Counted from the stretch's first letter, positions 1 through 64,000 are shown. The stretch is 64,000 nt of DNA from a virus (IMGVR_UViG_3300020404_002009:2149-66148), one strand, 5' to 3'. Notes: generated by a model not told the origin, from the letters alone. A program made the numbers and translations.

Positions 1-417
1 GACGGTCCAACGGCCTTTGTCAGTCCTGTGGGTGGTGACGAGTTCCACGCAGATTACGGCTACGATGGCACACCCATAAGAGCAGACAGCAGTTTTGGCG
101 GAAGGTTCCCCAAGGATCTGGGACTGGTATGGCCATGGCATGGCATACTGCAGGAATGGTTGGACAGGGACAACGCACTCGCCTGTTTCTGTGAAGTGCA
201 GAGACGTTACCCGCTGTTGGATCATGACCTGGTGCAGGCATGGTTGAACACCACACACCTGCTGAAGAACAACAGCCACAAGGACTGGATGAAGTGCTAC
301 ATGAAGGAAAAAGGTTATCCGTTCCAGGAGCCCGACACCAGATATGCGCCATGGAGGAGGGACACAGCGGATCGCGGCCGGGAACTGATGCCGCCACAAC
401 GCAATTTCCAAGAGTAA
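1..417 (+). CDS. Asparagine synthase-like C-terminal domain protein (5' truncated by window edge)
   Basis: Frame open from base 1 ([20 protein letters not shown]). GGDE motif and RRYPLLD resemble the Asn-synthase G.GGDE and R.P.LD motifs. Confidence 0.6.
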
Positions 418-425
418 TATAACAC

Positions 426-454
426 TTGACCATTTTGTGTTTTCAATGTATTAT
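426..454 (+). promoter_or_regulatory. sigma70-type promoter of clpP (leaderless)
   Basis: TTGACC(426-431)-17bp-TATTAT(449-454); ATG at 461 follows 6 nt later with no SD. Confidence 0.65.
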
Positions 455-460
455 AACAAT

Positions 461-1066
461 ATGCCACTTACACCAATAGTGATAGAACAGACATCCAAGG
501 GCGAGAGATCGTATGACATATTCTCTAGACTGCTCAAGGACAGGATAATCATGTTGGAAGGTCCAATAGGAGAGAACACCGCTTCGGTTTTGTGTGCTCA
601 ACTGTTGTTCCTGGAATCACAGGATGCCCAGAAGGATATAACACTGTATATCAATTCGCCGGGCGGACTGGTAACGGCAGGCATGGCGATATACGACACC
701 ATGCAGTATGTGAGATCGGACATACAAACAATAGTGGTGGGCCAGGCATGTAGCATGGGCTCACTTCTTGCGTCAGCGGGAACCAAAGGCAAGCGATTGA
801 TGTTGCCACACGCACGACACATGATACACCAACCACTGGGCGGAGCAAGTGGACAGGCCACAGACGTTGAGATCCGTGCCAATGAACTGCTACGTTGGAA
901 GAAAGAACTGACAGAAATATACGAAAAGACAACAGGACAACCACTGCAGAAGTTAAAAGACGACATGGAACGAGACAAGTTCATGAACGCCGAAGAGGCA
1001 GTTGCGTATGGACTTGTGGACAAGGTGATTACCAACAGAGCAGAAGACGACGACCAAGACAACTAG
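461..1066 (+). CDS. clpP: ATP-dependent Clp protease proteolytic subunit
   Basis: [24 protein letters not shown], catalytic ACSMG, MIHQP and ERD motifs. Start moved to MPLTP at 461. Confidence 0.97.
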
Positions 1067-1095
1067 ACTGGTAAAAAACGCACTGTAAATATCCA

Positions 1096-2337
1096 GTGAC
1101 CTTCGAAAACCTCAACAAGAATCTCAGAAACAGACACACCAGCATAGTAGCGGACGGCAAACGTTTTCACAGTGACATAGAGGCACTGATGCACCTGTCA
1201 AAGAAGTTAGGACCACTGTCTGAATTAGAGAATCGAATACCTCGTTACGACAACACACAGTCAAAAACTTTGGGAGAGTATCACAAAGGCCTGGGAGAAT
1301 ATCTTTCCAAGAAAGGTGTTTTGCAATTTGACATACATGGCAAGTTCATGGATACAGATTGGACCACAGAGCCAGAACACGATGTGTCTGTCTATATAGA
1401 CAGGATGTGCGAGGCCATAGAGCAGAACTATGATGAGATCATGATAAGTTACTCGGGAGGCACAGACAGCAACACAATTACGGACGCCTTCCTCAGGAGG
1501 GGCACCAGGAACGTGAAGTTAGTGAACTTTGTCAACACATCTCTACAGATACACGTGGAGGCACGTAAGTGGTTAGCAAAGCACACCAACGATGCCCTCA
1601 AATACAAATATGAAAATGCCATACGGAATCTCAATTGGTCTGTGCAGATTTTCGAAGCATGGCAACCGTATTCGGCAAAGCAATACGAGGACAGCATCGC
1701 CAACAGAGAGTTCATGGCATGGAACAACGATTACAACAACTTGCATTCCTGGGCACAGAACAGCGGCGAGATCATAGCCACGAGGAACACAGGCAGGCGC
1801 ACTTGCTGGATAGTGGGATATGAAAAACCACATCTAACAATTGACAATGGATGGTACTGCTTCAGGATGAGTCACGACATCATGGACACTCCTCTGTCAC
1901 CGGTTGATCCCAATGCAGAACTGATATATTTCTGGATGAATGACCTGGAACCCAACTTGATTAAAAAACTTGCACACTGCAAGGCAAAAGAAATACGCAA
2001 AATATTTGCAGAGAACAACACATCACCAAATAAGGAAAACGTTGAGATGATGAATCGTTCTCACTCTGCACACTACCACAGGCTCAACAAAGCAATGGGC
2101 ATGTCCGCTCTGACAGACTTCCTTGCTACAAACGAGACCAAAGATGGCTACTGGAAACAGCAAGACCTCGAACAGCAATCTCGTGTGTTGCACAAGGAAA
2201 CTGAGATTAAAAAGACATTAAGAGACAAGTATTTTGATGAAGTAATCAAGAAAGAAATCAATGCCAATCTCTTGGCCATGGAACTGCGTAGGCCCATAAG
2301 CATTGTTTCCAAAATAAAGAAAGTCATTGCCGCATGA
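1096..2337 (+). CDS. PP-loop (adenine nucleotide alpha-hydrolase fold) ATPase, function unknown
   Basis: ISYSGGTDS PP-loop motif; TAAATA at 1086-1091 just before the GTG start; ends in VIAA. Confidence 0.7.
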   Translation: MTFENLNKNLRNRHTSIVADGKRFHSDIEALMHLSKKLGPLSELENRIPRYDNTQSKTLGEYHKGLGEYLSKKGVLQFDIHGKFMDTDWTTEPEHDVSVYIDRMCEAIEQNYDEIMISYSGGTDSNTITDAFLRRGTRNVKLVNFVNTSLQIHVEARKWLAKHTNDALKYKYENAIRNLNWSVQIFEAWQPYSAKQYEDSIANREFMAWNNDYNNLHSWAQNSGEIIATRNTGRRTCWIVGYEKPHLTIDNGWYCFRMSHDIMDTPLSPVDPNAELIYFWMNDLEPNLIKKLAHCKAKEIRKIFAENNTSPNKENVEMMNRSHSAHYHRLNKAMGMSALTDFLATNETKDGYWKQQDLEQQSRVLHKETEIKKTLRDKYFDEVIKKEINANLLAMELRRPISIVSKIKKVIAA

Positions 2338-3665
2338 TAGAAACAGCGATTGTATTCATATGTGGAATAGTAAGCGGACTCCTGGCCGGTGTTCTTCCGG
2401 GCATAGGCGGTGTGGTTGTAATGACATTGGCTTTCCCTTTCCTGATACAGATAGATCCTGTGAACATATTAATTTTCTACGTCACGATGGCCAGCATAGA
2501 TCAATACTTTAATGGCATCACAGCAATAGTGTTTGGTGTGCCCGGGGCAAGTATGAACATACCAACACAAATAGAAGGACACACATTGTTCAGACAGGGC
2601 AAAGGCAACGATGCAATTATGTTCAGTGCTGTGGGCAGTTGGATATCCAGCATGTTCGCAATCGTTTTAGTGGTCATGCTGTTGCCAGTGCTATGGGGAG
2701 TGTACGGTGTGTGGACGTCCTTGATGCAAGGAGTGTTGTTAGGCATAGCCTCGTTGGTTCTTGTGTACGTTAGTAGAAATAAAATTTTACTGAGCACTTT
2801 GTTGTTTGTGTTTGGTGGGTTGCTTGGGCAAGTGGGGTACAGTGAAGAGACAGGTAGGTCAGTGATGACCCTAGGTTTTGATCTATTGCATTCTGGAATA
2901 CCAACACTTGCAGTTTTGGTCAGCCTGTTTGTTGTTCCTGTGTTGCTCAAGAGTTACCGTAAGCAACCTGGTAGTTTTAGTTTTCCAGGTGTGTCCTTTG
3001 ACGGATACAAGAAAGTGTTTGGCAAAATGAGGAACTACACGTCAACGTTGATCAGGAGTTCGTTCCTAGGTTCGGTTGGCGGATTGATGCCGGGCATGAG
3101 TTTTGGATTTAGTAGTTTGTTGGCCTATATAACAGAAAAGTCATTGCGTAAGAAACAAAAATTATACAAGCAAGGAGACTTTCCTAGTCTTATTGCAAGT
3201 GAAAGCGCCAACAACGCAGGTGTGTTCACGCAATTGGTACCATTGCTTTTCTTGGGCATTCCCATTACTGCCAGCGAAGCACTGATATACAACATACTCG
3301 AGATGAGGGGATTGCCTGTTGACATAGAATGGTTTAAGGGCACCTTTATGCAAGTATTGGTATTTTTCTTTGTGAGCTCAATAATAGGCTTGATACTTGC
3401 CGCAAAATATGTTAATCTACTGAAAGTGTTCAACGGCATACCGATTGAAAGAATTTATATCTCTGTGGTTGTGTTGTTGGCAGTTGCCCTGTGGCAAACA
3501 GGAGTCACGCAGTACGCAGGATTTAATCATCTGTTGATTGCTGTAATGATGTTGCCACTTGGAGTGTTATTACAAAAACACGATACCACTCCTCTGTTAT
3601 TTGGCTTTCTGTTGAGTGAGCCATTGATAGACAACTTACAACGAGTGTTTGTGATATATTTTTAG
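2334..3665 (+). CDS. tctA: Tripartite tricarboxylate transporter large permease TctA
   Basis: Polytopic membrane protein with GVLPGIG, FGVPG, GLMPG, ESANNAG and LFLGIP motifs. Confidence 0.9.
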   Translation: MIETAIVFICGIVSGLLAGVLPGIGGVVVMTLAFPFLIQIDPVNILIFYVTMASIDQYFNGITAIVFGVPGASMNIPTQIEGHTLFRQGKGNDAIMFSAVGSWISSMFAIVLVVMLLPVLWGVYGVWTSLMQGVLLGIASLVLVYVSRNKILLSTLLFVFGGLLGQVGYSEETGRSVMTLGFDLLHSGIPTLAVLVSLFVVPVLLKSYRKQPGSFSFPGVSFDGYKKVFGKMRNYTSTLIRSSFLGSVGGLMPGMSFGFSSLLAYITEKSLRKKQKLYKQGDFPSLIASESANNAGVFTQLVPLLFLGIPITASEALIYNILEMRGLPVDIEWFKGTFMQVLVFFFVSSIIGLILAAKYVNLLKVFNGIPIERIYISVVVLLAVALWQTGVTQYAGFNHLLIAVMMLPLGVLLQKHDTTPLLFGFLLSEPLIDNLQRVFVIYF

Positions 3666-3666
3666 T

Positions 3667-4446
3667 ATGAAAAAACTTTTACTACTTGTAGCATTTTTGT
3701 TTTGCACCAACGCAGTTGCAGAAAAGATAGATGTGATAAAACACTCAAAGCCAGGTGGACTCATTGACAGGATGAACGAAGTCATAGCACAGTCACTAGG
3801 CGATAATTTTGGAGAGTTCATAAAGGTTGAAAACTGTGTGCAGGCAATAAAGGTGATAGAAAAATCAAAGACTAAAGTGCTAACTGCATGGCCAACAGAA
3901 AGAGAAGCCGAGAATAGTCCTTGTAATTTGGATAACAAATTTATTCTATCTACGTTTAGTAATAGTCCCTATCACATAACCTACTTTGAATCAAACACCC
4001 AAGCCGCGGACTTGAACTATCTAAAGAGCGGGGAAGAAGTTATAGTTGGTGTTTGGGATAGCAATTTTTGGGCACCACCACAGACAAAATTTTTACAGGC
4101 CATTAATCCAAACATCAAAGTTGTGAGATACAAAAGCAAACCATTTAGGACAGCACTCGCAAGTGGTGAGATAGATTACAAGATAGTTTCCTTCCCGGGC
4201 AACGATCCAGTGTTGGCCATAATGAACGGAGAGACACTATTACCGGAACACGAGTTTTCAAACATGGGATATTCGATGATGTTTGCAGGTAACTTTGATT
4301 ACAATGTTCGATATGTGTACGAAAGCAAAGCATGGGAGCAACGCAAAGATGTCACGCACATGCCATGGTTGCAAGGACAGTACAAAGATTACAAAATAAA
4401 ATATGTGGAGCAAATGTTATCCGCTTTAACAAAAACAAAAGAGTAA
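3667..4446 (+). CDS. Divergent TctC/Bug-like periplasmic substrate-binding protein
   Basis: Signal peptide; KPGGLID and VRYKSK..ALASGEID resemble TctC motifs; directly follows tctA. Confidence 0.65.
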   Translation: MKKLLLLVAFLFCTNAVAEKIDVIKHSKPGGLIDRMNEVIAQSLGDNFGEFIKVENCVQAIKVIEKSKTKVLTAWPTEREAENSPCNLDNKFILSTFSNSPYHITYFESNTQAADLNYLKSGEEVIVGVWDSNFWAPPQTKFLQAINPNIKVVRYKSKPFRTALASGEIDYKIVSFPGNDPVLAIMNGETLLPEHEFSNMGYSMMFAGNFDYNVRYVYESKAWEQRKDVTHMPWLQGQYKDYKIKYVEQMLSALTKTKE

Positions 4447-4500
4447 AAATATGGACGTAATAAATATCATTAGGTACTGGCATACTGTAAGGAATATAAT

Positions 4501-5220
4501 ATGTACAAGACCGATCTAGACAAACAACTTCTCAAACACAACATATCCCCATGGGGAGAAAGCCAGCAGAATTCTTGGCGACTATATAATCTCAACAAGG
4601 CCAAGCCTGGATACCATAAGCACGGCAACGTTTGGAAACACTTTGCCAAGCACGGAGTCACAAAAGAAAGACTCACTGATTGGGATATACCAAAAGTTGT
4701 TGGAATCAGTAGCACACTAGGACTGCAGGATCAACTTCCAGAATCAAGACCCACATTGAATCACATCCGCGAACTAAACATTTACAGCGATCATGCACCG
4801 CATGACATAACAGTCACAAACGATCTTATTGTTAAGCAGACACAGGACTACACGCTCAACAAAGATGTCTACAACTCATTGCAAGACTTCTTGGAACCTT
4901 TGGGTTGGGAGAAAGCAAGGTACTCACGTTTCCAGCAGTATCCAAATGAGATGACAAGGGTGCATGTTGATATACACAGACAAATGAGCAACATGCATAA
5001 CTCTCCAACAGATCCTATACTGTGTGGCGAGGTAAGGATAGGAGTAGTGTTTCTAAATGACTGGGCCTATGGACAAGGATTTGGAATGGGCAAAGACATT
5101 GTGCAGAATTGGAAGATGGGAGACTTCTATGAATGGCCGTGGTTCTTTCCACATCACACATTTAATAATTCAAACGTACTTCGTAACTCACTGACTATCA
5201 TAGCACGTAAAAGATCGTAG
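4501..5220 (+). CDS. Putative 2OG-Fe(II)/cupin-fold oxygenase
   Basis: HVD...HHTFN...R pattern (HxD...H triad and terminal Arg strand). Confidence 0.55.
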   Translation: MYKTDLDKQLLKHNISPWGESQQNSWRLYNLNKAKPGYHKHGNVWKHFAKHGVTKERLTDWDIPKVVGISSTLGLQDQLPESRPTLNHIRELNIYSDHAPHDITVTNDLIVKQTQDYTLNKDVYNSLQDFLEPLGWEKARYSRFQQYPNEMTRVHVDIHRQMSNMHNSPTDPILCGEVRIGVVFLNDWAYGQGFGMGKDIVQNWKMGDFYEWPWFFPHHTFNNSNVLRNSLTIIARKRS

Positions 5221-5222
5221 TA

Positions 5223-6341
5223 ATGCAAATATTTGATTCTACATACACAGAGGACATGTATCCTTATAGGAATGAATGGCCAGAGGGAGTGTTTGATCAC
5301 CGCACAAAGAAAAAATATCCAACAACACTAACTGCTCTCTTGGATTGTCAGCACTTTGACGATCTAGAACTATACACAGGGTTCCAGGTAAAACAACCTG
5401 TACCGGACAAGTCTTTGGAAGAACTTTACAAAGATCGTATGAGAGCCTTACGTAACAAATATGATTATCTAGAATTGAGTTGGGGTGGCGGACATGACAG
5501 CACAATGATACTGAAAGTATCAGAGCAAACAGGTTGCCCACTTGATGTAATTTCAATGCAGTGCTTTGGAGATCCACGTGAAGATGATTCCAGATTTAAT
5601 TCGGAAATATCAAAAAATTTGCATCATGTGTTATCGTATGTTGAAATGTTTCCACAGACTAAAATTGTGTTCCTTGACATCAATGAAACATATAAGGCAA
5701 CGGTGGAGCACTATCTTGATAATAAGATGTGGTGTAGGATGACAACAATGGGTATGCTTGATGACATCTGCAGGATCAGTGCAGATAGATTTATTCCACA
5801 ACGTAATAATAAAAACGGTGCTGTGCTGACAGGCCAAGGATGGAAACCTGTGCTGTACAACAAACACTACGGCACTTGGTCATTGTACCAACAGCAGGAC
5901 ATGGTAAACCAATTGGGCAGTATAAGTTTTCTTGTGCCAACAATTAGGTTCTACGAAACCGCAGAAATTATGATCAAGGTCGGGGATGACATTAGGAAAA
6001 AATATAAAACCAGCGATCAAGATTATCTAGACAGAGCAGATGTTTCGCAAAATGCAAATGTATGGATTGGTAATAATGAATGGATACACGAAGAAATCAT
6101 GTACACAGAATTAAAAGGTGAAATTTTCCATGATGGTAAAGATCCTAAATTCCATATACCATGGCAAGATGAACCGAGGTTCGAATGGTTTTGCAAGAAC
6201 CAAAATGCCAAAACCATGTACAAAGAATATTTTGAGTGGGTTGAATTCCTTGACAAGAACATACATCCAAGTTGTATGCTCGAGGGTGGGATACTCAAAG
6301 GCGGACTCAAGAATGTCAAACCAATGATGATTGACTTCTAA
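5223..6341 (+). CDS. PP-loop ATPase, paralogue of 1096-2337
   Basis: LRNKYDYLELSWGGGHDS variant PP-loop; same position upstream of tctA. Confidence 0.65.
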   Translation: MQIFDSTYTEDMYPYRNEWPEGVFDHRTKKKYPTTLTALLDCQHFDDLELYTGFQVKQPVPDKSLEELYKDRMRALRNKYDYLELSWGGGHDSTMILKVSEQTGCPLDVISMQCFGDPREDDSRFNSEISKNLHHVLSYVEMFPQTKIVFLDINETYKATVEHYLDNKMWCRMTTMGMLDDICRISADRFIPQRNNKNGAVLTGQGWKPVLYNKHYGTWSLYQQQDMVNQLGSISFLVPTIRFYETAEIMIKVGDDIRKKYKTSDQDYLDRADVSQNANVWIGNNEWIHEEIMYTELKGEIFHDGKDPKFHIPWQDEPRFEWFCKNQNAKTMYKEYFEWVEFLDKNIHPSCMLEGGILKGGLKNVKPMMIDF

Positions 6342-6359
6342 CGAAGTGTATTTTATAAT
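6331..6359 (+). promoter_or_regulatory. sigma70-type promoter of second tctA
   Basis: TTGACT(6331-6336)-17bp-TATAAT(6354-6359); GTG 5 nt later. Confidence 0.7.
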
Positions 6360-6364
6360 TTAGA

Positions 6365-7774
6365 GTGGAACTAATTTTACTAAACTTATCGGTAATGCTA
6401 TCTGGGATATTCCTAGGATTGATTGCTGGCGTACTGCCGGGAATTGGTAATGTTGTTACTTTGATTTTGGTTTATCCTTTCATAACAGATTTTGATCTCT
6501 TTCAGATAGTTTTGTTCTATATGTGCCTGGCAGGCTCGTCGCAGTACACAGGCAGTGTTGTGGCCACAACCTTGGCAGTGCCAGGAGAGACTTCTAGTCT
6601 GCCGGCGGTCACAGAAGGCCATAGAATGTTTTTGTCTGGCAGAGGCAACTATGCAATCAGTAACAGTGCAATGGGAAGTTTTCTTGGTGCGGGTATAGCC
6701 TCACTGATAATGATGATATTTCTTCCGGTAGGGGTATATGCTATCTCTAAATTTTACAATACCCATGTGCAGTCTGTAATTCTAATAGGAGTTGCAATAT
6801 TTTTAGTTGCCACATACGCAGGACAAAAATGGTATCACAACCTTATGCTGTTTGCAATAGGATGGTTCTTGAGTTCTATAGGATTCTCTAAAGAACTTAT
6901 GCAGTACAACTGGGACTTTTTAATCGACTACCAAAAATTTTATTACCTACATTTTGGATTACCTCTTTATCCTGTGGTGGTTGCATTGTTTGTGTTTCCG
7001 ATATTCCTCAAAGAGTGGAACTCTCCCAGACCAGATGCAAGTGCATTGGATAAACTTTGGGACAACAAATTTATACAACACGCCAGAGAGTTTTTAAAAA
7101 ACATAGGATCTAGTATCAGAGGCACGGTCATTGGAAGTCTTTGTGGACTAGTTCCACACATGACCTCTACACTTGCCAGCAACGTTGCCTACATAAGAGA
7201 AAGGAATCGTGGAAAGAAGAACGGCACATATGACGAGAATGGTGATATCAAAAGTCTAGTAAGTGCGGAGACGGCCAATAATGCCGCGGGATTGACACAA
7301 CTTACTCCTCTGTTGCTAATAGGAATTCCTATCACGACAAGTGAAGCCATTGTGTTGAACATAATTGAAAACAACATGCAAATTATAAATTGGGAAACAA
7401 CTGTGTCTTCTGGTATGTTTGGTACACTTGTAATCTATTTTGTAGTAATGAATGCATTATGTTTGTTGGCGGCCTGGCCCTTTGCCAAGCATCTGCACGT
7501 ATTGTTTAGGATAAATCAGAAAACCCTATACACATTTACTTTCTTGCTTTTGATGTGTCTGGTATTCTACATGGGCACTATTGTAAATCAACAGATGTAC
7601 TATGTCGTGGTCACATTGGCCTTACTGCCAATTGGATATCTGTTGCGAAGATGGGATACCTTGATATTAATATTTGCCTTTGTGTTGCAGGGACAGATAC
7701 AAGGTGCTGTGATAAGATTGGCCCATATCTATAGCGACTGGCTACCATACATATCAAATCTAGGACGTTGGTAA
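6365..7774 (+). CDS. tctA: Tripartite tricarboxylate transporter large permease TctA (second copy)
   Basis: GVLPGIG, AVPGE, GLVP, ETANNAAG and LLIGIP motifs; many TM segments. Confidence 0.9.
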   Translation: MELILLNLSVMLSGIFLGLIAGVLPGIGNVVTLILVYPFITDFDLFQIVLFYMCLAGSSQYTGSVVATTLAVPGETSSLPAVTEGHRMFLSGRGNYAISNSAMGSFLGAGIASLIMMIFLPVGVYAISKFYNTHVQSVILIGVAIFLVATYAGQKWYHNLMLFAIGWFLSSIGFSKELMQYNWDFLIDYQKFYYLHFGLPLYPVVVALFVFPIFLKEWNSPRPDASALDKLWDNKFIQHAREFLKNIGSSIRGTVIGSLCGLVPHMTSTLASNVAYIRERNRGKKNGTYDENGDIKSLVSAETANNAAGLTQLTPLLLIGIPITTSEAIVLNIIENNMQIINWETTVSSGMFGTLVIYFVVMNALCLLAAWPFAKHLHVLFRINQKTLYTFTFLLLMCLVFYMGTIVNQQMYYVVVTLALLPIGYLLRRWDTLILIFAFVLQGQIQGAVIRLAHIYSDWLPYISNLGRW

Positions 7775-7789
7775 TTTGATTGGATAAGT

Positions 7790-7981
7790 ACTGATGTAAC
7801 GCCGAACATCATTCGACGTCGGGTTTAATGACGCTTGAGAGATTTACATATGCCAGTATCCAATCTCTCTTTACTCGCTTGAGAACGCCTTCCCGTATGC
7901 CTCCAGGCTAACTTTCACAAACACACGATTGCAGGATGAAGAACATAACTCCTATTTTCTATTTCCATGTGATCGTGTGTT
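7790..7981 (+). ncRNA. Candidate structured non-coding RNA
   Basis: ~260-bp gap with no ORF of 60 aa or more. Stems TGATGT/ACATCA, GAGAGATT/AATCTCTC and AACACACGATTGC/GTGATCGTGTGTT; ATAAGTA late-promoter-like motif upstream. Confidence 0.45.
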
Positions 7982-8008
7982 GACAAAACTTTAATAAAAA
8001 TGTAAAAT
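7980..8008 (+). promoter_or_regulatory. sigma70-type promoter of tctC
   Basis: TTGACA(7980-7985)-17bp-TAAAAT(8003-8008); AAGGA SD before ATG 8038. Confidence 0.75.
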
Positions 8009-8037
8009 TAGTAAAGTTAACTTAAAGGAAAATAAAA

Positions 8038-8910
8038 ATGAAGAAGACAATAATAGCGTTTTTGGTCTCGCTTATGACTTTTGGTATAGCGAACGCAAAA
8101 ACTATCGATTACCTGGTTACAGGTACCCCGGGTGGAACTGCGTATGATAACGCAGAATTGTTTGTTCCAATTCTTGAAAAAGAAACAGGCTTCAAGTTCA
8201 ACAAGGTAATAGTTGACAGTGCCGTTGGAGCAACAATATACCTTAAGAAAAGCAAAAACCCAAGCGTATGGATTCAGAACACACTGGATCATGAGTCTGT
8301 GGGAAACGAGTTGCAGGCGACTCCTGAATCATGGATTGGTACAGGATGGGGCAGAGCAATGGCTTTCTGTTCTAACGAAGCACTAGACGAAGCAGTTGCA
8401 AGGCTCAAAGCCGGCAAAAGACTTACGTTTGCTGTTTCAAACTCTTATGGTCAGCACTTGATCGACCCATTGGTTGATGTCACAGGCACACCAATGAAGT
8501 TTGTACCATATGGTTCGTCGGGCAAAAGCCTTAAAGGTTTTGTTGCAGGCGACACAGATATGTTGTTCACTAACATGCCAAAAGCAGTGAGTGGCGTAAC
8601 GAAGAACGGTATCAGTTGTTGGGCAAACACAGGACCAACAAAGATACTTGATATGGAACCAATGGCAACACTGTTTCCTGAATACAAGTACAATGACATT
8701 CAAACGTTCACATACTTGGATTCTGCGAACATGAGTGAGTCAGACGTCGCGACATTGAGGGCGGCATGGCAAAACGTGTTGAAGAACGAAGCAGTTGCAG
8801 GACACATCAAGAACAAGAAACTATTCCATCCATCTGTATACGGTGACCTTACACCAACAGAGTGGGCCGCGAAATTAGATAAAGCGGGTAAGAACTGGGT
8901 AGGCAAATAA
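8038..8910 (+). CDS. tctC: TctC/Bug family periplasmic substrate-binding protein
   Basis: Signal peptide ending ANA; TGTPGGTAYD and FVPYGSSGKSLKGFVAGDTD motifs. Confidence 0.8.
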   Translation: MKKTIIAFLVSLMTFGIANAKTIDYLVTGTPGGTAYDNAELFVPILEKETGFKFNKVIVDSAVGATIYLKKSKNPSVWIQNTLDHESVGNELQATPESWIGTGWGRAMAFCSNEALDEAVARLKAGKRLTFAVSNSYGQHLIDPLVDVTGTPMKFVPYGSSGKSLKGFVAGDTDMLFTNMPKAVSGVTKNGISCWANTGPTKILDMEPMATLFPEYKYNDIQTFTYLDSANMSESDVATLRAAWQNVLKNEAVAGHIKNKKLFHPSVYGDLTPTEWAAKLDKAGKNWVGK

Positions 8911-8919
8911 TCTAATCAT

Positions 8920-8943
8920 ATAGGTGGCCCTAGGGCCACCTAT
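8920..8943. terminator. Perfect 24-bp palindrome (terminator or mRNA-stabilising hairpin)
   Basis: ATAGGTGGCCCTAGGGCCACCTAT between tctC and the SDR gene; no strong U-tract. Confidence 0.55.
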
Positions 8944-8954
8944 TGAGGAACAAC

Positions 8955-9734
8955 ATGACAGTATTGATATGCGGAGCAAATGGATCGATAGGAAGTTTCG
9001 TAGCACAGGCAGAAGCAAAAGATCATAAAGTGGTGGGCACATACAGAAAGTATGATGAACACGCAAAAGAATTAGATAAAAATCCAAACATCACACTAGT
9101 GCGTAAGAACATGTTCGAGGGTACAGACATGAAGGACGTGGTGGACAAAGCCAGGGAGCAAGGTCCTATAACCAAAGTGTACTGGTTGGTAGGTGAGAGT
9201 TGGAACATCGGTTGGGACAAATTAAAATTACAAGACATTCAAAATGCAGTTAGGATGTGTTCGGAACCTTTGGCAAGCCTAATAATTGAATGCAAACCAG
9301 AGTTGTCAGATGAAAATAATTTAATGCGGTGGGCAAGTATCTCAGGAATAAGCAGTCTGATATATGCAGGTGGACCTAACAAGCCTGCCACAGGTGGAGC
9401 CAAGCACATGGCAGAATTTTATTTTAGATCTGCTAGTGCGTTTTGGACTTGGAAGCAAAACCTTTTTAACAACGTAATACTTGGCAACAGCAGAAGGACA
9501 AAGAATTTACACGTTGGATATCATGGTGATGCTCTCAAACAAATCTATAAGAACGATATTCCATTGGGCACAGGAACCCAATCAGAAAACGTTGCCAATG
9601 TGTTGTTATGGTTGAACAGCGATGTAAACAAATTCATGACAGGCCAAGATATCGTATTTGATGGTGCAGAAACAATCCGCACAAGGGATAATGTCAAAGA
9701 CACACCCATGAAGGATCATCCAAAATATTATTAA
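8955..9734 (+). CDS. Short-chain dehydrogenase/reductase (atypical active site)
   Basis: ICGANGSIG Rossmann motif, FMTGQDIVFDG C-terminal motif; the YxxxK Tyr is replaced (TGGAK). GAGG SD before ATG 8955. Confidence 0.8.
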   Translation: MTVLICGANGSIGSFVAQAEAKDHKVVGTYRKYDEHAKELDKNPNITLVRKNMFEGTDMKDVVDKAREQGPITKVYWLVGESWNIGWDKLKLQDIQNAVRMCSEPLASLIIECKPELSDENNLMRWASISGISSLIYAGGPNKPATGGAKHMAEFYFRSASAFWTWKQNLFNNVILGNSRRTKNLHVGYHGDALKQIYKNDIPLGTGTQSENVANVLLWLNSDVNKFMTGQDIVFDGAETIRTRDNVKDTPMKDHPKYY

Positions 9735-9925
9735 GCGGCGAATCTAAAGTATTCTGCTTCTTCGTCAGTGAACGGAACTTGATTTTTTGAATAGTCGGCC
9801 AGTGGAGCAAGTTCGTTTAAGCACTTGTCTTTGTACCTTTCCCAATACCATCCAGACTCATCCCATTTTTTTTCCTGTTTAGGAAAAGTCAAGTAATCTG
9901 CTTCTTCGTCAGTATAGGGCCACAT
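9731..9925 (-). CDS. Small acidic/aromatic protein with internal repeat and C-terminal AA
   Basis: MWPYTDEEADY...VPFTDEEAEYFRFAA; start overlaps upstream stop (TAATG). Confidence 0.7.
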   Translation of the reverse strand: MWPYTDEEADYLTFPKQEKKWDESGWYWERYKDKCLNELAPLADYSKNQVPFTDEEAEYFRFAA

Positions 9926-10083
9926 TATTGTATTACCTTCCAATGGTCAGGCCATTGTTCATTAGTTTGTTCATTTACAGTCACGAACTCCGTGTCCGGT
10001 GTTTCATCCCAACAACAGTCGTCACGAGAAACACATTTGCTTTCTACATAAACCTTTAGGCTTTTCTTTTTGTCTGCGTACAT
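9925..10083 (-). CDS. 52-aa hypothetical protein (not in ORF track)
   Basis: MYADKKKSLKVYVESKCVSRDDCCWDETP...WKVIQ; AAAGGA SD; coupled to the next gene. Confidence 0.65.
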   Translation of the reverse strand: MYADKKKSLKVYVESKCVSRDDCCWDETPDTEFVTVNEQTNEQWPDHWKVIQ

Positions 10084-10095
10084 TGTTTGTTTCCT

Positions 10096-10226
10096 TTTGT
10101 AAATTAATTTTTGTAAATTTACTTATTGTAAACTTATACACAAAACCGTTGAAAATCAAGTCATACGTTGTAAACGGAGTAAATTTTTTGTAAATTTAAA
10201 TTTACAAAATTTACAAATAGTAAATT
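10096..10226. repeat. TTGTAAA(TT) direct and inverted repeat array with 24-bp palindrome
   Basis: Copies at 10096, 10110, 10126, 10168, 10187 and inverted copies near 10199 and 10208; TTTTGTAAATTTAAATTTACAAAA at 10186-10209. Confidence 0.75.
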
Positions 10227-10377
10227 AGTTGATGAGTGTTTGTTCTACAGGTATTACAGGATACTTGTCTAGTACCTGTCGTTCTTCCGGATAAGTGTAA
10301 GACTCCGGCCATACCCATGTTGTCTGCTCAGGGGTTGATGCCGATAGCAACAACATGAATATGAAAGTTGAAAGCAT
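10225..10377 (-). CDS. 50-aa secreted or membrane protein (not in ORF track)
   Basis: MLSTFIFMLLLSAS hydrophobic N-terminus; TAATG coupling. Confidence 0.55.
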   Translation of the reverse strand: MLSTFIFMLLLSASTPEQTTWVWPESYTYPEERQVLDKYPVIPVEQTLIN

Positions 10378-10487
10378 TATTTCTTCCAGAACATTAGTTT
10401 GGTGCTGGCAGATTTTAGATCATCCCATTTCTCGTTGGCGAACCAACCTACAGCAATACCGATGATTATTCCTAGTGTAAAAAACAT
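10377..10487 (-). CDS. 36-aa single-TM protein (not in ORF track)
   Basis: MFFTLGIIIGIAVGWFANEK...FWKK; AAGGAG SD. Confidence 0.65.
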   Translation of the reverse strand: MFFTLGIIIGIAVGWFANEKWDDLKSASTKLMFWKK

Positions 10488-10501
10488 TTTACTGCTCCTT
10501 A

Positions 10502-10621
10502 TTATTCAACAGTTGGTGCAGGTTCGTTTGCGATAAGCATCCATGCAAATATCACTATGACAACAGCAACACCGATCACTGCTTTTTTGTTTTTCTTAAC
10601 TTCGTCGATAATTTTTTTCAT
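10502..10621 (-). CDS. 39-aa single-TM protein (not in ORF track)
   Basis: MKKIIDEVKKNKKAVIGVAVVIVIFAWMLIANEPAPTVE; AGGAGG SD and TAAATA upstream. Confidence 0.7.
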   Translation of the reverse strand: MKKIIDEVKKNKKAVIGVAVVIVIFAWMLIANEPAPTVE

Positions 10622-10705
10622 TATGCGTCCTCCTAAAGTTAATCGTATTTATTTGTTGCTTCCACCATATAACAATGTTATAATGTGCGTACATAAATAC
10701 CATAT

Positions 10706-10906
10706 ATGAAAAAAATACTATCAATAATGTTCTTAATAGCAGTTACAGGATGTGCAATACCTAAAAATCCTGAAGTGTTAGTTGGTAAAAAATGTTTAGT
10801 GGAAGGTGACAACATCAGTTATTCTTGGGTGTGGATCGCTGAAAAAGGTCTAAGCAATAAACCAACAGCAGAAGCCTGCAACCTACTTCCAAAGAAAGCG
10901 AAGTAG
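10706..10906 (+). CDS. Small lipoprotein
   Basis: Lipobox VTGC; TAAATA at 10694-10699. Confidence 0.75.
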   Translation: MKKILSIMFLIAVTGCAIPKNPEVLVGKKCLVEGDNISYSWVWIAEKGLSNKPTAEACNLLPKKAK

Positions 10907-10907
10907 T

Positions 10908-11219
10908 ATGTACAAGATACTAATACTGGCTTATCTAATAGGCCAAGATCCTGCATCTACGATGAAGACTTTCCAGATGGAAAGAACCTTCGACACCATG
11001 GAACAATGTAAGAAAGAACTATTACTAACAGATCCAGATAGAGGAACTTATGATGTCATGTGGGAGTTTGTAAACGATTTAAACTTCAAATATGACTGGC
11101 TTGCGGCCGCGTGTAAAAATGAGGACGGCACAGAGGAATTTGTAATAGAGCCTTCTTATCCAAAAGGAAAACCACAAGAATTACAAGGTTTAGATATTAT
11201 TCCTGGCGAGAAGATTTAG
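10908..11219 (+). CDS. Hypothetical protein (possibly exported, two Cys)
   Basis: ORF adjacent to the lipoprotein gene; short hydrophobic N-terminus. Confidence 0.65.
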   Translation: MYKILILAYLIGQDPASTMKTFQMERTFDTMEQCKKELLLTDPDRGTYDVMWEFVNDLNFKYDWLAAACKNEDGTEEFVIEPSYPKGKPQELQGLDIIPGEKI

Positions 11220-11481
11220 TTTCTTCCATACTGTCCCATTCTTTATTTGTTTCTTGAACGTCAGTTTTTTTATGTCGTATCTTATCACACTCAGGTGAAT
11301 TAGGTGCAAACATACATCCGATCATTAGACCTATGCTATCTGCTTTGCTTATTGTGTCCATTACGGTTGGTTGCTTTGGACCTTGATCTGGTAGGTGTTT
11401 AGGTGCACATCCACCTAATGCTAGTGTTACCATTACTATAATCAGAATGGCAATAAAAGTTCTCTCATTGAAAAAGTCCAT
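11197..11481 (-). CDS. Putative lipoprotein
   Basis: Start reassigned to MDFFNER (TAAATA 4 nt upstream); hydrophobic stretch ending LALGGC. Confidence 0.65.
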   Translation of the reverse strand: MDFFNERTFIAILIIVMVTLALGGCAPKHLPDQGPKQPTVMDTISKADSIGLMIGCMFAPNSPECDKIRHKKTDVQETNKEWDSMEETKSSRQE

Positions 11482-11515
11482 GAAATATTTAACAGTCGGT
11501 GTCGTAGAATAATGT

Positions 11516-11695
11516 TTATTGAAAAGTATCTTTGGTTGCAACCTTACCAGCGTTAGATCCGTTCTTGATCACATAACTCTGTGTGCCGTTACCACCCACG
11601 TCAACTTCCTTACGCAAGTTCTTTTTTAGCAAAGCCTCTTTGGCTTTTTTCTGCATTTGCTTTGCGTATGCAAGTATTGAATTAACATCTCTCAT
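11516..11695 (-). CDS. 59-aa basic protein (not in ORF track)
   Basis: MRDVNSILAYAK...KEVDVGGNGTQSYVIKNGSNAGK; AGGAGG SD; own promoter. Confidence 0.75.
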   Translation of the reverse strand: MRDVNSILAYAKQMQKKAKEALLKKNLRKEVDVGGNGTQSYVIKNGSNAGKVATKDTFQ

Positions 11696-11713
11696 ATGTG
11701 TCCTCCTAACTTT

Positions 11714-11742
11714 AGTATAAAATATTATTTATGCATTGTCAA
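11714..11742 (-). promoter_or_regulatory. sigma70 promoter with nested TAAATA
   Basis: Minus strand TTGACA-17bp-TATACT; the spacer contains ATAAATA. Confidence 0.7.
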
Positions 11743-11896
11743 CATACCTGGCCTGCATTTTAAACATAGTACATAATGTCAAAATAGGCAGATATATAAC
11801 TGCTCCAGAACAATCATTACCATGCGTGTACGTGCATCTATGTGCGTTTAAAAGGTAGACTAGAACGGGTTTATCGTGTAATATTATTATTAAGAT

Positions 11897-11972
11897 GCCG
11901 CTTTAGCTCAGTTGGTAGAGCAACTGATTTGTAATCAGTAGGTCCGCGGTTCGAATCCGTGAAGCGGCACCA
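11897..11972 (+). tRNA. tRNA-Thr(TGT)
   Basis: Cloverleaf; ACTGA-TTTGTAA-TCAGT anticodon arm; GGTTCGAATCC; encoded CCA. Confidence 0.95.
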
Positions 11973-12054
11973 TGTAAACCAATTATGCCTGAATTACCAT
12001 TATCACCAAAAAAGTCAATGGCCTTGCATGTGATTGGTGTATTTGGACAATTAA

Positions 12055-12129
12055 GGTCCCTTCGTCTATCGGTTAGGACACGTGGTTTTCATCCTCGAAA
12101 GAGGGGTTCGACTCCCCTAGGGACCGCCA
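12055..12129 (+). tRNA. tRNA-Glu(TTC)
   Basis: GGTCCCT acceptor stem; loop TTTTCAT; GGTTCGACTCC; CCA; one T-T mismatch in the anticodon stem. Confidence 0.92.
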
Positions 12130-12135
12130 CACAAT

Positions 12136-12212
12136 CTCCGGGTAGTTCAGTTGGATAGAATACGAGTTTCCTAAACTTGGGGTCGGGGGTTCGAATCCCT
12201 CCCCGGAGGCCA
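12136..12212 (+). tRNA. tRNA-Arg(CCT)
   Basis: CTCCGGG/CCCGGAG acceptor stem; loop TTCCTAA; CCA. Confidence 0.93.
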
Positions 12213-12217
12213 ATAAT

Positions 12218-12294
12218 GGACCGGTAGCTCAGTTGGATAGAGCGTGAGTTTGCGGAACTCAAGGCCATAGGTTCGAATCCTGTCCGGTCCACCA
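12218..12294 (+). tRNA. tRNA-Arg(GCG)
   Basis: GGACCGG/CCGGTCC acceptor stem; TGAGT-TTGCGGA-ACTCA anticodon arm; CCA. Confidence 0.92.
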
Positions 12295-12314
12295 TTTGCA
12301 CAATAATTAATTGT

Positions 12315-12617
12315 GTGCAAAGATTTTATTCAGTCAAGTTAAAAGAAAGAAATGAACAAATACCACCGTTCGTGGCAAAACATCTTTTGAAAAAAGAATC
12401 TCCCTTAATAAATTACCTTGCGGAGAACAAGGCACTCAAATTTGTGCATCGAAAAAAAACTGATACCCTTGACTGCTACGGAGAAGAGAAACATCTAATG
12501 GTTGGCAAACTAAAGTATCCAGACCTATGGGGTCGCAAGACCAGGATGGGATTTATGGAACTATACATCAACATGCGTATACAACAGCAGATGAGTCTAT
12601 CCAGAGGTAGCTCATGA
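12315..12617 (+). CDS. Hypothetical protein
   Basis: 100-aa ORF; overlaps the next gene by ATGA. Confidence 0.6.
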   Translation: MQRFYSVKLKERNEQIPPFVAKHLLKKESPLINYLAENKALKFVHRKKTDTLDCYGEEKHLMVGKLKYPDLWGRKTRMGFMELYINMRIQQQMSLSRGSS

Positions 12618-13303
12618 GATATGGACATTACTCAGACAATGAACTAAAAACTTTTGCCGACTGGCCCTTCAGGTGCCCAAGTTGGAATCCTATGCCGGAT
12701 GGCAAGAAGAATGTGGTTGTTTTGGGTTGTAGCCACACCTGGGGTGTTGGACTGGAGGAGAACGAAACATGGGTGCATCTAATCAGTAAGCACAACAATA
12801 AACGTCTGCGATTCTGGAACCTAGGACAACCTGGTGCCAGTCCCGAAGCGTGTGTTCGCATATTGTACGCCTCCGAAAAGGTTATCAATCCAAAAATAAT
12901 AATTGTGTGTTGGCCTGAGATTAGCAGGCGCGAAAGGCTTGAAACAAACGCACCTCGCAACCTTACAGGATCTGATGAAAGACTGCGTCACGAGGACAAC
13001 GAGACTGATATCAATAATTTTCTTAAATCGGTATTTTTTCTTGAAAAGTTTGCAGAGAAAAACGGTTGCAAGACATTTCATTGTTTTGCCCATGACACTG
13101 TTGATTTAAAAAAACATAATCCAGAACTTAATATTATCCAGGACTATTCATTGAGAAACTGTTGGCCACACTGGGATAAATTCACAGCGAGAGAACTTCA
13201 TACAGAACCTTCGCGAGCAAGGGATGGTATACATTTTGGTGTTGACAATCACAGGCGTTTTGCAAATATAATTATAGAACGTCTTGGTCAGAAGTTAAAG
13301 TAA
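12614..13303 (+). CDS. SGNH/GDSL hydrolase-like protein
   Basis: LGCSHTWG, NLGQPGAS and DGIHFG blocks. Confidence 0.75.
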   Translation: MRYGHYSDNELKTFADWPFRCPSWNPMPDGKKNVVVLGCSHTWGVGLEENETWVHLISKHNNKRLRFWNLGQPGASPEACVRILYASEKVINPKIIIVCWPEISRRERLETNAPRNLTGSDERLRHEDNETDINNFLKSVFFLEKFAEKNGCKTFHCFAHDTVDLKKHNPELNIIQDYSLRNCWPHWDKFTARELHTEPSRARDGIHFGVDNHRRFANIIIERLGQKLK

Positions 13304-14307
13304 TCATTTATATCTATCTTACGTAACCAATCCTGCTTTTTAATAAACAGATTCAATTGCTCATCGTTTTCCTTGCCCACAGCGATTACTTTTGCAATGT
13401 CCTTACACACCTTATAAGAAGAGTTTCCTAGTTTTTCTTTTGCGGATAAGGTGAATCGATTTTTGTGTGTGGGATCATAGACTTCCGGATCATTTAGGAA
13501 TGCCCACGAATGTTCTAGATTGTGTTCAGTCACAAAGTCGAGTATCCTTGGTAAGTTCCCCACATTGATACTGCTTACAGTGGTCCAGGTGTTTAGTCTT
13601 AAAAGCGGAAATCTTTTTTGCAACTCTTTGTATGCTATTACGCTTTTGCTAAACTGTTTCCATTTGATAGGCCACCTTACATAATCGTGGACATCTTCGA
13701 CGCCGTCAAGACTCAAAGTCACTATCACCATGATTCTTTTGCTTAAGATTGTTTCAAGTTCGGGAATCATACGCGAACCGTTCGTGTTCATTCTCACTAT
13801 CCTAACGTTTTTTGGCAGGCGTCCCAATATTTTTTTATAGTTCTTGCTGGCAGTTGGCTCTCCTCCATTTACATCGATCTCTAAAATTCTGTTTAGTGGC
13901 AACTCCCAAAATTTTACATAGTTGTCAACACGTGGATAATCTTTGGATCCCAGGCTTCCGATTTTAGTACTTAGACCTGAATTGCATGTTTGACAAGCAC
14001 TGTTGCATACATTGTCAAGTACACCGCCAACAACAAGGTAGTCGTCCCTAAAAGGTTGTAGCACCTTGTGCCTTTGAATACTTTTGAGACGTATACTTTC
14101 CTGATTTATTTCTTCGGACTGTTTACATCTTACGCATTCGTCTGGCCACTGATCGTTTTCCATTTTGTTTTTGATATCTCTCAACCATTTGCTTTTGTCA
14201 AGTTGTTCAACTGATTCGAATCCCATTTTAGTATCCATGTGGCCGCACTTTCCCACAGTGCCGTTTCGATTCAATCTTACAAAGTGTTTTAATCTAGGAC
14301 AATACAT
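13288..14307 (-). CDS. Radical SAM enzyme with N-terminal SPASM/twitch-like Cys domain
   Basis: CNSACQTC, NGGEP and MNTNGS motifs; N-terminal C...C...CxxC. Confidence 0.85.
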   Translation of the reverse strand: MYCPRLKHFVRLNRNGTVGKCGHMDTKMGFESVEQLDKSKWLRDIKNKMENDQWPDECVRCKQSEEINQESIRLKSIQRHKVLQPFRDDYLVVGGVLDNVCNSACQTCNSGLSTKIGSLGSKDYPRVDNYVKFWELPLNRILEIDVNGGEPTASKNYKKILGRLPKNVRIVRMNTNGSRMIPELETILSKRIMVIVTLSLDGVEDVHDYVRWPIKWKQFSKSVIAYKELQKRFPLLRLNTWTTVSSINVGNLPRILDFVTEHNLEHSWAFLNDPEVYDPTHKNRFTLSAKEKLGNSSYKVCKDIAKVIAVGKENDEQLNLFIKKQDWLRKIDINDYFNF

Positions 14308-14803
14308 TTTTAACCTTATTTAAAACTTCTTTGATGTTGTAAGTGCTGTTGCACATTGATAACAATACGTTATCCTCCTTGCCATAATCCTTTAAGGTTC
14401 TCACAGGTTTTTTGTTTGGTGTTTCGTTCTTGCGGCTGTGTGGTATAGCACTCATGGGTAACAACTGTATGTCACCGTCATAGAATTTACTGAGATGCAT
14501 TATCCAAAAATATTGAGGTAGCCAATGCTTGTCTACTAGTTTGTCATTTTCGATTTGCCTTACAATGTCATCATTTTCGATATTGTTCAGTTGTGAATAT
14601 TTGTTGATGCCCCCACGCCAACGGAGCAATGGATCTCTTATGAAAACATTAATTTTTTCACACTGTTTAATTTCGTCATTATACAGGCTTTGTTCTTTAA
14701 CCTTTTGAAAGCCGTTCCATCCACACTTGAATATCGGGTATATCCATTGTCCTTTGTACAGAATGACCTCGCAACTGTCGGTAAAAATTTTAGTCAAGTT
14801 CAT
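14294..14803 (-). CDS. Sulfotransferase family 2-like protein
   Basis: IFKCG, FIRDPLLRW and DKHWLPQ resemble PAPS-binding motifs; start MNLTK. Confidence 0.6.
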   Translation of the reverse strand: MNLTKIFTDSCEVILYKGQWIYPIFKCGWNGFQKVKEQSLYNDEIKQCEKINVFIRDPLLRWRGGINKYSQLNNIENDDIVRQIENDKLVDKHWLPQYFWIMHLSKFYDGDIQLLPMSAIPHSRKNETPNKKPVRTLKDYGKEDNVLLSMCNSTYNIKEVLNKVKNVLS

Positions 14804-15959
14804 GTAAATCCAACTCCATAAAAAGATCATGGAAAACATTTTTTGAATCTAGTTTCCTTCTTTGGTCCATTTTTCCTATGTTGTAATAAAAGCCTTTCAT
14901 GTTTTTTTGCCATTGTGTGTCCGTGTAATATTTCAACAAGTTTTGATAACTGTTTTTCAAATAGCCTTGGGGGTTGCCATCTAATTTCTCCTGCAATTTT
15001 TCTTTTATGCTATCCAACATCTTCTCTGGTAGATTCATTATATTCAGCCATGACGGTCCAGACACAGGACCAATTATGAAACTGTTGTCATGGAATCCTT
15101 TCGACTGCAGGAAATCAACGCAGTCATGAATGCTTTTGTAATTAAGAATAAAGTGAAGCATATTGAAACTAATTTTATGTTTCAATGTTGTGAGCACATC
15201 TAGATTTTTTGTGAAGTCGCTCCACTTACCTAGATGCCTTATGTATTCGTATTCTTTTTCAATTGCTTCTATGCTAACAGTCCAATGAACGTTCTCGAAG
15301 TCGCAAAGCAGTTCGAAGATACCGGTCTGTGTTGTACTTAGATTTGTGTTCACTCTTACAGTGCATTCCGGATTTTTCTCTTTTAATAATTTTAAGAACT
15401 CAAAATTTTCTTTCATTAACATTGGTTCGCCGCCTGCTAGATAAACATTTTCTAAATTTTCTATGTTCTCAAAAACAAATTGTTTTACCTCGTCTCTTGC
15501 TTCTTTGTTTGATTTTACCTTTACACCCAACTCCTGAGCCCATTTGCTACTGTACTCTGGCATACAATAAACACACGCCTGGTTGCATGAATTTGTCCAT
15601 CGCAGGTCAACATGTTTCAATGTGAAATTTTTTACGTCATCAAAAGTTTTAAGGTCTGTGTTGGGAACAATTCCTTTCAAATAGTACAACCTACTACTGA
15701 TACTACTCAAATCATTTGTATTCTTTTCTTGGTGATAACAACCTTGGCAGTTGCTGGGTTTTTGATCTTGCAACATAGCCTTTTTCAAATTGACATTTTG
15801 GTCACCCGACATTATGTCCTTGATGTTTGCAGTGTTTATGTTGCCTAGGGTGTTTTTGGCAATTATGCAATTTTTAACTCCACCGTTGGGTTCGAGTTCG
15901 AATCCTGTCCAAGGCAGAGCACATATACTTTTGTTCTTCAAAAATGTTTTTGGATTCAT
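14790..15959 (-). CDS. Radical SAM enzyme with N-terminal twitch/SPASM-like domain
   Basis: CALPW...NCI...CQGC, then CNQACVYC, AGGEP and NTN. Confidence 0.88.
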   Translation of the reverse strand: MNPKTFLKNKSICALPWTGFELEPNGGVKNCIIAKNTLGNINTANIKDIMSGDQNVNLKKAMLQDQKPSNCQGCYHQEKNTNDLSSISSRLYYLKGIVPNTDLKTFDDVKNFTLKHVDLRWTNSCNQACVYCMPEYSSKWAQELGVKVKSNKEARDEVKQFVFENIENLENVYLAGGEPMLMKENFEFLKLLKEKNPECTVRVNTNLSTTQTGIFELLCDFENVHWTVSIEAIEKEYEYIRHLGKWSDFTKNLDVLTTLKHKISFNMLHFILNYKSIHDCVDFLQSKGFHDNSFIIGPVSGPSWLNIMNLPEKMLDSIKEKLQEKLDGNPQGYLKNSYQNLLKYYTDTQWQKNMKGFYYNIGKMDQRRKLDSKNVFHDLFMELDLHELD

Positions 15960-16468
15960 TACAGTGTGCCTTGCTCACTTAAAACTTGTTTGACATATTG
16001 TTCAGCCGGGATACTATCGTCGCTACTGAATGACTGCGTGGCAATATTTCCCGGACGTATCAAATTCATTTTGATATTGCTCGGTTGCATCTGCAGTTGT
16101 CTGTGGGCATGTTCCAGTGCCATCTTTTGATTCTTGTACTGCATTGACTCTCTCATCGTAAGACCTTTGATATCTATGTCTTCGGTTTGTTTGCACAACT
16201 GTGTTGAAATGTTCCATATGTAGTGTACATCCTTGTAGGGTTGCCATCTGTGCCACACTTCGAACAACAGTTCAGTCTGTGCGTACATGCTGACAGCGTT
16301 GTTGATGAAAAGGTCACATGGTTCTATTAGTGACGCGGTGTGTGCCACACGCCTGATGTTCTCACCATCACTCCTTGAGATGCCTACTATTTCATGACCT
16401 TGTGCGGCCAGTTGTTTCGCAAACTCTTGGCCTATGCCTTTCTTGTGTCCAGTAATTGCTATTTTCAT
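15959..16468 (-). CDS. Short SDR-family oxidoreductase
   Basis: ITGHKKGIG, FINNA, YKNQK and IRPG motifs. Confidence 0.8.
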   Translation of the reverse strand: MKIAITGHKKGIGQEFAKQLAAQGHEIVGISRSDGENIRRVAHTASLIEPCDLFINNAVSMYAQTELLFEVWHRWQPYKDVHYIWNISTQLCKQTEDIDIKGLTMRESMQYKNQKMALEHAHRQLQMQPSNIKMNLIRPGNIATQSFSSDDSIPAEQYVKQVLSEQGTL

Positions 16469-16477
16469 ACGCACTGG

Positions 16478-16487
16478 TATTTAAATA
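16478..16487. promoter_or_regulatory. Bidirectional late promoter TATTTAAATA
   Basis: Perfect palindrome giving TAAATA on both strands between divergent starts at 16468 and 16494. Confidence 0.6.
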
Positions 16488-16493
16488 GGTGCA

Positions 16494-16976
16494 ATGAAGT
16501 CTTATCACATACTGAACTGTGACACGCAACAGAAGATCGCGGACAGCCTATACGGCTATTACGTTGGCATAACAGCCAACAAGACCGTTACCGATTTCTG
16601 GAATCATCTCACAAGGGAGCAGATAAAACAGTATATGTTGATACCCAACAATCCAACGGTCAAATGGTTTGACAGCATGGGGCTCAAAGTCAGAGACATG
16701 AGTTTCACCCTGTACAACGAAACAGTCAAGACCGACATACACAAAGACCAACCACCTGTCGTGGCAAAGATTAACTTCCCGGTGTTGAACACAAAGGACA
16801 CCTATAATGTTTGGTTCGACGATGACAGGAATGAAATAGACAGAGTTGAGTGTGATAGGCCCATTGTGTTGCGTTCCGACATCTTGCACACAGTTGAGAT
16901 AGGAAAGTCAGCGTCGTTTCCGAGACTGCAATTTAGTTTTTGTTTTTATAACGAACCGCTTCAGTTATTAGCGTAG
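16494..16976 (+). CDS. Putative 2OG-Fe(II)/cupin-like protein
   Basis: IHKD...INFPV...LHTV...RLQFS pattern. Confidence 0.55.
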   Translation: MKSYHILNCDTQQKIADSLYGYYVGITANKTVTDFWNHLTREQIKQYMLIPNNPTVKWFDSMGLKVRDMSFTLYNETVKTDIHKDQPPVVAKINFPVLNTKDTYNVWFDDDRNEIDRVECDRPIVLRSDILHTVEIGKSASFPRLQFSFCFYNEPLQLLA

Positions 16977-17970
16977 GACACTCGATAAATCTATCATTGC
17001 GTTTGTTTATGCGTGACACCACGTGTGCCAACTGCTCCTGATATTCCGGCGTGTGCCAGATGTTCTGTGAGTCAAAGTCAGAGATGGTTCCCCAGTCCTC
17101 TATCCTGTTGAGCCACACCCTGTCTGCACCGAACTGTTCGCCCAGGTCAATTATGGTCTCCATCTCATGATAGTTGTCCTTCTGCACAACAAAATGCAAT
17201 ATGAATCTGAAACCGTGTTTCTGTTTTTGTTCCGCCATGCATTCCAGTCCCTCCAGTATCTTGTCCCATTTGCCTCCCAGTCGGAGTTTCTCGTATGTTT
17301 CCTTGGAGGCCCCGTCTATGCTGACGCCAAGTTCGTTGAGATTTTCGATGACGTTGGGAACCTTGTTATGGAACTCCTTGAACATCAATCCGTTTGTCAG
17401 TATGGAATATTTGATGTTGTTGGTCCTGGGTGTCTGGCTCATGAAGTGCCTGTACACGTGTGACGCAAATGGATCTCCGTCGGAGCCTATGTGCACCTGT
17501 ATGGGGTGCTTGTGGTCCCACAGCCATTCGTTGATCCTGTCCGCCAGTCTGATTCCGAGATTGAACGCAGAACCCTCCTTGTGGAATATCATGGACTTCC
17601 TGCAACTCGGACATCGCAGATTGCAACTGTCATCTATCGCCAGTCTGAGATGCTGTATGCGTTCCGGCTGGCCATGCAACACAGCATTCGACTTGATGTA
17701 GGAGCACTGCTTGGCGTTGCAGTACCTGTAGGTGCCGTCCGCGATTGATCCTTGCAGGTGTTGGCGCATGGGCGAGCCAAATATCTCCTCCAGCGATTTG
17801 ACCTGCAGGTTGCCTATGCTCTGTGGCAACCATGACTGGCACTCACAGGCGTAGCACGATCCCTGCTTGTCGATCAGCACAGTGTCATATGGTCTGGGAC
17901 ACCTGTTCTGTATCTTGAGGTCCTTGCTGGTGTCTATGCCGTAGTGTTGGAACAGTCGTTGGTTTATCAT
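16933..17970 (-). CDS. Radical SAM enzyme with N-terminal SPASM-like domain
   Basis: CPRPY...CYACEC...YC...C, then CNLRCPSC, DGDPF, TNG and VSIDG. Confidence 0.88.
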   Translation of the reverse strand: MINQRLFQHYGIDTSKDLKIQNRCPRPYDTVLIDKQGSCYACECQSWLPQSIGNLQVKSLEEIFGSPMRQHLQGSIADGTYRYCNAKQCSYIKSNAVLHGQPERIQHLRLAIDDSCNLRCPSCRKSMIFHKEGSAFNLGIRLADRINEWLWDHKHPIQVHIGSDGDPFASHVYRHFMSQTPRTNNIKYSILTNGLMFKEFHNKVPNVIENLNELGVSIDGASKETYEKLRLGGKWDKILEGLECMAEQKQKHGFRFILHFVVQKDNYHEMETIIDLGEQFGADRVWLNRIEDWGTISDFDSQNIWHTPEYQEQLAHVVSRINKRNDRFIECPTLITEAVRYKNKN

Positions 17971-18134
17971 CTGTCGGGATCGGTGATCATGTCCAGCGTC
18001 AGTGGCTTGTCCTCGTTGGTCGCCGGCTTGGGCATCTGTTGGGCCTTCTTGCTACGCCTTCGCTGTTCGCGTTCCTGTTGCTTCTGCAGTTTCTTGGCAC
18101 CCCTGGTGCTCTTGTAGTCGTAGTGTATGCCCAT
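17967..18134 (-). CDS. Small basic hypothetical protein
   Basis: MGIHYDYK start with GGAG SD; overlaps the rSAM start. Confidence 0.6.
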   Translation of the reverse strand: MGIHYDYKSTRGAKKLQKQQEREQRRRSKKAQQMPKPATNEDKPLTLDMITDPDR

Positions 18135-18307
18135 GATCTTTCTCCCATTGCTGTGCGTAATTATCATGTGTGACCGGGGTGGCACAAATGTTTTTGGTAA
18201 ATTAAGTGCGTACTAAAGGTTGCATTTTAGGTAAATATGTCTTACAATCCAGAGCGGTCACGAGGCCTGTGATCGCATTAATCATATAGCAAAGGAAACA
18301 ACAACCT

Positions 18308-18679
18308 ATGAAAATGACTAAGAAGAAACTGGGTATAGGTGTGGCGGTAATAGTCGCACTTGGTATCCTATGGTCTGTGCTTAAACCTGCACCGGCTGAG
18401 GCGGCAGAAGTGGATTTCACTTTTGGTGCTGAAAGAAAACTGGAAGCGGAAACAAACGCCATGTACTTGGACTCACACATCAAACTGTGGGACACAGGCA
18501 TCGGCGCCACTTCTGGTGTGAACTACACAGTGGATGACAACATGGACGCCACGTTTGATTCTTTCGAATTGGATTTCGACAAGAGCCTTACAGAAAGCGC
18601 CTCAATCTACGTGAACAACGATTTCGACGTTAATCTCGACCACACAGAGACTACGATCGGTTTCAAGTTCAAGTTCTAG
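18308..18679 (+). CDS. Putative small outer-membrane beta-barrel protein
   Basis: Signal peptide ending AEA; alternating amphipathic strands; C-terminal IGFKFKF beta-signal; AAAGGA SD. Confidence 0.65.
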   Translation: MKMTKKKLGIGVAVIVALGILWSVLKPAPAEAAEVDFTFGAERKLEAETNAMYLDSHIKLWDTGIGATSGVNYTVDDNMDATFDSFELDFDKSLTESASIYVNNDFDVNLDHTETTIGFKFKF

Positions 18680-18692
18680 TTTAAGCAACGTC

Positions 18693-18737
18693 AAGGCGGT
18701 CGAGCTCAAGGATGCAAGACCGTCTTTACGCTTTTTT
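18693..18737 (+). terminator. Probable intrinsic terminator
   Basis: AAGGCGGTC/GACCGTCTT stem followed by T-rich sequence at a convergent junction. Confidence 0.5.
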
Positions 18738-18778
18738 ACGCTCCGCGTAATTTTCTCGTAAACGCTTATTTGGTAATT

Positions 18779-19480
18779 TTACGCTTTCGCTTCGCTGATT
18801 GATTTACGCAACTTGGTAATATCGGAATCAAAGTTGTTCTTCATCAACTTATCGTACACCCATTTGTCTCTGTTGAAAAGTCCAGGCTTACGTAGCCTTG
18901 CTCCAGTAGTGTCTTTGATCTTGGCACATTTGATAACCAAATCTTTTAGATATATGAATCTGTCAATTGCTTTGCACAGTTCTCCTGTGTATTCATCTAT
19001 GTTCCAATGGAAGAATGCAGGATTCCAATGGTAGCCTAATGCCTCTGCCCATTCCTTTGTTACAAATGGTTGTGTGCACCTGCCATGGGTGTGCGAACCT
19101 CTGTCGTCGTAGGCGGCTATTACAAATATTCCATCTGGATACTTTTCTTTGCATTCCTTGATTTTTTTGTCCCACCTTTTTGTTTTGAATGTTACTTCGT
19201 CACCCGCCAACATATAAAAATCTGCTTTTGTGCTTTCTGCTATCAAGTTCCAACTGTAGACAGGACTTTGATCAGGACCTACAATGTATTGTACTGAATC
19301 GCCGTAAATCGTTTGCATTTTTTTTAGTTGCTTTGTGTAACTTTTTAGATCTGGGTCGTCGTCATTAATGTAGTATTTTACAATAACATTTTTCTTATTG
19401 TCAGCATGATCCAGTATAGAAGAAACAGTGCCTTGTATCAGCGTTGGACGGCCTCGAGATGGAATACAAATGCAGATCAT
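18779..19480 (-). CDS. GT2-like glycosyltransferase
   Basis: ICIPSRGRP, INDDD, AGDE and HWNID motifs; paralogue of 48813-49559. Confidence 0.75.
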   Translation of the reverse strand: MICICIPSRGRPTLIQGTVSSILDHADNKKNVIVKYYINDDDPDLKSYTKQLKKMQTIYGDSVQYIVGPDQSPVYSWNLIAESTKADFYMLAGDEVTFKTKRWDKKIKECKEKYPDGIFVIAAYDDRGSHTHGRCTQPFVTKEWAEALGYHWNPAFFHWNIDEYTGELCKAIDRFIYLKDLVIKCAKIKDTTGARLRKPGLFNRDKWVYDKLMKNNFDSDITKLRKSISEAKA

Positions 19481-20163
19481 ATTTTAAGCACTGCTTCTAT
19501 CATACTTGAAAAACCAGTTTCTCTTTCTTTTGGTGTCATGACTTTGTCTGTGTGTTCGAAGTGGTCCGACACAGTGTTGACCGATAATGCCTTCTTGTTA
19601 TACTCTGCGGCTAGTGTGTACAAAATGTATGTTTCCATTTCAACTGCTAGTGTTCCATATGTTTGTAATTCTCTCCACCAGTGTTCATTAGGCTGATAAA
19701 AATAATCGTTTGATACTATACTGCCAACGTGTGCTAGTGGACAATGTGTCAAAAAACTTTGTAGCAACTGATGATCAACACTGGGACTGATTTGGAAACC
19801 GGCTACTAATTGTTTGCCCATTGCACTATCAGTACTTGCTGTCGTTGCCGCAACAATATCTCCTACCTGTACATGTTTTGCTATCCCACCGCAACTTCCT
19901 ACTCTTATAATTTTTTCAACTTCGTAGAATTTGAAAAGTTCTGTAATGTATATTGCGTTGCTTGGCATACCCATGCCACCTGCTTGAACAGATATTCTTT
20001 TTCCATTATAGGTACCAGTATATCCTAGGCAATTCCTCACACTGTTTACTTGCACAGGTTGGTCAAAAAATGTTTCTGCAATCCATTTTGCTCTTAAAGG
20101 ATCTCCTGGCAATAGGACTGTGTCTGCGTAGTCTCCGGGTTTGGCCTCAATGTGTGGCGTCAT
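19477..20163 (-). CDS. deoD: Purine nucleoside phosphorylase (DeoD type)
   Basis: TPHIEAKPGD, LPGDPLRAKWIAE, GMGMPS, RVGSCG, VEME and TVSDH motifs. Confidence 0.95.
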   Translation of the reverse strand: MTPHIEAKPGDYADTVLLPGDPLRAKWIAETFFDQPVQVNSVRNCLGYTGTYNGKRISVQAGGMGMPSNAIYITELFKFYEVEKIIRVGSCGGIAKHVQVGDIVAATTASTDSAMGKQLVAGFQISPSVDHQLLQSFLTHCPLAHVGSIVSNDYFYQPNEHWWRELQTYGTLAVEMETYILYTLAAEYNKKALSVNTVSDHFEHTDKVMTPKERETGFSSMIEAVLKI

Positions 20164-20710
20164 AAATTTCCTTCCAACTGCTTATCCTTCTACCTGTGTA
20201 TTCTCGATTGTACGGCCAATCCATGATATAAGTTTTCAGTCCCATTTGGTCGCCGTCTTTTGCGTAGTCTATCCTGTCCTCTATCCAAATAAGATTGCTA
20301 TCTTTATATTTCTCTAACACACCTTTTTTAGATTCGGTGAATTCTCCTGAGCAATAGATGTTGTCAAATACATCTCCAAATAAATGTTGCAGATTAATTC
20401 TACGTAATCGGTGAGCGTATTTGTCTTTGCCTATCATTGTAATAACATCGAACCGCCAACCTTCATTTGCAAGTTTCGTAACATACTCCACACTGTCTTT
20501 GTAAGCGGGTATGAAACCCAAAGCACCGGTCTGGTTAAACATATTGATCTGATCAAATGCTTCTTTTTCATCTATACCATATCTTTTTGCCTGTGAAAAG
20601 AAATGATCTGTATTTGGCAAACGGAAGTAACCTTGCTCTCTCATCCACACATCAAATGCAAACGCCCAATCAAGTAGGACGCCATCACAATCAGTTATTA
20701 TTTTCTTCAT
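20147..20710 (-). CDS. HAD-family 5'(3')-nucleotidase-like phosphatase
   Basis: TDCDGVL, WIED and WPYN motifs. Confidence 0.8.
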   Translation of the reverse strand: MKKIITDCDGVLLDWAFAFDVWMREQGYFRLPNTDHFFSQAKRYGIDEKEAFDQINMFNQTGALGFIPAYKDSVEYVTKLANEGWRFDVITMIGKDKYAHRLRRINLQHLFGDVFDNIYCSGEFTESKKGVLEKYKDSNLIWIEDRIDYAKDGDQMGLKTYIMDWPYNREYTGRRISSWKEIYDATH

Positions 20711-21428
20711 TGAGTAACATCCTTCTTATTTCTTTCCATGTACCTAAGTCTCTGTAATCCTGCACAGGAATGCCTTTTGATTTGTAAATTGGTGTGTCCT
20801 TTATTTCTTCCTGGTTTACTTTTTGCCTTAATGTTGACTTCTCCATGAATGAGATACATTGATTAAATGTTCTTCTTCTAAATGCAAACGCACACCAGAA
20901 CGCATTAAATTTTTGGAGTCCATCCTGTGGCTTATCTTCATATGCTGTGATGAGGTCGTCCTCATTAACTGCTAATGCACCTTTAGTTTTCAATACTTCG
21001 GGATCTTTTTCTTTTTTATATAAGAATGTAAATCCTGTTTCCGTCAATGACGAATTAGTTAAATCGTATAAATCAGAACTAGGCGCTAACGTCATTATTG
21101 TATCAGGTAATAATACTAAATTGTGTTCTCCAAATAAATGACTTGCACTCTTGATGGCGCCTGTGTATTCGTGTTCGTTTGGATTTTGATATGTGAAAGT
21201 GATGTTGTATCTGTCTTTGTACTTTGATAGGTACGACAATAGTTCTGGTTTATTCTCGTTTATGATTACAACAAACTCTACATTTTTTCGACCGTAGTCT
21301 CTGAAAAAGTTAAACGAATGATCAATTAATGCTTCTTCGTTGTTAAGTCGTAATATCTCTTTCGGATACGGCAGGTTCAATCTTGTTCCCTTACCGGCCG
21401 CAGGTAATATTACTGTTAGGTTGCTCAT
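20691..21428 (-). CDS. Sugar-phosphate nucleotidyltransferase (RmlA/GalU-like fold)
   Basis: ILPAAGKGTRL..PKE, LPD, EDKP and DLGT motifs. Confidence 0.85.
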   Translation of the reverse strand: MSNLTVILPAAGKGTRLNLPYPKEILRLNNEEALIDHSFNFFRDYGRKNVEFVVIINENKPELLSYLSKYKDRYNITFTYQNPNEHEYTGAIKSASHLFGEHNLVLLPDTIMTLAPSSDLYDLTNSSLTETGFTFLYKKEKDPEVLKTKGALAVNEDDLITAYEDKPQDGLQKFNAFWCAFAFRRRTFNQCISFMEKSTLRQKVNQEEIKDTPIYKSKGIPVQDYRDLGTWKEIRRMLLNEENNN

Positions 21429-21440
21429 GCTAGTATTATA

Positions 21441-23132
21441 CTAGTTATTGACGTATTTTTCTAGCCTGAATCCTTTGGAGTCGTAGCACTCCACGTAGTC
21501 TGAATTATTCGAATGTCTTATGGTGCCTTGTCCCCATATTACATCATGATCACTGTATGCAAATGCTTTCTTTATTGTTACATCAATGTATTGTCCATTA
21601 CCAACACCTAGTGTTAGAAAAGTTACGTATCTACCTTTGTCACCTCGAAACACCCTACCGTTGGCAATCATTCCTGCAAACTCCACTTTGTCGAGATAAA
21701 GTTCTTTCACATACATGCCAGGCATGAAGTCCTTGTGACTCCACCAACCATATTTTCTATATTGAAACTCAGGAGTGTCCCACTTGTCGGACTTGCTAGG
21801 TGTAACAACTTCTATGCCAACACGTTTTGCTTCTGTTCTGTACACCCAACGTTTGTAGGATCCTTGACAGTGTTTTAAACATGACTTCCAAAACTTTTCC
21901 GGATTGTGTGCTTTCTGGTATGCCAGTGCCCATATCAGTCTACCTAGATTCACAGCGTGGGCTCTACAAAGTCCAAAGCCAGACAAGGATTGTAACATTG
22001 CGATAATTTCGTCCTTGCGTGGATGATTTCCTAGTCTCGAAATGAACTCCATTATTTTTTCTTCATTCTTTTTGGCAAACGCTCTGCGATACATGTCTGC
22101 TTCGTATTTGTCTATGTCCAGAACTTCTGATATTCTATCTATGGCATCGTCCTCGTACACTATTGTGTCACTCATACGTTCCTTGCTCCAGTCATGAAAC
22201 ATAGTTGCTTTCTTTCTTCCTGATATTGCCACGGGCCTTATCAGTGCTGTTCCGAATACACAGTCTTTTCTACTTTTTGGTTGTATCGCTCTGAACAGTC
22301 TCCTCATGGCAGGACTTTCCGCTTGGGTCACTCCCAACACATCTCCTCTGCACAAAAGTTCCGAAGTAGCGGAGTCCTCTTCTGGATAGTCCGTGAGTTT
22401 CATTGTTGGATCTATTTCTATGAGTTGCGACAAACCACGATTGGCTAAAATATCCACCTTTAGGTGTTCCAGGTCCTCCACTTCGTTTTTGTCTAGTAGT
22501 ATTTGATTTTCTGCCGTGAACAGGCTTTTTGGTAATTGTCTTTGAAACATCAGTATTCCTCCGCAGTGTTTTGATATGCATCTCTTCTTGCCTTTCAATT
22601 TGTTTTCGATTCTTTTGGCTTCTTTGGTGTCGATGCCTAGCGAATCATATGTGAACCTGCGGGGTAGGTTACCCTTGACTCCAAGTCTTTTGGCCGCTTC
22701 ACGCCTTGCTGATTTATCTTGATAGAGCACGTAGTTAGATATCCTAGCACTGCGTCCGGGCCATTTCTTGAATATCCTCTTCATGACTTCTTCCTGTTGA
22801 TGATGGGGGAAATCAATATCAACATCAGGAAGGTCATCTCTGTTAGGGTTGAGGAATCTTGCCACGGGTATGTCCCACTCCACTGGGTCCACATCTGTTA
22901 TGCCCAGAAGATAACAGACCAATGACGAACCAGCACTACCACGTGTCATGTGTGGTATGTCTCTTGTCATTGCAATGATATCACATATTTGGATGAAGTA
23001 ATCTACGAAACGTAGTTTAAGGATGATTTGAGTTTCCTCGGCGAGCCTTTGCGTGTATTCTTCTGTGCCTGGACATTGCCTAATGAATCTATCGTACAGC
23101 CTTGTTATGTCGTTTAGTTCTTTGTCTTTCAT
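21441..23132 (-). CDS. dnaE: Compact DNA polymerase III alpha (family C), lacking PHP domain
   Basis: RGSAGSSLVCYLLGITDVDP, RFLNPNR..PDVDIDF, SKHCGG, KVDIL, GVTQAES, ALIRP and FGLCRAHA motifs; OB-fold-like C-terminus. Confidence 0.9.
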   Translation of the reverse strand: MKDKELNDITRLYDRFIRQCPGTEEYTQRLAEETQIILKLRFVDYFIQICDIIAMTRDIPHMTRGSAGSSLVCYLLGITDVDPVEWDIPVARFLNPNRDDLPDVDIDFPHHQQEEVMKRIFKKWPGRSARISNYVLYQDKSARREAAKRLGVKGNLPRRFTYDSLGIDTKEAKRIENKLKGKKRCISKHCGGILMFQRQLPKSLFTAENQILLDKNEVEDLEHLKVDILANRGLSQLIEIDPTMKLTDYPEEDSATSELLCRGDVLGVTQAESPAMRRLFRAIQPKSRKDCVFGTALIRPVAISGRKKATMFHDWSKERMSDTIVYEDDAIDRISEVLDIDKYEADMYRRAFAKKNEEKIMEFISRLGNHPRKDEIIAMLQSLSGFGLCRAHAVNLGRLIWALAYQKAHNPEKFWKSCLKHCQGSYKRWVYRTEAKRVGIEVVTPSKSDKWDTPEFQYRKYGWWSHKDFMPGMYVKELYLDKVEFAGMIANGRVFRGDKGRYVTFLTLGVGNGQYIDVTIKKAFAYSDHDVIWGQGTIRHSNNSDYVECYDSKGFRLEKYVNN

Positions 23133-23182
23133 TTGCCTATGCTTTTATGTTTGCCTGTTATTGCCTTGAGCAAATATATTTA
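23133..23182 (-). promoter_or_regulatory. dnaE leader: TAAATA followed by three AGGCAA repeats
   Basis: TTGCCT at 23133, 23151 and 23161 on + strand; TATTTA at 23177-23182. Confidence 0.5.
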
Positions 23183-23195
23183 TCTACGTATATTA

Positions 23196-23876
23196 TTATG
23201 ACTGTAAATTTTGGCGAAGTTTACTTTTAGGAATATTGATATCTCTCTTGTCACATGCGGCACTCAACACACAAGGATCACAGACCGGAGATCTTGACTT
23301 GCAAACTTTCTTGGCATGTGTGATCAACCACATGTGAGCACCGTATTTGTACTTGCTTGGTGTTGTATTGTTCACTGTAATTGATGCCTTACCTTCGTCC
23401 AAATTATCTACCCAACCCAAACGCCATAGCATTCTAAAGACGTGGGTGTCTACTGCTATGTGCGGTTCACCAAATACAAATCTCATCACGATGTCTGAAC
23501 TTTTTCTTCCAACTCCGGGCAGTGTCATTAATTCTTTTTGTGTCCTTGGTACTTGCCCGTTAAAATTCTCTAATAACATTTTACTTGTGGCAAGGATGTT
23601 TTTGCTTTTAGCATTGAATAATCCTGCAGGTTTGATTGCTTCAATAATTTCTTCTTGTGATAATTTTATCATCTCTTCTGGTGTATCCGCTAACGCAAAC
23701 AGTTGATTACATGCTATTGCTGTTCTCTTGTCTTGACTTTGTGCAGACAACATCACACCTATCAAACTTGTATAGGCCTTGGAATATATTTTTGCTTTAG
23801 GTTTACGATTTGAATAGTGCGGATATAGAGAACTTAACTTCTCGTAAATGTATTCGATGTCATTACTGTTCTTCAT
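23196..23876 (-). CDS. nth: Endonuclease III (HhH-GPD glycosylase, 4Fe-4S)
   Basis: LSAQSQD, LPGVGRK, AVDTHV and C-x6-C-x2-C-x5-C motifs. Confidence 0.95.
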   Translation of the reverse strand: MKNSNDIEYIYEKLSSLYPHYSNRKPKAKIYSKAYTSLIGVMLSAQSQDKRTAIACNQLFALADTPEEMIKLSQEEIIEAIKPAGLFNAKSKNILATSKMLLENFNGQVPRTQKELMTLPGVGRKSSDIVMRFVFGEPHIAVDTHVFRMLWRLGWVDNLDEGKASITVNNTTPSKYKYGAHMWLITHAKKVCKSRSPVCDPCVLSAACDKRDINIPKSKLRQNLQS

Positions 23877-25302
23877 CTGAGTGCAGTTCGTTTAGAAGTT
23901 GTCTCAGTTTGCCGCCCTCAACGGTGGCTTTTACTTTACCAATAGTGTCGCCCTTGCGTGGATCCGGTATCTCTGGTCTTGCATCTTTTGGAGTGTCATT
24001 ACCCGTAACTTTTGATGTCTTTTTAAGATTATCGTAAATTGTACTTCTCTGTTTGTCAAACTGTTTGTATTCCGGATCGTCTGCCAAGTCTCTAATACGC
24101 AAACTATCCACATCAAATTCTAAATCTACTTTTTGTCCTACACCAGAACTTGATCTAGTCTTCATGAACTGTATCTGATATCTGCCACGTTCTTTCATTG
24201 CTCTACTTGTGAATATACCTATCACGTTGTCTGCTGTCTGTATCTTGGATAGTCCACCCGATATGTGAGAGTGATCAAACTCTATCTCTTCAACACTGGC
24301 TCTGTTCAACTGTGATGCAGTTGCCAACACACACTGTTTCTCAACAACCAAGTTTCTCAATTCTTCAGATACGTATTTGTCTTTTATGAATAAGTCTGCC
24401 GGCGATATTCTTTTGCTTTTTGGCATCATGAGATCCAAATAGTCAATCAGTATACAGTCTATTTTTTTCTTGTTTTTAAGTTCTAGTTCTTTAAGATAAG
24501 TTCTAACATCTAGCACATTGCTTCCACTAGGCAAGTATTTGATCTGTAAAGTTCCTGACTTCTTGGCCAGCATCTTCACTTTCATTTCCACGTTGTCAAT
24601 CTCCGGAAACACTTTCTTTGTTGGAATGTTTGTCATCATTGCATCCAATCTCATTGCCGTAAGTTGTTCACTTAATTCAAAAGATATGTAACAAACGTTC
24701 AGACCAGCCTGTGCCCAGTTCACTGCAAGATTCTGCAAGAACAAACTCTTACCTGCGCCTGATCCACCTGCAAAGATGTTTAGTTCTCCACGGTTGAAAC
24801 CGCCAAACAGTTTCTTGTCTAAGTTCGCCCAGCCTGTGCTGATCTGTCCGTTGTTTGCCTTGAGTGCCTCTAGTCTTCCTTTCGGATCCTCAAAGTAGTC
24901 TGTACCAAGATCACGTGTCAGTCCTACATTGACTGCTTCCTTGACCATGTCCTCTACAGGAGCATAGTCACCCTTCTCTAGCAAGTCTGCCGATTGTAGT
25001 ATTGCATGTTCTAGTGCCTTGTGTCTTGAAAATGTTTCAAATTCATCTAACAGCCAATTGAAATGGCTTGGGTCTAAATCTTTTGCTGATTTTAATTTTA
25101 TATCATGTTTTGCATTTACCTGTTCTACGTCGGGCATTACTTTGTATTCGTCCATGTAGTCTTTTACAAACTTTGCAATAGGTTGTAGTTTACGGTCAAA
25201 CGATTCAGGTTTGAATATGTTCTGTGCCCTTGCAAACGACTCGGCGTCCGCCAATAGCATTTCTATATAAAGTTTTTGTACATCAAATGTGTATTCAGCC
25301 AT
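23863..25302 (-). CDS. Replicative DnaB-like helicase (T4 gp41-like)
   Basis: GGSGAGKS Walker A; IDYLD; ASQLNR; next to primase. Confidence 0.92.
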   Translation of the reverse strand: MAEYTFDVQKLYIEMLLADAESFARAQNIFKPESFDRKLQPIAKFVKDYMDEYKVMPDVEQVNAKHDIKLKSAKDLDPSHFNWLLDEFETFSRHKALEHAILQSADLLEKGDYAPVEDMVKEAVNVGLTRDLGTDYFEDPKGRLEALKANNGQISTGWANLDKKLFGGFNRGELNIFAGGSGAGKSLFLQNLAVNWAQAGLNVCYISFELSEQLTAMRLDAMMTNIPTKKVFPEIDNVEMKVKMLAKKSGTLQIKYLPSGSNVLDVRTYLKELELKNKKKIDCILIDYLDLMMPKSKRISPADLFIKDKYVSEELRNLVVEKQCVLATASQLNRASVEEIEFDHSHISGGLSKIQTADNVIGIFTSRAMKERGRYQIQFMKTRSSSGVGQKVDLEFDVDSLRIRDLADDPEYKQFDKQRSTIYDNLKKTSKVTGNDTPKDARPEIPDPRKGDTIGKVKATVEGGKLRQLLNELHSDEEQ

Positions 25303-26308
25303 ACATCTTTCTCTTTAAATCTATCTTCAGTTTACTTCGTTCTGTTGTTTTCAATATTGATTGTATAGTAAACAACCTGCCATATTTTAACACAGCATCC
25401 GCCACATCGCCAACCGTTTTGTCCCATTCTGGAAAAGCAACACTCCATCCAAATTCTATTGCTTGGTTAATCAGTTTTTCTCCCGGAGCATCTCTGTCTG
25501 GCACCACAATTACTTGTCTGCCTAATGCATCTATTAACTCTCTTTGTGTTTCATTTATCTCCGATCCTAGTATGCTTACACCAGAAACGGTTATTGCATC
25601 AAATGGACCTTCAGTAACTATTACAAACTTTCTTGTCCAGTCCTGTGCATCCATGTTAAACACATATCCTGGTTGCACGTCCGTGTAATATTTTACTTTG
25701 TCAGATTGATCAAATATCCTTCCTGTAAAGCCAACGATATCACCACGCCAGTAAAATGGAATCAATAATCTTCGATCAACGTCCCAATGCCTGTCAGACG
25801 AATACATGAAGTCATACCAATCAGCACCTATGCCTCTTCCTGCTAGATAGTTTAATAAATTATCAATTTTGGTTTGTTGCTCTTTAGTCATTGTTCCTAC
25901 TGTGTACTCTTCCAACCATTCGCCAAGTGATCTTGTTTGTTTTGGCAAGTCTTTTTTCTTGAATGTGACAAATTTTTTCTTTTCGTATTTGACGTCACCT
26001 TCTTCTTCACGCATGGCTTCTATTGCTAATTTACGTATTGTGTCATCGGGTATGCCAATGTATCCCATGAACTGTCTCATCTTGTATGTAAGTTTTCTTC
26101 CTATCACATAACTTGCTTTGTACCCACAGTTGAAACAGTGATAACTGACAGTACCATCTGCACTTGTCATTATTCCACCACGCTTTTTCTTGTCTGCAGT
26201 TTCACCGTTGTGTACACAACAAGGTGCATTGAATGAGATCCATCCAGAAGGAGTTTTTTTCCTACCCGCAGGCAGGCTCGTCAGAATAGTAGATTGGATC
26301 AGGTTCAT
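25295..26308 (-). CDS. DNA primase (T4 gp61/DnaG-like)
   Basis: Zn finger CC.H...HCFNC; TOPRIM EGPFDA and PDRD. Confidence 0.9.
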   Translation of the reverse strand: MNLIQSTILTSLPAGRKKTPSGWISFNAPCCVHNGETADKKKRGGIMTSADGTVSYHCFNCGYKASYVIGRKLTYKMRQFMGYIGIPDDTIRKLAIEAMREEEGDVKYEKKKFVTFKKKDLPKQTRSLGEWLEEYTVGTMTKEQQTKIDNLLNYLAGRGIGADWYDFMYSSDRHWDVDRRLLIPFYWRGDIVGFTGRIFDQSDKVKYYTDVQPGYVFNMDAQDWTRKFVIVTEGPFDAITVSGVSILGSEINETQRELIDALGRQVIVVPDRDAPGEKLINQAIEFGWSVAFPEWDKTVGDVADAVLKYGRLFTIQSILKTTERSKLKIDLKRKMYG

Positions 26309-26315
26309 ACCCTAT

Positions 26316-26344
26316 ATTTTACTGTCTATAAAGGATTTTGTCAA
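26316..26344 (-). promoter_or_regulatory. sigma70 promoter of the primase-helicase operon (leaderless)
   Basis: Minus strand TTGACA-17bp-TAAAAT, ATG 7 nt later. Confidence 0.75.
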
Positions 26345-27137
26345 TCTTTCCAGTGTTGTCTGGAGCCATGGAACTTCCATTGTCCCAACAGAATCTTACC
26401 GAATGGTAAACACCGGTAAAGTTGTAATTCGCAACTTTGGTTTCAGGTAATTCAAAAGTCACAGTGCTTCCAGACTCGCCTTCTAAGGTAATATCAAAAT
26501 AGTCTGATGTTTCTGGATCGCTGGACATAGTTCCTTGGACTTTGAACGAACCTGCAAAGTCTTTAAGGTAAACAGCAATCGTGTGTAATGCTTTGTTATT
26601 GTTGATTCCAGGTTTGCCATCTATTGCACCTGAAGTAAATTCTAGTGGACCGCCCGAAGCAGTGAAACTTGATATTTCTGTGCTTGGAATATGTTCAGGG
26701 TAAGCACCATCCAAAATCTCTATTGTGCCTGCAGATGCGTAACCTGTGTCTGCGTATGTGACTTCTCTGCTTCCATCTGATTTTACTTCACGCACTGCAA
26801 AGTTGTAAAATTTAGCATCTAGTGGTAACAAGTCGCCTTCTGTGATAGTGCAACTAGCATCACCCTTTGTGCTCACAGTAGAGCCATCGTCTAGTATTGT
26901 TAGAGTTTTGGTGATTACGGATTTTTTGGACTCCGTATCAATCACATTCAACTCATAAGTCTTAGAAGTGATATCTTGGGCCTTTTGATCCTCGTTTTTG
27001 AACGTGAATGTAAGGGGATTACTGACCCCTCTGTGTATAGTCAATCGTCTATCGTACACTTCTGAGTTCCTCCCGTGAAAACCATTTACGTAGGATATTA
27101 CCAACTGTGATAGTAAATACCTTGATACTGTTTGCAT
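26319..27137 (-). CDS. Hypothetical, probably virion structural protein
   Basis: Beta-rich, Ser/Thr/Gly-rich; TAAATA 6 nt before ATG. Confidence 0.6.
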   Translation of the reverse strand: MQTVSRYLLSQLVISYVNGFHGRNSEVYDRRLTIHRGVSNPLTFTFKNEDQKAQDITSKTYELNVIDTESKKSVITKTLTILDDGSTVSTKGDASCTITEGDLLPLDAKFYNFAVREVKSDGSREVTYADTGYASAGTIEILDGAYPEHIPSTEISSFTASGGPLEFTSGAIDGKPGINNNKALHTIAVYLKDFAGSFKVQGTMSSDPETSDYFDITLEGESGSTVTFELPETKVANYNFTGVYHSVRFCWDNGSSMAPDNTGKIDKILYRQ

Positions 27138-27169
27138 AATACATATTTAACAGTATTTATAGATAGAGC

Positions 27170-27544
27170 ATGAACGAAATTTTTAAGACTTTAAGGGATA
27201 AATTTCCATTTTTGAGCCTCATTAGAAAGGGCGATTTGGAATATGTTGGTATTGTACAAAATCAAGACGCCAACGTTATCAGTTTTTACGACTATGGTAG
27301 ACTTATGCTACCGCAGGATAAAATGAAATATCTCAAATGTGGGGAAACTTGGTGGCACGAGTCTAATCGCAAATTACCAATTAACATTTTCCTTAAGGGC
27401 GAGTTCCGTTATTTCCGTTCAACGTTGGTAACTCTTAATGCAAAAGATATCGAAATCGTGCATGGACCAACAGTTAAACTTTCGGAAATTTCTAAGAAAC
27501 GGGTAAAGCGGAAAACAATCCAACTAGTTAGAAGACCTATCTAA
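27170..27544 (+). CDS. Hypothetical protein
   Basis: 124-aa ORF with basic C-terminus. Confidence 0.7.
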   Translation: MNEIFKTLRDKFPFLSLIRKGDLEYVGIVQNQDANVISFYDYGRLMLPQDKMKYLKCGETWWHESNRKLPINIFLKGEFRYFRSTLVTLNAKDIEIVHGPTVKLSEISKKRVKRKTIQLVRRPI

Positions 27545-27693
27545 TTTTTTTTCTCAGGAAGTATAGAACCTGTTGTAATATAGTGTAATGTTAAAGGACT
27601 ATCTGGCTGATAGCCATATGGGTCTTTTTTTGAAGCGGAGTTTCTTTTAGTACGTTTTTTGGATTTTTTCTTTTTATATTTTTGATGGTGCAT
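27541..27693 (-). CDS. 50-aa highly basic protein (not in ORF track)
   Basis: MHHQKYKRKKSKKRTKR...ILPEKKN exactly fills the gap between neighbours. Confidence 0.5.
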   Translation of the reverse strand: MHHQKYKKKKSKKRTKRNSASKKDPYGYQPDSPLTLHYITTGSILPEKKN

Positions 27694-28264
27694 CAAAACT
27701 ATATTTAGCTCTGCTGATTAAATTCATCTGCACAACAATGGCCTGTGCATATGCCACAGCGTGTGACTTCTTGAAAAAATATGATCCGTCTGCAGGACGT
27801 ACCCATACTTCGTTTGTTATATCCTTCCACTCCTTGTGCATCAAGTGTCGCTTGGCTGGTCTTATTATTGCTAGTACAGCCGCAAGTTGTTCAATAGTTC
27901 GAGGGCGTAGTGTCGACACAATACTGAAGTGCCCGTTAAGGTGGAAAAGTTTTTCAACTATCTTTTGATCTTCCAACATATCCCAGTCAGGTTCTTGTAT
28001 CATCAATTCAACTAGTTCTTGTTCTGATTTGACTTCTTTGTATATGTTTACATTCAACATGTCTATTTTAAAATATTTTCTTTCTTCCGCTTCCTTGTAA
28101 TCTAGAGAACTGTGTCCTGTCACAGGATGCTCTGGACAAGCATGGAAATAAACTCCTGTCTTATGTTTTTCCATTTTGTCGTCCTTTATTATTGTAGCAG
28201 GTGTGTGCTTGAAAAGTTTCAGCACTCCATCTCTATCGTAAAAATCTATATCTACATCAGGCAT
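27674..28264 (-). CDS. Minimal DnaE-like nucleotidyltransferase core
   Basis: MPDVDIDF, HKTGVY, FKIDML, LAIIRP and FKKSHAVAY motifs in only 196 aa. Confidence 0.8.
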   Translation of the reverse strand: MPDVDIDFYDRDGVLKLFKHTPATIIKDDKMEKHKTGVYFHACPEHPVTGHSSLDYKEAEERKYFKIDMLNVNIYKEVKSEQELVELMIQEPDWDMLEDQKIVEKLFHLNGHFSIVSTLRPRTIEQLAAVLAIIRPAKRHLMHKEWKDITNEVWVRPADGSYFFKKSHAVAYAQAIVVQMNLISRAKYSFDAPSKI

Positions 28265-28497
28265 TAGTGTACACTTCCTTTTTTCTTTTCAGTATATTTT
28301 ATAAAATGTTCTTTGCTACCAGGATCTAGAACGTCAACGACGTCTAGTAATTTTCTGTAACCTTCTGTGTTAAGATAATCCTTATTCATATCGGGCATAA
28401 TCACTCTACCGATCGATCCATCCTCCTTGATAACCACAGCACAATCTCCTTCCTCGAATTTAAGATCATCAGTAATTTCTAATTTTATCTTAGACAA
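28264..28497 (-). CDS. Hypothetical protein
   Basis: Translationally coupled ORF in the replication operon. Confidence 0.65.
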   Translation of the reverse strand: MSKIKLEITDDLKFEEGDCAVVIKEDGSIGRVIMPDMNKDYLNTEGYRKLLDVVDVLDPGSKEHFIKYTEKKKGSVH

Positions 28498-29176
28498 TTT
28501 TGGCCTCCTTTGCTGTGTCCTGCACCAGCATATGATCAGCAGGATAACTTTTCAATTTGCTTGGCCAGAAACTTGGGTTTATAAATCTTTCTATCATTTG
28601 TAATTGTTCGTCGTTAAATGATTTTAACATCCTTTTGCCTGCGTTGCAACCTAGCAACAACCACGGACTTATCTTTCCTTGCTGTATGTGTGCAACTGCT
28701 CTATTTGTATTCACAAGCCTGAAGTAGTCTGACCACTGTGCATTTTGTTCGTTTGCCCAATCCATCATTGTTGCTATACTTCTTTGCAGTGCGGCCTCCA
28801 CTGGTTCCGTCTTGAGTGTGTCTATTAGATATGCTTCGTATAAATCGTCTCTTGCCCAGTGGTCCAATTTAATTTTTGATTGTAAAACATAATCAATATA
28901 TTTTTCTGGATATATTGGGTTGATGTGCATGATATATCTACCAAATTTTACGAATGCGTTATAGTAAGCACTTTTACAAAAGTCGTCGTATGTTTTTACT
29001 TTCGCATTGTGTTGATGTATTTGATAGAATCTTTGGAATACCATAAATGCGTTGACCACCCATTTTTCATCGCGTTGTAGATATCTACGCTTTGGTTCAC
29101 ATAGGTGTACTTGCAAGGTTCTTGCCTTTGCAAATTCCTTGCCACAGTAGGTACATTTATTTTGATTCGATGCCAT
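28490..29176 (-). CDS. Zn-finger-containing hypothetical protein
   Basis: CTYC-x12-HLC at N-terminus. Confidence 0.7.
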   Translation of the reverse strand: MASNQNKCTYCGKEFAKARTLQVHLCEPKRRYLQRDEKWVVNAFMVFQRFYQIHQHNAKVKTYDDFCKSAYYNAFVKFGRYIMHINPIYPEKYIDYVLQSKIKLDHWARDDLYEAYLIDTLKTEPVEAALQRSIATMMDWANEQNAQWSDYFRLVNTNRAVAHIQQGKISPWLLLGCNAGKRMLKSFNDEQLQMIERFINPSFWPSKLKSYPADHMLVQDTAKEAKIV

Positions 29177-29612
29177 GTGCTTCTATTAATTCCTCAAGTT
29201 CTTTATCTGAGATAATTTTGTCTAACACTTCTAAGTCTGCTTCTTTCCAGTTTGGATAAATTTGTTGCAACTGCTTCAGACTTTTATTTGGAACACGCTT
29301 CATTGGTTTGATCCATGGATGGAACTGTTGCTGAAGCGATCCACACATTGCCGTGAGTATCCATAGAAGTTTTTTGTGTTTGCCTAGAGTGAAGCAATGT
29401 TTATTAACACATTCGTTGATCATTTCTACGTAGTGTTCTACATAAAATGGGTCTTTTGAAGATGTGCTTGATACGTATCTCATGAGCATGTAAGGAGAGT
29501 ACAAAGATTTTTCCTTGTCGTCTATCCTGTCAAAGTAATCTTTGTTTCTGAAATCGACTGCCTTGAGTCCGTTCCTAAGATCAAAAAATTTTCTATTTTT
29601 TTCTGCTGGCAT
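29157..29612 (-). CDS. Putative clamp-loader small subunit (gp62-like)
   Basis: YSPYMLMRYVS...MINECVN...HPWIK pattern; replication context. Confidence 0.5.
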   Translation of the reverse strand: MPAEKNRKFFDLRNGLKAVDFRNKDYFDRIDDKEKSLYSPYMLMRYVSSTSSKDPFYVEHYVEMINECVNKHCFTLGKHKKLLWILTAMCGSLQQQFHPWIKPMKRVPNKSLKQLQQIYPNWKEADLEVLDKIISDKELEELIEAHGIESK

Positions 29613-29835
29613 ATTTTAATCCAAATGTTGTACAATCTTTTGGTGTAATAAATGTTAATTTTATTTTGTTGTTCATGTGTTGTAAACCTGAAACTTTATC
29701 ATTTAATTTTGCTTTCCCTAACCAATCAAAGAAATCCATTGCCCATTTACCGTCGTCCATCCACACAGGCGTTCCGTTACTTGTTAACATAATAGGAGCC
29801 TCTATTTTAATTGTTTTTCTACCAGACTGAGCCAT
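29593..29835 (-). CDS. Hypothetical protein
   Basis: Overlapping ORF within the operon. Confidence 0.65.
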   Translation of the reverse strand: MAQSGRKTIKIEAPIMLTSNGTPVWMDDGKWAMDFFDWLGKAKLNDKVSGLQHMNNKIKLTFITPKDCTTFGLKYASRKK

Positions 29836-30322
29836 AATCTACTTGTTCACATTGTCTTGATATATCTTTTACAAAGTAGGCACACATTGGCTTTGGACCA
29901 TCTCGCAATGGAACTGCTAACATCTGTCCTGATTTTATTTTTGGAAAGTACCATTTTACTTCTGTGTATATGTCTACAACATCAATAGGCATAAAGTCCG
30001 GTTTACTACTGCTCAAAGGATTAAACGTAAAAGCATCAAAACCTCTGTCATTCAAACTTGTAATTGGTAGAACGTGCATCTCTGATTGGCCTGCTTCTCC
30101 TATTAACATTTTCCAATCAAGTGGCATTTTAATTTTGTGCTCACCTATTTCAAGAACGGCGGCCGGAGCATTGAAACTTTCTAAGAATATTAATGGTATG
30201 TAAAAGAAATCTGGATTGGCAGGATCTGAGTTGTCCAGAACAGCAAATCGCAATTTCTCATCAACCCATTCAGGTATTCTTTCTAGTGTGTATGTTCTAT
30301 CGTCCAGAGTAAGGATTTTCAT
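29819..30322 (-). CDS. Hypothetical protein downstream of UvsW
   Basis: 167-aa ORF overlapping the helicase end. Confidence 0.7.
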   Translation of the reverse strand: MKILTLDDRTYTLERIPEWVDEKLRFAVLDNSDPANPDFFYIPLIFLESFNAPAAVLEIGEHKIKMPLDWKMLIGEAGQSEMHVLPITSLNDRGFDAFTFNPLSSSKPDFMPIDVVDIYTEVKWYFPKIKSGQMLAVPLRDGPKPMCAYFVKDISRQCEQVDYGSVW

Positions 30323-31766
30323 AATCTATCTTTTCTATATTATACGGGTAATTTGCCTCTTTGTAAAACTTTTTTCTTTGACCGAGGTGTCTTTTTGCAA
30401 ACTTGCAACTGCTGGTTATATCCCATATTTGCACACTATCCTTGTCCTCTGCCTTACGTATACCACGTCCTATCGATTGTATCACACGCACAAATGACTT
30501 GCCCGGTTCTATTAGGACAAGATTAAAAATACGAGGAATATTAATGCCAACAGCGGCAACTCCATATGTGGCAATAATAATTTTATTTTGGCTAGTAGAG
30601 ATTTCATCATATTGTTCCTTTCTGTCTGTATTTTTAGTTGAACCAGATACAAATACTGCGTCCTTTAATTTCTTCTCCAGTATCTCACCTGCACTTATTC
30701 TATCAACAAGTATCAAAGTATTACCTGAAGTTGCTATGCTTTGGATGGTTTGTGCTACCCATGTCATCCGTGTTGTGTCTGTTGTGAGCCATTTTAATTC
30801 TTCGCCATAACTTTTGAACTGCGGGAAATCTTGTGTTTGTAAAACATTAACATGACAGTTTGCCAATACTCCTTTGTCTTGCAATTCACTAGCCTGTATT
30901 CTGTTTGCAACTTCACCTATGCTACATTTAAGTCCCATGAATTCGTAATCTGCTTTTGGCACAGTACCTGTTAGTCCCCAACGTATGCCACAATGTGCAA
31001 ACGGGCCAGTAAGCAATCTCTTTAGGACGTCTGCTTTTGCCATGTGAACTTCATCGATTATTACTGTGTTGATACCTTGTATGGCTTCGAGGAACTCTGT
31101 TGTGTGTTCGTCTTTGGCTTTTTTCTCTAGCACGTTAAGACTTTGCCACGTTGCAATCGTGTTGTATCTTCCAAGTTCTTTCCTATCTCCGTAGTATACT
31201 CCAGTATCCAAATTACATGTAAGAAAATCTTCTTCTGTCTGTGTTACTAAACTTTTGTTAGGGACTATTGTAAGTGTTCGTCCATATGGTTCTACAAGTT
31301 GACACAACGCCGCTGTAATAATTGTTTTACCTGCACCTGTGGCAATCTCCTGTATACACTGTGGATTTTCTATAAACTTGTTTATAGTCTCAACTTGATA
31401 ATCACGAAGTTCTAGTTTTTGTCCTGCACATGGATGATTGTCGGGCCATGTTATGTGTGATAGATAATCTTTATCTACTTTTTTAAATTCAAAATTGTGT
31501 TGCTGTCTCCGATCTTCGAAATCCACATATACGCCGCCGTCTTCTAATATTGGCAATATTTGGTCAACAAGATTTAGATATGTTGTGCCTCCCAGTCCAA
31601 AAAAACTTACTTTGCCGTCCCACCTGCCAAGTTTCACGGCTGGTAGATGTCTAGCGTATGGAATCTCATATTTAAATTTATTGGATAGACGTTTACGCCA
31701 TTCGAGAGACAAGTTCTCAAACTTCACATTTACTTCGTCTTTGATTACTAGTTTACAACTACTCAT
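30297..31766 (-). CDS. uvsW: SF2 DNA helicase UvsW
   Basis: LRDYQ, ATGAGKT, DEVH, GLTGT and QSIGRGIR motifs. Confidence 0.9.
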   Translation of the reverse strand: MSSCKLVIKDEVNVKFENLSLEWRKRLSNKFKYEIPYARHLPAVKLGRWDGKVSFFGLGGTTYLNLVDQILPILEDGGVYVDFEDRRQQHNFEFKKVDKDYLSHITWPDNHPCAGQKLELRDYQVETINKFIENPQCIQEIATGAGKTIITAALCQLVEPYGRTLTIVPNKSLVTQTEEDFLTCNLDTGVYYGDRKELGRYNTIATWQSLNVLEKKAKDEHTTEFLEAIQGINTVIIDEVHMAKADVLKRLLTGPFAHCGIRWGLTGTVPKADYEFMGLKCSIGEVANRIQASELQDKGVLANCHVNVLQTQDFPQFKSYGEELKWLTTDTTRMTWVAQTIQSIATSGNTLILVDRISAGEILEKKLKDAVFVSGSTKNTDRKEQYDEISTSQNKIIIATYGVAAVGINIPRIFNLVLIEPGKSFVRVIQSIGRGIRKAEDKDSVQIWDITSSCKFAKRHLGQRKKFYKEANYPYNIEKIDYENPYSGR

Positions 31767-33113
31767 TTATAATTTTTTAATAACGTTATCATGCCAATCC
31801 CAACTACTAGGTTGGTGATCACTATAATACAACTTTTTAGGAAGATTTTCAAGTAGTCTTTTTAGATTGTCTGTCCCTGTGGCATAATAACCACCGCCTA
31901 AAGCAACTAAAGACGATTGTGGTTGAATCTTACTTTTAATCAGTGCCCGAGGAACTCTGTTTCTCACAAAAATTATTTTGGTATTTTTATCTATGAATTT
32001 GAACTGTTTGCTCATTTGATGTAGTTCGTATAGGTTTTCAAAGAACTCTTGAGACATTTGGTTATTGAGTAAGTAAGTTCTTTCTTGATTAAAACGATCT
32101 AAGTCTTTTTTGAATATAGGTTCTTTCAAGTCAAAACCCCAACTACATTCTTTTAATAAATCTATTCCATACTCTTTGAATGCATTTAGCCATTCCCAGA
32201 ACTCTTCAACTTCCTTAGGTTCCTGTACTTCGCTGTGGCAAGGCATTAGTAGAGGAAAAGCATTCAATTCTATCAATGATTTTACTACTTCCTTTTTGGA
32301 ATATGTTTTAGAATCTATCCAAAGTTTGTGATAATTTTTTTTAGCAATTTTTTTGGCTAGAGGATTTACAGCAGGAAAGTCTAATTGACTTGCATCTATC
32401 CTTAAATTTTTAAGACAGTCTACTTGTTCGATTAAAGATTTATTGGCCATATGTGTTTGCCAATACTCCGCCATCGAATCAGGTGCATGACGGAGTTGCA
32501 CTGACCCATCAATTATTTCTGCGGACGGTACTTTGTAATTGCTTATTGCTTTGTTTACTTCATCGTAATCTTTTAGAATGTCTTTTGTTACAAATTCAAA
32601 ATCATATCTAGCGGCTATAAGGGTGATGTAGTACACAGTAAGATCAGTAAGTTTGAATAGCCATGTTTTAGAATCTCCGTCGTAGGAATAATAGGATGTT
32701 GGCAAGTTACGTTTGTCTTTGATACATCTAATTAATTGTATAACTTTTTTGTTGTAAGGAAATTTTACATGAATGTATGTCTCGTTGTTGTGTGTTACGT
32801 ACTTGATTGTTTTTTCAAAATTTATAACTCTGAATTCTGATTCATATACTGGATTATCTGCAAGATATTTCAGGTCCATCCCGTGTGCTTCAAATTTTGT
32901 GAGATATCTTTTAAAGATCATCAATGCAAGTTTGGCTTGTTTTTCTGTCCAAGCATACTGTGATTCGGCCAGTGATACGATTGTTTGCCTATCCTTTGGA
33001 TGTGGCTTGATTCCCCCTGTATTTCCTATCATACCGGGGTTTGCCCAAAAATAATCATTATATGCTAATATTTTGAGTGCTTCGTTAACTGTTTTTGGCA
33101 AATCTGACTGCAT
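31767..33113 (-). CDS. Hypothetical protein
   Basis: 448-aa ORF abutting uvsW; TTGACT-16-TATAAT upstream (33148-33175). Confidence 0.75.
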   Translation of the reverse strand: MQSDLPKTVNEALKILAYNDYFWANPGMIGNTGGIKPHPKDRQTIVSLAESQYAWTEKQAKLALMIFKRYLTKFEAHGMDLKYLADNPVYESEFRVINFEKTIKYVTHNNETYIHVKFPYNKKVIQLIRCIKDKRNLPTSYYSYDGDSKTWLFKLTDLTVYYITLIAARYDFEFVTKDILKDYDEVNKAISNYKVPSAEIIDGSVQLRHAPDSMAEYWQTHMANKSLIEQVDCLKNLRIDASQLDFPAVNPLAKKIAKKNYHKLWIDSKTYSKKEVVKSLIELNAFPLLMPCHSEVQEPKEVEEFWEWLNAFKEYGIDLLKECSWGFDLKEPIFKKDLDRFNQERTYLLNNQMSQEFFENLYELHQMSKQFKFIDKNTKIIFVRNRVPRALIKSKIQPQSSLVALGGGYYATGTDNLKRLLENLPKKLYYSDHQPSSWDWHDNVIKKL

Positions 33114-33177
33114 TTTCTATCCTGGTAATTTAGATAATTATTAGTATATTATAGCATAATTGGTAATATAGTCAACC

Positions 33178-33654
33178 ATGAAAAAGTACAAAAACAAAAG
33201 TGTAAATGTCAGGAAACAACTTAAAATTAAGTTGGAAAATACTCTGACTAGACATAAAAACATTGCCGGATTCAAACCAACAGAACAACAATTATATCAC
33301 TGGTTTGGTGTGATCAACAGAGGACTTTTCAACAGTAGATTACCAAGAGTACCTTTACATATTAAAAAATTACATAAGGATTGGGGAAGATGTGTGGCAA
33401 ATTGGGACAATAGAAAGACACCCAAAGGCAAATTTGATCAAAGGGTAATACCATATCATATCGAAGTTGAATACTATATCGAATTACACTGCAAATTTCC
33501 TAGGTGGAAAGATTTTATAGAAACACTTGCACACGAAATGGTACATCTATATCAAATGACTTGGCTGAAAGATCCTTATTCAAACCATAACTCTAACTTC
33601 TTTGCTTGGAAAAATAAATTTAAGGTTGCAGGTTTAAACCTGTCCAGGTGCTAA
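33178..33654 (+). CDS. SprT-like zinc metalloprotease
   Basis: TLAHEMVH..Q...H...F motif; INRGLFNSRLP. Confidence 0.8.
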   Translation: MKKYKNKSVNVRKQLKIKLENTLTRHKNIAGFKPTEQQLYHWFGVINRGLFNSRLPRVPLHIKKLHKDWGRCVANWDNRKTPKGKFDQRVIPYHIEVEYYIELHCKFPRWKDFIETLAHEMVHLYQMTWLKDPYSNHNSNFFAWKNKFKVAGLNLSRC

Positions 33655-34371
33655 AACTTTTTCAAATTCAGCGTAACTAATAGTTTTTGTATTGCCCAGG
33701 TCTGTACCTGTTTGTAAATTTTGCATGTATTCGGGAGGATTGTCATGTACAACAACATAATTTACATATGGTCTCATTTTGATCATATCTCTAAATTGTT
33801 TTAACCAACCATCGAATACAGTGTCGTCATTTCGAGGACCATAATTCAACGTGTCTTGATACATGTTGTTTAATTCACCCTTGCCGTACTCTCTGAAATC
33901 ATAACCAATCAGGTAGATGTTTTTATGTCCATGGACACCGGCAGTCCAAAAGGCTGTGTTTCCTGATATCCAGTGTGGATTGTTTGGTATCAAATGTAAA
34001 AGTGGCGGTCCGCCTTTAGGATGTCTGTTGACTTCTATTGAAGGCGCATAGTGTATACATTTTTCGTAAACTTTATCCTTGACCATTGAAAGAGTCATCC
34101 TCATGTCAACACTAAAAATAAAATCTGGCATGAAGTCTCTGTAGAGTGCGTTACAGCCGTAAGTTTGTCCTGTTGCTTTAAGTTTATTGAGATCAAAATT
34201 TTTTCTCGATGGACCATTTCCGATGCAGTAAGCGTTACCTCGCACCTTGGCCTTGACCCGGTCTTCGTAGTAAGCAGTCTCCTGTGTTTTCTTGCCGTTA
34301 CGTATAATCAGATTTGTGTTTACAGTTTCCCCTGTGTACGGCTTCCATTCGATTGGCTCGATCTTATTCAT
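33634..34371 (-). CDS. GNGPS-motif transferase (Maf/MptE/sialyltransferase-like)
   Basis: IGNGPSR, YGCNA, SG and IYLIGYD motifs. Confidence 0.6.
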   Translation of the reverse strand: MNKIEPIEWKPYTGETVNTNLIIRNGKKTQETAYYEDRVKAKVRGNAYCIGNGPSRKNFDLNKLKATGQTYGCNALYRDFMPDFIFSVDMRMTLSMVKDKVYEKCIHYAPSIEVNRHPKGGPPLLHLIPNNPHWISGNTAFWTAGVHGHKNIYLIGYDFREYGKGELNNMYQDTLNYGPRNDDTVFDGWLKQFRDMIKMRPYVNYVVVHDNPPEYMQNLQTGTDLGNTKTISYAEFEKVLAPGQV

Positions 34372-35237
34372 AGATAATTTTTAATAAGTCTTTCTTTAAT
34401 TTTTTTCCATGGTAATCCATTTTCAATTTCGTCTTGAAACCATTCAGTGTATGATAACTTGTTTGCCCATGTTTGTCTATCAGGCATTCTTGGATCATTA
34501 ATATTTTCTAGAGAATGATTACCAACATCGTAACACAGACTGCTTTCAGATACAAAAACAGGAATGCCGTTGATTACTGCCTCCATGGCAGGATTTGAAC
34601 TGTGGTTTACTACTGCCCAAGCATTTTTTAGAGTGTCTTTAAAATTGGTGTCGTCAATTGTGTTGCTGTCCATTACAGGTCTAGTAATTGTTACATTTTT
34701 ATATTTGTTTGTATCCAAACCGACAGGGTTCCTAGGATGAGGTCTAACCTGAATAGGCTTGTTGGTGTGTTTTCTAATTTGCTCTATCTGTTGTTCGAAC
34801 CAAACTTTCATGCTAGGCATACCACTCCACTGCTCGGATGCATCATGTTGTCCTAAAATTATTATGTTGTCACCTGTCTGTTTCCATGGTTTAATGTTGT
34901 GTTTGAATAATGGCCATCTAGTTGCGTCGACTTCTTGATTGGCAAAGTCTGCTCTTCTGTTGACTCCATTTATTCCAATCTTGAAACTTTTATTTCTTCT
35001 AAGTCCTCCTACTTCCAGCACGATCACAGGCTTGTTGGCCTGTCTGTATCGTTTCCATATCTGTCTGTAATTACGCATCCTGCCTAGCCATAACACACTC
35101 CATATTACTGCCACGTCGGCGTTGCTATCTCTGTTGAGTATTACTTCGTCACCTGCGTCTTGCAAACTTTTTATAAACGCATTGAATATAGGCTCCGAAT
35201 TTAATGGCCCGTGCTGTGTCCAAACTTCTAACTTCAT
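34368..35237 (-). CDS. Capsule-biosynthesis (KpsC/KpsS-like) GT-B glycosyltransferase
   Basis: ILGQ..D, VRPHP and VVNHSSNPAMEAVINGIPV motifs. Confidence 0.65.
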   Translation of the reverse strand: MKLEVWTQHGPLNSEPIFNAFIKSLQDAGDEVILNRDSNADVAVIWSVLWLGRMRNYRQIWKRYRQANKPVIVLEVGGLRRNKSFKIGINGVNRRADFANQEVDATRWPLFKHNIKPWKQTGDNIIILGQHDASEQWSGMPSMKVWFEQQIEQIRKHTNKPIQVRPHPRNPVGLDTNKYKNVTITRPVMDSNTIDDTNFKDTLKNAWAVVNHSSNPAMEAVINGIPVFVSESSLCYDVGNHSLENINDPRMPDRQTWANKLSYTEWFQDEIENGLPWKKIKERLIKNYL

Positions 35238-36115
35238 TTTACTTTTTTCCAATAATCCAAATCAGCAATACCTTTTGTTTCTTCGCGTGATTGTGGTTTG
35301 AAATCTTTTTTCCAACTAGTTCCTGTCTCCTTTCTTTTGCCTTTGAAGTGGTCCATGTATAATCCTAAGACGCTATTAATGAATACATGATGTCCTCTTA
35401 CGCCACTAGCGTATCCTATGTCATTTACTTTTGCATCTTTTTCTTTTTGATATTTTTTAGAGAGAAACCAAAGCGAAGAACAGTCTGTCCATCCTGACGT
35501 AAGTTTGAATACTCCTCCGTTTATATAAAGATTTTCCCAGTCGGTGTTAAAGTTTTGTATCTCTGGATGTTTTAAATTATATCCAACAAATCCGCATTCT
35601 GGATCTTTGCCTCCGTCGTTTAGTTTTGGATTCTCTCGCCCAAGATAGGTTATTAATGTGTCTTTGGGTAACACTTGTTGTAAAAAACTTTCTGGCATGG
35701 AACGGAAACTATATGTGTCAGCATCAAGCCAAATTACATAATCATAATCAGTATTAGACTTTATTGCGTGTGTCACACAAAATACTTTGTTTGCAAATCT
35801 AACAGCATTCCACTGGAATGATCCTTTGGACGGCATAGGACCTGGCCTCCTCACCCCGTTGGGTTTTAATTCTATCTCACCATTTGCTACAGGATCGTCT
35901 TTGTGTTTATTTTTAAATTTCAATAATTCTGGCTGAACAGCATGGACATCAAGCCATTGCACTCTTGGATGTTCAAAAATATCCTGTGCCTGTGACTCAT
36001 GGTACACTGCGATTTCAGTGCCCTCCGGCCAATGTTCTAATACACTGTCTACTGCACGTTTGGCGTATTGGTTCCATGTGCCTGGCTTGTATGATGTTAT
36101 TACTTTGATCTTCAT
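35234..36115 (-). CDS. Nucleotide-diphospho-sugar transferase (GT-A, DxD)
   Basis: AVRFANKV, WLDADT, ECGFVGYN and DHFKG motifs. Confidence 0.7.
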   Translation of the reverse strand: MKIKVITSYKPGTWNQYAKRAVDSVLEHWPEGTEIAVYHESQAQDIFEHPRVQWLDVHAVQPELLKFKNKHKDDPVANGEIELKPNGVRRPGPMPSKGSFQWNAVRFANKVFCVTHAIKSNTDYDYVIWLDADTYSFRSMPESFLQQVLPKDTLITYLGRENPKLNDGGKDPECGFVGYNLKHPEIQNFNTDWENLYINGGVFKLTSGWTDCSSLWFLSKKYQKEKDAKVNDIGYASGVRGHHVFINSVLGLYMDHFKGKRKETGTSWKKDFKPQSREETKGIADLDYWKKVK

Positions 36116-36128
36116 GAAAATATTTACA

Positions 36129-37889
36129 TTACCTTGTCATGTTGTATTTTTTAATCCAATCGCTGACCATCCACGCTGGTATTAATGCCTTGCCTGCTTT
36201 TTGGCTGGCACGTACTACGTTCAGTTTGGATTCCTTGCCTGTGCGTTCATTGTAGAACTTGTTAAGTTTGTTACTTGTACTTTTTGTAAGCCAGTGTCCT
36301 ACAGGCACAGTCCATCCTGTCTTTTGTTTGTTAATAATTGCATCTGGCAGTCTACCAGCATACGCTTTCTTAATCAATATTTTTGTATCACTTTTGTCTT
36401 TTCCCATCTTGTCATCTGTGTGAATGCCAAAACAATATTTCATAAAAGTCTTGGTTGCTAAAGGGAAACGTCCCTCCATGCTGTACGCCATGCCGTATTT
36501 GTCATTTCTACTAAACATTTCTTCCGGCACCTGTGCAACACAGTCTAGTGCCATATGAGAGCCAATTGGATCATTTGGATTCCATAGTTCTCCCTCATAA
36601 CACTTTTTGAACTCTTCGAGCAGTATGTGATCGGGAACAGGATTATCTGTGAGGTTCAGTGGACGCTTGATACGGTTCAGCCAAAGTTTCAACACATCGT
36701 CCCAACTTTCTATTTTTGATTTTCCTATTTTTTTCTGTAAGAATTCTGGATTTTTCATTTTCCAATATTTTGGATATCCTGCTAATATCTCATCACCCAT
36801 ATCACCTGCTAGTGTTACTACGATTTCATTGTCTGCTAAAAACTTGTTTGTATAGCAATACATCGACATGCTAGGATTGTACACCGGCTGTTCCATGTAA
36901 TATATGCTGTCGTCCCATTTGTCGATGAATGCTTCTGGAGTGATTACCACTTCTTTATGATTGAAACTATTTTCGTTTGCTAGTATTTTGGCACAATTTG
37001 CATCACTGTTGTAGTCTTCGTCGGCTTGTACATTTGGATTCATTCTGTTCGTGAATGTATTTGCTTCACCTTTTATTTGTTTCAATTCGTATGCAACTAC
37101 ACTTGAATCTAATCCACCGCTTAAGAACACACCAATTTTTCTACGGCCAATAGCACACATCTCAACTGTCTTACGTGCCATTTTTCTAAATTCTTCTTCG
37201 CTGAAACTTTTATCTCCGATTGGTTTGATATGAACCCTATGGGTGTTTGTAATCTTTTTTTGGGCCATGTCATATACTATTGTTTCGCCTGCTAATAATT
37301 TTTTGATGCCAGTGAAGAAAGTATTACGCAGAGCATTTATACCGGTACGTGCCATAAAACTGACTGCTAGGTTATCCATCTTCCTGCTTCCCGGTACCTT
37401 GTCTAACATGCCTTTAATTTCCGATCCAAACACCAATCCTTCATCGATTTCAGCATAGTACAGAGGCTTCACGCCAGCATGGTCTCTAGACAACCAAAGT
37501 TGTTGTTTGTCTTTTTTGTAATATGCAAATCCATGCATCGAATCTATTTCGTCTATGAAATCCAGTCCAAACTTGTCGAGTCCCCAAGCCAAAAGTTCTG
37601 TGTCACATCCGGTGATACCCGCAAAGCCTTTGTTGTTATATTTTTCTTTCAATTCATAGTAGTTGAAAATTTCACCGTTGTAGACCAGAGTGTTACCTTT
37701 GGGTGTCTTCCATGGTTGTATAGAAAGTTGTGGGTTGGCCATGATGCTTAATAGATTGTGTCCCAATGTAAGTTTATGTTCCGGATCCCACCAGACCTTG
37801 TTCCCGTCTGGCCCTCTATGTTCACAGGTCTGGATAAAGTTCTGTATAAATTCTGGATTGTGTTCGGTTATTCCGTATATGCCACACAT
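36129..37889 (-). CDS. asnB: Asparagine synthase-like glutamine amidotransferase
   Basis: MCGI, HRGPD, YNGEIFN, RDHAGVKPLYY, LSGGLDS, GDE and EGRFP motifs. Confidence 0.92.
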   Translation of the reverse strand: MCGIYGITEHNPEFIQNFIQTCEHRGPDGNKVWWDPEHKLTLGHNLLSIMANPQLSIQPWKTPKGNTLVYNGEIFNYYELKEKYNNKGFAGITGCDTELLAWGLDKFGLDFIDEIDSMHGFAYYKKDKQQLWLSRDHAGVKPLYYAEIDEGLVFGSEIKGMLDKVPGSRKMDNLAVSFMARTGINALRNTFFTGIKKLLAGETIVYDMAQKKITNTHRVHIKPIGDKSFSEEEFRKMARKTVEMCAIGRRKIGVFLSGGLDSSVVAYELKQIKGEANTFTNRMNPNVQADEDYNSDANCAKILANENSFNHKEVVITPEAFIDKWDDSIYYMEQPVYNPSMSMYCYTNKFLADNEIVVTLAGDMGDEILAGYPKYWKMKNPEFLQKKIGKSKIESWDDVLKLWLNRIKRPLNLTDNPVPDHILLEEFKKCYEGELWNPNDPIGSHMALDCVAQVPEEMFSRNDKYGMAYSMEGRFPLATKTFMKYCFGIHTDDKMGKDKSDTKILIKKAYAGRLPDAIINKQKTGWTVPVGHWLTKSTSNKLNKFYNERTGKESKLNVVRASQKAGKALIPAWMVSDWIKKYNMTR

Positions 37890-38869
37890 TACAGGCCTAA
37901 CTTTGTTTTATATCTTTTGAAAACTGTGCCGTCCTTGATTTCTTTTTCGCTCCATAGTTTGTAACCTAGGTCGTGTAGCCACTGTGTCCTATCAGGATAT
38001 TCTGGAGTTTCTATATTGTTTAAATCTTTGTTTGCTACTGGCCAACTAATTGCAAGATCTGAGGTATTAAAGGTAGGGATTCCACGAACGCAGGAGTCGA
38101 CACCGGCAGTAGAATTGTGAGTAACAACAGCATGAATATTAGTTATTGCTTCTTGGAAATGGAATCTATAGTACTTTTTCTCATCTCCTTGGAAGTATTT
38201 TTGACCAATATGCACTTCTACGTCTTCGGGAAATTCTTTTCTTCGTTGTTCTATGTTTACTACATGATTTGGATGCGGCCTCACAATAAATTTCCTATCG
38301 GTTATAGGTCTTAATTTTTCATACACTCCATGAAACCATTCTATAGGATCAAGTTCGTTCATGCTCCAATTATCTTTAGGTTGTAAAACAAACATAATTG
38401 GATCATCTTGATTAGACTTTCTCCACGGTTCACTTTTCACATTCCATCTGGCCTTTGCCGCTTCCCATCTGTCAGGTGGTGAGTTATCACTTAAAAAATT
38501 TCCGTTGTTCATGGGTGAATATAAAGATACTCGCCAATGATGATTAGGTCCATGCACATTACCAAAACTTGAAAGCAATCCTCCGTCAAATGTTATTATG
38601 TATATGCCTTTTTTCTTTGCACGTTCAACGAGATCCAGTCTTCGGCCTTTGGTGTGATGCCTTTGCTTTGTGCCTCCGTAACCAAACATGCAACCGATTG
38701 GTGCTGTTGGTTCCATCTCATTGTCCTGCCACGGACCCGTCATGTGTTCGTTAACAATAACAGGTTCGTCACCACATGCTCTCACACCCTCTGCCATATA
38801 TTGTAGAAGGTCCCAACTTGCACCCCTACGTCTGTCTTTTACTGTCCTTCTAAATATTTCAACTTTCAT
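37889..38869 (-). CDS. KpsC/KpsS-like glycosyltransferase
   Basis: FVLQP.D, VRPHP and VVTHNSTAGVDSCVRGIPT motifs. Confidence 0.65.
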   Translation of the reverse strand: MKVEIFRRTVKDRRRGASWDLLQYMAEGVRACGDEPVIVNEHMTGPWQDNEMEPTAPIGCMFGYGGTKQRHHTKGRRLDLVERAKKKGIYIITFDGGLLSSFGNVHGPNHHWRVSLYSPMNNGNFLSDNSPPDRWEAAKARWNVKSEPWRKSNQDDPIMFVLQPKDNWSMNELDPIEWFHGVYEKLRPITDRKFIVRPHPNHVVNIEQRRKEFPEDVEVHIGQKYFQGDEKKYYRFHFQEAITNIHAVVTHNSTAGVDSCVRGIPTFNTSDLAISWPVANKDLNNIETPEYPDRTQWLHDLGYKLWSEKEIKDGTVFKRYKTKLGL

Positions 38870-39674
38870 CTAATACTTTCCATGCATATCCGTTTTTTAT
38901 TTCTTCTGCTGTGAACTGTCCATATGCCATTGAATGATATAATGGCTCTCTTTCAACATATTTAGGTGTTTCTATTTTTGTGAAATCAGTTTCTGATATA
39001 GGTGCACACGCATTGTGCGGGTCAGTGAAACACGGTATACCTCTTGTTGTTGCCTCCAATGTGATATTTGAATTGTACGTGACAACTGCATAAGCATCGT
39101 CCCAATCTATTGGTCCGCTAGGTTTTGTGTCGTCTTTGCCCGTCACAACATATCCCCCGTGCTTGTCGAATCCTATTATAGGATTATATCCTTTGTTTTT
39201 GACAATGATGGGTCTGTCGGTATTTGCCTTAAGTGTTTCGATCGTTTTGTCGAGCCAATTATGCACTCCAAAAAATTCTTGCATAGCATTGGATGGCGGA
39301 CACACTATTATATTTTTGCCATCTTTCTTCCATGGTTTTATAGGCCATGGGAACGAATTCTTAAAACGATCATCGGGTCTTTGCTCTTGCCAGTTTTTAA
39401 GATGATTATTTTTTACTACTTTTGTATAAAAAGGAGAGTTCCTTGTCTCTCCCCAGTAAGGTCTATCCATGTAGTAGAAATCTATTTTATTTTGCTGAGC
39501 CCATTTGTAAACTAAATGTGTGCCACGTAGGACACCGAATAGTACCACTTTGGTGCAGTCTGTTTTGCCAACTATTTCGTTAGGTAATAATTTTTGTGCA
39601 CCTGGCAAGCCTTGTACGGCCCAGTCAACATATTTTTCAGTAAGTTTTCTGTTAGTTGCACTAACGTAAATCAT
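38859..39674 (-). CDS. KpsC/KpsS-like glycosyltransferase
   Basis: YMDRPY, VCPPS and VVTYNSNITLEATTRGIP motifs; start MIYVS. Confidence 0.62.
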   Translation of the reverse strand: MIYVSATNRKLTEKYVDWAVQGLPGAQKLLPNEIVGKTDCTKVVLFGVLRGTHLVYKWAQQNKIDFYYMDRPYWGETRNSPFYTKVVKNNHLKNWQEQRPDDRFKNSFPWPIKPWKKDGKNIIVCPPSNAMQEFFGVHNWLDKTIETLKANTDRPIIVKNKGYNPIIGFDKHGGYVVTGKDDTKPSGPIDWDDAYAVVTYNSNITLEATTRGIPCFTDPHNACAPISETDFTKIETPKYVEREPLYHSMAYGQFTAEEIKNGYAWKVLDES

Positions 39675-40644
39675 GGGACAGTCTCTTGATATCTTCATTA
39701 ACCATCAAAGCAACCATGTCTCTGAATTCGGTTTTAGGTTCCCACCCTAATTTTTCTTTTGCTTTTGAATATGATCCATGCAATGCATGTACTTCCGCTG
39801 GACGTTTGAAACGTGGATCTGACTCGACGTATTGTTCCCAATCTTCTATGTCAGCAGTTCTAAAAGCATGGGTAAGTAATTCTCTGATAGAATGTTGCAC
39901 TCCTGTGCAGATTACGTAATCTCCTGGGTCCTTCTGTTGTACCATTGTGTACATTGCCTCAACAAAATCTCCAGCAAATCCCCAATCTCTTTTTGCATCA
40001 AGATTTCCTAATGTAAGTTTTTTTGATAATCCTAATTTAATTTTAGCGACTCCGTCTGTAATTTTTCTTGTTACAAATTCTTTACCTCTGATTGGCGATT
40101 CATGATTAAACAGTATTCCATTAGAAGCATGTATGCTGTAACTTTCTCGGAAGTTTACGGTCATCCAGTAAGCATAAAGTTTTGACACACCATATGGTGA
40201 ACGTGGATGGAAAGGTGTGTTTTCATCTTGAACACCTTCAATGTTTGCATTACCATACAGTTCGCTTGTACTTGCTTGATAAAATCTTGTCAGTGGATTT
40301 TGATTTACTATTGCGTTTAGGATGTTTAGGACACCCATGCCATTTACTTCACTTGTTTGTTTGTTGAGTTCCCAACTGGCACCAACAAAACTTTGTGCGG
40401 CCAAATTGTAAAATTCGTTAGGACGAATAGTTCTTACAAGATGATTCATGTTGGCATCGTCAGTGATATCACCTGTTATCAGTTCTACGTCGTTTTCTAT
40501 TCCTAGGTAATTTAAATTTGATAGATTTGGATTGCTATATCTTTTTACCAAACCATAAACTTTGTAGTCTTTTTCTAATAAATGTTTGGCTAGGTATGGA
40601 CCGTCTTGCCCGGTCATTCCTGTTACAAATGCAATCTTTTTCAT
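39661..40644 (-). CDS. gmd: GDP-mannose 4,6-dehydratase
   Basis: TGMTGQDG, NLAAQSFV, QASTSE, YGVSK, LFNHES and RDWG motifs. Confidence 0.95.
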   Translation of the reverse strand: MKKIAFVTGMTGQDGPYLAKHLLEKDYKVYGLVKRYSNPNLSNLNYLGIENDVELITGDITDDANMNHLVRTIRPNEFYNLAAQSFVGASWELNKQTSEVNGMGVLNILNAIVNQNPLTRFYQASTSELYGNANIEGVQDENTPFHPRSPYGVSKLYAYWMTVNFRESYSIHASNGILFNHESPIRGKEFVTRKITDGVAKIKLGLSKKLTLGNLDAKRDWGFAGDFVEAMYTMVQQKDPGDYVICTGVQHSIRELLTHAFRTADIEDWEQYVESDPRFKRPAEVHALHGSYSKAKEKLGWEPKTEFRDMVALMVNEDIKRLSHDLR

Positions 40645-40663
40645 TTAATTTAATTATGGTTGT

Positions 40664-41554
40664 TTATGCTCGTGGTACTTTTTTCCAATAGTCGATGTTT
40701 TGCACGTCAACTTTTGCTTTAGGATTTTGCCTAAGATCTTTTTGTGTTGATGTTTTATGGGTTTTTCTTTTGCCTTTGAAATGGTCCATGTAAAGACCTA
40801 GTTCACTATTGACGAAAACGTGATGTCCTTTAACACCTTTCCAATAACCAATATCATTTACTTTGATATTTTTCTCTTTCCTATATTGTTTTGACAAATC
40901 CCAAAACACTGCAGAATCATGCCATTCTAATAAATTGAATACATTGCCGGTGACGTACAACTGCTCCCAATCATTTATAAAATTAATAGTTTCTTTGTGT
41001 TTAAGATTGTATCCAACAAAACCACATTCCGGATACACCCCTCCATCGCCTAACGTAGGATTTTCTCTGCCAAGGTAAGTCAACATTGTGTCTGTTGGTA
41101 AAATATTTGTAAAAAAATCTATAGGTACGGGCCTGAATGTGTATGTATCTGCATCTAACCAAACAACATAATCATACTCTTGTGAATTACGTACAGCATT
41201 TATAATACAAAATACTTTATTTGAAAATCTAACAGCGTCCCATAAGAAAGATTGTTTGTCCTTGTCCAGACCTTTTAGGTGCTGTGATCTACGTACCCCG
41301 CCATCAATTTTTTCTAACTTGCCATTTGCAACAGGATCGTTTTTGTATTTGTTTTTGAAATTTACTAGTTCAGGTTCTGCAGTATTCAAATCAATACAAG
41401 TAATCCTCGTATCCACATCTGCTGGTTTTGGTTCTTCGCAGTACAAAACTATATCTATATTATTAGGAAGATTTTTTGCCATGGAATCAATTCCACGTTT
41501 TGCAAATTGACTCCAAGTTCCTGGTTTATAAGATGTTATTAGTTTTATTTTCAT
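40664..41554 (-). CDS. Nucleotide-diphospho-sugar transferase, close paralogue of 35234-36115
   Basis: ITSYKPGTW, WLDADT, YLGRENP, ECGFVGYN and GLYMDHFKGKRK motifs. Confidence 0.7.
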   Translation of the reverse strand: MKIKLITSYKPGTWSQFAKRGIDSMAKNLPNNIDIVLYCEEPKPADVDTRITCIDLNTAEPELVNFKNKYKNDPVANGKLEKIDGGVRRSQHLKGLDKDKQSFLWDAVRFSNKVFCIINAVRNSQEYDYVVWLDADTYTFRPVPIDFFTNILPTDTMLTYLGRENPTLGDGGVYPECGFVGYNLKHKETINFINDWEQLYVTGNVFNLLEWHDSAVFWDLSKQYRKEKNIKVNDIGYWKGVKGHHVFVNSELGLYMDHFKGKRKTHKTSTQKDLRQNPKAKVDVQNIDYWKKVPRA

Positions 41555-42642
41555 TAATCTAAATGTTTTATAAAGTTTGCTACATCCACTTCGAAGTTGA
41601 TCAGATCACTAAATCTTTTTACACCCTTAGGCTTCTTACCGCCGGTCATTTCTATAGGAACAGTGTTAGCAAGATATAATTCATGTTTCAATCCCAAATG
41701 GTGAGATAAAACTGGGTAAACTTTTTTGTGTACCATTTTTGGATCTTGAATCTCGATTACTTTTGTGCCCGACTTACACCATAACAGATTTACTAGACCG
41801 GCACCATGAGCCGCAACCACGTGTGTTGCCTCTGCAAATGTTTTCATCTGTTCTTTGATTGTCATATTTTCTAGTGCGACAGTTTCCCATCCTTTCAACG
41901 CTAGAACTAATTCGTTTGAGTTTACCAGTCTTCTAGTTTTTGCTCCTGGACGTAGCACTAGTATCTTACGAGAAGGTTGTATTTCTTTGAGACCATGTAA
42001 ACCCTTGAAATGACGTAGCCATGGAGCAAGGTGTGGTGTTATCACGCCGTCCTGGGTGTTGCTCATACTAGGCACTAACAAATGTTTAAATTGCCATGTT
42101 TCATTTTTAGGCATCACAACAACTTTTACATCAGGAAATAATTCTTTTAACACTTTGTCGAAGTATGGACTATGATTGGCTAAAACAAAACAGTACCTAC
42201 TAAAATTTGTTGACCATCGCTTTTCGACCAGTCTAAATTTAGAAATTACGTCGATCCATATATGCCACGGATTATTGGCACTTGCTTCGTCTATTGGTAA
42301 CCATACATAGCAATATTTTTCAGGAAATGTTTGTGTAACTGGCGGAATATCCACGTTCATATTTTCTTTCCACTCGGCCCAAAGGTTATGAGATTTTTTT
42401 GGTTTCATCCTAGATTGGTGTGTCAATGGCCATACATGTTGCGTTATCATTTTATTTTCCATTGTGATTAATAATGGACACGAATGTACTTTACAATTAT
42501 GAAATTCTGCAACAAATGTTGGTAAACTTTTAAAATTTGTGTTTACAGAATTATTATACGGCACGGTGTACTGGTATTCTTGATCAACAGTTTCCCACCT
42601 ATCTAAAAAGTACTTTAATGAGTTAATATTTTTTACTGGCAT
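41554..42642 (-). CDS. GT61-family glycosyltransferase
   Basis: NPWHIWID, RRLVN, EQMKTF, AAHGAGLVN and VIEI motifs; start MPVKN. Confidence 0.8.
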   Translation of the reverse strand: MPVKNINSLKYFLDRWETVDQEYQYTVPYNNSVNTNFKSLPTFVAEFHNCKVHSCPLLITMENKMITQHVWPLTHQSRMKPKKSHNLWAEWKENMNVDIPPVTQTFPEKYCYVWLPIDEASANNPWHIWIDVISKFRLVEKRWSTNFSRYCFVLANHSPYFDKVLKELFPDVKVVVMPKNETWQFKHLLVPSMSNTQDGVITPHLAPWLRHFKGLHGLKEIQPSRKILVLRPGAKTRRLVNSNELVLALKGWETVALENMTIKEQMKTFAEATHVVAAHGAGLVNLLWCKSGTKVIEIQDPKMVHKKVYPVLSHHLGLKHELYLANTVPIEMTGGKKPKGVKRFSDLINFEVDVANFIKHLD

Positions 42643-42671
42643 TTTGGCAATAATTAGTATATAATTATCGC

Positions 42672-43367
42672 ATGGCAATATCCAAGATGTTCATAAACGG
42701 TTGTTCGTTTCTAACCACACGTCCTCGCGACAATGTACACACTCATGCAGGCGAGCAACTAGCAAAAATGATGGACCTTGAAGTAGAAGTTAATTTGGCA
42801 AATGGCGGACGTGGTAGCAAAAGATTAATGTGGACTACAAGGACCTGGTGTGAAAAATTTCCGGATCAAGCAGAAAAATGTTTTTTCCTAATTGGATCAA
42901 GCGGCGGTAATAGATTTGATTATCCAACTAATGACGGTTATAAAAAACATAAGTTCCCCACAATGGAAACAACTTGGAAAACTTGGGATCCAAACAGAGA
43001 CAATAGCACTAGATCTTTTATGAAATATCTATTCAAGTTAGGTGCTGATATAGACCAAATGACACAGATAGAATCATTATTAACTTTACTTGACTTGCAA
43101 GATTTTTTTGAGAAGAGAAAATATCCATATCTCTTTTATAATACTCTAGCAGATGCAAAGATTACTAACAGTGATGTCCAATTGATGCATGATAGTTTAA
43201 ACAAAAAAAGATTTTTTAGGCCCGAAACAAGTCATCTAGACTTTACAGTTGCAAACAAACAAGAATGTAAAACAGGAGATCCTCATCCAAATACAGAAGG
43301 ACACACACAATGGGCAACACTGATGAAAGAATTTATAGATGCTAACAATTTACGCTCCATTCAATAA
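42672..43367 (+). CDS. SGNH hydrolase-like protein
   Basis: NGCSF, NLANGG and DPHPN motifs; TATAAT 6 nt before ATG. Confidence 0.7.
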   Translation: MAISKMFINGCSFLTTRPRDNVHTHAGEQLAKMMDLEVEVNLANGGRGSKRLMWTTRTWCEKFPDQAEKCFFLIGSSGGNRFDYPTNDGYKKHKFPTMETTWKTWDPNRDNSTRSFMKYLFKLGADIDQMTQIESLLTLLDLQDFFEKRKYPYLFYNTLADAKITNSDVQLMHDSLNKKRFFRPETSHLDFTVANKQECKTGDPHPNTEGHTQWATLMKEFIDANNLRSIQ

Positions 43368-44151
43368 TAAAAATAGCAAAGCCTGGGAAGTTTTTAACGG
43401 TGTGCAGAAGTCCTGGCCAGACCAAGTTGATGTTTTAGACAATACTAAACACAAAGAGCCAAAGGCTAATTCTATGTTTTGGGGGTTTGTTAATAACAAT
43501 TTGGACATGGTGAGAAAGTTAGAAAAACGGAAACATAATTTTTGGTTTGCGGATACCCCTTACTTTGGTAGATTTGATAATAACAATCTTCAGCCTAATA
43601 ATCATTATTGGCGTTTGTGTAACAACAGAATTCATGCAAAGTTTTACAAAGATTGTAAACCTGATAGATTTGACAAGTTCAATATAAAAATAAAAGCACC
43701 AAAATTAAAAGGCGATCATATTCTTGTCTGTCCGAGTTCTGCAGGTATACACAATTATTTGGACCAAATAAATTGGACCAATAACACTGTGGAGTCGTTA
43801 AAGCGATACACAGACAGACCAATCAAACTTCGACACAAGCCTAGGGGCAGGGGAACGTCAGGACCAAGTGAGGCAAAAGTTCCCCTATCCGAGGATCTCA
43901 AAGATGCATGGGCGTGTGTGACTAGTTGTAGTATTAGTGCCGTCGAAGCAGTATGCATGGGAGTGCCTGTGTTTAGTCATGAAAAAAGTTTTGCAAGTGC
44001 AATGGGTAATTTACATCTAGAAGATATAGAAGAACCTTTTTTCGCTGATCCAGAACCATGGCTGTATAGTTTGGCTTACCAGCAATTCACACCAGAAGAA
44101 TTTAGTAACGGTCGGGCAGTAGAGATCCTTATGGATATGCAGATATTGTAA
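43339..44151 (+). CDS. KpsC/KpsS-like glycosyltransferase, paralogue of 38859-39674
   Basis: FADTPY, VCPSS, VTSCSISAVEAVCMGVP and LAYQQFT motifs. Confidence 0.62.
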   Translation: MLTIYAPFNNKNSKAWEVFNGVQKSWPDQVDVLDNTKHKEPKANSMFWGFVNNNLDMVRKLEKRKHNFWFADTPYFGRFDNNNLQPNNHYWRLCNNRIHAKFYKDCKPDRFDKFNIKIKAPKLKGDHILVCPSSAGIHNYLDQINWTNNTVESLKRYTDRPIKLRHKPRGRGTSGPSEAKVPLSEDLKDAWACVTSCSISAVEAVCMGVPVFSHEKSFASAMGNLHLEDIEEPFFADPEPWLYSLAYQQFTPEEFSNGRAVEILMDMQIL

Positions 44152-44176
44152 CTTATTTTGCCCGTTAAATAAGTGT

Positions 44177-44443
44177 ATGCCAAAAAAAAATCACAAAGAG
44201 AGAATGCTCGAATGGATTGAGAAACTTGGACTAGTCGTAGTGCAATCTGAAATTAAACCATATGGGCCAGGCACAAGAAGGTACATGGTCGGGAGACATG
44301 TCGAAGAGCCAAAGCATAATGCATGGCAAATGCCAAGCGGTAAATGGGCATCTACACCCGGAGTTCAAGAATGGCTTACACCTCATCCGCTCACCGGTCC
44401 CGAACTAGAGGCATGGCTAACCGAACACGAAAAAAAATTATAA
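44177..44443 (+). CDS. Hypothetical protein
   Basis: TAAATA at 44166-44171 precedes ATG. Confidence 0.65.
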   Translation: MPKKNHKERMLEWIEKLGLVVVQSEIKPYGPGTRRYMVGRHVEEPKHNAWQMPSGKWASTPGVQEWLTPHPLTGPELEAWLTEHEKKL

Positions 44444-44988
44444 TGGATCAACAGCATCTAAAAAACTGGCGAGAAACCTATGCCATGGCAAAACCTTATA
44501 TTACAAAAAACACAATCGGTATTGATGTCGGATGTAGAGAGGGAGGTTTTTCGGCACAGATGGAGGATGACTTTAAGCACGTATTTGCATTTGACTTTAG
44601 GGATAAAAGAAAAGAATTTTCACGTAATGTAAAAGACAATAGAAAATTTACTTACACAGTTTGTGGTATTGGGGAAAGAGTAGGACATTCATTCACTAGT
44701 AGTGATCGTGTTGGAAGAATCAAAGATAGGGGAAATATCAAGGTACCTATTAAAACCATAGACAGTTTTGAATATGATAATGTTGGATTCATCAAGTATG
44801 ATATTGAAGGATACGAATTACGGGCAATAAAAGGAAGTGAAAAAACAATAAAAAAATATTTTCCAGTAATAATTGTAGAACAAAACAAAGGCAACATAGA
44901 TTGTGTAGAACTTTTACAAAAGTGGGGTTATGAATTGAAAGGTATAGATGACATGTTTAAAAGTGATTATCTAATGGTAAAGGCATGA
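44443..44988 (+). CDS. FkbM-family methyltransferase
   Basis: IDVGC..G, IKYDIEGYE and IIVE motifs; start MDQQH via TAATG. Confidence 0.82.
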   Translation: MDQQHLKNWRETYAMAKPYITKNTIGIDVGCREGGFSAQMEDDFKHVFAFDFRDKRKEFSRNVKDNRKFTYTVCGIGERVGHSFTSSDRVGRIKDRGNIKVPIKTIDSFEYDNVGFIKYDIEGYELRAIKGSEKTIKKYFPVIIVEQNKGNIDCVELLQKWGYELKGIDDMFKSDYLMVKA

Positions 44989-45986
44989 AGTACGCAAAGA
45001 TACCCATGCCAACATTCATAGCATTCGAGCCTATTAATCTTTGTAATGCAAAATGTTTTTGCTGTCCTTACACAACATTGAGTGAAGACAAAACATATCA
45101 CGGAAAGCGTATGACTCGAGAACAGTTGAAATTACTATTAGATGATTATGGTTCATTGATTAAAAAATATGGAATGAAAGATTATTCGTGTGGTATCAAT
45201 CCATGGAGGTACTCCGATCCATTAGTACAGCCTGATTTAGAATACATTCTTCATCTTTGTGATGAGCACAAAATACATGTTGGAATAACCACCAACGGTG
45301 TGTCTTTTACTAAAAAACAATGCGAAATACTTAATAGATATGAACATGTGATTGGACCCATACACATGAGCGTAATAGGACACACAGCAGAAGAACTTTG
45401 GGAGTTTATGAAAGTCAAAAAACAAAAAACTTTGGATGGTCTGCGTTTTGTGAAAGAAAACTATCCGGCTTTGTCACGTAGGATCCGTATTGGTATTAAG
45501 CATAAGGATCAGAGTAAGAACGCACCACAGAGCGTTATACAGGAATATAGTTCCGCAATACTTGGTAAAGTAAAAAGCAAAACTAATTGGGTTGAAAATA
45601 GAATGGGAGACGGCGACGGCAGTTGGACCAAACCTTACAATGTGGTGATTAATGAAAATAATTATATGCAAGGATGTGCAATGGGCGGTGGACGTATTTT
45701 AAGACAAATGGAAATTTTAGTCGATGGACAAGCGGTTTTGTGTTGTGATGATGCTGAAGGAAAAACTAACTATGGAAATGTGTTTGAACTGGGTATAGAA
45801 ACTGTATGGCAAAACCTACAAAAAGAACATGACATTATATACGCAACAGAGTATAATGAAGCAAAGAAGGATTTGATATGCAACACGTGTTCAAGGGGCA
45901 AGTTTATAGGACACTGGACACAACCAATGCAAGACAAGTTACACAAAAGACAGAACGGTGTCGCACTTAGGATAAAAAAGTTATGA
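44985..45986 (+). CDS. Radical SAM/SPASM protein
   Basis: CNAKCFCC and TTNG; C-terminal C...CC.D...GNV...CNTC. Confidence 0.88.
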   Translation: MKYAKIPMPTFIAFEPINLCNAKCFCCPYTTLSEDKTYHGKRMTREQLKLLLDDYGSLIKKYGMKDYSCGINPWRYSDPLVQPDLEYILHLCDEHKIHVGITTNGVSFTKKQCEILNRYEHVIGPIHMSVIGHTAEELWEFMKVKKQKTLDGLRFVKENYPALSRRIRIGIKHKDQSKNAPQSVIQEYSSAILGKVKSKTNWVENRMGDGDGSWTKPYNVVINENNYMQGCAMGGGRILRQMEILVDGQAVLCCDDAEGKTNYGNVFELGIETVWQNLQKEHDIIYATEYNEAKKDLICNTCSRGKFIGHWTQPMQDKLHKRQNGVALRIKKL

Positions 45987-46609
45987 AAATAGAGAAAGTA
46001 AACGGATTCTTTGTGCCAGCAAACGATATACACATAGAAGATTGGAAGGCAGGACAGCCTTTTACCCAAAATAAATGTTTGCAAAAATTCATAGACTATT
46101 GTGAGAACAATAATAAAAAATTTAATCATATATTAGATATAGGTGCATGGGTCGGAACATGGAGCATGGCGATGAACAAATATTGTGGCAGGGTTGTGGC
46201 CTTCGAACCGGATGCTTTGCATTATGAGTGTTTGGTTAAAAATGTACCAGAAGACGTTGAGACACATCAGTTGGCAGTAGGGCAAGAGGACAAAATGGTA
46301 TCGCTTTCGGAAGACAATTTTACTCAAAGTAAAAGGGTAATCGGCGAAGGAGCAATACCTATGATATCCGTTGATAGCCTCGGAATGGATGATATAGATC
46401 TTATAAAGATAGATGTTGAAGGGTACGAAATGGAAGTATTGAAAGGTGCTAGTGAAACATTAAAAAATACAAAGTACCTAATGATCGAACTGAACAACAA
46501 TACAAAGAAGTATGGAAGCAACAACATGGCGATAGAAAAATTTTTGGAAACTTTGGGGTTTAAAGTTTTGATGAGCCATTGGCCAGATAAAGTTTTCCAC
46601 CGTGCCTAA
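45983..46609 (+). CDS. FkbM-family methyltransferase
   Basis: LDIGAWVG, AFEP and IKIDVEGYE motifs. Confidence 0.88.
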   Translation: MKIEKVNGFFVPANDIHIEDWKAGQPFTQNKCLQKFIDYCENNNKKFNHILDIGAWVGTWSMAMNKYCGRVVAFEPDALHYECLVKNVPEDVETHQLAVGQEDKMVSLSEDNFTQSKRVIGEGAIPMISVDSLGMDDIDLIKIDVEGYEMEVLKGASETLKNTKYLMIELNNNTKKYGSNNMAIEKFLETLGFKVLMSHWPDKVFHRA

Positions 46610-46628
46610 CCTAAATTAAATACCGCAC

Positions 46629-47654
46629 ATGAAAGTTTTAATTACAGGCGGTGCTGGTTTTATTGCACACCACGTCATAGATCATATTTTAAAAACTACC
46701 GATTGGCATATTACCACATTGGACAGATTAGATGAGTCTGGTAATTTAAATCGCCTGCATGACATTTTAAAAGAGCATACACCTGAAAATCGTAGAAGAC
46801 ATAGAACAGTATTTCACGATCTAAAGGCGGCTTTAAACAGCCAAATACGTGCAGACATAGGCGAAATTGATATTGTGCTACACTTGGCGGCAGGAAGTCA
46901 TGTAGATAGGTCTATTACACATCCTATGGAGTTTGTTCAGGATAATGTGATTGGTACTGTCAATTTATTAAATTGGGCGAAACAATTACCAAGTCTGAAA
47001 AAATTTGTTTACTTCAGCACTGATGAAATTTTTGGTGTTGCACCTCCCGGAGTATCTTATAAGGAATATGATAGGTACAATTCGACAAACCCTTATAGTG
47101 CAAGTAAGGCCGCGGCTGAGGAATTTTGTGTAGCATATGAAAATACCTATAAAATGCCAATATACATAACCCATACTATGAATGTGTTTGGCCAAAGGCA
47201 ACATCCAGAAAAGTTTATTCCCGGTACCATTCAGAGAGTAAGAGACGGAGATAAAGTTACAATACATGCAGACTCTAGCAAAACCCAAGCAGGTTCGAGA
47301 ATGTATATTCACGCAAGTGATGTAGCAGAAGGCTTGATGTTCATTTTGAATTTAGAAAATTACACACACAAAGGAGATTTTGGCTGGGCAAAATGTCCAA
47401 AGTTCAATTTAGTTGGCACCGAGGAAATAGATAATCTTAAACTAGCACAAATGATTTCAGATTCCGTAGGCAAACCATTAAATTACGAAATGGTTGATTT
47501 CCATACATCGAGGCCAGGACATGACTTACGCTATGCATTAAGTGGAGATTTGTTAAAACAGTTGGGTTGGGAACCTAGAATTAAGTTGTCGGAAAGAATT
47601 AAAGAAACTGTAGATTGGACATTGGCAAATGATAGATGGTTGCGTAACTCTTAA
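46629..47654 (+). CDS. rfbB: dTDP-glucose 4,6-dehydratase-like NDP-sugar dehydratase
   Basis: TGGAGFI, HLAAGSHVDRSI, STDE, YSASK and RPGHDLRYA motifs; TAAATA upstream. Confidence 0.85.
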   Translation: MKVLITGGAGFIAHHVIDHILKTTDWHITTLDRLDESGNLNRLHDILKEHTPENRRRHRTVFHDLKAALNSQIRADIGEIDIVLHLAAGSHVDRSITHPMEFVQDNVIGTVNLLNWAKQLPSLKKFVYFSTDEIFGVAPPGVSYKEYDRYNSTNPYSASKAAAEEFCVAYENTYKMPIYITHTMNVFGQRQHPEKFIPGTIQRVRDGDKVTIHADSSKTQAGSRMYIHASDVAEGLMFILNLENYTHKGDFGWAKCPKFNLVGTEEIDNLKLAQMISDSVGKPLNYEMVDFHTSRPGHDLRYALSGDLLKQLGWEPRIKLSERIKETVDWTLANDRWLRNS

Positions 47655-48816
47655 AAATTGTGTAGTGTGCGATAACACAGTGTCACATGTTGTTGATTTA
47701 GGAGATCAACCCCTGGCAAATGGCTTTTTAGATAGTGTACAAGAAGAAAAAACTTTCCCCCTTAAAGTTAATGCGTGTGAAAAATGTTCCCATTTACAAC
47801 TATCACATGCTGTAAGTTTGCCATTAATGTACGAAACATATTTGTATAGAAGTGGTACCACGGACACTTATAAGAAATACATGGATTGGTTCTCGGATAC
47901 AGCATTGAAATATTATTCTAAAGCATGTAAAAACGTTTTAGATATTGGGTGTAATGACGGGACACAACTGGACATCTTTAAAGATAAAGGTGTAGAAACA
48001 TACGGAATAGATCCAGCAAAAAATCTTTATGAGTATTCAAAGTCAAATCACAAAGTGATTAATGATTATTTTAGCGATAAAATAGATTTTGGAACCAAAT
48101 TCGATATGGTAGTGATGCAGAATAGTTTTGCTCATCAACCAAATCCAAGAGCATTCTTAGAAAACATCAAAAAAATTTTACACGACGACGGATTTATTTT
48201 TATACAGACTAGTCAGGCAGACATGGTTAAAAATAATGAGTTTGATACAATCTATCATGAACACATAAACTTTTATTGTGCTAAAAGCATGAGTACATTG
48301 GTAGAGTCAGTAGGACTTCAAATTACGGATATTATTAAAAATCCTATACACGGTGTCAGTTATATTTTTGTTATATCGAATAATAAAAATAACGAAACGT
48401 TAGAACAATTTTTGCATGACGAAAGTTCTATTAACTCTATGGCAAACTATCATGCATGGGCCAAAAATATACTAAAAGTAAAAGAGGATTACTTAAATTT
48501 GCTTGGAGAAAGAAAAGGCACACATTTGATAGGCTATGGTGCGGCCGCAAAAGGCAATACATTTCTTAATTTTATAGATAGGCCCTTGGATTTTATAATA
48601 GATGACAACAAATTAAAACAAGGCAAATTTACTCCTGGCCAACATATTCCTATAAAATCTATAGATAGTTTAACAACAATTTCAGATGACGACGCTATTA
48701 CATTTGTCCCATTGGCCTGGAACTTTTTTGATGAAATAAAATTAAGAATTAAGGCAGTAAGGAATAGTAAGAACGACAAGTTTATACGATACTTTCCAAC
48801 TGCGGAATTAATATGA
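47629..48816 (+). CDS. NDP-sugar C-methyltransferase
   Basis: Zn-binding CVVC..LGDQPLAN..CEKC; DIGCNDG; IYHEH; GYGAAAKG. Confidence 0.88.
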   Translation: MIDGCVTLKNCVVCDNTVSHVVDLGDQPLANGFLDSVQEEKTFPLKVNACEKCSHLQLSHAVSLPLMYETYLYRSGTTDTYKKYMDWFSDTALKYYSKACKNVLDIGCNDGTQLDIFKDKGVETYGIDPAKNLYEYSKSNHKVINDYFSDKIDFGTKFDMVVMQNSFAHQPNPRAFLENIKKILHDDGFIFIQTSQADMVKNNEFDTIYHEHINFYCAKSMSTLVESVGLQITDIIKNPIHGVSYIFVISNNKNNETLEQFLHDESSINSMANYHAWAKNILKVKEDYLNLLGERKGTHLIGYGAAAKGNTFLNFIDRPLDFIIDDNKLKQGKFTPGQHIPIKSIDSLTTISDDDAITFVPLAWNFFDEIKLRIKAVRNSKNDKFIRYFPTAELI

Positions 48817-49559
48817 TCTCTGTATTAGTTCCTTCACGTCATAGGCCAGAACTGGCAAAACGTCTGCTTGATACTATCAATGGTACGAAAAAAACAGATG
48901 TAGAAGTCAAGTTTTATCTAAATGACAACGATCCGACAATTGAAAAATACAAACAATTACTTCCTGAAAATGTTTATATAATCGGTCCGGACCAAAGCAG
49001 TTGTTTCAGTTGGAACTACTTGTCTACACTTGCCAGGCATGATTATTGTATGCTAGTCGGTGATGATGCACAATTTTTAACTACAAACTGGGATCAACAC
49101 ATAATTGATTTTTTTGAAAATTATGAATATAAAGATAAAATTTTGTATGTGTGTCCAAGAGATATGACAGGCAGTGACAAAAGAAGATGGATCAAAAATA
49201 AGGTACCCACAGATAAGCCATACAAGATAGAAACACATCCTTCCCCGATAGGCGCCGCTCACTTTGTGTTGCATAAAAACTGGATTAATACAGTTGGATA
49301 TTTCTTGCCTCCACAGTTTTGGCATTGGCATATAGATAATTGGTTAACAAAATTAGCAGTAAGATTAGGAAGGGCATATGTACTTCCCCATGTGCAGATT
49401 CAATCAAAGAAAATGATCGACGATCATACCGGGAAGAGAATAAGAAAAGAGATGAATATCATTGAACGAGATCTTGATGTATGGAAAAGAACAAGAGATC
49501 GTTATCTAACAGCCGATGTTGAGGCACTACAAAAATTCATAAAGGATTACAAAGGATAA
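48813..49559 (+). CDS. GT2-like glycosyltransferase
   Basis: LVPSRHRP, VGDD and HWHID motifs. Confidence 0.75.
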   Translation: MISVLVPSRHRPELAKRLLDTINGTKKTDVEVKFYLNDNDPTIEKYKQLLPENVYIIGPDQSSCFSWNYLSTLARHDYCMLVGDDAQFLTTNWDQHIIDFFENYEYKDKILYVCPRDMTGSDKRRWIKNKVPTDKPYKIETHPSPIGAAHFVLHKNWINTVGYFLPPQFWHWHIDNWLTKLAVRLGRAYVLPHVQIQSKKMIDDHTGKRIRKEMNIIERDLDVWKRTRDRYLTADVEALQKFIKDYKG

Positions 49560-50161
49560 AAGCACTTATCCGATCTAGGCTTCATAATGAATAGATTAAA
49601 AGTAATTCTATTTGTAGTTTGGTTGCTCTCATAGGAATGCCATGTTTTATTTTGTTGTCCACAAAAAATAAATGTTGAATTAGGTTTCCATTCTGCTTCT
49701 TTAGTGAAAGCATCTTCGGATTGTGCAGTATACATTTTAGTTCCAACATTTTGTTTAGGTGAGATATACGTTACTGAACTCCAGGTTTTCTCTAAACCTT
49801 CTTGATGGATATAAAATTTATAAGGCAAAGGTGGTGTAATGTTGATGTGTGCGTTTATACCGAGCGTTGGATATTTTCTATAGGCCGGATATACATCATG
49901 CACCTCTTTAATATTTTGAAATAATTTTTCACATATGTCCACAGTTTCAGCATAAAAATCTATACCATAGTCCTTGTAGTCCTTTGGATGTATCTGTATC
50001 AACTTGTCTGTTGTAATATGCGATAATTTTGTTAAGCAAACATCTGTGAGTTTTTCAAAAGTATTTTCGTCAAAAGTATCGGTCAGTATTTGATGAGGCC
50101 ATGGTTCTAAATTGACTTCTGTGTTTAAACACTTATCCAAGAATCTTTGTCCAACACTCAT
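49547..50161 (-). CDS. Putative 2OG-Fe(II) oxygenase
   Basis: PWPH, IHQE...WHSY...RITFN pattern. Confidence 0.6.
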   Translation of the reverse strand: MSVGQRFLDKCLNTEVNLEPWPHQILTDTFDENTFEKLTDVCLTKLSHITTDKLIQIHPKDYKDYGIDFYAETVDICEKLFQNIKEVHDVYPAYRKYPTLGINAHINITPPLPYKFYIHQEGLEKTWSSVTYISPKQNVGTKMYTAQSEDAFTKEAEWKPNSTFIFCGQQNKTWHSYESNQTTNRITFNLFIMKPRSDKCFYPL

Positions 50162-50592
50162 TTTTTACTCGCCATTAGTTCGTTAAATTTTTTCTTGTTT
50201 ATGTCTAGTTGTATAAAAGGTCTTCTAATATATTTTTTTACTTTAGAATCATCAATTATTATGTCATTACTACTTGTTATAATAATTGCATTTGGATAGT
50301 ATGCAATTTTTTTACCGCCAAGTATTATATGCGGTGGCCTAGTTCTATCGTTCCTTTCCCTAAAGCACCATATTGCAATGATATCTCTTTTTAAATCTAT
50401 TTCGGAAATATCTTCTTTAAATTCAAAACCTATTTTATATTTCTCGTCAAACTCCTGCCACAATTGGTGGTCTAGGTCGTTTTGATTTTCGTATAACTTA
50501 TCGTATTCCTTTTCTTCTATCAAGTTAATAACATGAATATGCGGAACGGGGTCGTTGTGGATATGTTTGTCTTTTAGTTTATGCCAGTCCAT
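50158..50592 (-). CDS. Hypothetical, degenerate oxygenase-like protein
   Basis: PVPHI, YPN and RPFIQ loosely resemble the neighbouring oxygenase; start MDWHK. Confidence 0.5.
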   Translation of the reverse strand: MDWHKLKDKHIHNDPVPHIHVINLIEEKEYDKLYENQNDLDHQLWQEFDEKYKIGFEFKEDISEIDLKRDIIAIWCFRERNDRTRPPHIILGGKKIAYYPNAIIITSSNDIIIDDSKVKKYIRRPFIQLDINKKKFNELMASKK

Positions 50593-51266
50593 TATGCACT
50601 GAATAAATTGATTGCTTCTTTTTTCCAATCATCCGAGTACTCACAATTTCTGTATCCATCAAACCATGGTCCGCCTTCGGTATAGTGTAATATCTTGGGC
50701 GAGCCGTCTTCTGGTTCTCTGTACCAACCAACTAGCCAATTGAAGTTGTGAGGTAAATCACCAATTTCCGAGTCTTCAAGCCAACTAAATCTATGTAAGA
50801 ATTTTGGCGTCTGTTGGTTAAGAAATTCTGGTGTAAGCATTTTATTTTTTTCGTGTTCGCAATTCCAAAGGACCATGCTTGACCAGTTTTTTCTAGGATA
50901 CACGGTTTGCACTTGTCCATCCATTTTGGTTGTTTCTTTTGGTGTATAGTCATGCTGTACGCAAACTACTGCTTTACTAGGATCCATATACTTGGTAAGC
51001 ATATGGCTCGGAACTTTCCATAGGAAATCACAGTCACAGAACACTGCCCATCCTTTGAAATCGTTTAGGTAAGGGACAAAAAATCTTGTAAATGTAAATT
51101 CTGTTGATGCAAGTTTATCCTTTTCACGTGTGTAAATTCCTTGAGCTCTCATGTCGTTTTGTTTAAGTGGTACAACTTCTGCTGACGGGTCTCTACGCTT
51201 GATACTGTGTTCGCATACTTGGTATGCTATGTCTTCCCTTGAATCCCAACCTACGTATATTTTCAT
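50592..51266 (-). CDS. GT-A glycosyltransferase (GT8-like)
   Basis: YVGWDSRE, STEFTFTRF, FCDCD, RKNWSS and HYTEGGPW motifs. Confidence 0.8.
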   Translation of the reverse strand: MKIYVGWDSREDIAYQVCEHSIKRRDPSAEVVPLKQNDMRAQGIYTREKDKLASTEFTFTRFFVPYLNDFKGWAVFCDCDFLWKVPSHMLTKYMDPSKAVVCVQHDYTPKETTKMDGQVQTVYPRKNWSSMVLWNCEHEKNKMLTPEFLNQQTPKFLHRFSWLEDSEIGDLPHNFNWLVGWYREPEDGSPKILHYTEGGPWFDGYRNCEYSDDWKKEAINLFSA

Positions 51267-51892
51267 TTTCTTCCTGATACTAATTTGTGTATGTCTTGCC
51301 AATTACTTACACGGATAATATCGGGATGGTTGAAATCTTGATTATATGGATGATCTATTATTATAGGTTTTAAACCGTATTTGAGCCCGGCTAATGCATT
51401 GTGAGGCTTGTCCTCTACCCAGTATAGTCCGGTGTTATGAAACTCTGCCAATGCTGAATCTTTGTCTGCACCAGTGCCTAGTATATGATAGTTTGTAAAA
51501 ACGTGATCTCCAAATAATTCTCCTAATCTTTTCTTACGTAATTCTTGTGCTGGGATATCAGAAGTTTGCGATGTGATAGGAATAAAAGTCCAACCCTCAG
51601 CCGCTAACAACTTTACCCATGTTTGAGATTCCATCATAGGTCGTTGTGTGCCCATCCATGCACTTCTATTAAACTCTCTGATTTCTTTTCTTATTTCTGT
51701 TTTTGTCAATCCAAAACGTTCTGCCATTTCGTACGTGTTTTCTTTGTTTGGTAAAAGTCTATACGGATGATACCTTGCACCTCTTTCGTCAAACAAAGTC
51801 CTTTGTAGCATCCATTTGGTGAAATGGTGTTCCCATTCCAATAGGACCCCGTCAACGTCTGTTAGTATTATTCGATTATTTGATATCGGCAT
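51263..51892 (-). CDS. HAD-family nucleotidase-like phosphatase, paralogue of 20147-20710
   Basis: TDVDGVL, WVEDK and HPYN motifs. Confidence 0.8.
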   Translation of the reverse strand: MPISNNRIILTDVDGVLLEWEHHFTKWMLQRTLFDERGARYHPYRLLPNKENTYEMAERFGLTKTEIRKEIREFNRSAWMGTQRPMMESQTWVKLLAAEGWTFIPITSQTSDIPAQELRKKRLGELFGDHVFTNYHILGTGADKDSALAEFHNTGLYWVEDKPHNALAGLKYGLKPIIIDHPYNQDFNHPDIIRVSNWQDIHKLVSGRK

Positions 51893-52337
51893 CTTCCATT
51901 CCTGCTACTCTCAGTTTTACAATGTTTGTGATTTGCCATTGTTTCTGATCCAGTCCTTTGGTGATACCTAAGTATTGATTTCTTATTAATGCAAAGTCAT
52001 TTACAATCTTTGTTAAATCAACTACATCGTCTTCTCCGTCAACATATTTTTCAGCATCTCTGCTTGATAATGCTCTGTTGTAGTTTTCTAAAAATTTTTT
52101 GAAAGTTTTTGATCTTAGTCTACGAAGTTCTATGTTTAGGTATTCTAATATTGCTTCAAGTTGTTGTAGTTGTCCAAATCTTTCTTCAACTATTCCTGGC
52201 AGTGCGGCACTGGCCCTCTCCAGGTTGCCATAAATTTTGCATTGTTTTTTTGCTTCTTGCAATTCTGCTTCAAAATATGCAACACAATTTGGAATTTTAT
52301 CTAAACTTCTGCTTACTTCGTTGTACCAATTAATCAT
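51876..52337 (-). CDS. uvsY: Recombination mediator UvsY-like
   Basis: Helical protein with LSSRDAEKYVDGE and KQWQITNIVKLR..G; downstream of uvsX; start MINWY. Confidence 0.7.
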   Translation of the reverse strand: MINWYNEVSRSLDKIPNCVAYFEAELQEAKKQCKIYGNLERASAALPGIVEERFGQLQQLEAILEYLNIELRRLRSKTFKKFLENYNRALSSRDAEKYVDGEDDVVDLTKIVNDFALIRNQYLGITKGLDQKQWQITNIVKLRVAGMEDADIK

Positions 52338-52563
52338 CGTCGCCGTATCCGTCTGAATCATCTTCATCTTCGAACACAGTTGCTATTGCTTCTTCAAGTT
52401 TTGGATCGTATTCGGCAGATGCTTTGATTTCATCTTGCTCTATTCCTATGTCTTCTAAACTTTTTATAAAGTCTATAGCCATGTCTGATTTCTGTCTTTC
52501 GGGTACGTAGTGAATTATAGAGGTCCATAATCTTTCAATGTCCTCGTGTGTAAAATCTATCAT
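52330..52563 (-). CDS. Acidic hypothetical protein
   Basis: ORF between uvsX and uvsY. Confidence 0.7.
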   Translation of the reverse strand: MIDFTHEDIERLWTSIIHYVPERQKSDMAIDFIKSLEDIGIEQDEIKASAEYDPKLEEAIATVFEDEDDSDGYGDDD

Positions 52564-53616
52564 TTACTCTTTTTCTTCCTCTGTTGGTTCAATGGTTGCA
52601 GTTTCTTTGAACTCTGCCATTATCATATCTAATTTATCTCCTACCCATGCTTTTCTAAATTCTATGTGTTCCTTGCCTTTAGAATCTACATATTTTAGTC
52701 TGTTACCCTGCTGTACAAGTAAGCCTTTTTTCTCAAACAAGTCCACAAGTCCACTGTAAGGATCCATGCCTGTATCGTATGGAATTTTTACTTGCACTCC
52801 TTCAAAAGGTTTAGCATACCTTGTCTTCATAACTTTACAAGCGGCTCTGATACCTCTTACATCTGTAACTTTGTTACCTTTTTCGTCTTCTTTTAGTTTT
52901 AATTTCTTCATTGCAACCACAATACTTGATGCATAGATAAATCCTTGTCCACCTGATATCTTGTCATCTGGATCGAACATATCCTGTGATGCGTATGTGT
53001 GGTTAGTTGCTATAAGTCCCACGTTCCAACTTCCAAACATATTAACACAGTTTCTTACAAGTGCTGTTAATGCCTTAGGCTTTCTACCCAAGTCACCTTT
53101 CATCTCGCCTGCTTCAAACTGATTAACATCTGTCGGTGTTAGTAGCATACCCAAACTATCTATTACGAATAGTACTTTAGGTGCACCTTCTTTGTTGTCT
53201 GCGTGTTGGTCTTTGTAACCTTTCATAAACTCTGAAACAGTCTTTGCTACATCATCAACCATAGACATACTTAATTTCATTAGTTTGTCTTCCGATGTGT
53301 CAACTTTTAATGCTTGTAGCCACTGTTCATCTAATGCATTCTCTGTGTCAATCAGTATAACGAATATACCTTGATCTTGTGCATTTTTAATAATGTTGCC
53401 TGATGCTATGTATGATTTACCCGCACCAGACTCACCGGCAAGTACTGTAACTTTGCCTAGGGGAATTCCTTTATTGAAATCGCTAGTCATTAGATAATTC
53501 AATGCGTAATTTCCAGTCGATATCCAATCGGTTGGATCACTGAATCCTATGCCTAGTCCTTGTATTGATTTTGTGATACTTTTTCTAAATTTTGTTGCGT
53601 CAAAAACTTTTGTCAT
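52564..53616 (-). CDS. uvsX: RecA-like recombinase UvsX
   Basis: GESGAGKS, IDTENA, IDSLG, NHTY, SGG and KTR motifs. Confidence 0.92.
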   Translation of the reverse strand: MTKVFDATKFRKSITKSIQGLGIGFSDPTDWISTGNYALNYLMTSDFNKGIPLGKVTVLAGESGAGKSYIASGNIIKNAQDQGIFVILIDTENALDEQWLQALKVDTSEDKLMKLSMSMVDDVAKTVSEFMKGYKDQHADNKEGAPKVLFVIDSLGMLLTPTDVNQFEAGEMKGDLGRKPKALTALVRNCVNMFGSWNVGLIATNHTYASQDMFDPDDKISGGQGFIYASSIVVAMKKLKLKEDEKGNKVTDVRGIRAACKVMKTRYAKPFEGVQVKIPYDTGMDPYSGLVDLFEKKGLLVQQGNRLKYVDSKGKEHIEFRKAWVGDKLDMIMAEFKETATIEPTEEEKE

Positions 53617-53623
53617 AATTTTC

Positions 53624-53722
53624 CTATAACACTATCCAAAGGAGTAATGCAACTATTAACACCCATGCAGGTATTTGTTTGTACAATATCCATTCGACAG
53701 CCTTTTGTATTTTCTTTTTCAT
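53624..53722 (-). CDS. 32-aa single-TM protein (not in ORF track)
   Basis: MKKKIQKAVEWILYKQIPAWVLIVALLLWIVL; follows a sigma70 promoter. Confidence 0.55.
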   Translation of the reverse strand: MKKKIQKAVEWILYKQIPAWVLIVALLLWIVL

Positions 53723-53728
53723 ATGTTT

Positions 53729-53770
53729 ATTTTACTACACATGGCCCTAACAGTCAATATCAGGGCCATG
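53729..53770 (-). promoter_or_regulatory. Hairpin after ssb with embedded sigma70 promoter
   Basis: CATGGCCCT(53740-48)/AGGGCCATG(53762-70); minus strand TTGACT in the loop-17bp-TAAAAT. Confidence 0.6.
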
Positions 53771-53783
53771 GTAAAATGTCAGA

Positions 53784-54758
53784 TTATTTTGCTTGTCTTG
53801 ATCTGATCAGTTTCAGTATGTCCTCTGCTCTTTTGGCACTGTCACCTGCTGGAGCCGTAGCCGCCGCTGGTTGTGGTGCTGGTGCAGATTCTGTTACTGG
53901 TGCTGGTTCAGACGCTGGTGCTGGTGTACTTGCCGGTGTTTCTGCCACAGGGGTCTGTGGTTTAGCCTGGTAAGCCACGCCTGCAGGTCTGAAGTATTGT
54001 CCATACTGCTCTAGATCATAAGCCTCACCTTCAACAGATTTTTCAAATAATTCTTTGATTATTTTTACTTCTGCTTCAGTTGGTTCTTTTGGTCTGAAGT
54101 CGTTCAGATTGTGTAATCCGTGTGTCTCGATCGCGGCTCTTTCTGCCTCGTCTAATGCACGTTCTCTTCTAGACCATTTTGATGTTGAGTAGTCAGCATA
54201 ACCACCCTTTGTGGTTTTTGTTATCCTGAAGTCTACACCTTTTACGTAATCAGTTGGCATTTCTTCCATCTCTGGATCCATTAGTGCCCCTCTGATTATG
54301 TTGAATATCTGAGGTCCAATTATAAATCTTCTGATTGGATTCTCAGGTGTTGTGTCTTCTGATAAAGGATTGTTGACTACGAAACCTTGGAATATGTAAC
54401 TTTTCTTTTTCCAATATTTCCTACCCATGTCCTCCATGCTCTTGTCTTTGAACCATGGTCTCACTTCAGTGAGTACAGGACAAGTTTTGCCATACATCTC
54501 CATACACGGTACTTGTACTGTAACCGGTCTTGAATCTGTTTGACCCTTTATACCATTAAATGGTAACTTGATCATATTTCTTTCAGTCCAGAAAAAAGTA
54601 TTGTTTGGATCCTTGTCAGGTAAGAATCTAACTACTGCTTCTGAGCCTTCTGATATATTCCAGTGTGGGTAGATGGCGTTGTCTCCGCCTGTGTTGGAAG
54701 TGGAGCGATTCACTTCTTGAGATTTTAACTTCGCCCTTATTTCAGCCAATGATGCCAT
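53784..54758 (-). CDS. Single-stranded DNA-binding protein (T4 gp32-like)
   Basis: VVRFLP, CMEMYGKTCPV, YWKKKSY, DFRITK and YADYSTSKW motifs; Pro/Ala-rich tail. Confidence 0.88.
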   Translation of the reverse strand: MASLAEIRAKLKSQEVNRSTSNTGGDNAIYPHWNISEGSEAVVRFLPDKDPNNTFFWTERNMIKLPFNGIKGQTDSRPVTVQVPCMEMYGKTCPVLTEVRPWFKDKSMEDMGRKYWKKKSYIFQGFVVNNPLSEDTTPENPIRRFIIGPQIFNIIRGALMDPEMEEMPTDYVKGVDFRITKTTKGGYADYSTSKWSRRERALDEAERAAIETHGLHNLNDFRPKEPTEAEVKIIKELFEKSVEGEAYDLEQYGQYFRPAGVAYQAKPQTPVAETPASTPAPASEPAPVTESAPAPQPAAATAPAGDSAKRAEDILKLIRSRQAK

Positions 54759-54852
54759 AATGTAAGCCTCCTTTTATTGTGCCTATGTTGTTTGTGCCTA
54801 AATGTATATTAGACATATAGTTTAATATACAACTATATTTATCTAATGTCTA
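54759..54852 (-). promoter_or_regulatory. ssb leader with hairpin and TAGGCACA repeats
   Basis: TGTGCCTA at 54778 and 54793; ATATAGTT/AACTATAT plus TAGAC/GTCTA stems overlapping TAAATA; AGGAGG SD. Confidence 0.55.
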
Positions 54853-54858
54853 GTACTA

Positions 54859-56889
54859 TTATTGGTAAAATGCTAGGTTTTTGATACGATCTATTTGATT
54901 GTCGTATGCTTGTTCTTCTTCAGAAAAGAAATCTTCTAGTTGCATTCCAGCAAGTTCGATTGCGTCTTGTAGTGTGTATTCTTTGTCGCCAACTTTGAAT
55001 TTGTCGCCTTGTTTCATTCCAGCCGCTTTTGCTTTTCTTACAGCATGAGCGAATTCGTTACCCTCGTCTGTTTTGTCAACATATCCAGGTGCACCGGCTT
55101 TCATTCTTTTGTAAGCAACTGTTCCACCGTCCTTGTCCGCTTTTGTTACATTAAGTTTAACAGGATTTTCTTTGTCTTTTTTTTCTGACTCTGGTTCTGG
55201 TTTTGGTTCTTCTCTTAATTTTTTGTAATTTTGTTTTAGATACTCTTGAGCCGCTTCCATGTCATTGCTTTTGAATGCTGATTTACTATCTTTATCTAAG
55301 ACATCGTAAACCATTTTACCATCTTCACCTTTGTACATACTCACATAAGGTTTGATAGTTGCTTCGCCTACATTGTCTACCCAACTCTCAAATGCTTCTT
55401 GTTCTTTTGCTTTGCCTTTAAGATCTTTCTTAGGTGCAAATTCACCAGGATCTTTTCTTACTTCGTCTTTGAATGCTGGATCTTTCTGCATTTTTTTGTA
55501 GTCGTCGATGTATCTTTTTGCTAATTGTACAGCAATTTTTTTGTTTTTGATGTAGTCCGGTGTTGGTTTGAATGTTGCTGAATTTTCCTGCTCCATTTCG
55601 TCTGCTACTCTTGAAGCAAAGTTTGCCAACCTGTCCTCTTCACCTGATTTAGTTAAAAGTCTTGATGCTATATCAGAAAGTATAGAACTTAACATCGTAT
55701 TTTTGTTTGTAAATTTTGTGTTCTGTAACATTTTGTCTGCAGAGTCGTCTTTTCTTAAAATAAGTTTGCTATCTGGATCTGTTAGGAAAGACTGTACTAT
55801 TGCTCCATGATCAACAGGTGGCTGTATAGGTGCATCGATTGGTTCTGCATCTGGCTCAAGTTCGTTGATTGGTTCTTCTTTAGGTGCATTTTCTAATTCT
55901 GCCATTACCCTACTAATAAGTGGAAAAGCATCTTCAACTCTGCTGTCTAAATTTGTTTGTGTGAATTTTTCTCTTAATTTGTTTACAGTTTCATCGTCTA
56001 GTACTTGATCTTCTGCTTTCTTGTAACTCTTGCAACTAGATTCGTAGTGTCCTTGTTTAGAAAGATTTCTCATGTATTCTCTTAAATTTTCTAGTTGTAA
56101 TTTTGTATTTTCAATAATATCGCCTGCATTATCATTTAATTGATCTTTGTTGCTAACATATCTTTGAAATGAATTTAATTTTGCTATGTCTTCTGAAGTT
56201 TTAATAATGTGTTCCCCAAACTCGTCATGTGGTCTTCCACCGTTTGCAACGTGTCTCATCATTGCTCTTGCACCTGCTAGGTGTGTCATTGGATACTTGA
56301 ATCTTTCACCGTCTTCGTTCTCAATGTATAATGATTGTATCTGTCTTGATCTTGCTCCTGGCACAGTCTCGTCAACTTTGCCTTTGTGTCTGATTATCAA
56401 TTTTGTTTTGTCTAGATTTTCGTATGAACGTTTGGCAGTGCCTGTCAGGCCTTCATTAACGCCTGCTAATTTTGTAATTCTTGCTAATTCTTCTGACATT
56501 TCATCAGTATTTACCGTTTTGTTCGTATCTGCAAGATTTTCATAATCCTGCTTCGTTAGGTTGTTTTTTGTGATATCTCTAACATCAAATCCTAATTGAT
56601 GCTCCACAGCAAAGTCTTTGAGCTCTTTTAAGAATGCGTACCACTCGTCTCTGCTGTCCTCGTCTATTTTACTAACAAGATCTCTATTATAATACACTTT
56701 CATGTGTTCGCCGTCTGCAAGACTAATGCTTACAGCACCAAAAGTATCAGCATCTTCTCTGAATTCAAATTCAAAAAATACTGCACTGTTTGGATCAGCG
56801 GTAGCGGCGCCATTTTCGTCGCCTAAACGTATGTTTGCAAACTGTGATCTAATTTTGTTGAATAGGTCTACTGAGTTTTTTGGATTCAT
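54859..56889 (-). CDS. Hypothetical late protein (probably head-associated)
   Basis: 676 aa, Glu/Lys rich; TAAATA 6 nt before ATG; next to terminase. Confidence 0.7.
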   Translation of the reverse strand: MNPKNSVDLFNKIRSQFANIRLGDENGAATADPNSAVFFEFEFREDADTFGAVSISLADGEHMKVYYNRDLVSKIDEDSRDEWYAFLKELKDFAVEHQLGFDVRDITKNNLTKQDYENLADTNKTVNTDEMSEELARITKLAGVNEGLTGTAKRSYENLDKTKLIIRHKGKVDETVPGARSRQIQSLYIENEDGERFKYPMTHLAGARAMMRHVANGGRPHDEFGEHIIKTSEDIAKLNSFQRYVSNKDQLNDNAGDIIENTKLQLENLREYMRNLSKQGHYESSCKSYKKAEDQVLDDETVNKLREKFTQTNLDSRVEDAFPLISRVMAELENAPKEEPINELEPDAEPIDAPIQPPVDHGAIVQSFLTDPDSKLILRKDDSADKMLQNTKFTNKNTMLSSILSDIASRLLTKSGEEDRLANFASRVADEMEQENSATFKPTPDYIKNKKIAVQLAKRYIDDYKKMQKDPAFKDEVRKDPGEFAPKKDLKGKAKEQEAFESWVDNVGEATIKPYVSMYKGEDGKMVYDVLDKDSKSAFKSNDMEAAQEYLKQNYKKLREEPKPEPESEKKDKENPVKLNVTKADKDGGTVAYKRMKAGAPGYVDKTDEGNEFAHAVRKAKAAGMKQGDKFKVGDKEYTLQDAIELAGMQLEDFFSEEEQAYDNQIDRIKNLAFYQ

Positions 56890-56901
56890 ATAGCGTATTT
56901 A

Positions 56902-58494
56902 TTATCCTGTGAACGATCCAAATATAGGCATTGGCGTAACTTCGCTGGTTCTGTCTGTCCACTTTTCGAATATTTTAGGGTCAAAATCGGCCAAGACCTT
57001 CATCATACGAGTCATTAATAAACAAGCACTTACAAGGTCATCATGCTGTCCTGGTTTTGCTTTGTAACTTAACCCCGACGCAACAAAGTCCTTCATTTCT
57101 GATATCAGCAGTTGAGAGTTTATTTTCATTTTGCCACCTTCGACAAGTTCCTTAAATTTTGTACAGGCGTCAATCTTATGTTTGGCTGTGGTATTGAATC
57201 CTCTTCTGAATTTCCTCCTGTGTCCTTTACGTATCGGTTCACTTAAGAACATTCCCATTATATTTTCTTCCCCAATATCCATCACACGCATAAGTGCGGC
57301 TTCACCTATTGTATTGTTTTCCATGCTGTAGAAAATTTGTGGTGTTGCACTGGCATCTTTCTCCATAATTGTATCATGAATATGTTTGTTGATGCCTTGC
57401 AAGATTCTTACTTGTTGATTCATTGGAGTCATATTGTGATGCCATTCACCTATTTGTTCAAATGTAGGCAGTTCAAATATTTGTATAGCGGCAAAATCTC
57501 CTCCTGTACCCATACTAGGATCCAAAGAAACCATATATGTGTGTCCTGGAGTTGGTCTCTTAAACCAACGTACCTGTCCTGTTGTCTCCACAGGTGTTGT
57601 TCCTTCCATATCTGCTAAAGTTAAACTGCTGATTAAAGTTTCGTCAAAAATTAAGAATTCACACTCGTGTTCCCTACGGAATCTTTCTTCACCAATTCTG
57701 GCTCGTTCTGCATCTGCCCAGGCTTCGTCTCTATCCGGGTGTTCAGACCAGTGAGCCTTCATGGCATAAAAGCCATTTGTTCCGGTTATCTTATCATTTC
57801 CATATTCGTCAAATCTCTTGTTTGCTTCTTTCCAAATCATAGCGAACTGATCTTCGTCACTATTAGGTGTTGATGTAATCATACATTTACCACCTGTACT
57901 CAAAGTTGGAGATAGTGATGTCCAAAATTCTTTGGCTTTTTCTGGTGGTTGCACGAAAGCAAACTCATCACAGTAAATCAATGTTAGTGACATACCCCTA
58001 CCTGTGTTTTCTGTAGTAGTAGTCGCCATTATTTTTGATCCATTATCAAATTCTATAGAGTTTCTGTTATATTGGTTTACCCCTGCCTTGATCCATGAAG
58101 GCAACATCTCATATGCATAACGCACCCTTGACATGATATCTGATGCACCAGCATATTTGTGCGCCGCTATTAAGATCTGTGAGTCGGGTCTAAACATTGC
58201 ATACCAAATAAGGTAACCGGATGCACATGTGGTCTTACCTGTTTGCCTTGGTAACATAGCAATGCTAAATCTATGATTGTTGTAACTTTCTATCAATCTT
58301 TCTTGATAAGGAAAGGGTTGAAAGGCCATTTCGCCTTTTGTAGGATGTTGAATTTTCATGAATTTTTTCATGAAATATATTGGGCCGGTGTTAGGGTCCA
58401 TGCACTTTTCTAATTGTTCTACCTGTTCCTTAGAATATTTGTGCTTCTTATTGGCCTTTTTTATTTGGTCTGAATCTAAACTTACGTATGCCAT
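56902..58494 (-). CDS. terL: Terminase large subunit (T4 gp17-like)
   Basis: FPYQ, PRQTGKT, CDEFAF, ITSTPN, LDPSMGTGGD and HDDLV motifs. Confidence 0.95.
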   Translation of the reverse strand: MAYVSLDSDQIKKANKKHKYSKEQVEQLEKCMDPNTGPIYFMKKFMKIQHPTKGEMAFQPFPYQERLIESYNNHRFSIAMLPRQTGKTTCASGYLIWYAMFRPDSQILIAAHKYAGASDIMSRVRYAYEMLPSWIKAGVNQYNRNSIEFDNGSKIMATTTTENTGRGMSLTLIYCDEFAFVQPPEKAKEFWTSLSPTLSTGGKCMITSTPNSDEDQFAMIWKEANKRFDEYGNDKITGTNGFYAMKAHWSEHPDRDEAWADAERARIGEERFRREHECEFLIFDETLISSLTLADMEGTTPVETTGQVRWFKRPTPGHTYMVSLDPSMGTGGDFAAIQIFELPTFEQIGEWHHNMTPMNQQVRILQGINKHIHDTIMEKDASATPQIFYSMENNTIGEAALMRVMDIGEENIMGMFLSEPIRKGHRRKFRRGFNTTAKHKIDACTKFKELVEGGKMKINSQLLISEMKDFVASGLSYKAKPGQHDDLVSACLLMTRMMKVLADFDPKIFEKWTDRTSEVTPMPIFGSFTG

Positions 58495-58535
58495 AACGTA
58501 GTATTTAATACCTTAAAGTGTGGAGGAAAACTAAC

Positions 58536-59366
58536 TTATTTTTTCTCTTTGGCTTCTTTGTCTTTTGCGGCCTTTTTCATTGGTTCAGTTTTGTTACCGT
58601 CCTTATCTAGGTCGATGTAGTCTGGTTTTGCCGCTTCTTGGTAAGCCTTTTTGAAATTGTCGTATTGTTCTCTCAGGCTATTTGCTAAACTTTCTTGAGT
58701 AATAGTGTCTTCCACTGCTAATGGATTGTCGCCCGGATATTCTTTTTTGTATTGAATTTTTTGTCTATTAGCACCGCCCGAATGCACATTTACTAAAGTG
58801 TCCACATCCGAAGTTTTTTCATCCGGTGTGTTTGCAAATGTTTCTTCTGCTTTTTCTTCTTCTGGTGCAGTCATCATGTCTCTCATTTTACCCATTTGCA
58901 TACTGCCCATTGCATCATCGCCCGGTACGTCCATTTTCTTATTCATGGCACCTGGATCCATCTCAGGTTTGTCCATACCCATCATGTCTGGTGTCACTTG
59001 TTCTACACCTGCCAATTTTAAAATCTGCATCATCATTGATGCTTCTTGTGGAGTATCTGCTTGGATTTTGATATCTTCTTTTACAGTTTCTTTTTTCATC
59101 ATTTTTCCTTCTCCTGCCGCAATGCCGTCTTCGTCGTCTTCTTCGCCATTTATTGCATTGTAAAAACCTCTTAGGCTTTCACCGTGTTTCTTTAAAAATT
59201 CTTCTCTTGAAAGTTTTTCTGCTTCACCATGTAAATAATCTTTCATTCCGCCCTCACTAACCTGTTTAGGATTTGTCTTCTCTACATTTTCAACAGCGTC
59301 TTTAACTAACTCTGGTTTAGTCTCTGCAATCTCTTGTAATCTTTTTAATACGTCGATCATTTCCAT
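58536..59366 (-). CDS. Acidic low-complexity protein (scaffold/prohead core-like)
   Basis: E/K/M-rich; ILKLAG; C-terminal DYIDLDKDGNKTE. Confidence 0.6.
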   Translation of the reverse strand: MEMIDVLKRLQEIAETKPELVKDAVENVEKTNPKQVSEGGMKDYLHGEAEKLSREEFLKKHGESLRGFYNAINGEEDDEDGIAAGEGKMMKKETVKEDIKIQADTPQEASMMMQILKLAGVEQVTPDMMGMDKPEMDPGAMNKKMDVPGDDAMGSMQMGKMRDMMTAPEEEKAEETFANTPDEKTSDVDTLVNVHSGGANRQKIQYKKEYPGDNPLAVEDTITQESLANSLREQYDNFKKAYQEAAKPDYIDLDKDGNKTEPMKKAAKDKEAKEKK

Positions 59367-59368
59367 AA

Positions 59369-59989
59369 TTATTTTGCTCCTGCTGGGTGTGGGTTTCCTT
59401 TTATTGGACCATCGTGTCCTTTAATTGGTGAAGGACTTGCTTTTTCTTCTTTACTCTGTGCTTCTTGAGTTTTGTTATCAGACCCTTTTTCGATCTCGTA
59501 TCTATTGTCTTTGTCTTTCAATAATTCTTTTAACAAACTCATGTTTGCCTGTGTTGAATGAAAATCTTCTGCGTTTACTTTTGGAGAATCTTTCATTTCA
59601 ATGTCTAATAATTTATTTTGGTATTCTGAATTCTTTGCAACCTGCATCTGGTCTTGGTATTCCTCAGTTGGCTCACCTGGCTTTCTAACAACGATATGTG
59701 TTTGTGGCAAGTTCATGTACACGCCTAGGTACTCTTTTAGTTCTCTGACAGACACCGGATAGTTTGTAGTCACATCATAGATGGTTACTTCTTCGTTGCT
59801 TAACTGCGGAAAATCTAAAGGCTGTGTCATAATAGGCGTTTTCTTACCTGCTGACATTTTTGCTACTTCAAACTTTTGTAAAGCAGTTTCCATTTTGTTT
59901 GCAAAGTCATCTGCAATTGGTCCTGCTACCTTTATTTTGTAGTCATACGACTTTGTTGATTCTGTAAGGTATTGTGAAAACGTGCTCAT
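59369..59989 (-). CDS. Hypothetical head-associated protein
   Basis: MSTFSQYLTE N-terminus resembles T4-like prohead-targeting motif; TAAATA upstream. Confidence 0.65.
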   Translation of the reverse strand: MSTFSQYLTESTKSYDYKIKVAGPIADDFANKMETALQKFEVAKMSAGKKTPIMTQPLDFPQLSNEEVTIYDVTTNYPVSVRELKEYLGVYMNLPQTHIVVRKPGEPTEEYQDQMQVAKNSEYQNKLLDIEMKDSPKVNAEDFHSTQANMSLLKELLKDKDNRYEIEKGSDNKTQEAQSKEEKASPSPIKGHDGPIKGNPHPAGAK

Positions 59990-59998
59990 ATGCAATAT

Positions 59999-60520
59999 TT
60001 AGTCTTTTTTAAGTAGTTTCTTCATTAATTCATTACGATCAGATATTACAAAACCCTCAGATTCCTGTACTGCTGGGCCGTCTTTGTTTCCTTGGTCTAT
60101 CTTCTGCTTTTTAAGTTGTAATTCTATCATTTTGAGTTTTTTGTCTATTTTGCCGCTTTTAGCATCTATGGCGTTTCTAAGGAAATTACCCGCTACTTCA
60201 AAAATTCTGCCCGAATAACGTGAGTCTACATTCATTCCCAAGTCCATCAAGTTCTTGTAACTCTCTTCTGCTTCTATGGCCAACTTGTCCAACTCAAGAT
60301 CCGACAATTCGCCCAATCCTTTAACCTGAGGAAGTGCGGCCGCTACTTTGTCAAATTCAGCATAACTTTTCTCTAAATTTTTCCTTGTTTCTGGATCAAC
60401 ATTTTTCATTACTTCTTTTGTTTGATCTTTGTTTGCTTTGGCTTGTTCTTTTTTATCCACCTCTTTGAACGCTTCTTTTACGTTTGGTAAATTAAGAATA
60501 TCTTCTAACTTTTTTGTCAT
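59999..60520 (-). CDS. Hypothetical, possible terminase small subunit
   Basis: Helical/coiled-coil with SDRNELMK C-terminus; near terL; TAAATA upstream. Confidence 0.45.
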   Translation of the reverse strand: MTKKLEDILNLPNVKEAFKEVDKKEQAKANKDQTKEVMKNVDPETRKNLEKSYAEFDKVAAALPQVKGLGELSDLELDKLAIEAEESYKNLMDLGMNVDSRYSGRIFEVAGNFLRNAIDAKSGKIDKKLKMIELQLKKQKIDQGNKDGPAVQESEGFVISDRNELMKKLLKKD

Positions 60521-60528
60521 GCCTATAT

Positions 60529-60969
60529 TTACTTACGTTTGCCGTTGTGGAATAACTGCTCTTCTGATACGACACGGAATCCTATCCTTCTTTGCTTGGC
60601 ATACGAACTAGCGGCCTCCCATTTGGCCTGATTAATTATTACCTGCTTCCTTTTACCCATACTCCTGCCGGCCTTTTCCATTGTGGTTTGAGCCATTGGT
60701 TTGACTTCAATCATCTCTGCATGTTTCTTCCCGTTCTTGTCCATGTAGATGATAAAAAAATCAGGAACGTACACAGTGTATTTGCCAGTCAATGGATGCC
60801 TGTAAGGTATCTTGATTGATTCTGAGGCCCATTGATACACGCTTGGGTGTTCGTCACACAATCTCATAAACGCATGTTCCCAACTAGATCTGTAAGTTGG
60901 TGTTCTTGTACCAACATATTTTTCTTTGTTCTTTGGGGAGAACTTACCGCGTGCAAATCTAGGAAGCAT
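60529..60969 (-). CDS. Head completion nuclease (T4 gp4/TnsA-like)
   Basis: PKNKEKYVG, YRSSWE, WASE, YVPDF, IEVKP and NQAKWEAA motifs. Confidence 0.88.
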   Translation of the reverse strand: MLPRFARGKFSPKNKEKYVGTRTPTYRSSWEHAFMRLCDEHPSVYQWASESIKIPYRHPLTGKYTVYVPDFFIIYMDKNGKKHAEMIEVKPMAQTTMEKAGRSMGKRKQVIINQAKWEAASSYAKQRRIGFRVVSEEQLFHNGKRK

Positions 60970-61346
60970 TAGTCTATTATGTTTCTAGATACTGTTTCTG
61001 TAGTGGTAAGTGTTTGTCTAACACCCAGTCTACTTGATTTGTATCTGTTGGCGTTTAGAATTATTGTTATTATTTCTGAAAGTTGTGCATCATCGACTAC
61101 GGCAAGTTTATCTAATATTTCCCTTGCAGAAATGTTATCAATTTTTGCCTGTGACAATATTACATATGCAGTAGATTCAGCAGATGCTCTTTTAAATCCT
61201 CTGTTTACAAAGAAAGCAATAGTGCTGTCATACTCTCCAACATTAAATTGGTATTCTGTTTCGTAATTGTTCGTCGTTAATTTGTCAATTGTTTTCTGTA
61301 AATCGTCTTTTTCTTTTGGTGGTAAGTTTGTGTAAAAGTCAGCCAT
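60969..61346 (-). CDS. Hypothetical protein in tail module
   Basis: Translationally coupled ORF. Confidence 0.7.
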   Translation of the reverse strand: MADFYTNLPPKEKDDLQKTIDKLTTNNYETEYQFNVGEYDSTIAFFVNRGFKRASAESTAYVILSQAKIDNISAREILDKLAVVDDAQLSEIITIILNANRYKSSRLGVRQTLTTTETVSRNIID

Positions 61347-62734
61347 TATAATCCTACTTTCTCTGTTGCAATGCTTACGTCGTTAGTGTTTCTTTCAATT
61401 TTTAGATATCCTTCTGTAACTAGTTTCCGTACATCCGTAATTGCTTTGTTTCTATAAACAGTCTTTGTTGTTGCTGTGCTGTTTGTGTATTGCACATCTG
61501 ACTCTGCAACTGTTAGGTTGTTTCTTGAGCCAATATCTTTGTAGTATATGCCAGACGCAATTTCATCTTTAAGAGTTTCGTCATTATTAATTAGATTAAA
61601 AGATTCGTCCGGAGTAAGGTAGTTTGTGTAATCCTGATTTGCATTTGTGATTACTCTTAAATTGTTTTTGTTATTGTTATCATTTGTGCCTTTTGCTGTG
61701 GCAATTATTGCTCCGGCGGCTACTGCGGCTCCAACATTAAATCCACCTACAGGATTAGTAATTGTACCGGCCTCTTTTGCGACTTCTAAAACTCCTTTTT
61801 TTGCTATGCCTTTCAATTCTTCTTTTGCATCTTTCTTTTTAATCTTTTTAGCATTGTTATAAGTGTTAGTTGCGGCTAGAATTGCTCCTAAAATATTGCC
61901 TTCTTGATAGTTTCTAATCACAGAACCTACTCCGTCAATTACACCACCTGGACCGAATATGCTATTTGTTCCTCCACCTAGCACCGTAAGTGGACTTGGC
62001 TCTTTGTCGTAGTTGATTGTAGCAAATCCAGGTACCGAATTCCTATTAATAACACCCGATTTATAGATTACAGTTTCATAGAGTATTTGCATGGCGTTGG
62101 ACATTATGCCTGCACCATCTGCCTGATCCACGCCGTCGTGGCTGAAAGATCCTATAACTGGATTTACAAGTGTCATTGATGTAAATCTTTGCTTGTGAAG
62201 TACAAAAATTTCTATGCCTTTAAGATATGGTTTTTTACGCACTTTAGGTGTATCCATACCAAACTTTGTAATGCTTTTCTGTTCAATGCCATCATATGCA
62301 TCGTCTTTGGTTGCGGCTATTTGCAGATCGGAGTTCATAGACACAGAGTCTGCAATGTTATATTCGTAATATTTTTTCCAGAAAGCGTTCACGGTATCTG
62401 CGTGATCGTCGTGGAAGTTTATGTTGACAGGCTCGTATGCTATCCTGGTTGCCGCATACATCTTCTTGTTGTACTGTGTTTTTTCTTCCATGCTCATGTT
62501 GTACCTAGGTAGGTCACAACTTTTTACTAACATGTTCAATTGGTATCTTTCGTTTTGATTGAATCCGTTGTAAAACAAAGTTTCGTCGGTGTTGAAAACC
62601 ACATGAAACAGAAACTTCTGCTTTGGCATCAGTTTGTAATTGTCGTCTATATACAATCTAGATGCGTGTCGGTAGTCTTTCATACCCGGCAGTCCGTCCT
62701 GGAAACCTTTTAGAAAATTGTTAATGCTTGGCAT
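61346..62734 (-). CDS. Tail tube-fold baseplate/tube initiator-like protein
   Basis: PKQKFLFHV, VKSCDLP and YEPVNINFHDD parallel the tail tube motifs; start MPSIN after ATAAATA. Confidence 0.6.
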   Translation of the reverse strand: MPSINNFLKGFQDGLPGMKDYRHASRLYIDDNYKLMPKQKFLFHVVFNTDETLFYNGFNQNERYQLNMLVKSCDLPRYNMSMEEKTQYNKKMYAATRIAYEPVNINFHDDHADTVNAFWKKYYEYNIADSVSMNSDLQIAATKDDAYDGIEQKSITKFGMDTPKVRKKPYLKGIEIFVLHKQRFTSMTLVNPVIGSFSHDGVDQADGAGIMSNAMQILYETVIYKSGVINRNSVPGFATINYDKEPSPLTVLGGGTNSIFGPGGVIDGVGSVIRNYQEGNILGAILAATNTYNNAKKIKKKDAKEELKGIAKKGVLEVAKEAGTITNPVGGFNVGAAVAAGAIIATAKGTNDNNNKNNLRVITNANQDYTNYLTPDESFNLINNDETLKDEIASGIYYKDIGSRNNLTVAESDVQYTNSTATTKTVYRNKAITDVRKLVTEGYLKIERNTNDVSIATEKVGL

Positions 62735-62752
62735 ATGGATATTTATGGCCAC

Positions 62753-62779
62753 AAAAAAAGCGCCATATAAAGGCGCTTT
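62753..62779 (-). terminator. Intrinsic terminator after tail tube gene
   Basis: AAAGCGCC-loop-GGCGCTTT with T7 run on the minus strand. Confidence 0.8.
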
Positions 62780-62809
62780 GATTGTTTATAATTGCTAACT
62801 TAATTCTTA

Positions 62810-63430
62810 TTAACCACCTGTACTTAACGTACCGATAGTTCTTGCAACTGCTGTACCAATTCCTGTTCCTGTCGGAGTTTGGATTGCGTTGTCATATCTA
62901 ACTGACATTGTGATTGTTGCTGGATCTGAAGTTGCGTATGCTAGTGTGTTGTAGTTTACGTTTTCAACATATGCACCGTATAATTCAAATGTTTCTAATA
63001 CATTTGGTGCACTTGCTCCGTTACCACCATCTAACATTTCAATTCTTGTTGTGAATTTGTAGTCAATACCAGATGCCGCACTTGACTGTTCGAAGAAGTC
63101 AAACTGTTTCTGGATCTGCTCACCAACTAGTTTAGTTACTGAGTTGTTCACGTCATCTCTCAATGTAATTGTAATTGGATCCCAAGTGTGTTTACCTGCA
63201 ACATATACTTTAGAGTTGTAAACATCTAATGTAACGTTGTCAAAAGTCAAGTTAGGTCTTGTTATGTCGATAACTTGTTTTGTTAGTTCTGATCTTGGTG
63301 TTGATACTCCAAAATTTTCCAGTATTGCTCTAAAACGATATTGTAGTTTTGGCATCAATAAGCCTTGTGATGCTGAACTTTGATCGTTTGCTAAAGGTAC
63401 TGTAAATTTTGATAAAGTTGATATTGCCAT
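62810..63430 (-). CDS. Tail tube protein (gp19-like)
   Basis: PKLQYRFR, AGKHTWDPITITLRDD and YDNA motifs; follows sheath; ATAAATAGGAG upstream. Confidence 0.82.
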   Translation of the reverse strand: MAISTLSKFTVPLANDQSSASQGLLMPKLQYRFRAILENFGVSTPRSELTKQVIDITRPNLTFDNVTLDVYNSKVYVAGKHTWDPITITLRDDVNNSVTKLVGEQIQKQFDFFEQSSAASGIDYKFTTRIEMLDGGNGASAPNVLETFELYGAYVENVNYNTLAYATSDPATITMSVRYDNAIQTPTGTGIGTAVARTIGTLSTGG

Positions 63431-63453
63431 CTGTTTCTCCTATTTATTCAAAA

Positions 63454-64000
63454 TTAGTTCCCTAACTTTGCAATTTCTCCTGTGTTTTTGATTCTTAATG
63501 GTATGTAGATAAATTCAACTGATTTAACTGGCTCAATTGCTATATCAACATACAATTCGTTTCTGTCGATCCTTGTAGGTGTGTTGTTAGTGTCATCACA
63601 AACTACTAAGAAGTCAAACAATGCTCTTTGTCCAACCAACTCTAACAAGAATGATTCAACTGCTTGTTTTATTTCATTTCTTGTTAGCTCATCATTAGGT
63701 TCGAATATGAACGGTTTCGCAATTGAGTCTAGTTGTGTTCTTAAGAACACTGCCAATCTTGAAACGTTTATTCTGTCTAATGCCGAACTTGCCGAGGTCT
63801 TAGTTAAGTTACCAAAGTTAACTATCCCTGCCCCTGCAAAGAAAGTAATTGGGTTGATTTTAACTTCGTGCATTGAATCTCTCACTGACTCCGTTACAGA
63901 TATTGCTTCGAATTCTCCTGAACTTGAATCAATGTAACCAACTGATGTTGCGTTGTCGACCACACCTCTTCTAGTTCCTGATGGTGCAAACCATGGGAAA
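63454..64000 (-). CDS. Tail sheath protein (gp18-like), C-terminal part; truncated by window edge
   Basis: PWFAPSG..RG, INPI, LDRINVSRL, FEPND, VVCDDTNNTP and EPVKSVEFIYI motifs. Confidence 0.95.
   Translation of the reverse strand, partial: FPWFAPSGTRRGVVDNATSVGYIDSSSGEFEAISVTESVRDSMHEVKINPITFFAGAGIVNFGNLTKTSASSALDRINVSRLAVFLRTQLDSIAKPFIFEPNDELTRNEIKQAVESFLLELVGQRALFDFLVVCDDTNNTPTRIDRNELYVDIAIEPVKSVEFIYIPLRIKNTGEIAKLGN

Follow-up and report, generated by a model that had tools for sequence, protein, structure and literature searches.

Why would a phage carry, in two versions, neighboring genes for a PP-loop ATPase, a TctA permease and a TctC-type binding protein? The genes in question lie at the left end of the 64,000-nucleotide stretch of DNA analyzed here (the window), which comes from a viral record of an uncultured large phage, 18% complete according to CheckV, on which phage DNA polymerase, DnaB and primase are present. 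TTT systems import carboxylates, and AsnB-type PP-loop enzymes adenylate carboxylates. All eight ORFs called in the first-pass annotation were found on the + strand, with the ORF of the SDR extending upstream of its ATG (Table 1).

Table 1. Features at the left end of the window (nucleotide positions counted from the first letter of the window).
Feature	Position	Strand	Basis
3´ part of a 373-aa ORF, faintly AsnB-like	1-417 (contig 1444-2565)	+	GATase_6/GATase_7, Asn_synthase matches
ClpP-type protease, bordering the variable spot on its left	437-1066	+	PF00574 6e-82
Cassette 1, inserted segment	1061-4470		missing at the same place in close relatives
PP1, putative cytoplasmic PP-loop ATP pyrophosphatase	1096-2337	+	SGGTDS, residues 120-125 (nt 1453-1470)
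TctA1, short-form TTT permease, 443 aa	2334-3665	+	PF01970 2.4e-62
SBP1, secreted divergent TctC/Bug-like binding protein	3667-4446	+	signal peptide, KPGG motif, hhalign to SBP2 group
OXY (orf4501), cupin/DSBH, probable Fe(II)/2OG oxygenase	4501-5220	+	HxD...H, RxS, gene order in relatives
PP2, second PP-loop protein	5223-6341	+	variant loop GGGHDS, residues 88-93 (nt 5484-5501)
TctA2, short-form TTT permease, 469 aa	6365-7774	+	PF01970 2.9e-65
Conserved non-coding gap with repeats, palindrome and promoter-like element	7775-8037	+	
SBP2, secreted TctC/Bug-family binding protein	8038-8910	+	Bug27 2qpq 2.4e-13
SDR-fold protein, last gene of cassette 2	8943-9734 (ATG 8955)	+	adh_short_C2 4.8e-12

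The PP-loop calls were borne out for both copies, PP2 with a variant of the loop, and PP2 was recovered by a family profile built without it (E 8.9e-20). The family is virus-dominated, comprises 1395 clusters and has no Pfam model; across 52 diverse members, G122, D124, S125 and K291 are invariant and K244 is near-invariant. Searches of Pfam and NCBIfam with PP1 and PP2 returned no family at useful E-values, and PF00733 (Asn_synthase) gave no match at E <= 0.01 for PP1, PP2 or the 52 family members. The HUP/PP-loop fold proposed in the first-pass annotation was examined with an AF2 model of PP1 (pLDDT 85.8). Its top structural matches by VIA-align are the asparagine synthetases 9b6c (Z 8.8, 253 residues aligned, a score barely over the tool's stated background) and 1ct9 (Z 8.6, 283 residues aligned), with beta-lactam synthetase 1jgt (Z 7.8) and TilS 1ni5 (Z 7.5) among the further matches; the Z range from 8.8 to 5.2 takes in AsnB, beta-lactam synthetase, TilS, GMP synthase, PAPS reductase, NadE and LarE. 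Structure rows in the ESM Atlas give Asn_synthase clusters at TM 0.50-0.57, and a Foldseek search of PP1 against the PDB returned nothing at E <= 0.001, the same families leading with all values above that threshold. Together, the motif and the model point to an AsnB/HUP-type fold. The N-terminal glutaminase Cys is missing, as PP1 begins MTFEN and PP2 begins MQIFD, and no GATase match was found in Pfam. PP1 matched only LarE (0.0055) and the QueC-like phrog_1550 (0.0035) and is placed neither in the QueC family nor among N-acetyl-sugar amidotransferases of the WbuX or PseA type; the QueC-like PHROG matched one of the 52 members. We consider the PP-loop protein to be a putative ATP pyrophosphatase with a predicted AsnB-like synthetase fold and without the glutaminase nucleophile.

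Both tctA calls were upheld, the Pfam matches starting at profile position 3 (TctA1) or 1 (TctA2) and reaching position 415 of 423. The phage permeases form a short-form clade that is 25-31% identical to cellular TctA and lacks about 45 of its C-terminal residues. No TctB gene is present in either cassette, the genes of which are contiguous; the host may supply TctB, or the permease may be TctB-independent. The two TctC-like calls likewise stood, given signal peptides and a PGG..D motif in both SBP1 and SBP2 as well as profile homology. When the SBP2 group was compared with the PDB, all of the top 11 matches were TTT binding proteins (E 2.4e-13 to 9.7e-6), and the matches include Bug27 (the best), BugE, BugD, terephthalate-binding protein and AdpC. 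The SBP1 group alone found no TTT binding protein in the PDB and is tied to the SBP2 group by hhalign (probability 99.7%, E 3e-26); SBP1 also has two near-invariant Cys. As single sequences, SBP1 and SBP2 matched nothing in Pfam at E <= 0.01.

The locus had been described as a twice-repeated cassette. The PP-loop, TctA and TctC/Bug-like genes do occur twice, but not in the sense of a duplication: local or tandem duplication was rejected, since PP1 and PP2 align solely around the motif (E 0.001) and fall in separate deep clades of the same family, while TctA1 and TctA2 are 33% identical. Nor is orf4501 the tail of the first copy, as had been supposed, because close relatives show it as the first gene of cassette 2, in a common five-gene block with the order OXY-PP-TctA-SBP-SDR. 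The idea that the fourth genes are paralogues was also discarded, as orf4501 heads cassette 2 and the SDR gene ends it. In comparison with these relatives, cassette 1 has been inserted between clpP and the five-gene block: window positions 447-1060 correspond to 517-1133 of the relative L038, and 4471-9735 to its 2314-7561. At the same spot, L036 has about 53 bp, L038 and L044 have two other ORFs and L039 has three, with sulfotransferase-like, FTR1 permease-like and ADI-like genes among the cargo. Identity to the relatives is 90-92% for ClpP (L036-L039, L044), 85-89% for TctA2 and 90-91.5% for the SDR.

The two tailoring genes had been called an oxygenase and an SDR. In orf4501, H155, D157 and H218 are invariant among 14 sequences and R228-x-S230 is present. 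Its C-terminal half is modeled as a cupin/DSBH fold (pLDDT about 70-80, the N-terminal half lying outside the model) and, by Foldseek, has 422 PDB matches at E <= 0.001 to cupins and 2OG dioxygenases; orf4501 had no match in Pfam. On this model and motif, orf4501 is a probable Fe(II)/2OG oxygenase. The adh_short_C2 match of the SDR is over the cut-off, and in its alignment with FabG 2p68 the Tyr position is unmatched (TGGAK), so the catalytic Tyr is apparently not conserved. The 263-nt gap ahead of SBP2 has no + strand ORF of at least 30 aa. It contains three ACGCC-containing repeats and the palindrome CGACGTCG at about 7797-7925, followed at 7980-8008 by a predicted promoter-like element, TTGACA-17-TAAAAT.

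An Asn-synthase-like gene had been placed just upstream of the cassettes. The direct neighbor is in fact clpP, and a weakly AsnB-like ORF does precede it, with GATase_6 (5.6e-4) and GATase_7 (5.7e-4) matches that are both below the cut-off and an Asn_synthase match at E 0.006. Compared with the A4b profile this ORF scored E 1.8, and it falls outside the PP family of the cassettes. Its G+C content is 55-60%, compared with about 40% for the rest. A genuine AsnB is encoded elsewhere in the window, at 36129-37889.

Whether PP-loop genes are enriched next to tctA/tctC, a lack of which would have counted against the first-pass proposal, was checked across loci, and the proposal withstood this check. 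PP and TctA are adjacent in 16/25 PP-seeded loci and in 16/16 TctA-seeded viral loci, in samples that are biased because the loci were found by peptide patterns from the same families and that include near-identical contigs (L008/L014, L010/L011, L016/L017, L024/L025, L037/L038/L044 and L041/L042). The PP-seeded count is made up of 14 of 23 viral loci and both genome_contigs matches. In all eight new TctA-seeded loci, PP precedes TctA and the SBP gene comes after (L037 ends inside PP). The trio was seen in three gene orders, its adjacency is spread over deep clades of the PP tree, and PP/TctA start/stop overlaps occur across loci, the start of TctA1 overlapping the stop of PP1 by 4 nt. Divergence is correlated over 19 trios (Spearman 0.48-0.61), a level reached in 0 of 2000 permutations. 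PP occurs without TctA in 9 of the 23 viral loci (L015-L017, L019-L023 and L025, the last of which ends at the PP gene), and the SBP gene is kept in L016, L017, L019 and L021 despite the missing TctA. We conclude that the PP-loop, TctA and TctC genes are a real, functionally linked unit, and that the window contains two anciently diverged versions of this phage-specific module.

With gene identities, homologies, conserved adjacency, co-divergence and phage specificity established, the module probably lets the infected cell import an organic acid and then activate it chemically. The most economical account of the chemistry is uptake and then activation of the carboxyl group, and we give a probability of roughly 0.5 to carboxylate import with subsequent adenylation and amide formation. 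We infer the direction of transport, the class of substrate, the adenylation chemistry and the order of steps as follows. In an infected Gram-negative cell, the binding protein would catch a carboxylate in the periplasm, and TctA, driven by the membrane gradient, would bring it inside. The PP-loop enzyme would adenylate the carboxyl (or a carbonyl) group, and AMP would then give way to a nitrogen nucleophile, either ammonia or an amine (which may be intramolecular), leaving the substrate trapped and converted. The oxygenase and the SDR could tailor the substrate or product.

The imported acid or amino acid might instead be ligated by the PP-loop enzyme to a phage or host macromolecule, whether glycan, tRNA, DNA or virion protein, an outcome we consider possible but rather unlikely. 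It draws on the surroundings of the trio, the neighbors of which elsewhere include a DegT aminotransferase (1.3e-57), an NAD epimerase/dehydratase (3.4e-31) and a GDP-mannose-dehydratase-like gene (4.5e-50), with tail-fibre-like genes nearby; the window itself encodes AsnB, GDP-mannose dehydratase and GT61 at 36-43 kb. PP also evolves much faster than its partners (51% conservation in the nearest relative vs 88% and 86%). This counts against the main reading, as one would not usually see it in a housekeeping-type enzyme acting on one fixed small substrate, and it is expected if PP tracks a variable target. However, no acceptor was identified, TGT/DpdA was found in 0/5 trio-bearing records (including ones that are 91% and 100% complete), the 52 PP members have neither a conserved Cys nor a nucleic-acid-binding domain, and the TIGR03573-type N-acetyl-sugar amidotransferase model did not match PP1 at E <= 1. 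We hold it improbable that functionally independent genes merely travel together in a hypervariable phage island, adjacency reflecting joint mobility: adjacency persists through three gene orders and deep PP clades and is found in 16/16 TctA-seeded loci, coding regions overlap and divergence is correlated, although the unrelated cargo at the cassette 1 hotspot and the occurrence of PP without TctA, and of TctA without PP, would fit such a history.

Two further readings would take the PP protein off the cargo. TeaD is a universal-stress-type protein encoded with the TeaABC TRAP transporter, and PP could similarly accompany the transporter as an ATP sensor or regulator, as its tight translational coupling with TctA and the structural matches of the HUP fold to universal stress proteins (for example 3s3t, Z 6.9) would allow. 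That 52 diverse members keep the full PP-loop, the invariant D and S and the conserved lysines, that PP is much larger than a universal stress protein (340-410 aa, including a C-terminal helical part that resembles AsnB) and that it stands alone in several loci make this role highly doubtful. Least credible to us is that TctA/TctC alters the host envelope, through phage exclusion, export or sensing, rather than serving metabolic uptake, with an unrelated role for PP. The shortened C-terminus and the missing TctB favor this indirectly; against it, the permease aligns with cellular TctA over its full length (7-441 vs 20-456), the Pfam match spans 413/423 positions and the binding-protein motifs are conserved.

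Import followed by carboxyl activation also bears comparison with known systems. Like bacterial TctCBA and Bug-TctAB (Salmonella citrate, Bordetella Bug), the module combines a PF01970 permease with a secreted TctC/Bug-fold protein. It differs from TctCBA in that TctB is absent, the permease has about 440-470 aa rather than about 500 and forms a separate clade, the single SBPs fall under Pfam detection, and the genes are phage-encoded and joined to a PP-loop gene. To AsnB-type domains (AsnB, beta-lactam synthetase, carbapenam synthetase, TsnB9) the likeness lies in SGGxDS and 253-283 aligned residues, and AsnB-type synthetase chemistry would suit a carboxylate cargo. In contrast to the AsnB type, PP has no Ntn glutaminase Cys, no PF00733/GATase match, 340-410 rather than 500-600 aa, and conserved G-x-E-K-P and K291 motifs of its own. 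Cyanophage PstS is a phage-encoded periplasmic phosphate-binding protein that depends on the ABC transporter of its host and is not coupled to an activating enzyme; there too the phage supplies a periplasmic binding protein, raising uptake in infection, whereas with the trio it also brings a permease and an ATP-dependent enzyme. A second TctA-SBP pair lies on the phage record G001 (L047) and shares with the trio locus TctA, SBP and the oxygenase family of orf4501. Its TctA is nearer the Pfam model (307 bits), and two P-loop kinase-like genes and a cytidylyltransferase-like gene flank it in place of PP; it is another 'import then activate' layout. On viral contigs, tctA was described as a putative auxiliary metabolic gene with its role stated as unknown (Roux et al., 2014, PMC4164917), and a viral TctA-domain gene also appears in a review (PMC6359870) and in a viral island (PMC8115048). 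In the text of these three sources it is a domain match, with no PP-loop partner, SBP or module, and supplementary tables may list its neighbors. Viral tctA itself had already appeared in the literature with no function assigned; the conserved PP-TctA-SBP trio is a phage module.

The tctA genes of this phage belong to a conserved, mobile three-gene module in which the permease is accompanied by a binding protein of its own and by an ATP-dependent PP-loop enzyme (PP). In a sample of loci found through patterns from the PP and TctA families themselves, and containing near-identical contigs (L008/L014, L010/L011, L016/L017, L024/L025, L037/L038/L044 and L041/L042), seeding with an alignment of PP1 homologues gave 23 viral loci, 14 of which carry TctA beside PP (L004-L014, L018, L024 and L026). 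Seeding with a phage TctA alignment gave 16 viral loci, eight on contigs already found; in all eight new loci a PP-family gene precedes tctA and a gene for a secreted TctC/Bug-like binding protein (SBP) follows it, the L037 contig being cut inside PP. The PP-TctA adjacency proposed in the first-pass annotation is thereby borne out with both seeds. The three genes occur in three orders (PP-TctA-SBP, TctA-SBP-PP and SBP-TctA-PP), and start and stop codons frequently overlap (by 4 nt for PP1/TctA1). Among 19 trios (171 pairs), pairwise identities correlate between the three proteins, with Spearman coefficients of 0.48, 0.49 and 0.61 that none of 2000 label permutations reached. One peptide pattern, searched over 185,579 species genomes, matched twice, each time on a short MAG contig where TctA immediately follows PP.

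The remaining PP-seeded loci are of other kinds. A further SBP-like gene adjoins PP and TctA is absent in L016, L017, L019 and L021, PP stands alone in L015, L020, L022 and L023, and L025 is a contig cut at PP. L016, L017, L019, L041 and L042 hold arrays in which SBP genes are interspersed among two to four PP-family genes; in L016, L017 and L019 TctA is missing altogether, which suggests that their arrays use a host permease. An exception of the opposite kind is a phage TctA-SBP pair without a PP gene, on a 316-kb phage (L047, record G001:C1:281000-296000, cluster at 3209-8140). Here TctA and a 352-aa SBP are accompanied by two P-loop kinase-like genes, a cytidylyltransferase-like gene and a member of the oxygenase family of orf4501.

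All eight ORFs proposed for the cassettes are present in the window, each on the + strand (see the table). The last, an SDR-fold gene, begins with TTG at 8943; the coordinate used previously, 8955, is that of an ATG. The asparagine synthase gene that had been placed directly upstream proved to be clpP; the ORF preceding clpP is faintly AsnB-like and falls outside the PP family. This 373-aa ORF has a homologue (30% identity) in L022, in the neighborhood of PP and DegT genes, and lies within the first 2.5 kb of the contig (L003), where G+C is 55-60%, versus about 40% elsewhere; the high-G+C start could stem from an assembly join or have been acquired recently. Four clustered tRNA genes lie just downstream of the cassettes. 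The virus record is 66,148 bases long (window, bases 2149-66148) and probably represents part of a very large phage genome, because CheckV completeness is 18%; a phage-type DNA polymerase, a DnaB helicase, a primase and another helicase are encoded elsewhere in the window.

Features of the window, with identities of the encoded proteins in close-relative contigs
Feature	Window position	Strand	Identity in close relatives
373-aa faintly AsnB-like ORF (L003 1444-2565)	up to 417		
ClpP			90-92%
Indel between clpP and orf4501	1061-4470		
PP1	1096-2337	+	
TctA1	2334-3665	+	
SBP1	3667-4446	+	
orf4501	4501-5220	+	68-71%
PP2	5223-6341	+	
TctA2	6365-7774	+	85-89%; about 69-70% in L036
Gap between tctA2 and SBP2 (263 nt)	7775-8037		
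Conserved blocks in gap	about 7797-7925		
Promoter-like TTGACA-17-TAAAAT	7980-8008		
SBP2	8038-8910	+	81-86%; 74% in L036
SDR-fold protein	8943-9734	+	90-91.5%
tRNA genes Thr-TGT, Glu-TTC, Arg-CCT, Arg-GCG	11897-12294		
Three radical-SAM ORFs	13288-17970	-	
Radical-SAM ORF with N-terminal SPASM domain	14790-15959	-	
Truncated SDR-like ORF	15959-16474		
Radical-SAM ORF with N-terminal SPASM domain	16933-17970	-	
Glycan-type island, including several ORFs without family	33634-43367		
Full AsnB with glutaminase domain (island)	36129-37889		
GDP-mannose 4,6-dehydratase (island)	39661-40644		
GT61 glycosyltransferase (island)	41554-42678		
DUF6071 (island)	42672-43367		

The two cassettes had been described as a twice-repeated unit, a description that does not hold. 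TctA1 shares 33% identity with TctA2, the alignment of PP1 with PP2 is confined to the loop region, and in a 37-row PP tree the two PPs fall in separate, deep and well-supported clades (10 rows for PP1, all TctA-linked; four rows for PP2); with copy 1 being an indel relative to close relatives, tandem duplication was rejected. Five close-relative contigs (L036-L039 and L044) share a block after clpP that runs from the orf4501 oxygenase-like gene through PP, TctA and SBP to the SDR, and cassette 1 was found in none of the five. In DNA alignments its place is taken by about 53 bp in L036, by two other ORFs in L038 and L044 (sulfotransferase-like and FTR1 iron-permease-like genes, L038 1134-2267) and by three in L039 (2385-4074, including an ADI-like gene), and the spot is a cargo hotspot beside clpP. 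As the relatives share the oxygenase-headed block and lack cassette 1, orf4501 heads cassette 2 rather than closing copy 1, as had been assumed, and cassette 1 is a mobile unit of three genes, whose closest relatives lie in L004 and L005 (TctA 50-52% identical).

Neither PP1 nor PP2 matched a Pfam family at E <= 0.01, and neither has an N-terminal Cys or a GATase or Asn_synthase Pfam match. The only two library matches to PP1 were weak (QueC-like phrog_1550, 0.0035; LarE, 0.0055). The loop motif reads SGGTDS at PP1 residues 120-125 and GGGHDS at PP2 residues 88-93. An AlphaFold2 model of PP1 built from 21 homologues was confident (pLDDT 85.8, pTM 0.87). Foldseek gave no PDB match to it at E <= 0.001, the best rows above that threshold being carbapenam synthetase, NAD synthetase, GMP synthase and LarE. 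An exhaustive VIA-align search was headed by human and E. coli asparagine synthetase (Z 8.8 and 8.6; alignments of 253 and 283 residues spanning positions 3-407 of the model), followed by beta-lactam synthetase (Z 7.8), TilS (Z 7.5), TsnB9 (Z 7.2) and, further down, other PP-loop/HUP proteins. Because these Z values are barely over the tool's stated background, we read PP1 from its model as a member of the PP-loop superfamily closest to the AsnB-type synthetase domain, and not as a member of the AsnB family. The ESM Atlas agrees with this fold assignment, PDB profile searches with two PP-family alignments (A1 and A4) gave insignificant matches only, and a PP1-TctA1 complex prediction run without controls scored 0.00, which counts neither for nor against a physical complex.

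When the PP1 profile was run with HMMER over the full set of 1.84 billion representatives, it matched 1395 proteins at E <= 0.001, counted as clusters at 50% identity (1004 at E <= 1e-10); almost all are 340-440 aa long. Among 52 diverse members, only two touched a Pfam family (ATP_bind_3, best 4.2e-4), and PHROG matches were scattered over PAPS reductase, QueC-like proteins and NAD synthetase. Viral sequences make up 85-100% of the nearest ESM Atlas clusters. In tblastn against 50,697 GenBank phage records, PP1 and PP2 had no match and TctA2 had seven weak ones (identity <27%) to bacterial-like or unannotated fragments; megablast of window positions 1-10000 found no match.

TctA1 and TctA2 match the Pfam TctA model across almost its full length (E 2.4e-62 and 2.9e-65). 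The near relatives of TctA1 are proteins of 439-447 aa on metagenomic contigs (44-77% identity), beyond which scores fall to cellular TctA proteins of about 500 aa (25-31% identity); the phage form is missing about 45 C-terminal residues relative to these. A related-locus search seeded with TctA1 alone gave no loci. The permease and the PP enzyme form phage-specific clades and are therefore not recent pick-ups from hosts. Both SBPs carry a Sec-type signal peptide and a PGG motif. The SBP2-group profile matched, over nearly its full length, Bug27 (2.4e-13), BugE (3.4e-11), a terephthalate-binding protein (6.4e-10), AdpC (2e-9) and BugD (6.3e-9), and all 11 of its top PDB matches are binding proteins of tripartite tricarboxylate transporters (TTT). 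The SBP1 group alone found no TTT protein in the PDB; comparison of the two group profiles (probability 99.7%, E 3e-26, 241 columns) shows it to be homologous to the SBP2 group.

In the family of orf4501, H155-x-D157...H218 is invariant, and an R-x-S ten residues past the distal His is presumably the 2OG-binding motif. Its structure model is confident in the C-terminal half only; cupins and Fe(II)/2OG dioxygenases make up the 422 PDB matches of that half at E <= 0.001, and a PDB profile search was weak (proline 3-hydroxylase, E 0.084). When the SDR-fold protein was aligned to FabG, the catalytic Tyr position of YxxxK was unmatched (TGGAK), and the protein may be an atypical or non-redox SDR.

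Within the module, PP diverges fastest. In the nearest relative PP is 51% identical, compared with 88% for TctA, 86% for SBP and 86-91% for flanking genes, and in L036 it is 30% identical (TctA 69%, SBP 74%). PP identity lies below TctA identity in 169 of 171 pairs, yet PP2 and the PPs of L036, L038 and L039 remain sister lineages in the tree. The cause may be relaxed constraint, a shift in specificity or an arms race. In the gap between tctA2 and SBP2, blocks with three ACGCC-containing repeats and a CGACGTCG palindrome are conserved among four relatives, seemingly at least as well as the flanking genes, and a promoter-like sequence lies 3' of them. The gap element could be an operator or a 3´ UTR element; a riboswitch was rejected, with no Rfam match and folding z-scores of -0.22 (+ strand) and -1.88 (- strand).

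Bug-family proteins bind carboxylates, and enzymes of the PP-loop class adenylate carboxyl or carbonyl groups and then pass them to a nitrogen or sulfur nucleophile. Beyond gene identity, we infer every step. The most economical reading is that a carboxylate is taken up, adenylated and converted to an amide (or lactam): a periplasmic, high-affinity SBP would capture the carboxylate, the secondary permease TctA would take it in, and the cytoplasmic PP-loop enzyme would adenylate it ahead of amide (or lactam) formation, with the 2OG oxygenase-like protein and the SDR as putative tailoring steps in cassette 2. By gene content, L047 appears to show the same "import then activate" logic with another activating chemistry, its kinase-like and cytidylyltransferase-like genes replacing PP. 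Two specific pathways were rejected. For 7-deazaguanine (QueC-type) DNA modification, TGT/DpdA is absent from the window's record and from all five trio-bearing records. For NAD salvage from imported nicotinate, by a Bug27-like SBP and a NadE-like PP, a NAPRTase/NAMPT-family gene was found in none of the five records and NadE ranks below AsnB among the PP1 fold matches, though host enzymes could still supply salvage.

We consider it unlikely that the phage sets its own high-affinity TTT importer into the host envelope and that this importer and the fast-evolving, phage-only PP-loop ligase form an autonomous device that joins the imported acid to a macromolecule (a phage or host surface glycan, a virion or nucleic acid), with different cassettes, such as the two in this phage, serving different acids or targets. 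The idea is kept alive by the much lower conservation of PP than of TctA and SBP, as would suit an enzyme whose macromolecular target varies. The sugar-nucleotide enzymes that neighbor the trio elsewhere and the glycan-type island in the window also favor it, but here these genes are not adjacent to the cassettes. If true, the cassettes would be exchangeable parts of a modular modification system, and such gene sets would form a new class among viral metabolic genes. We also noted the three radical-SAM ORFs; in two of them the SPASM domain precedes the radical-SAM core, an unusual order, and in L005, L009 and L012 related radical-SAM genes are found close to the trio.

Under the uptake-and-activation reading, the module implies that the SBP ligand is the substrate of the PP enzyme, whose family is large (1395 clusters) yet without a family model. 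The pairing would thus give a function to a widespread dark-matter family, and an identified ligand would also reveal which compounds large, uncultured phages scavenge while they infect aquatic bacteria. Phage-encoded transporters are rare. In the passages available, mentions of tctA on viral contigs, going back a decade, treat it as a putative auxiliary metabolic gene and give its role as unknown (PMC4164917, PMC6359870), and a viral island with tricarboxylate-transport genes has been described (PMC8115048); these passages of the three papers describe no PP-loop partner or binding protein. A literature search returned no paper joining TTT with asparagine synthetase or with jumbo phage, and primer-like or unrelated matches only on TctA, phage, PP-loop and virus-encoded. 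Since neither these passages nor the search shows such a pairing, the module is a previously undescribed, phage-specific combination of known superfamilies.
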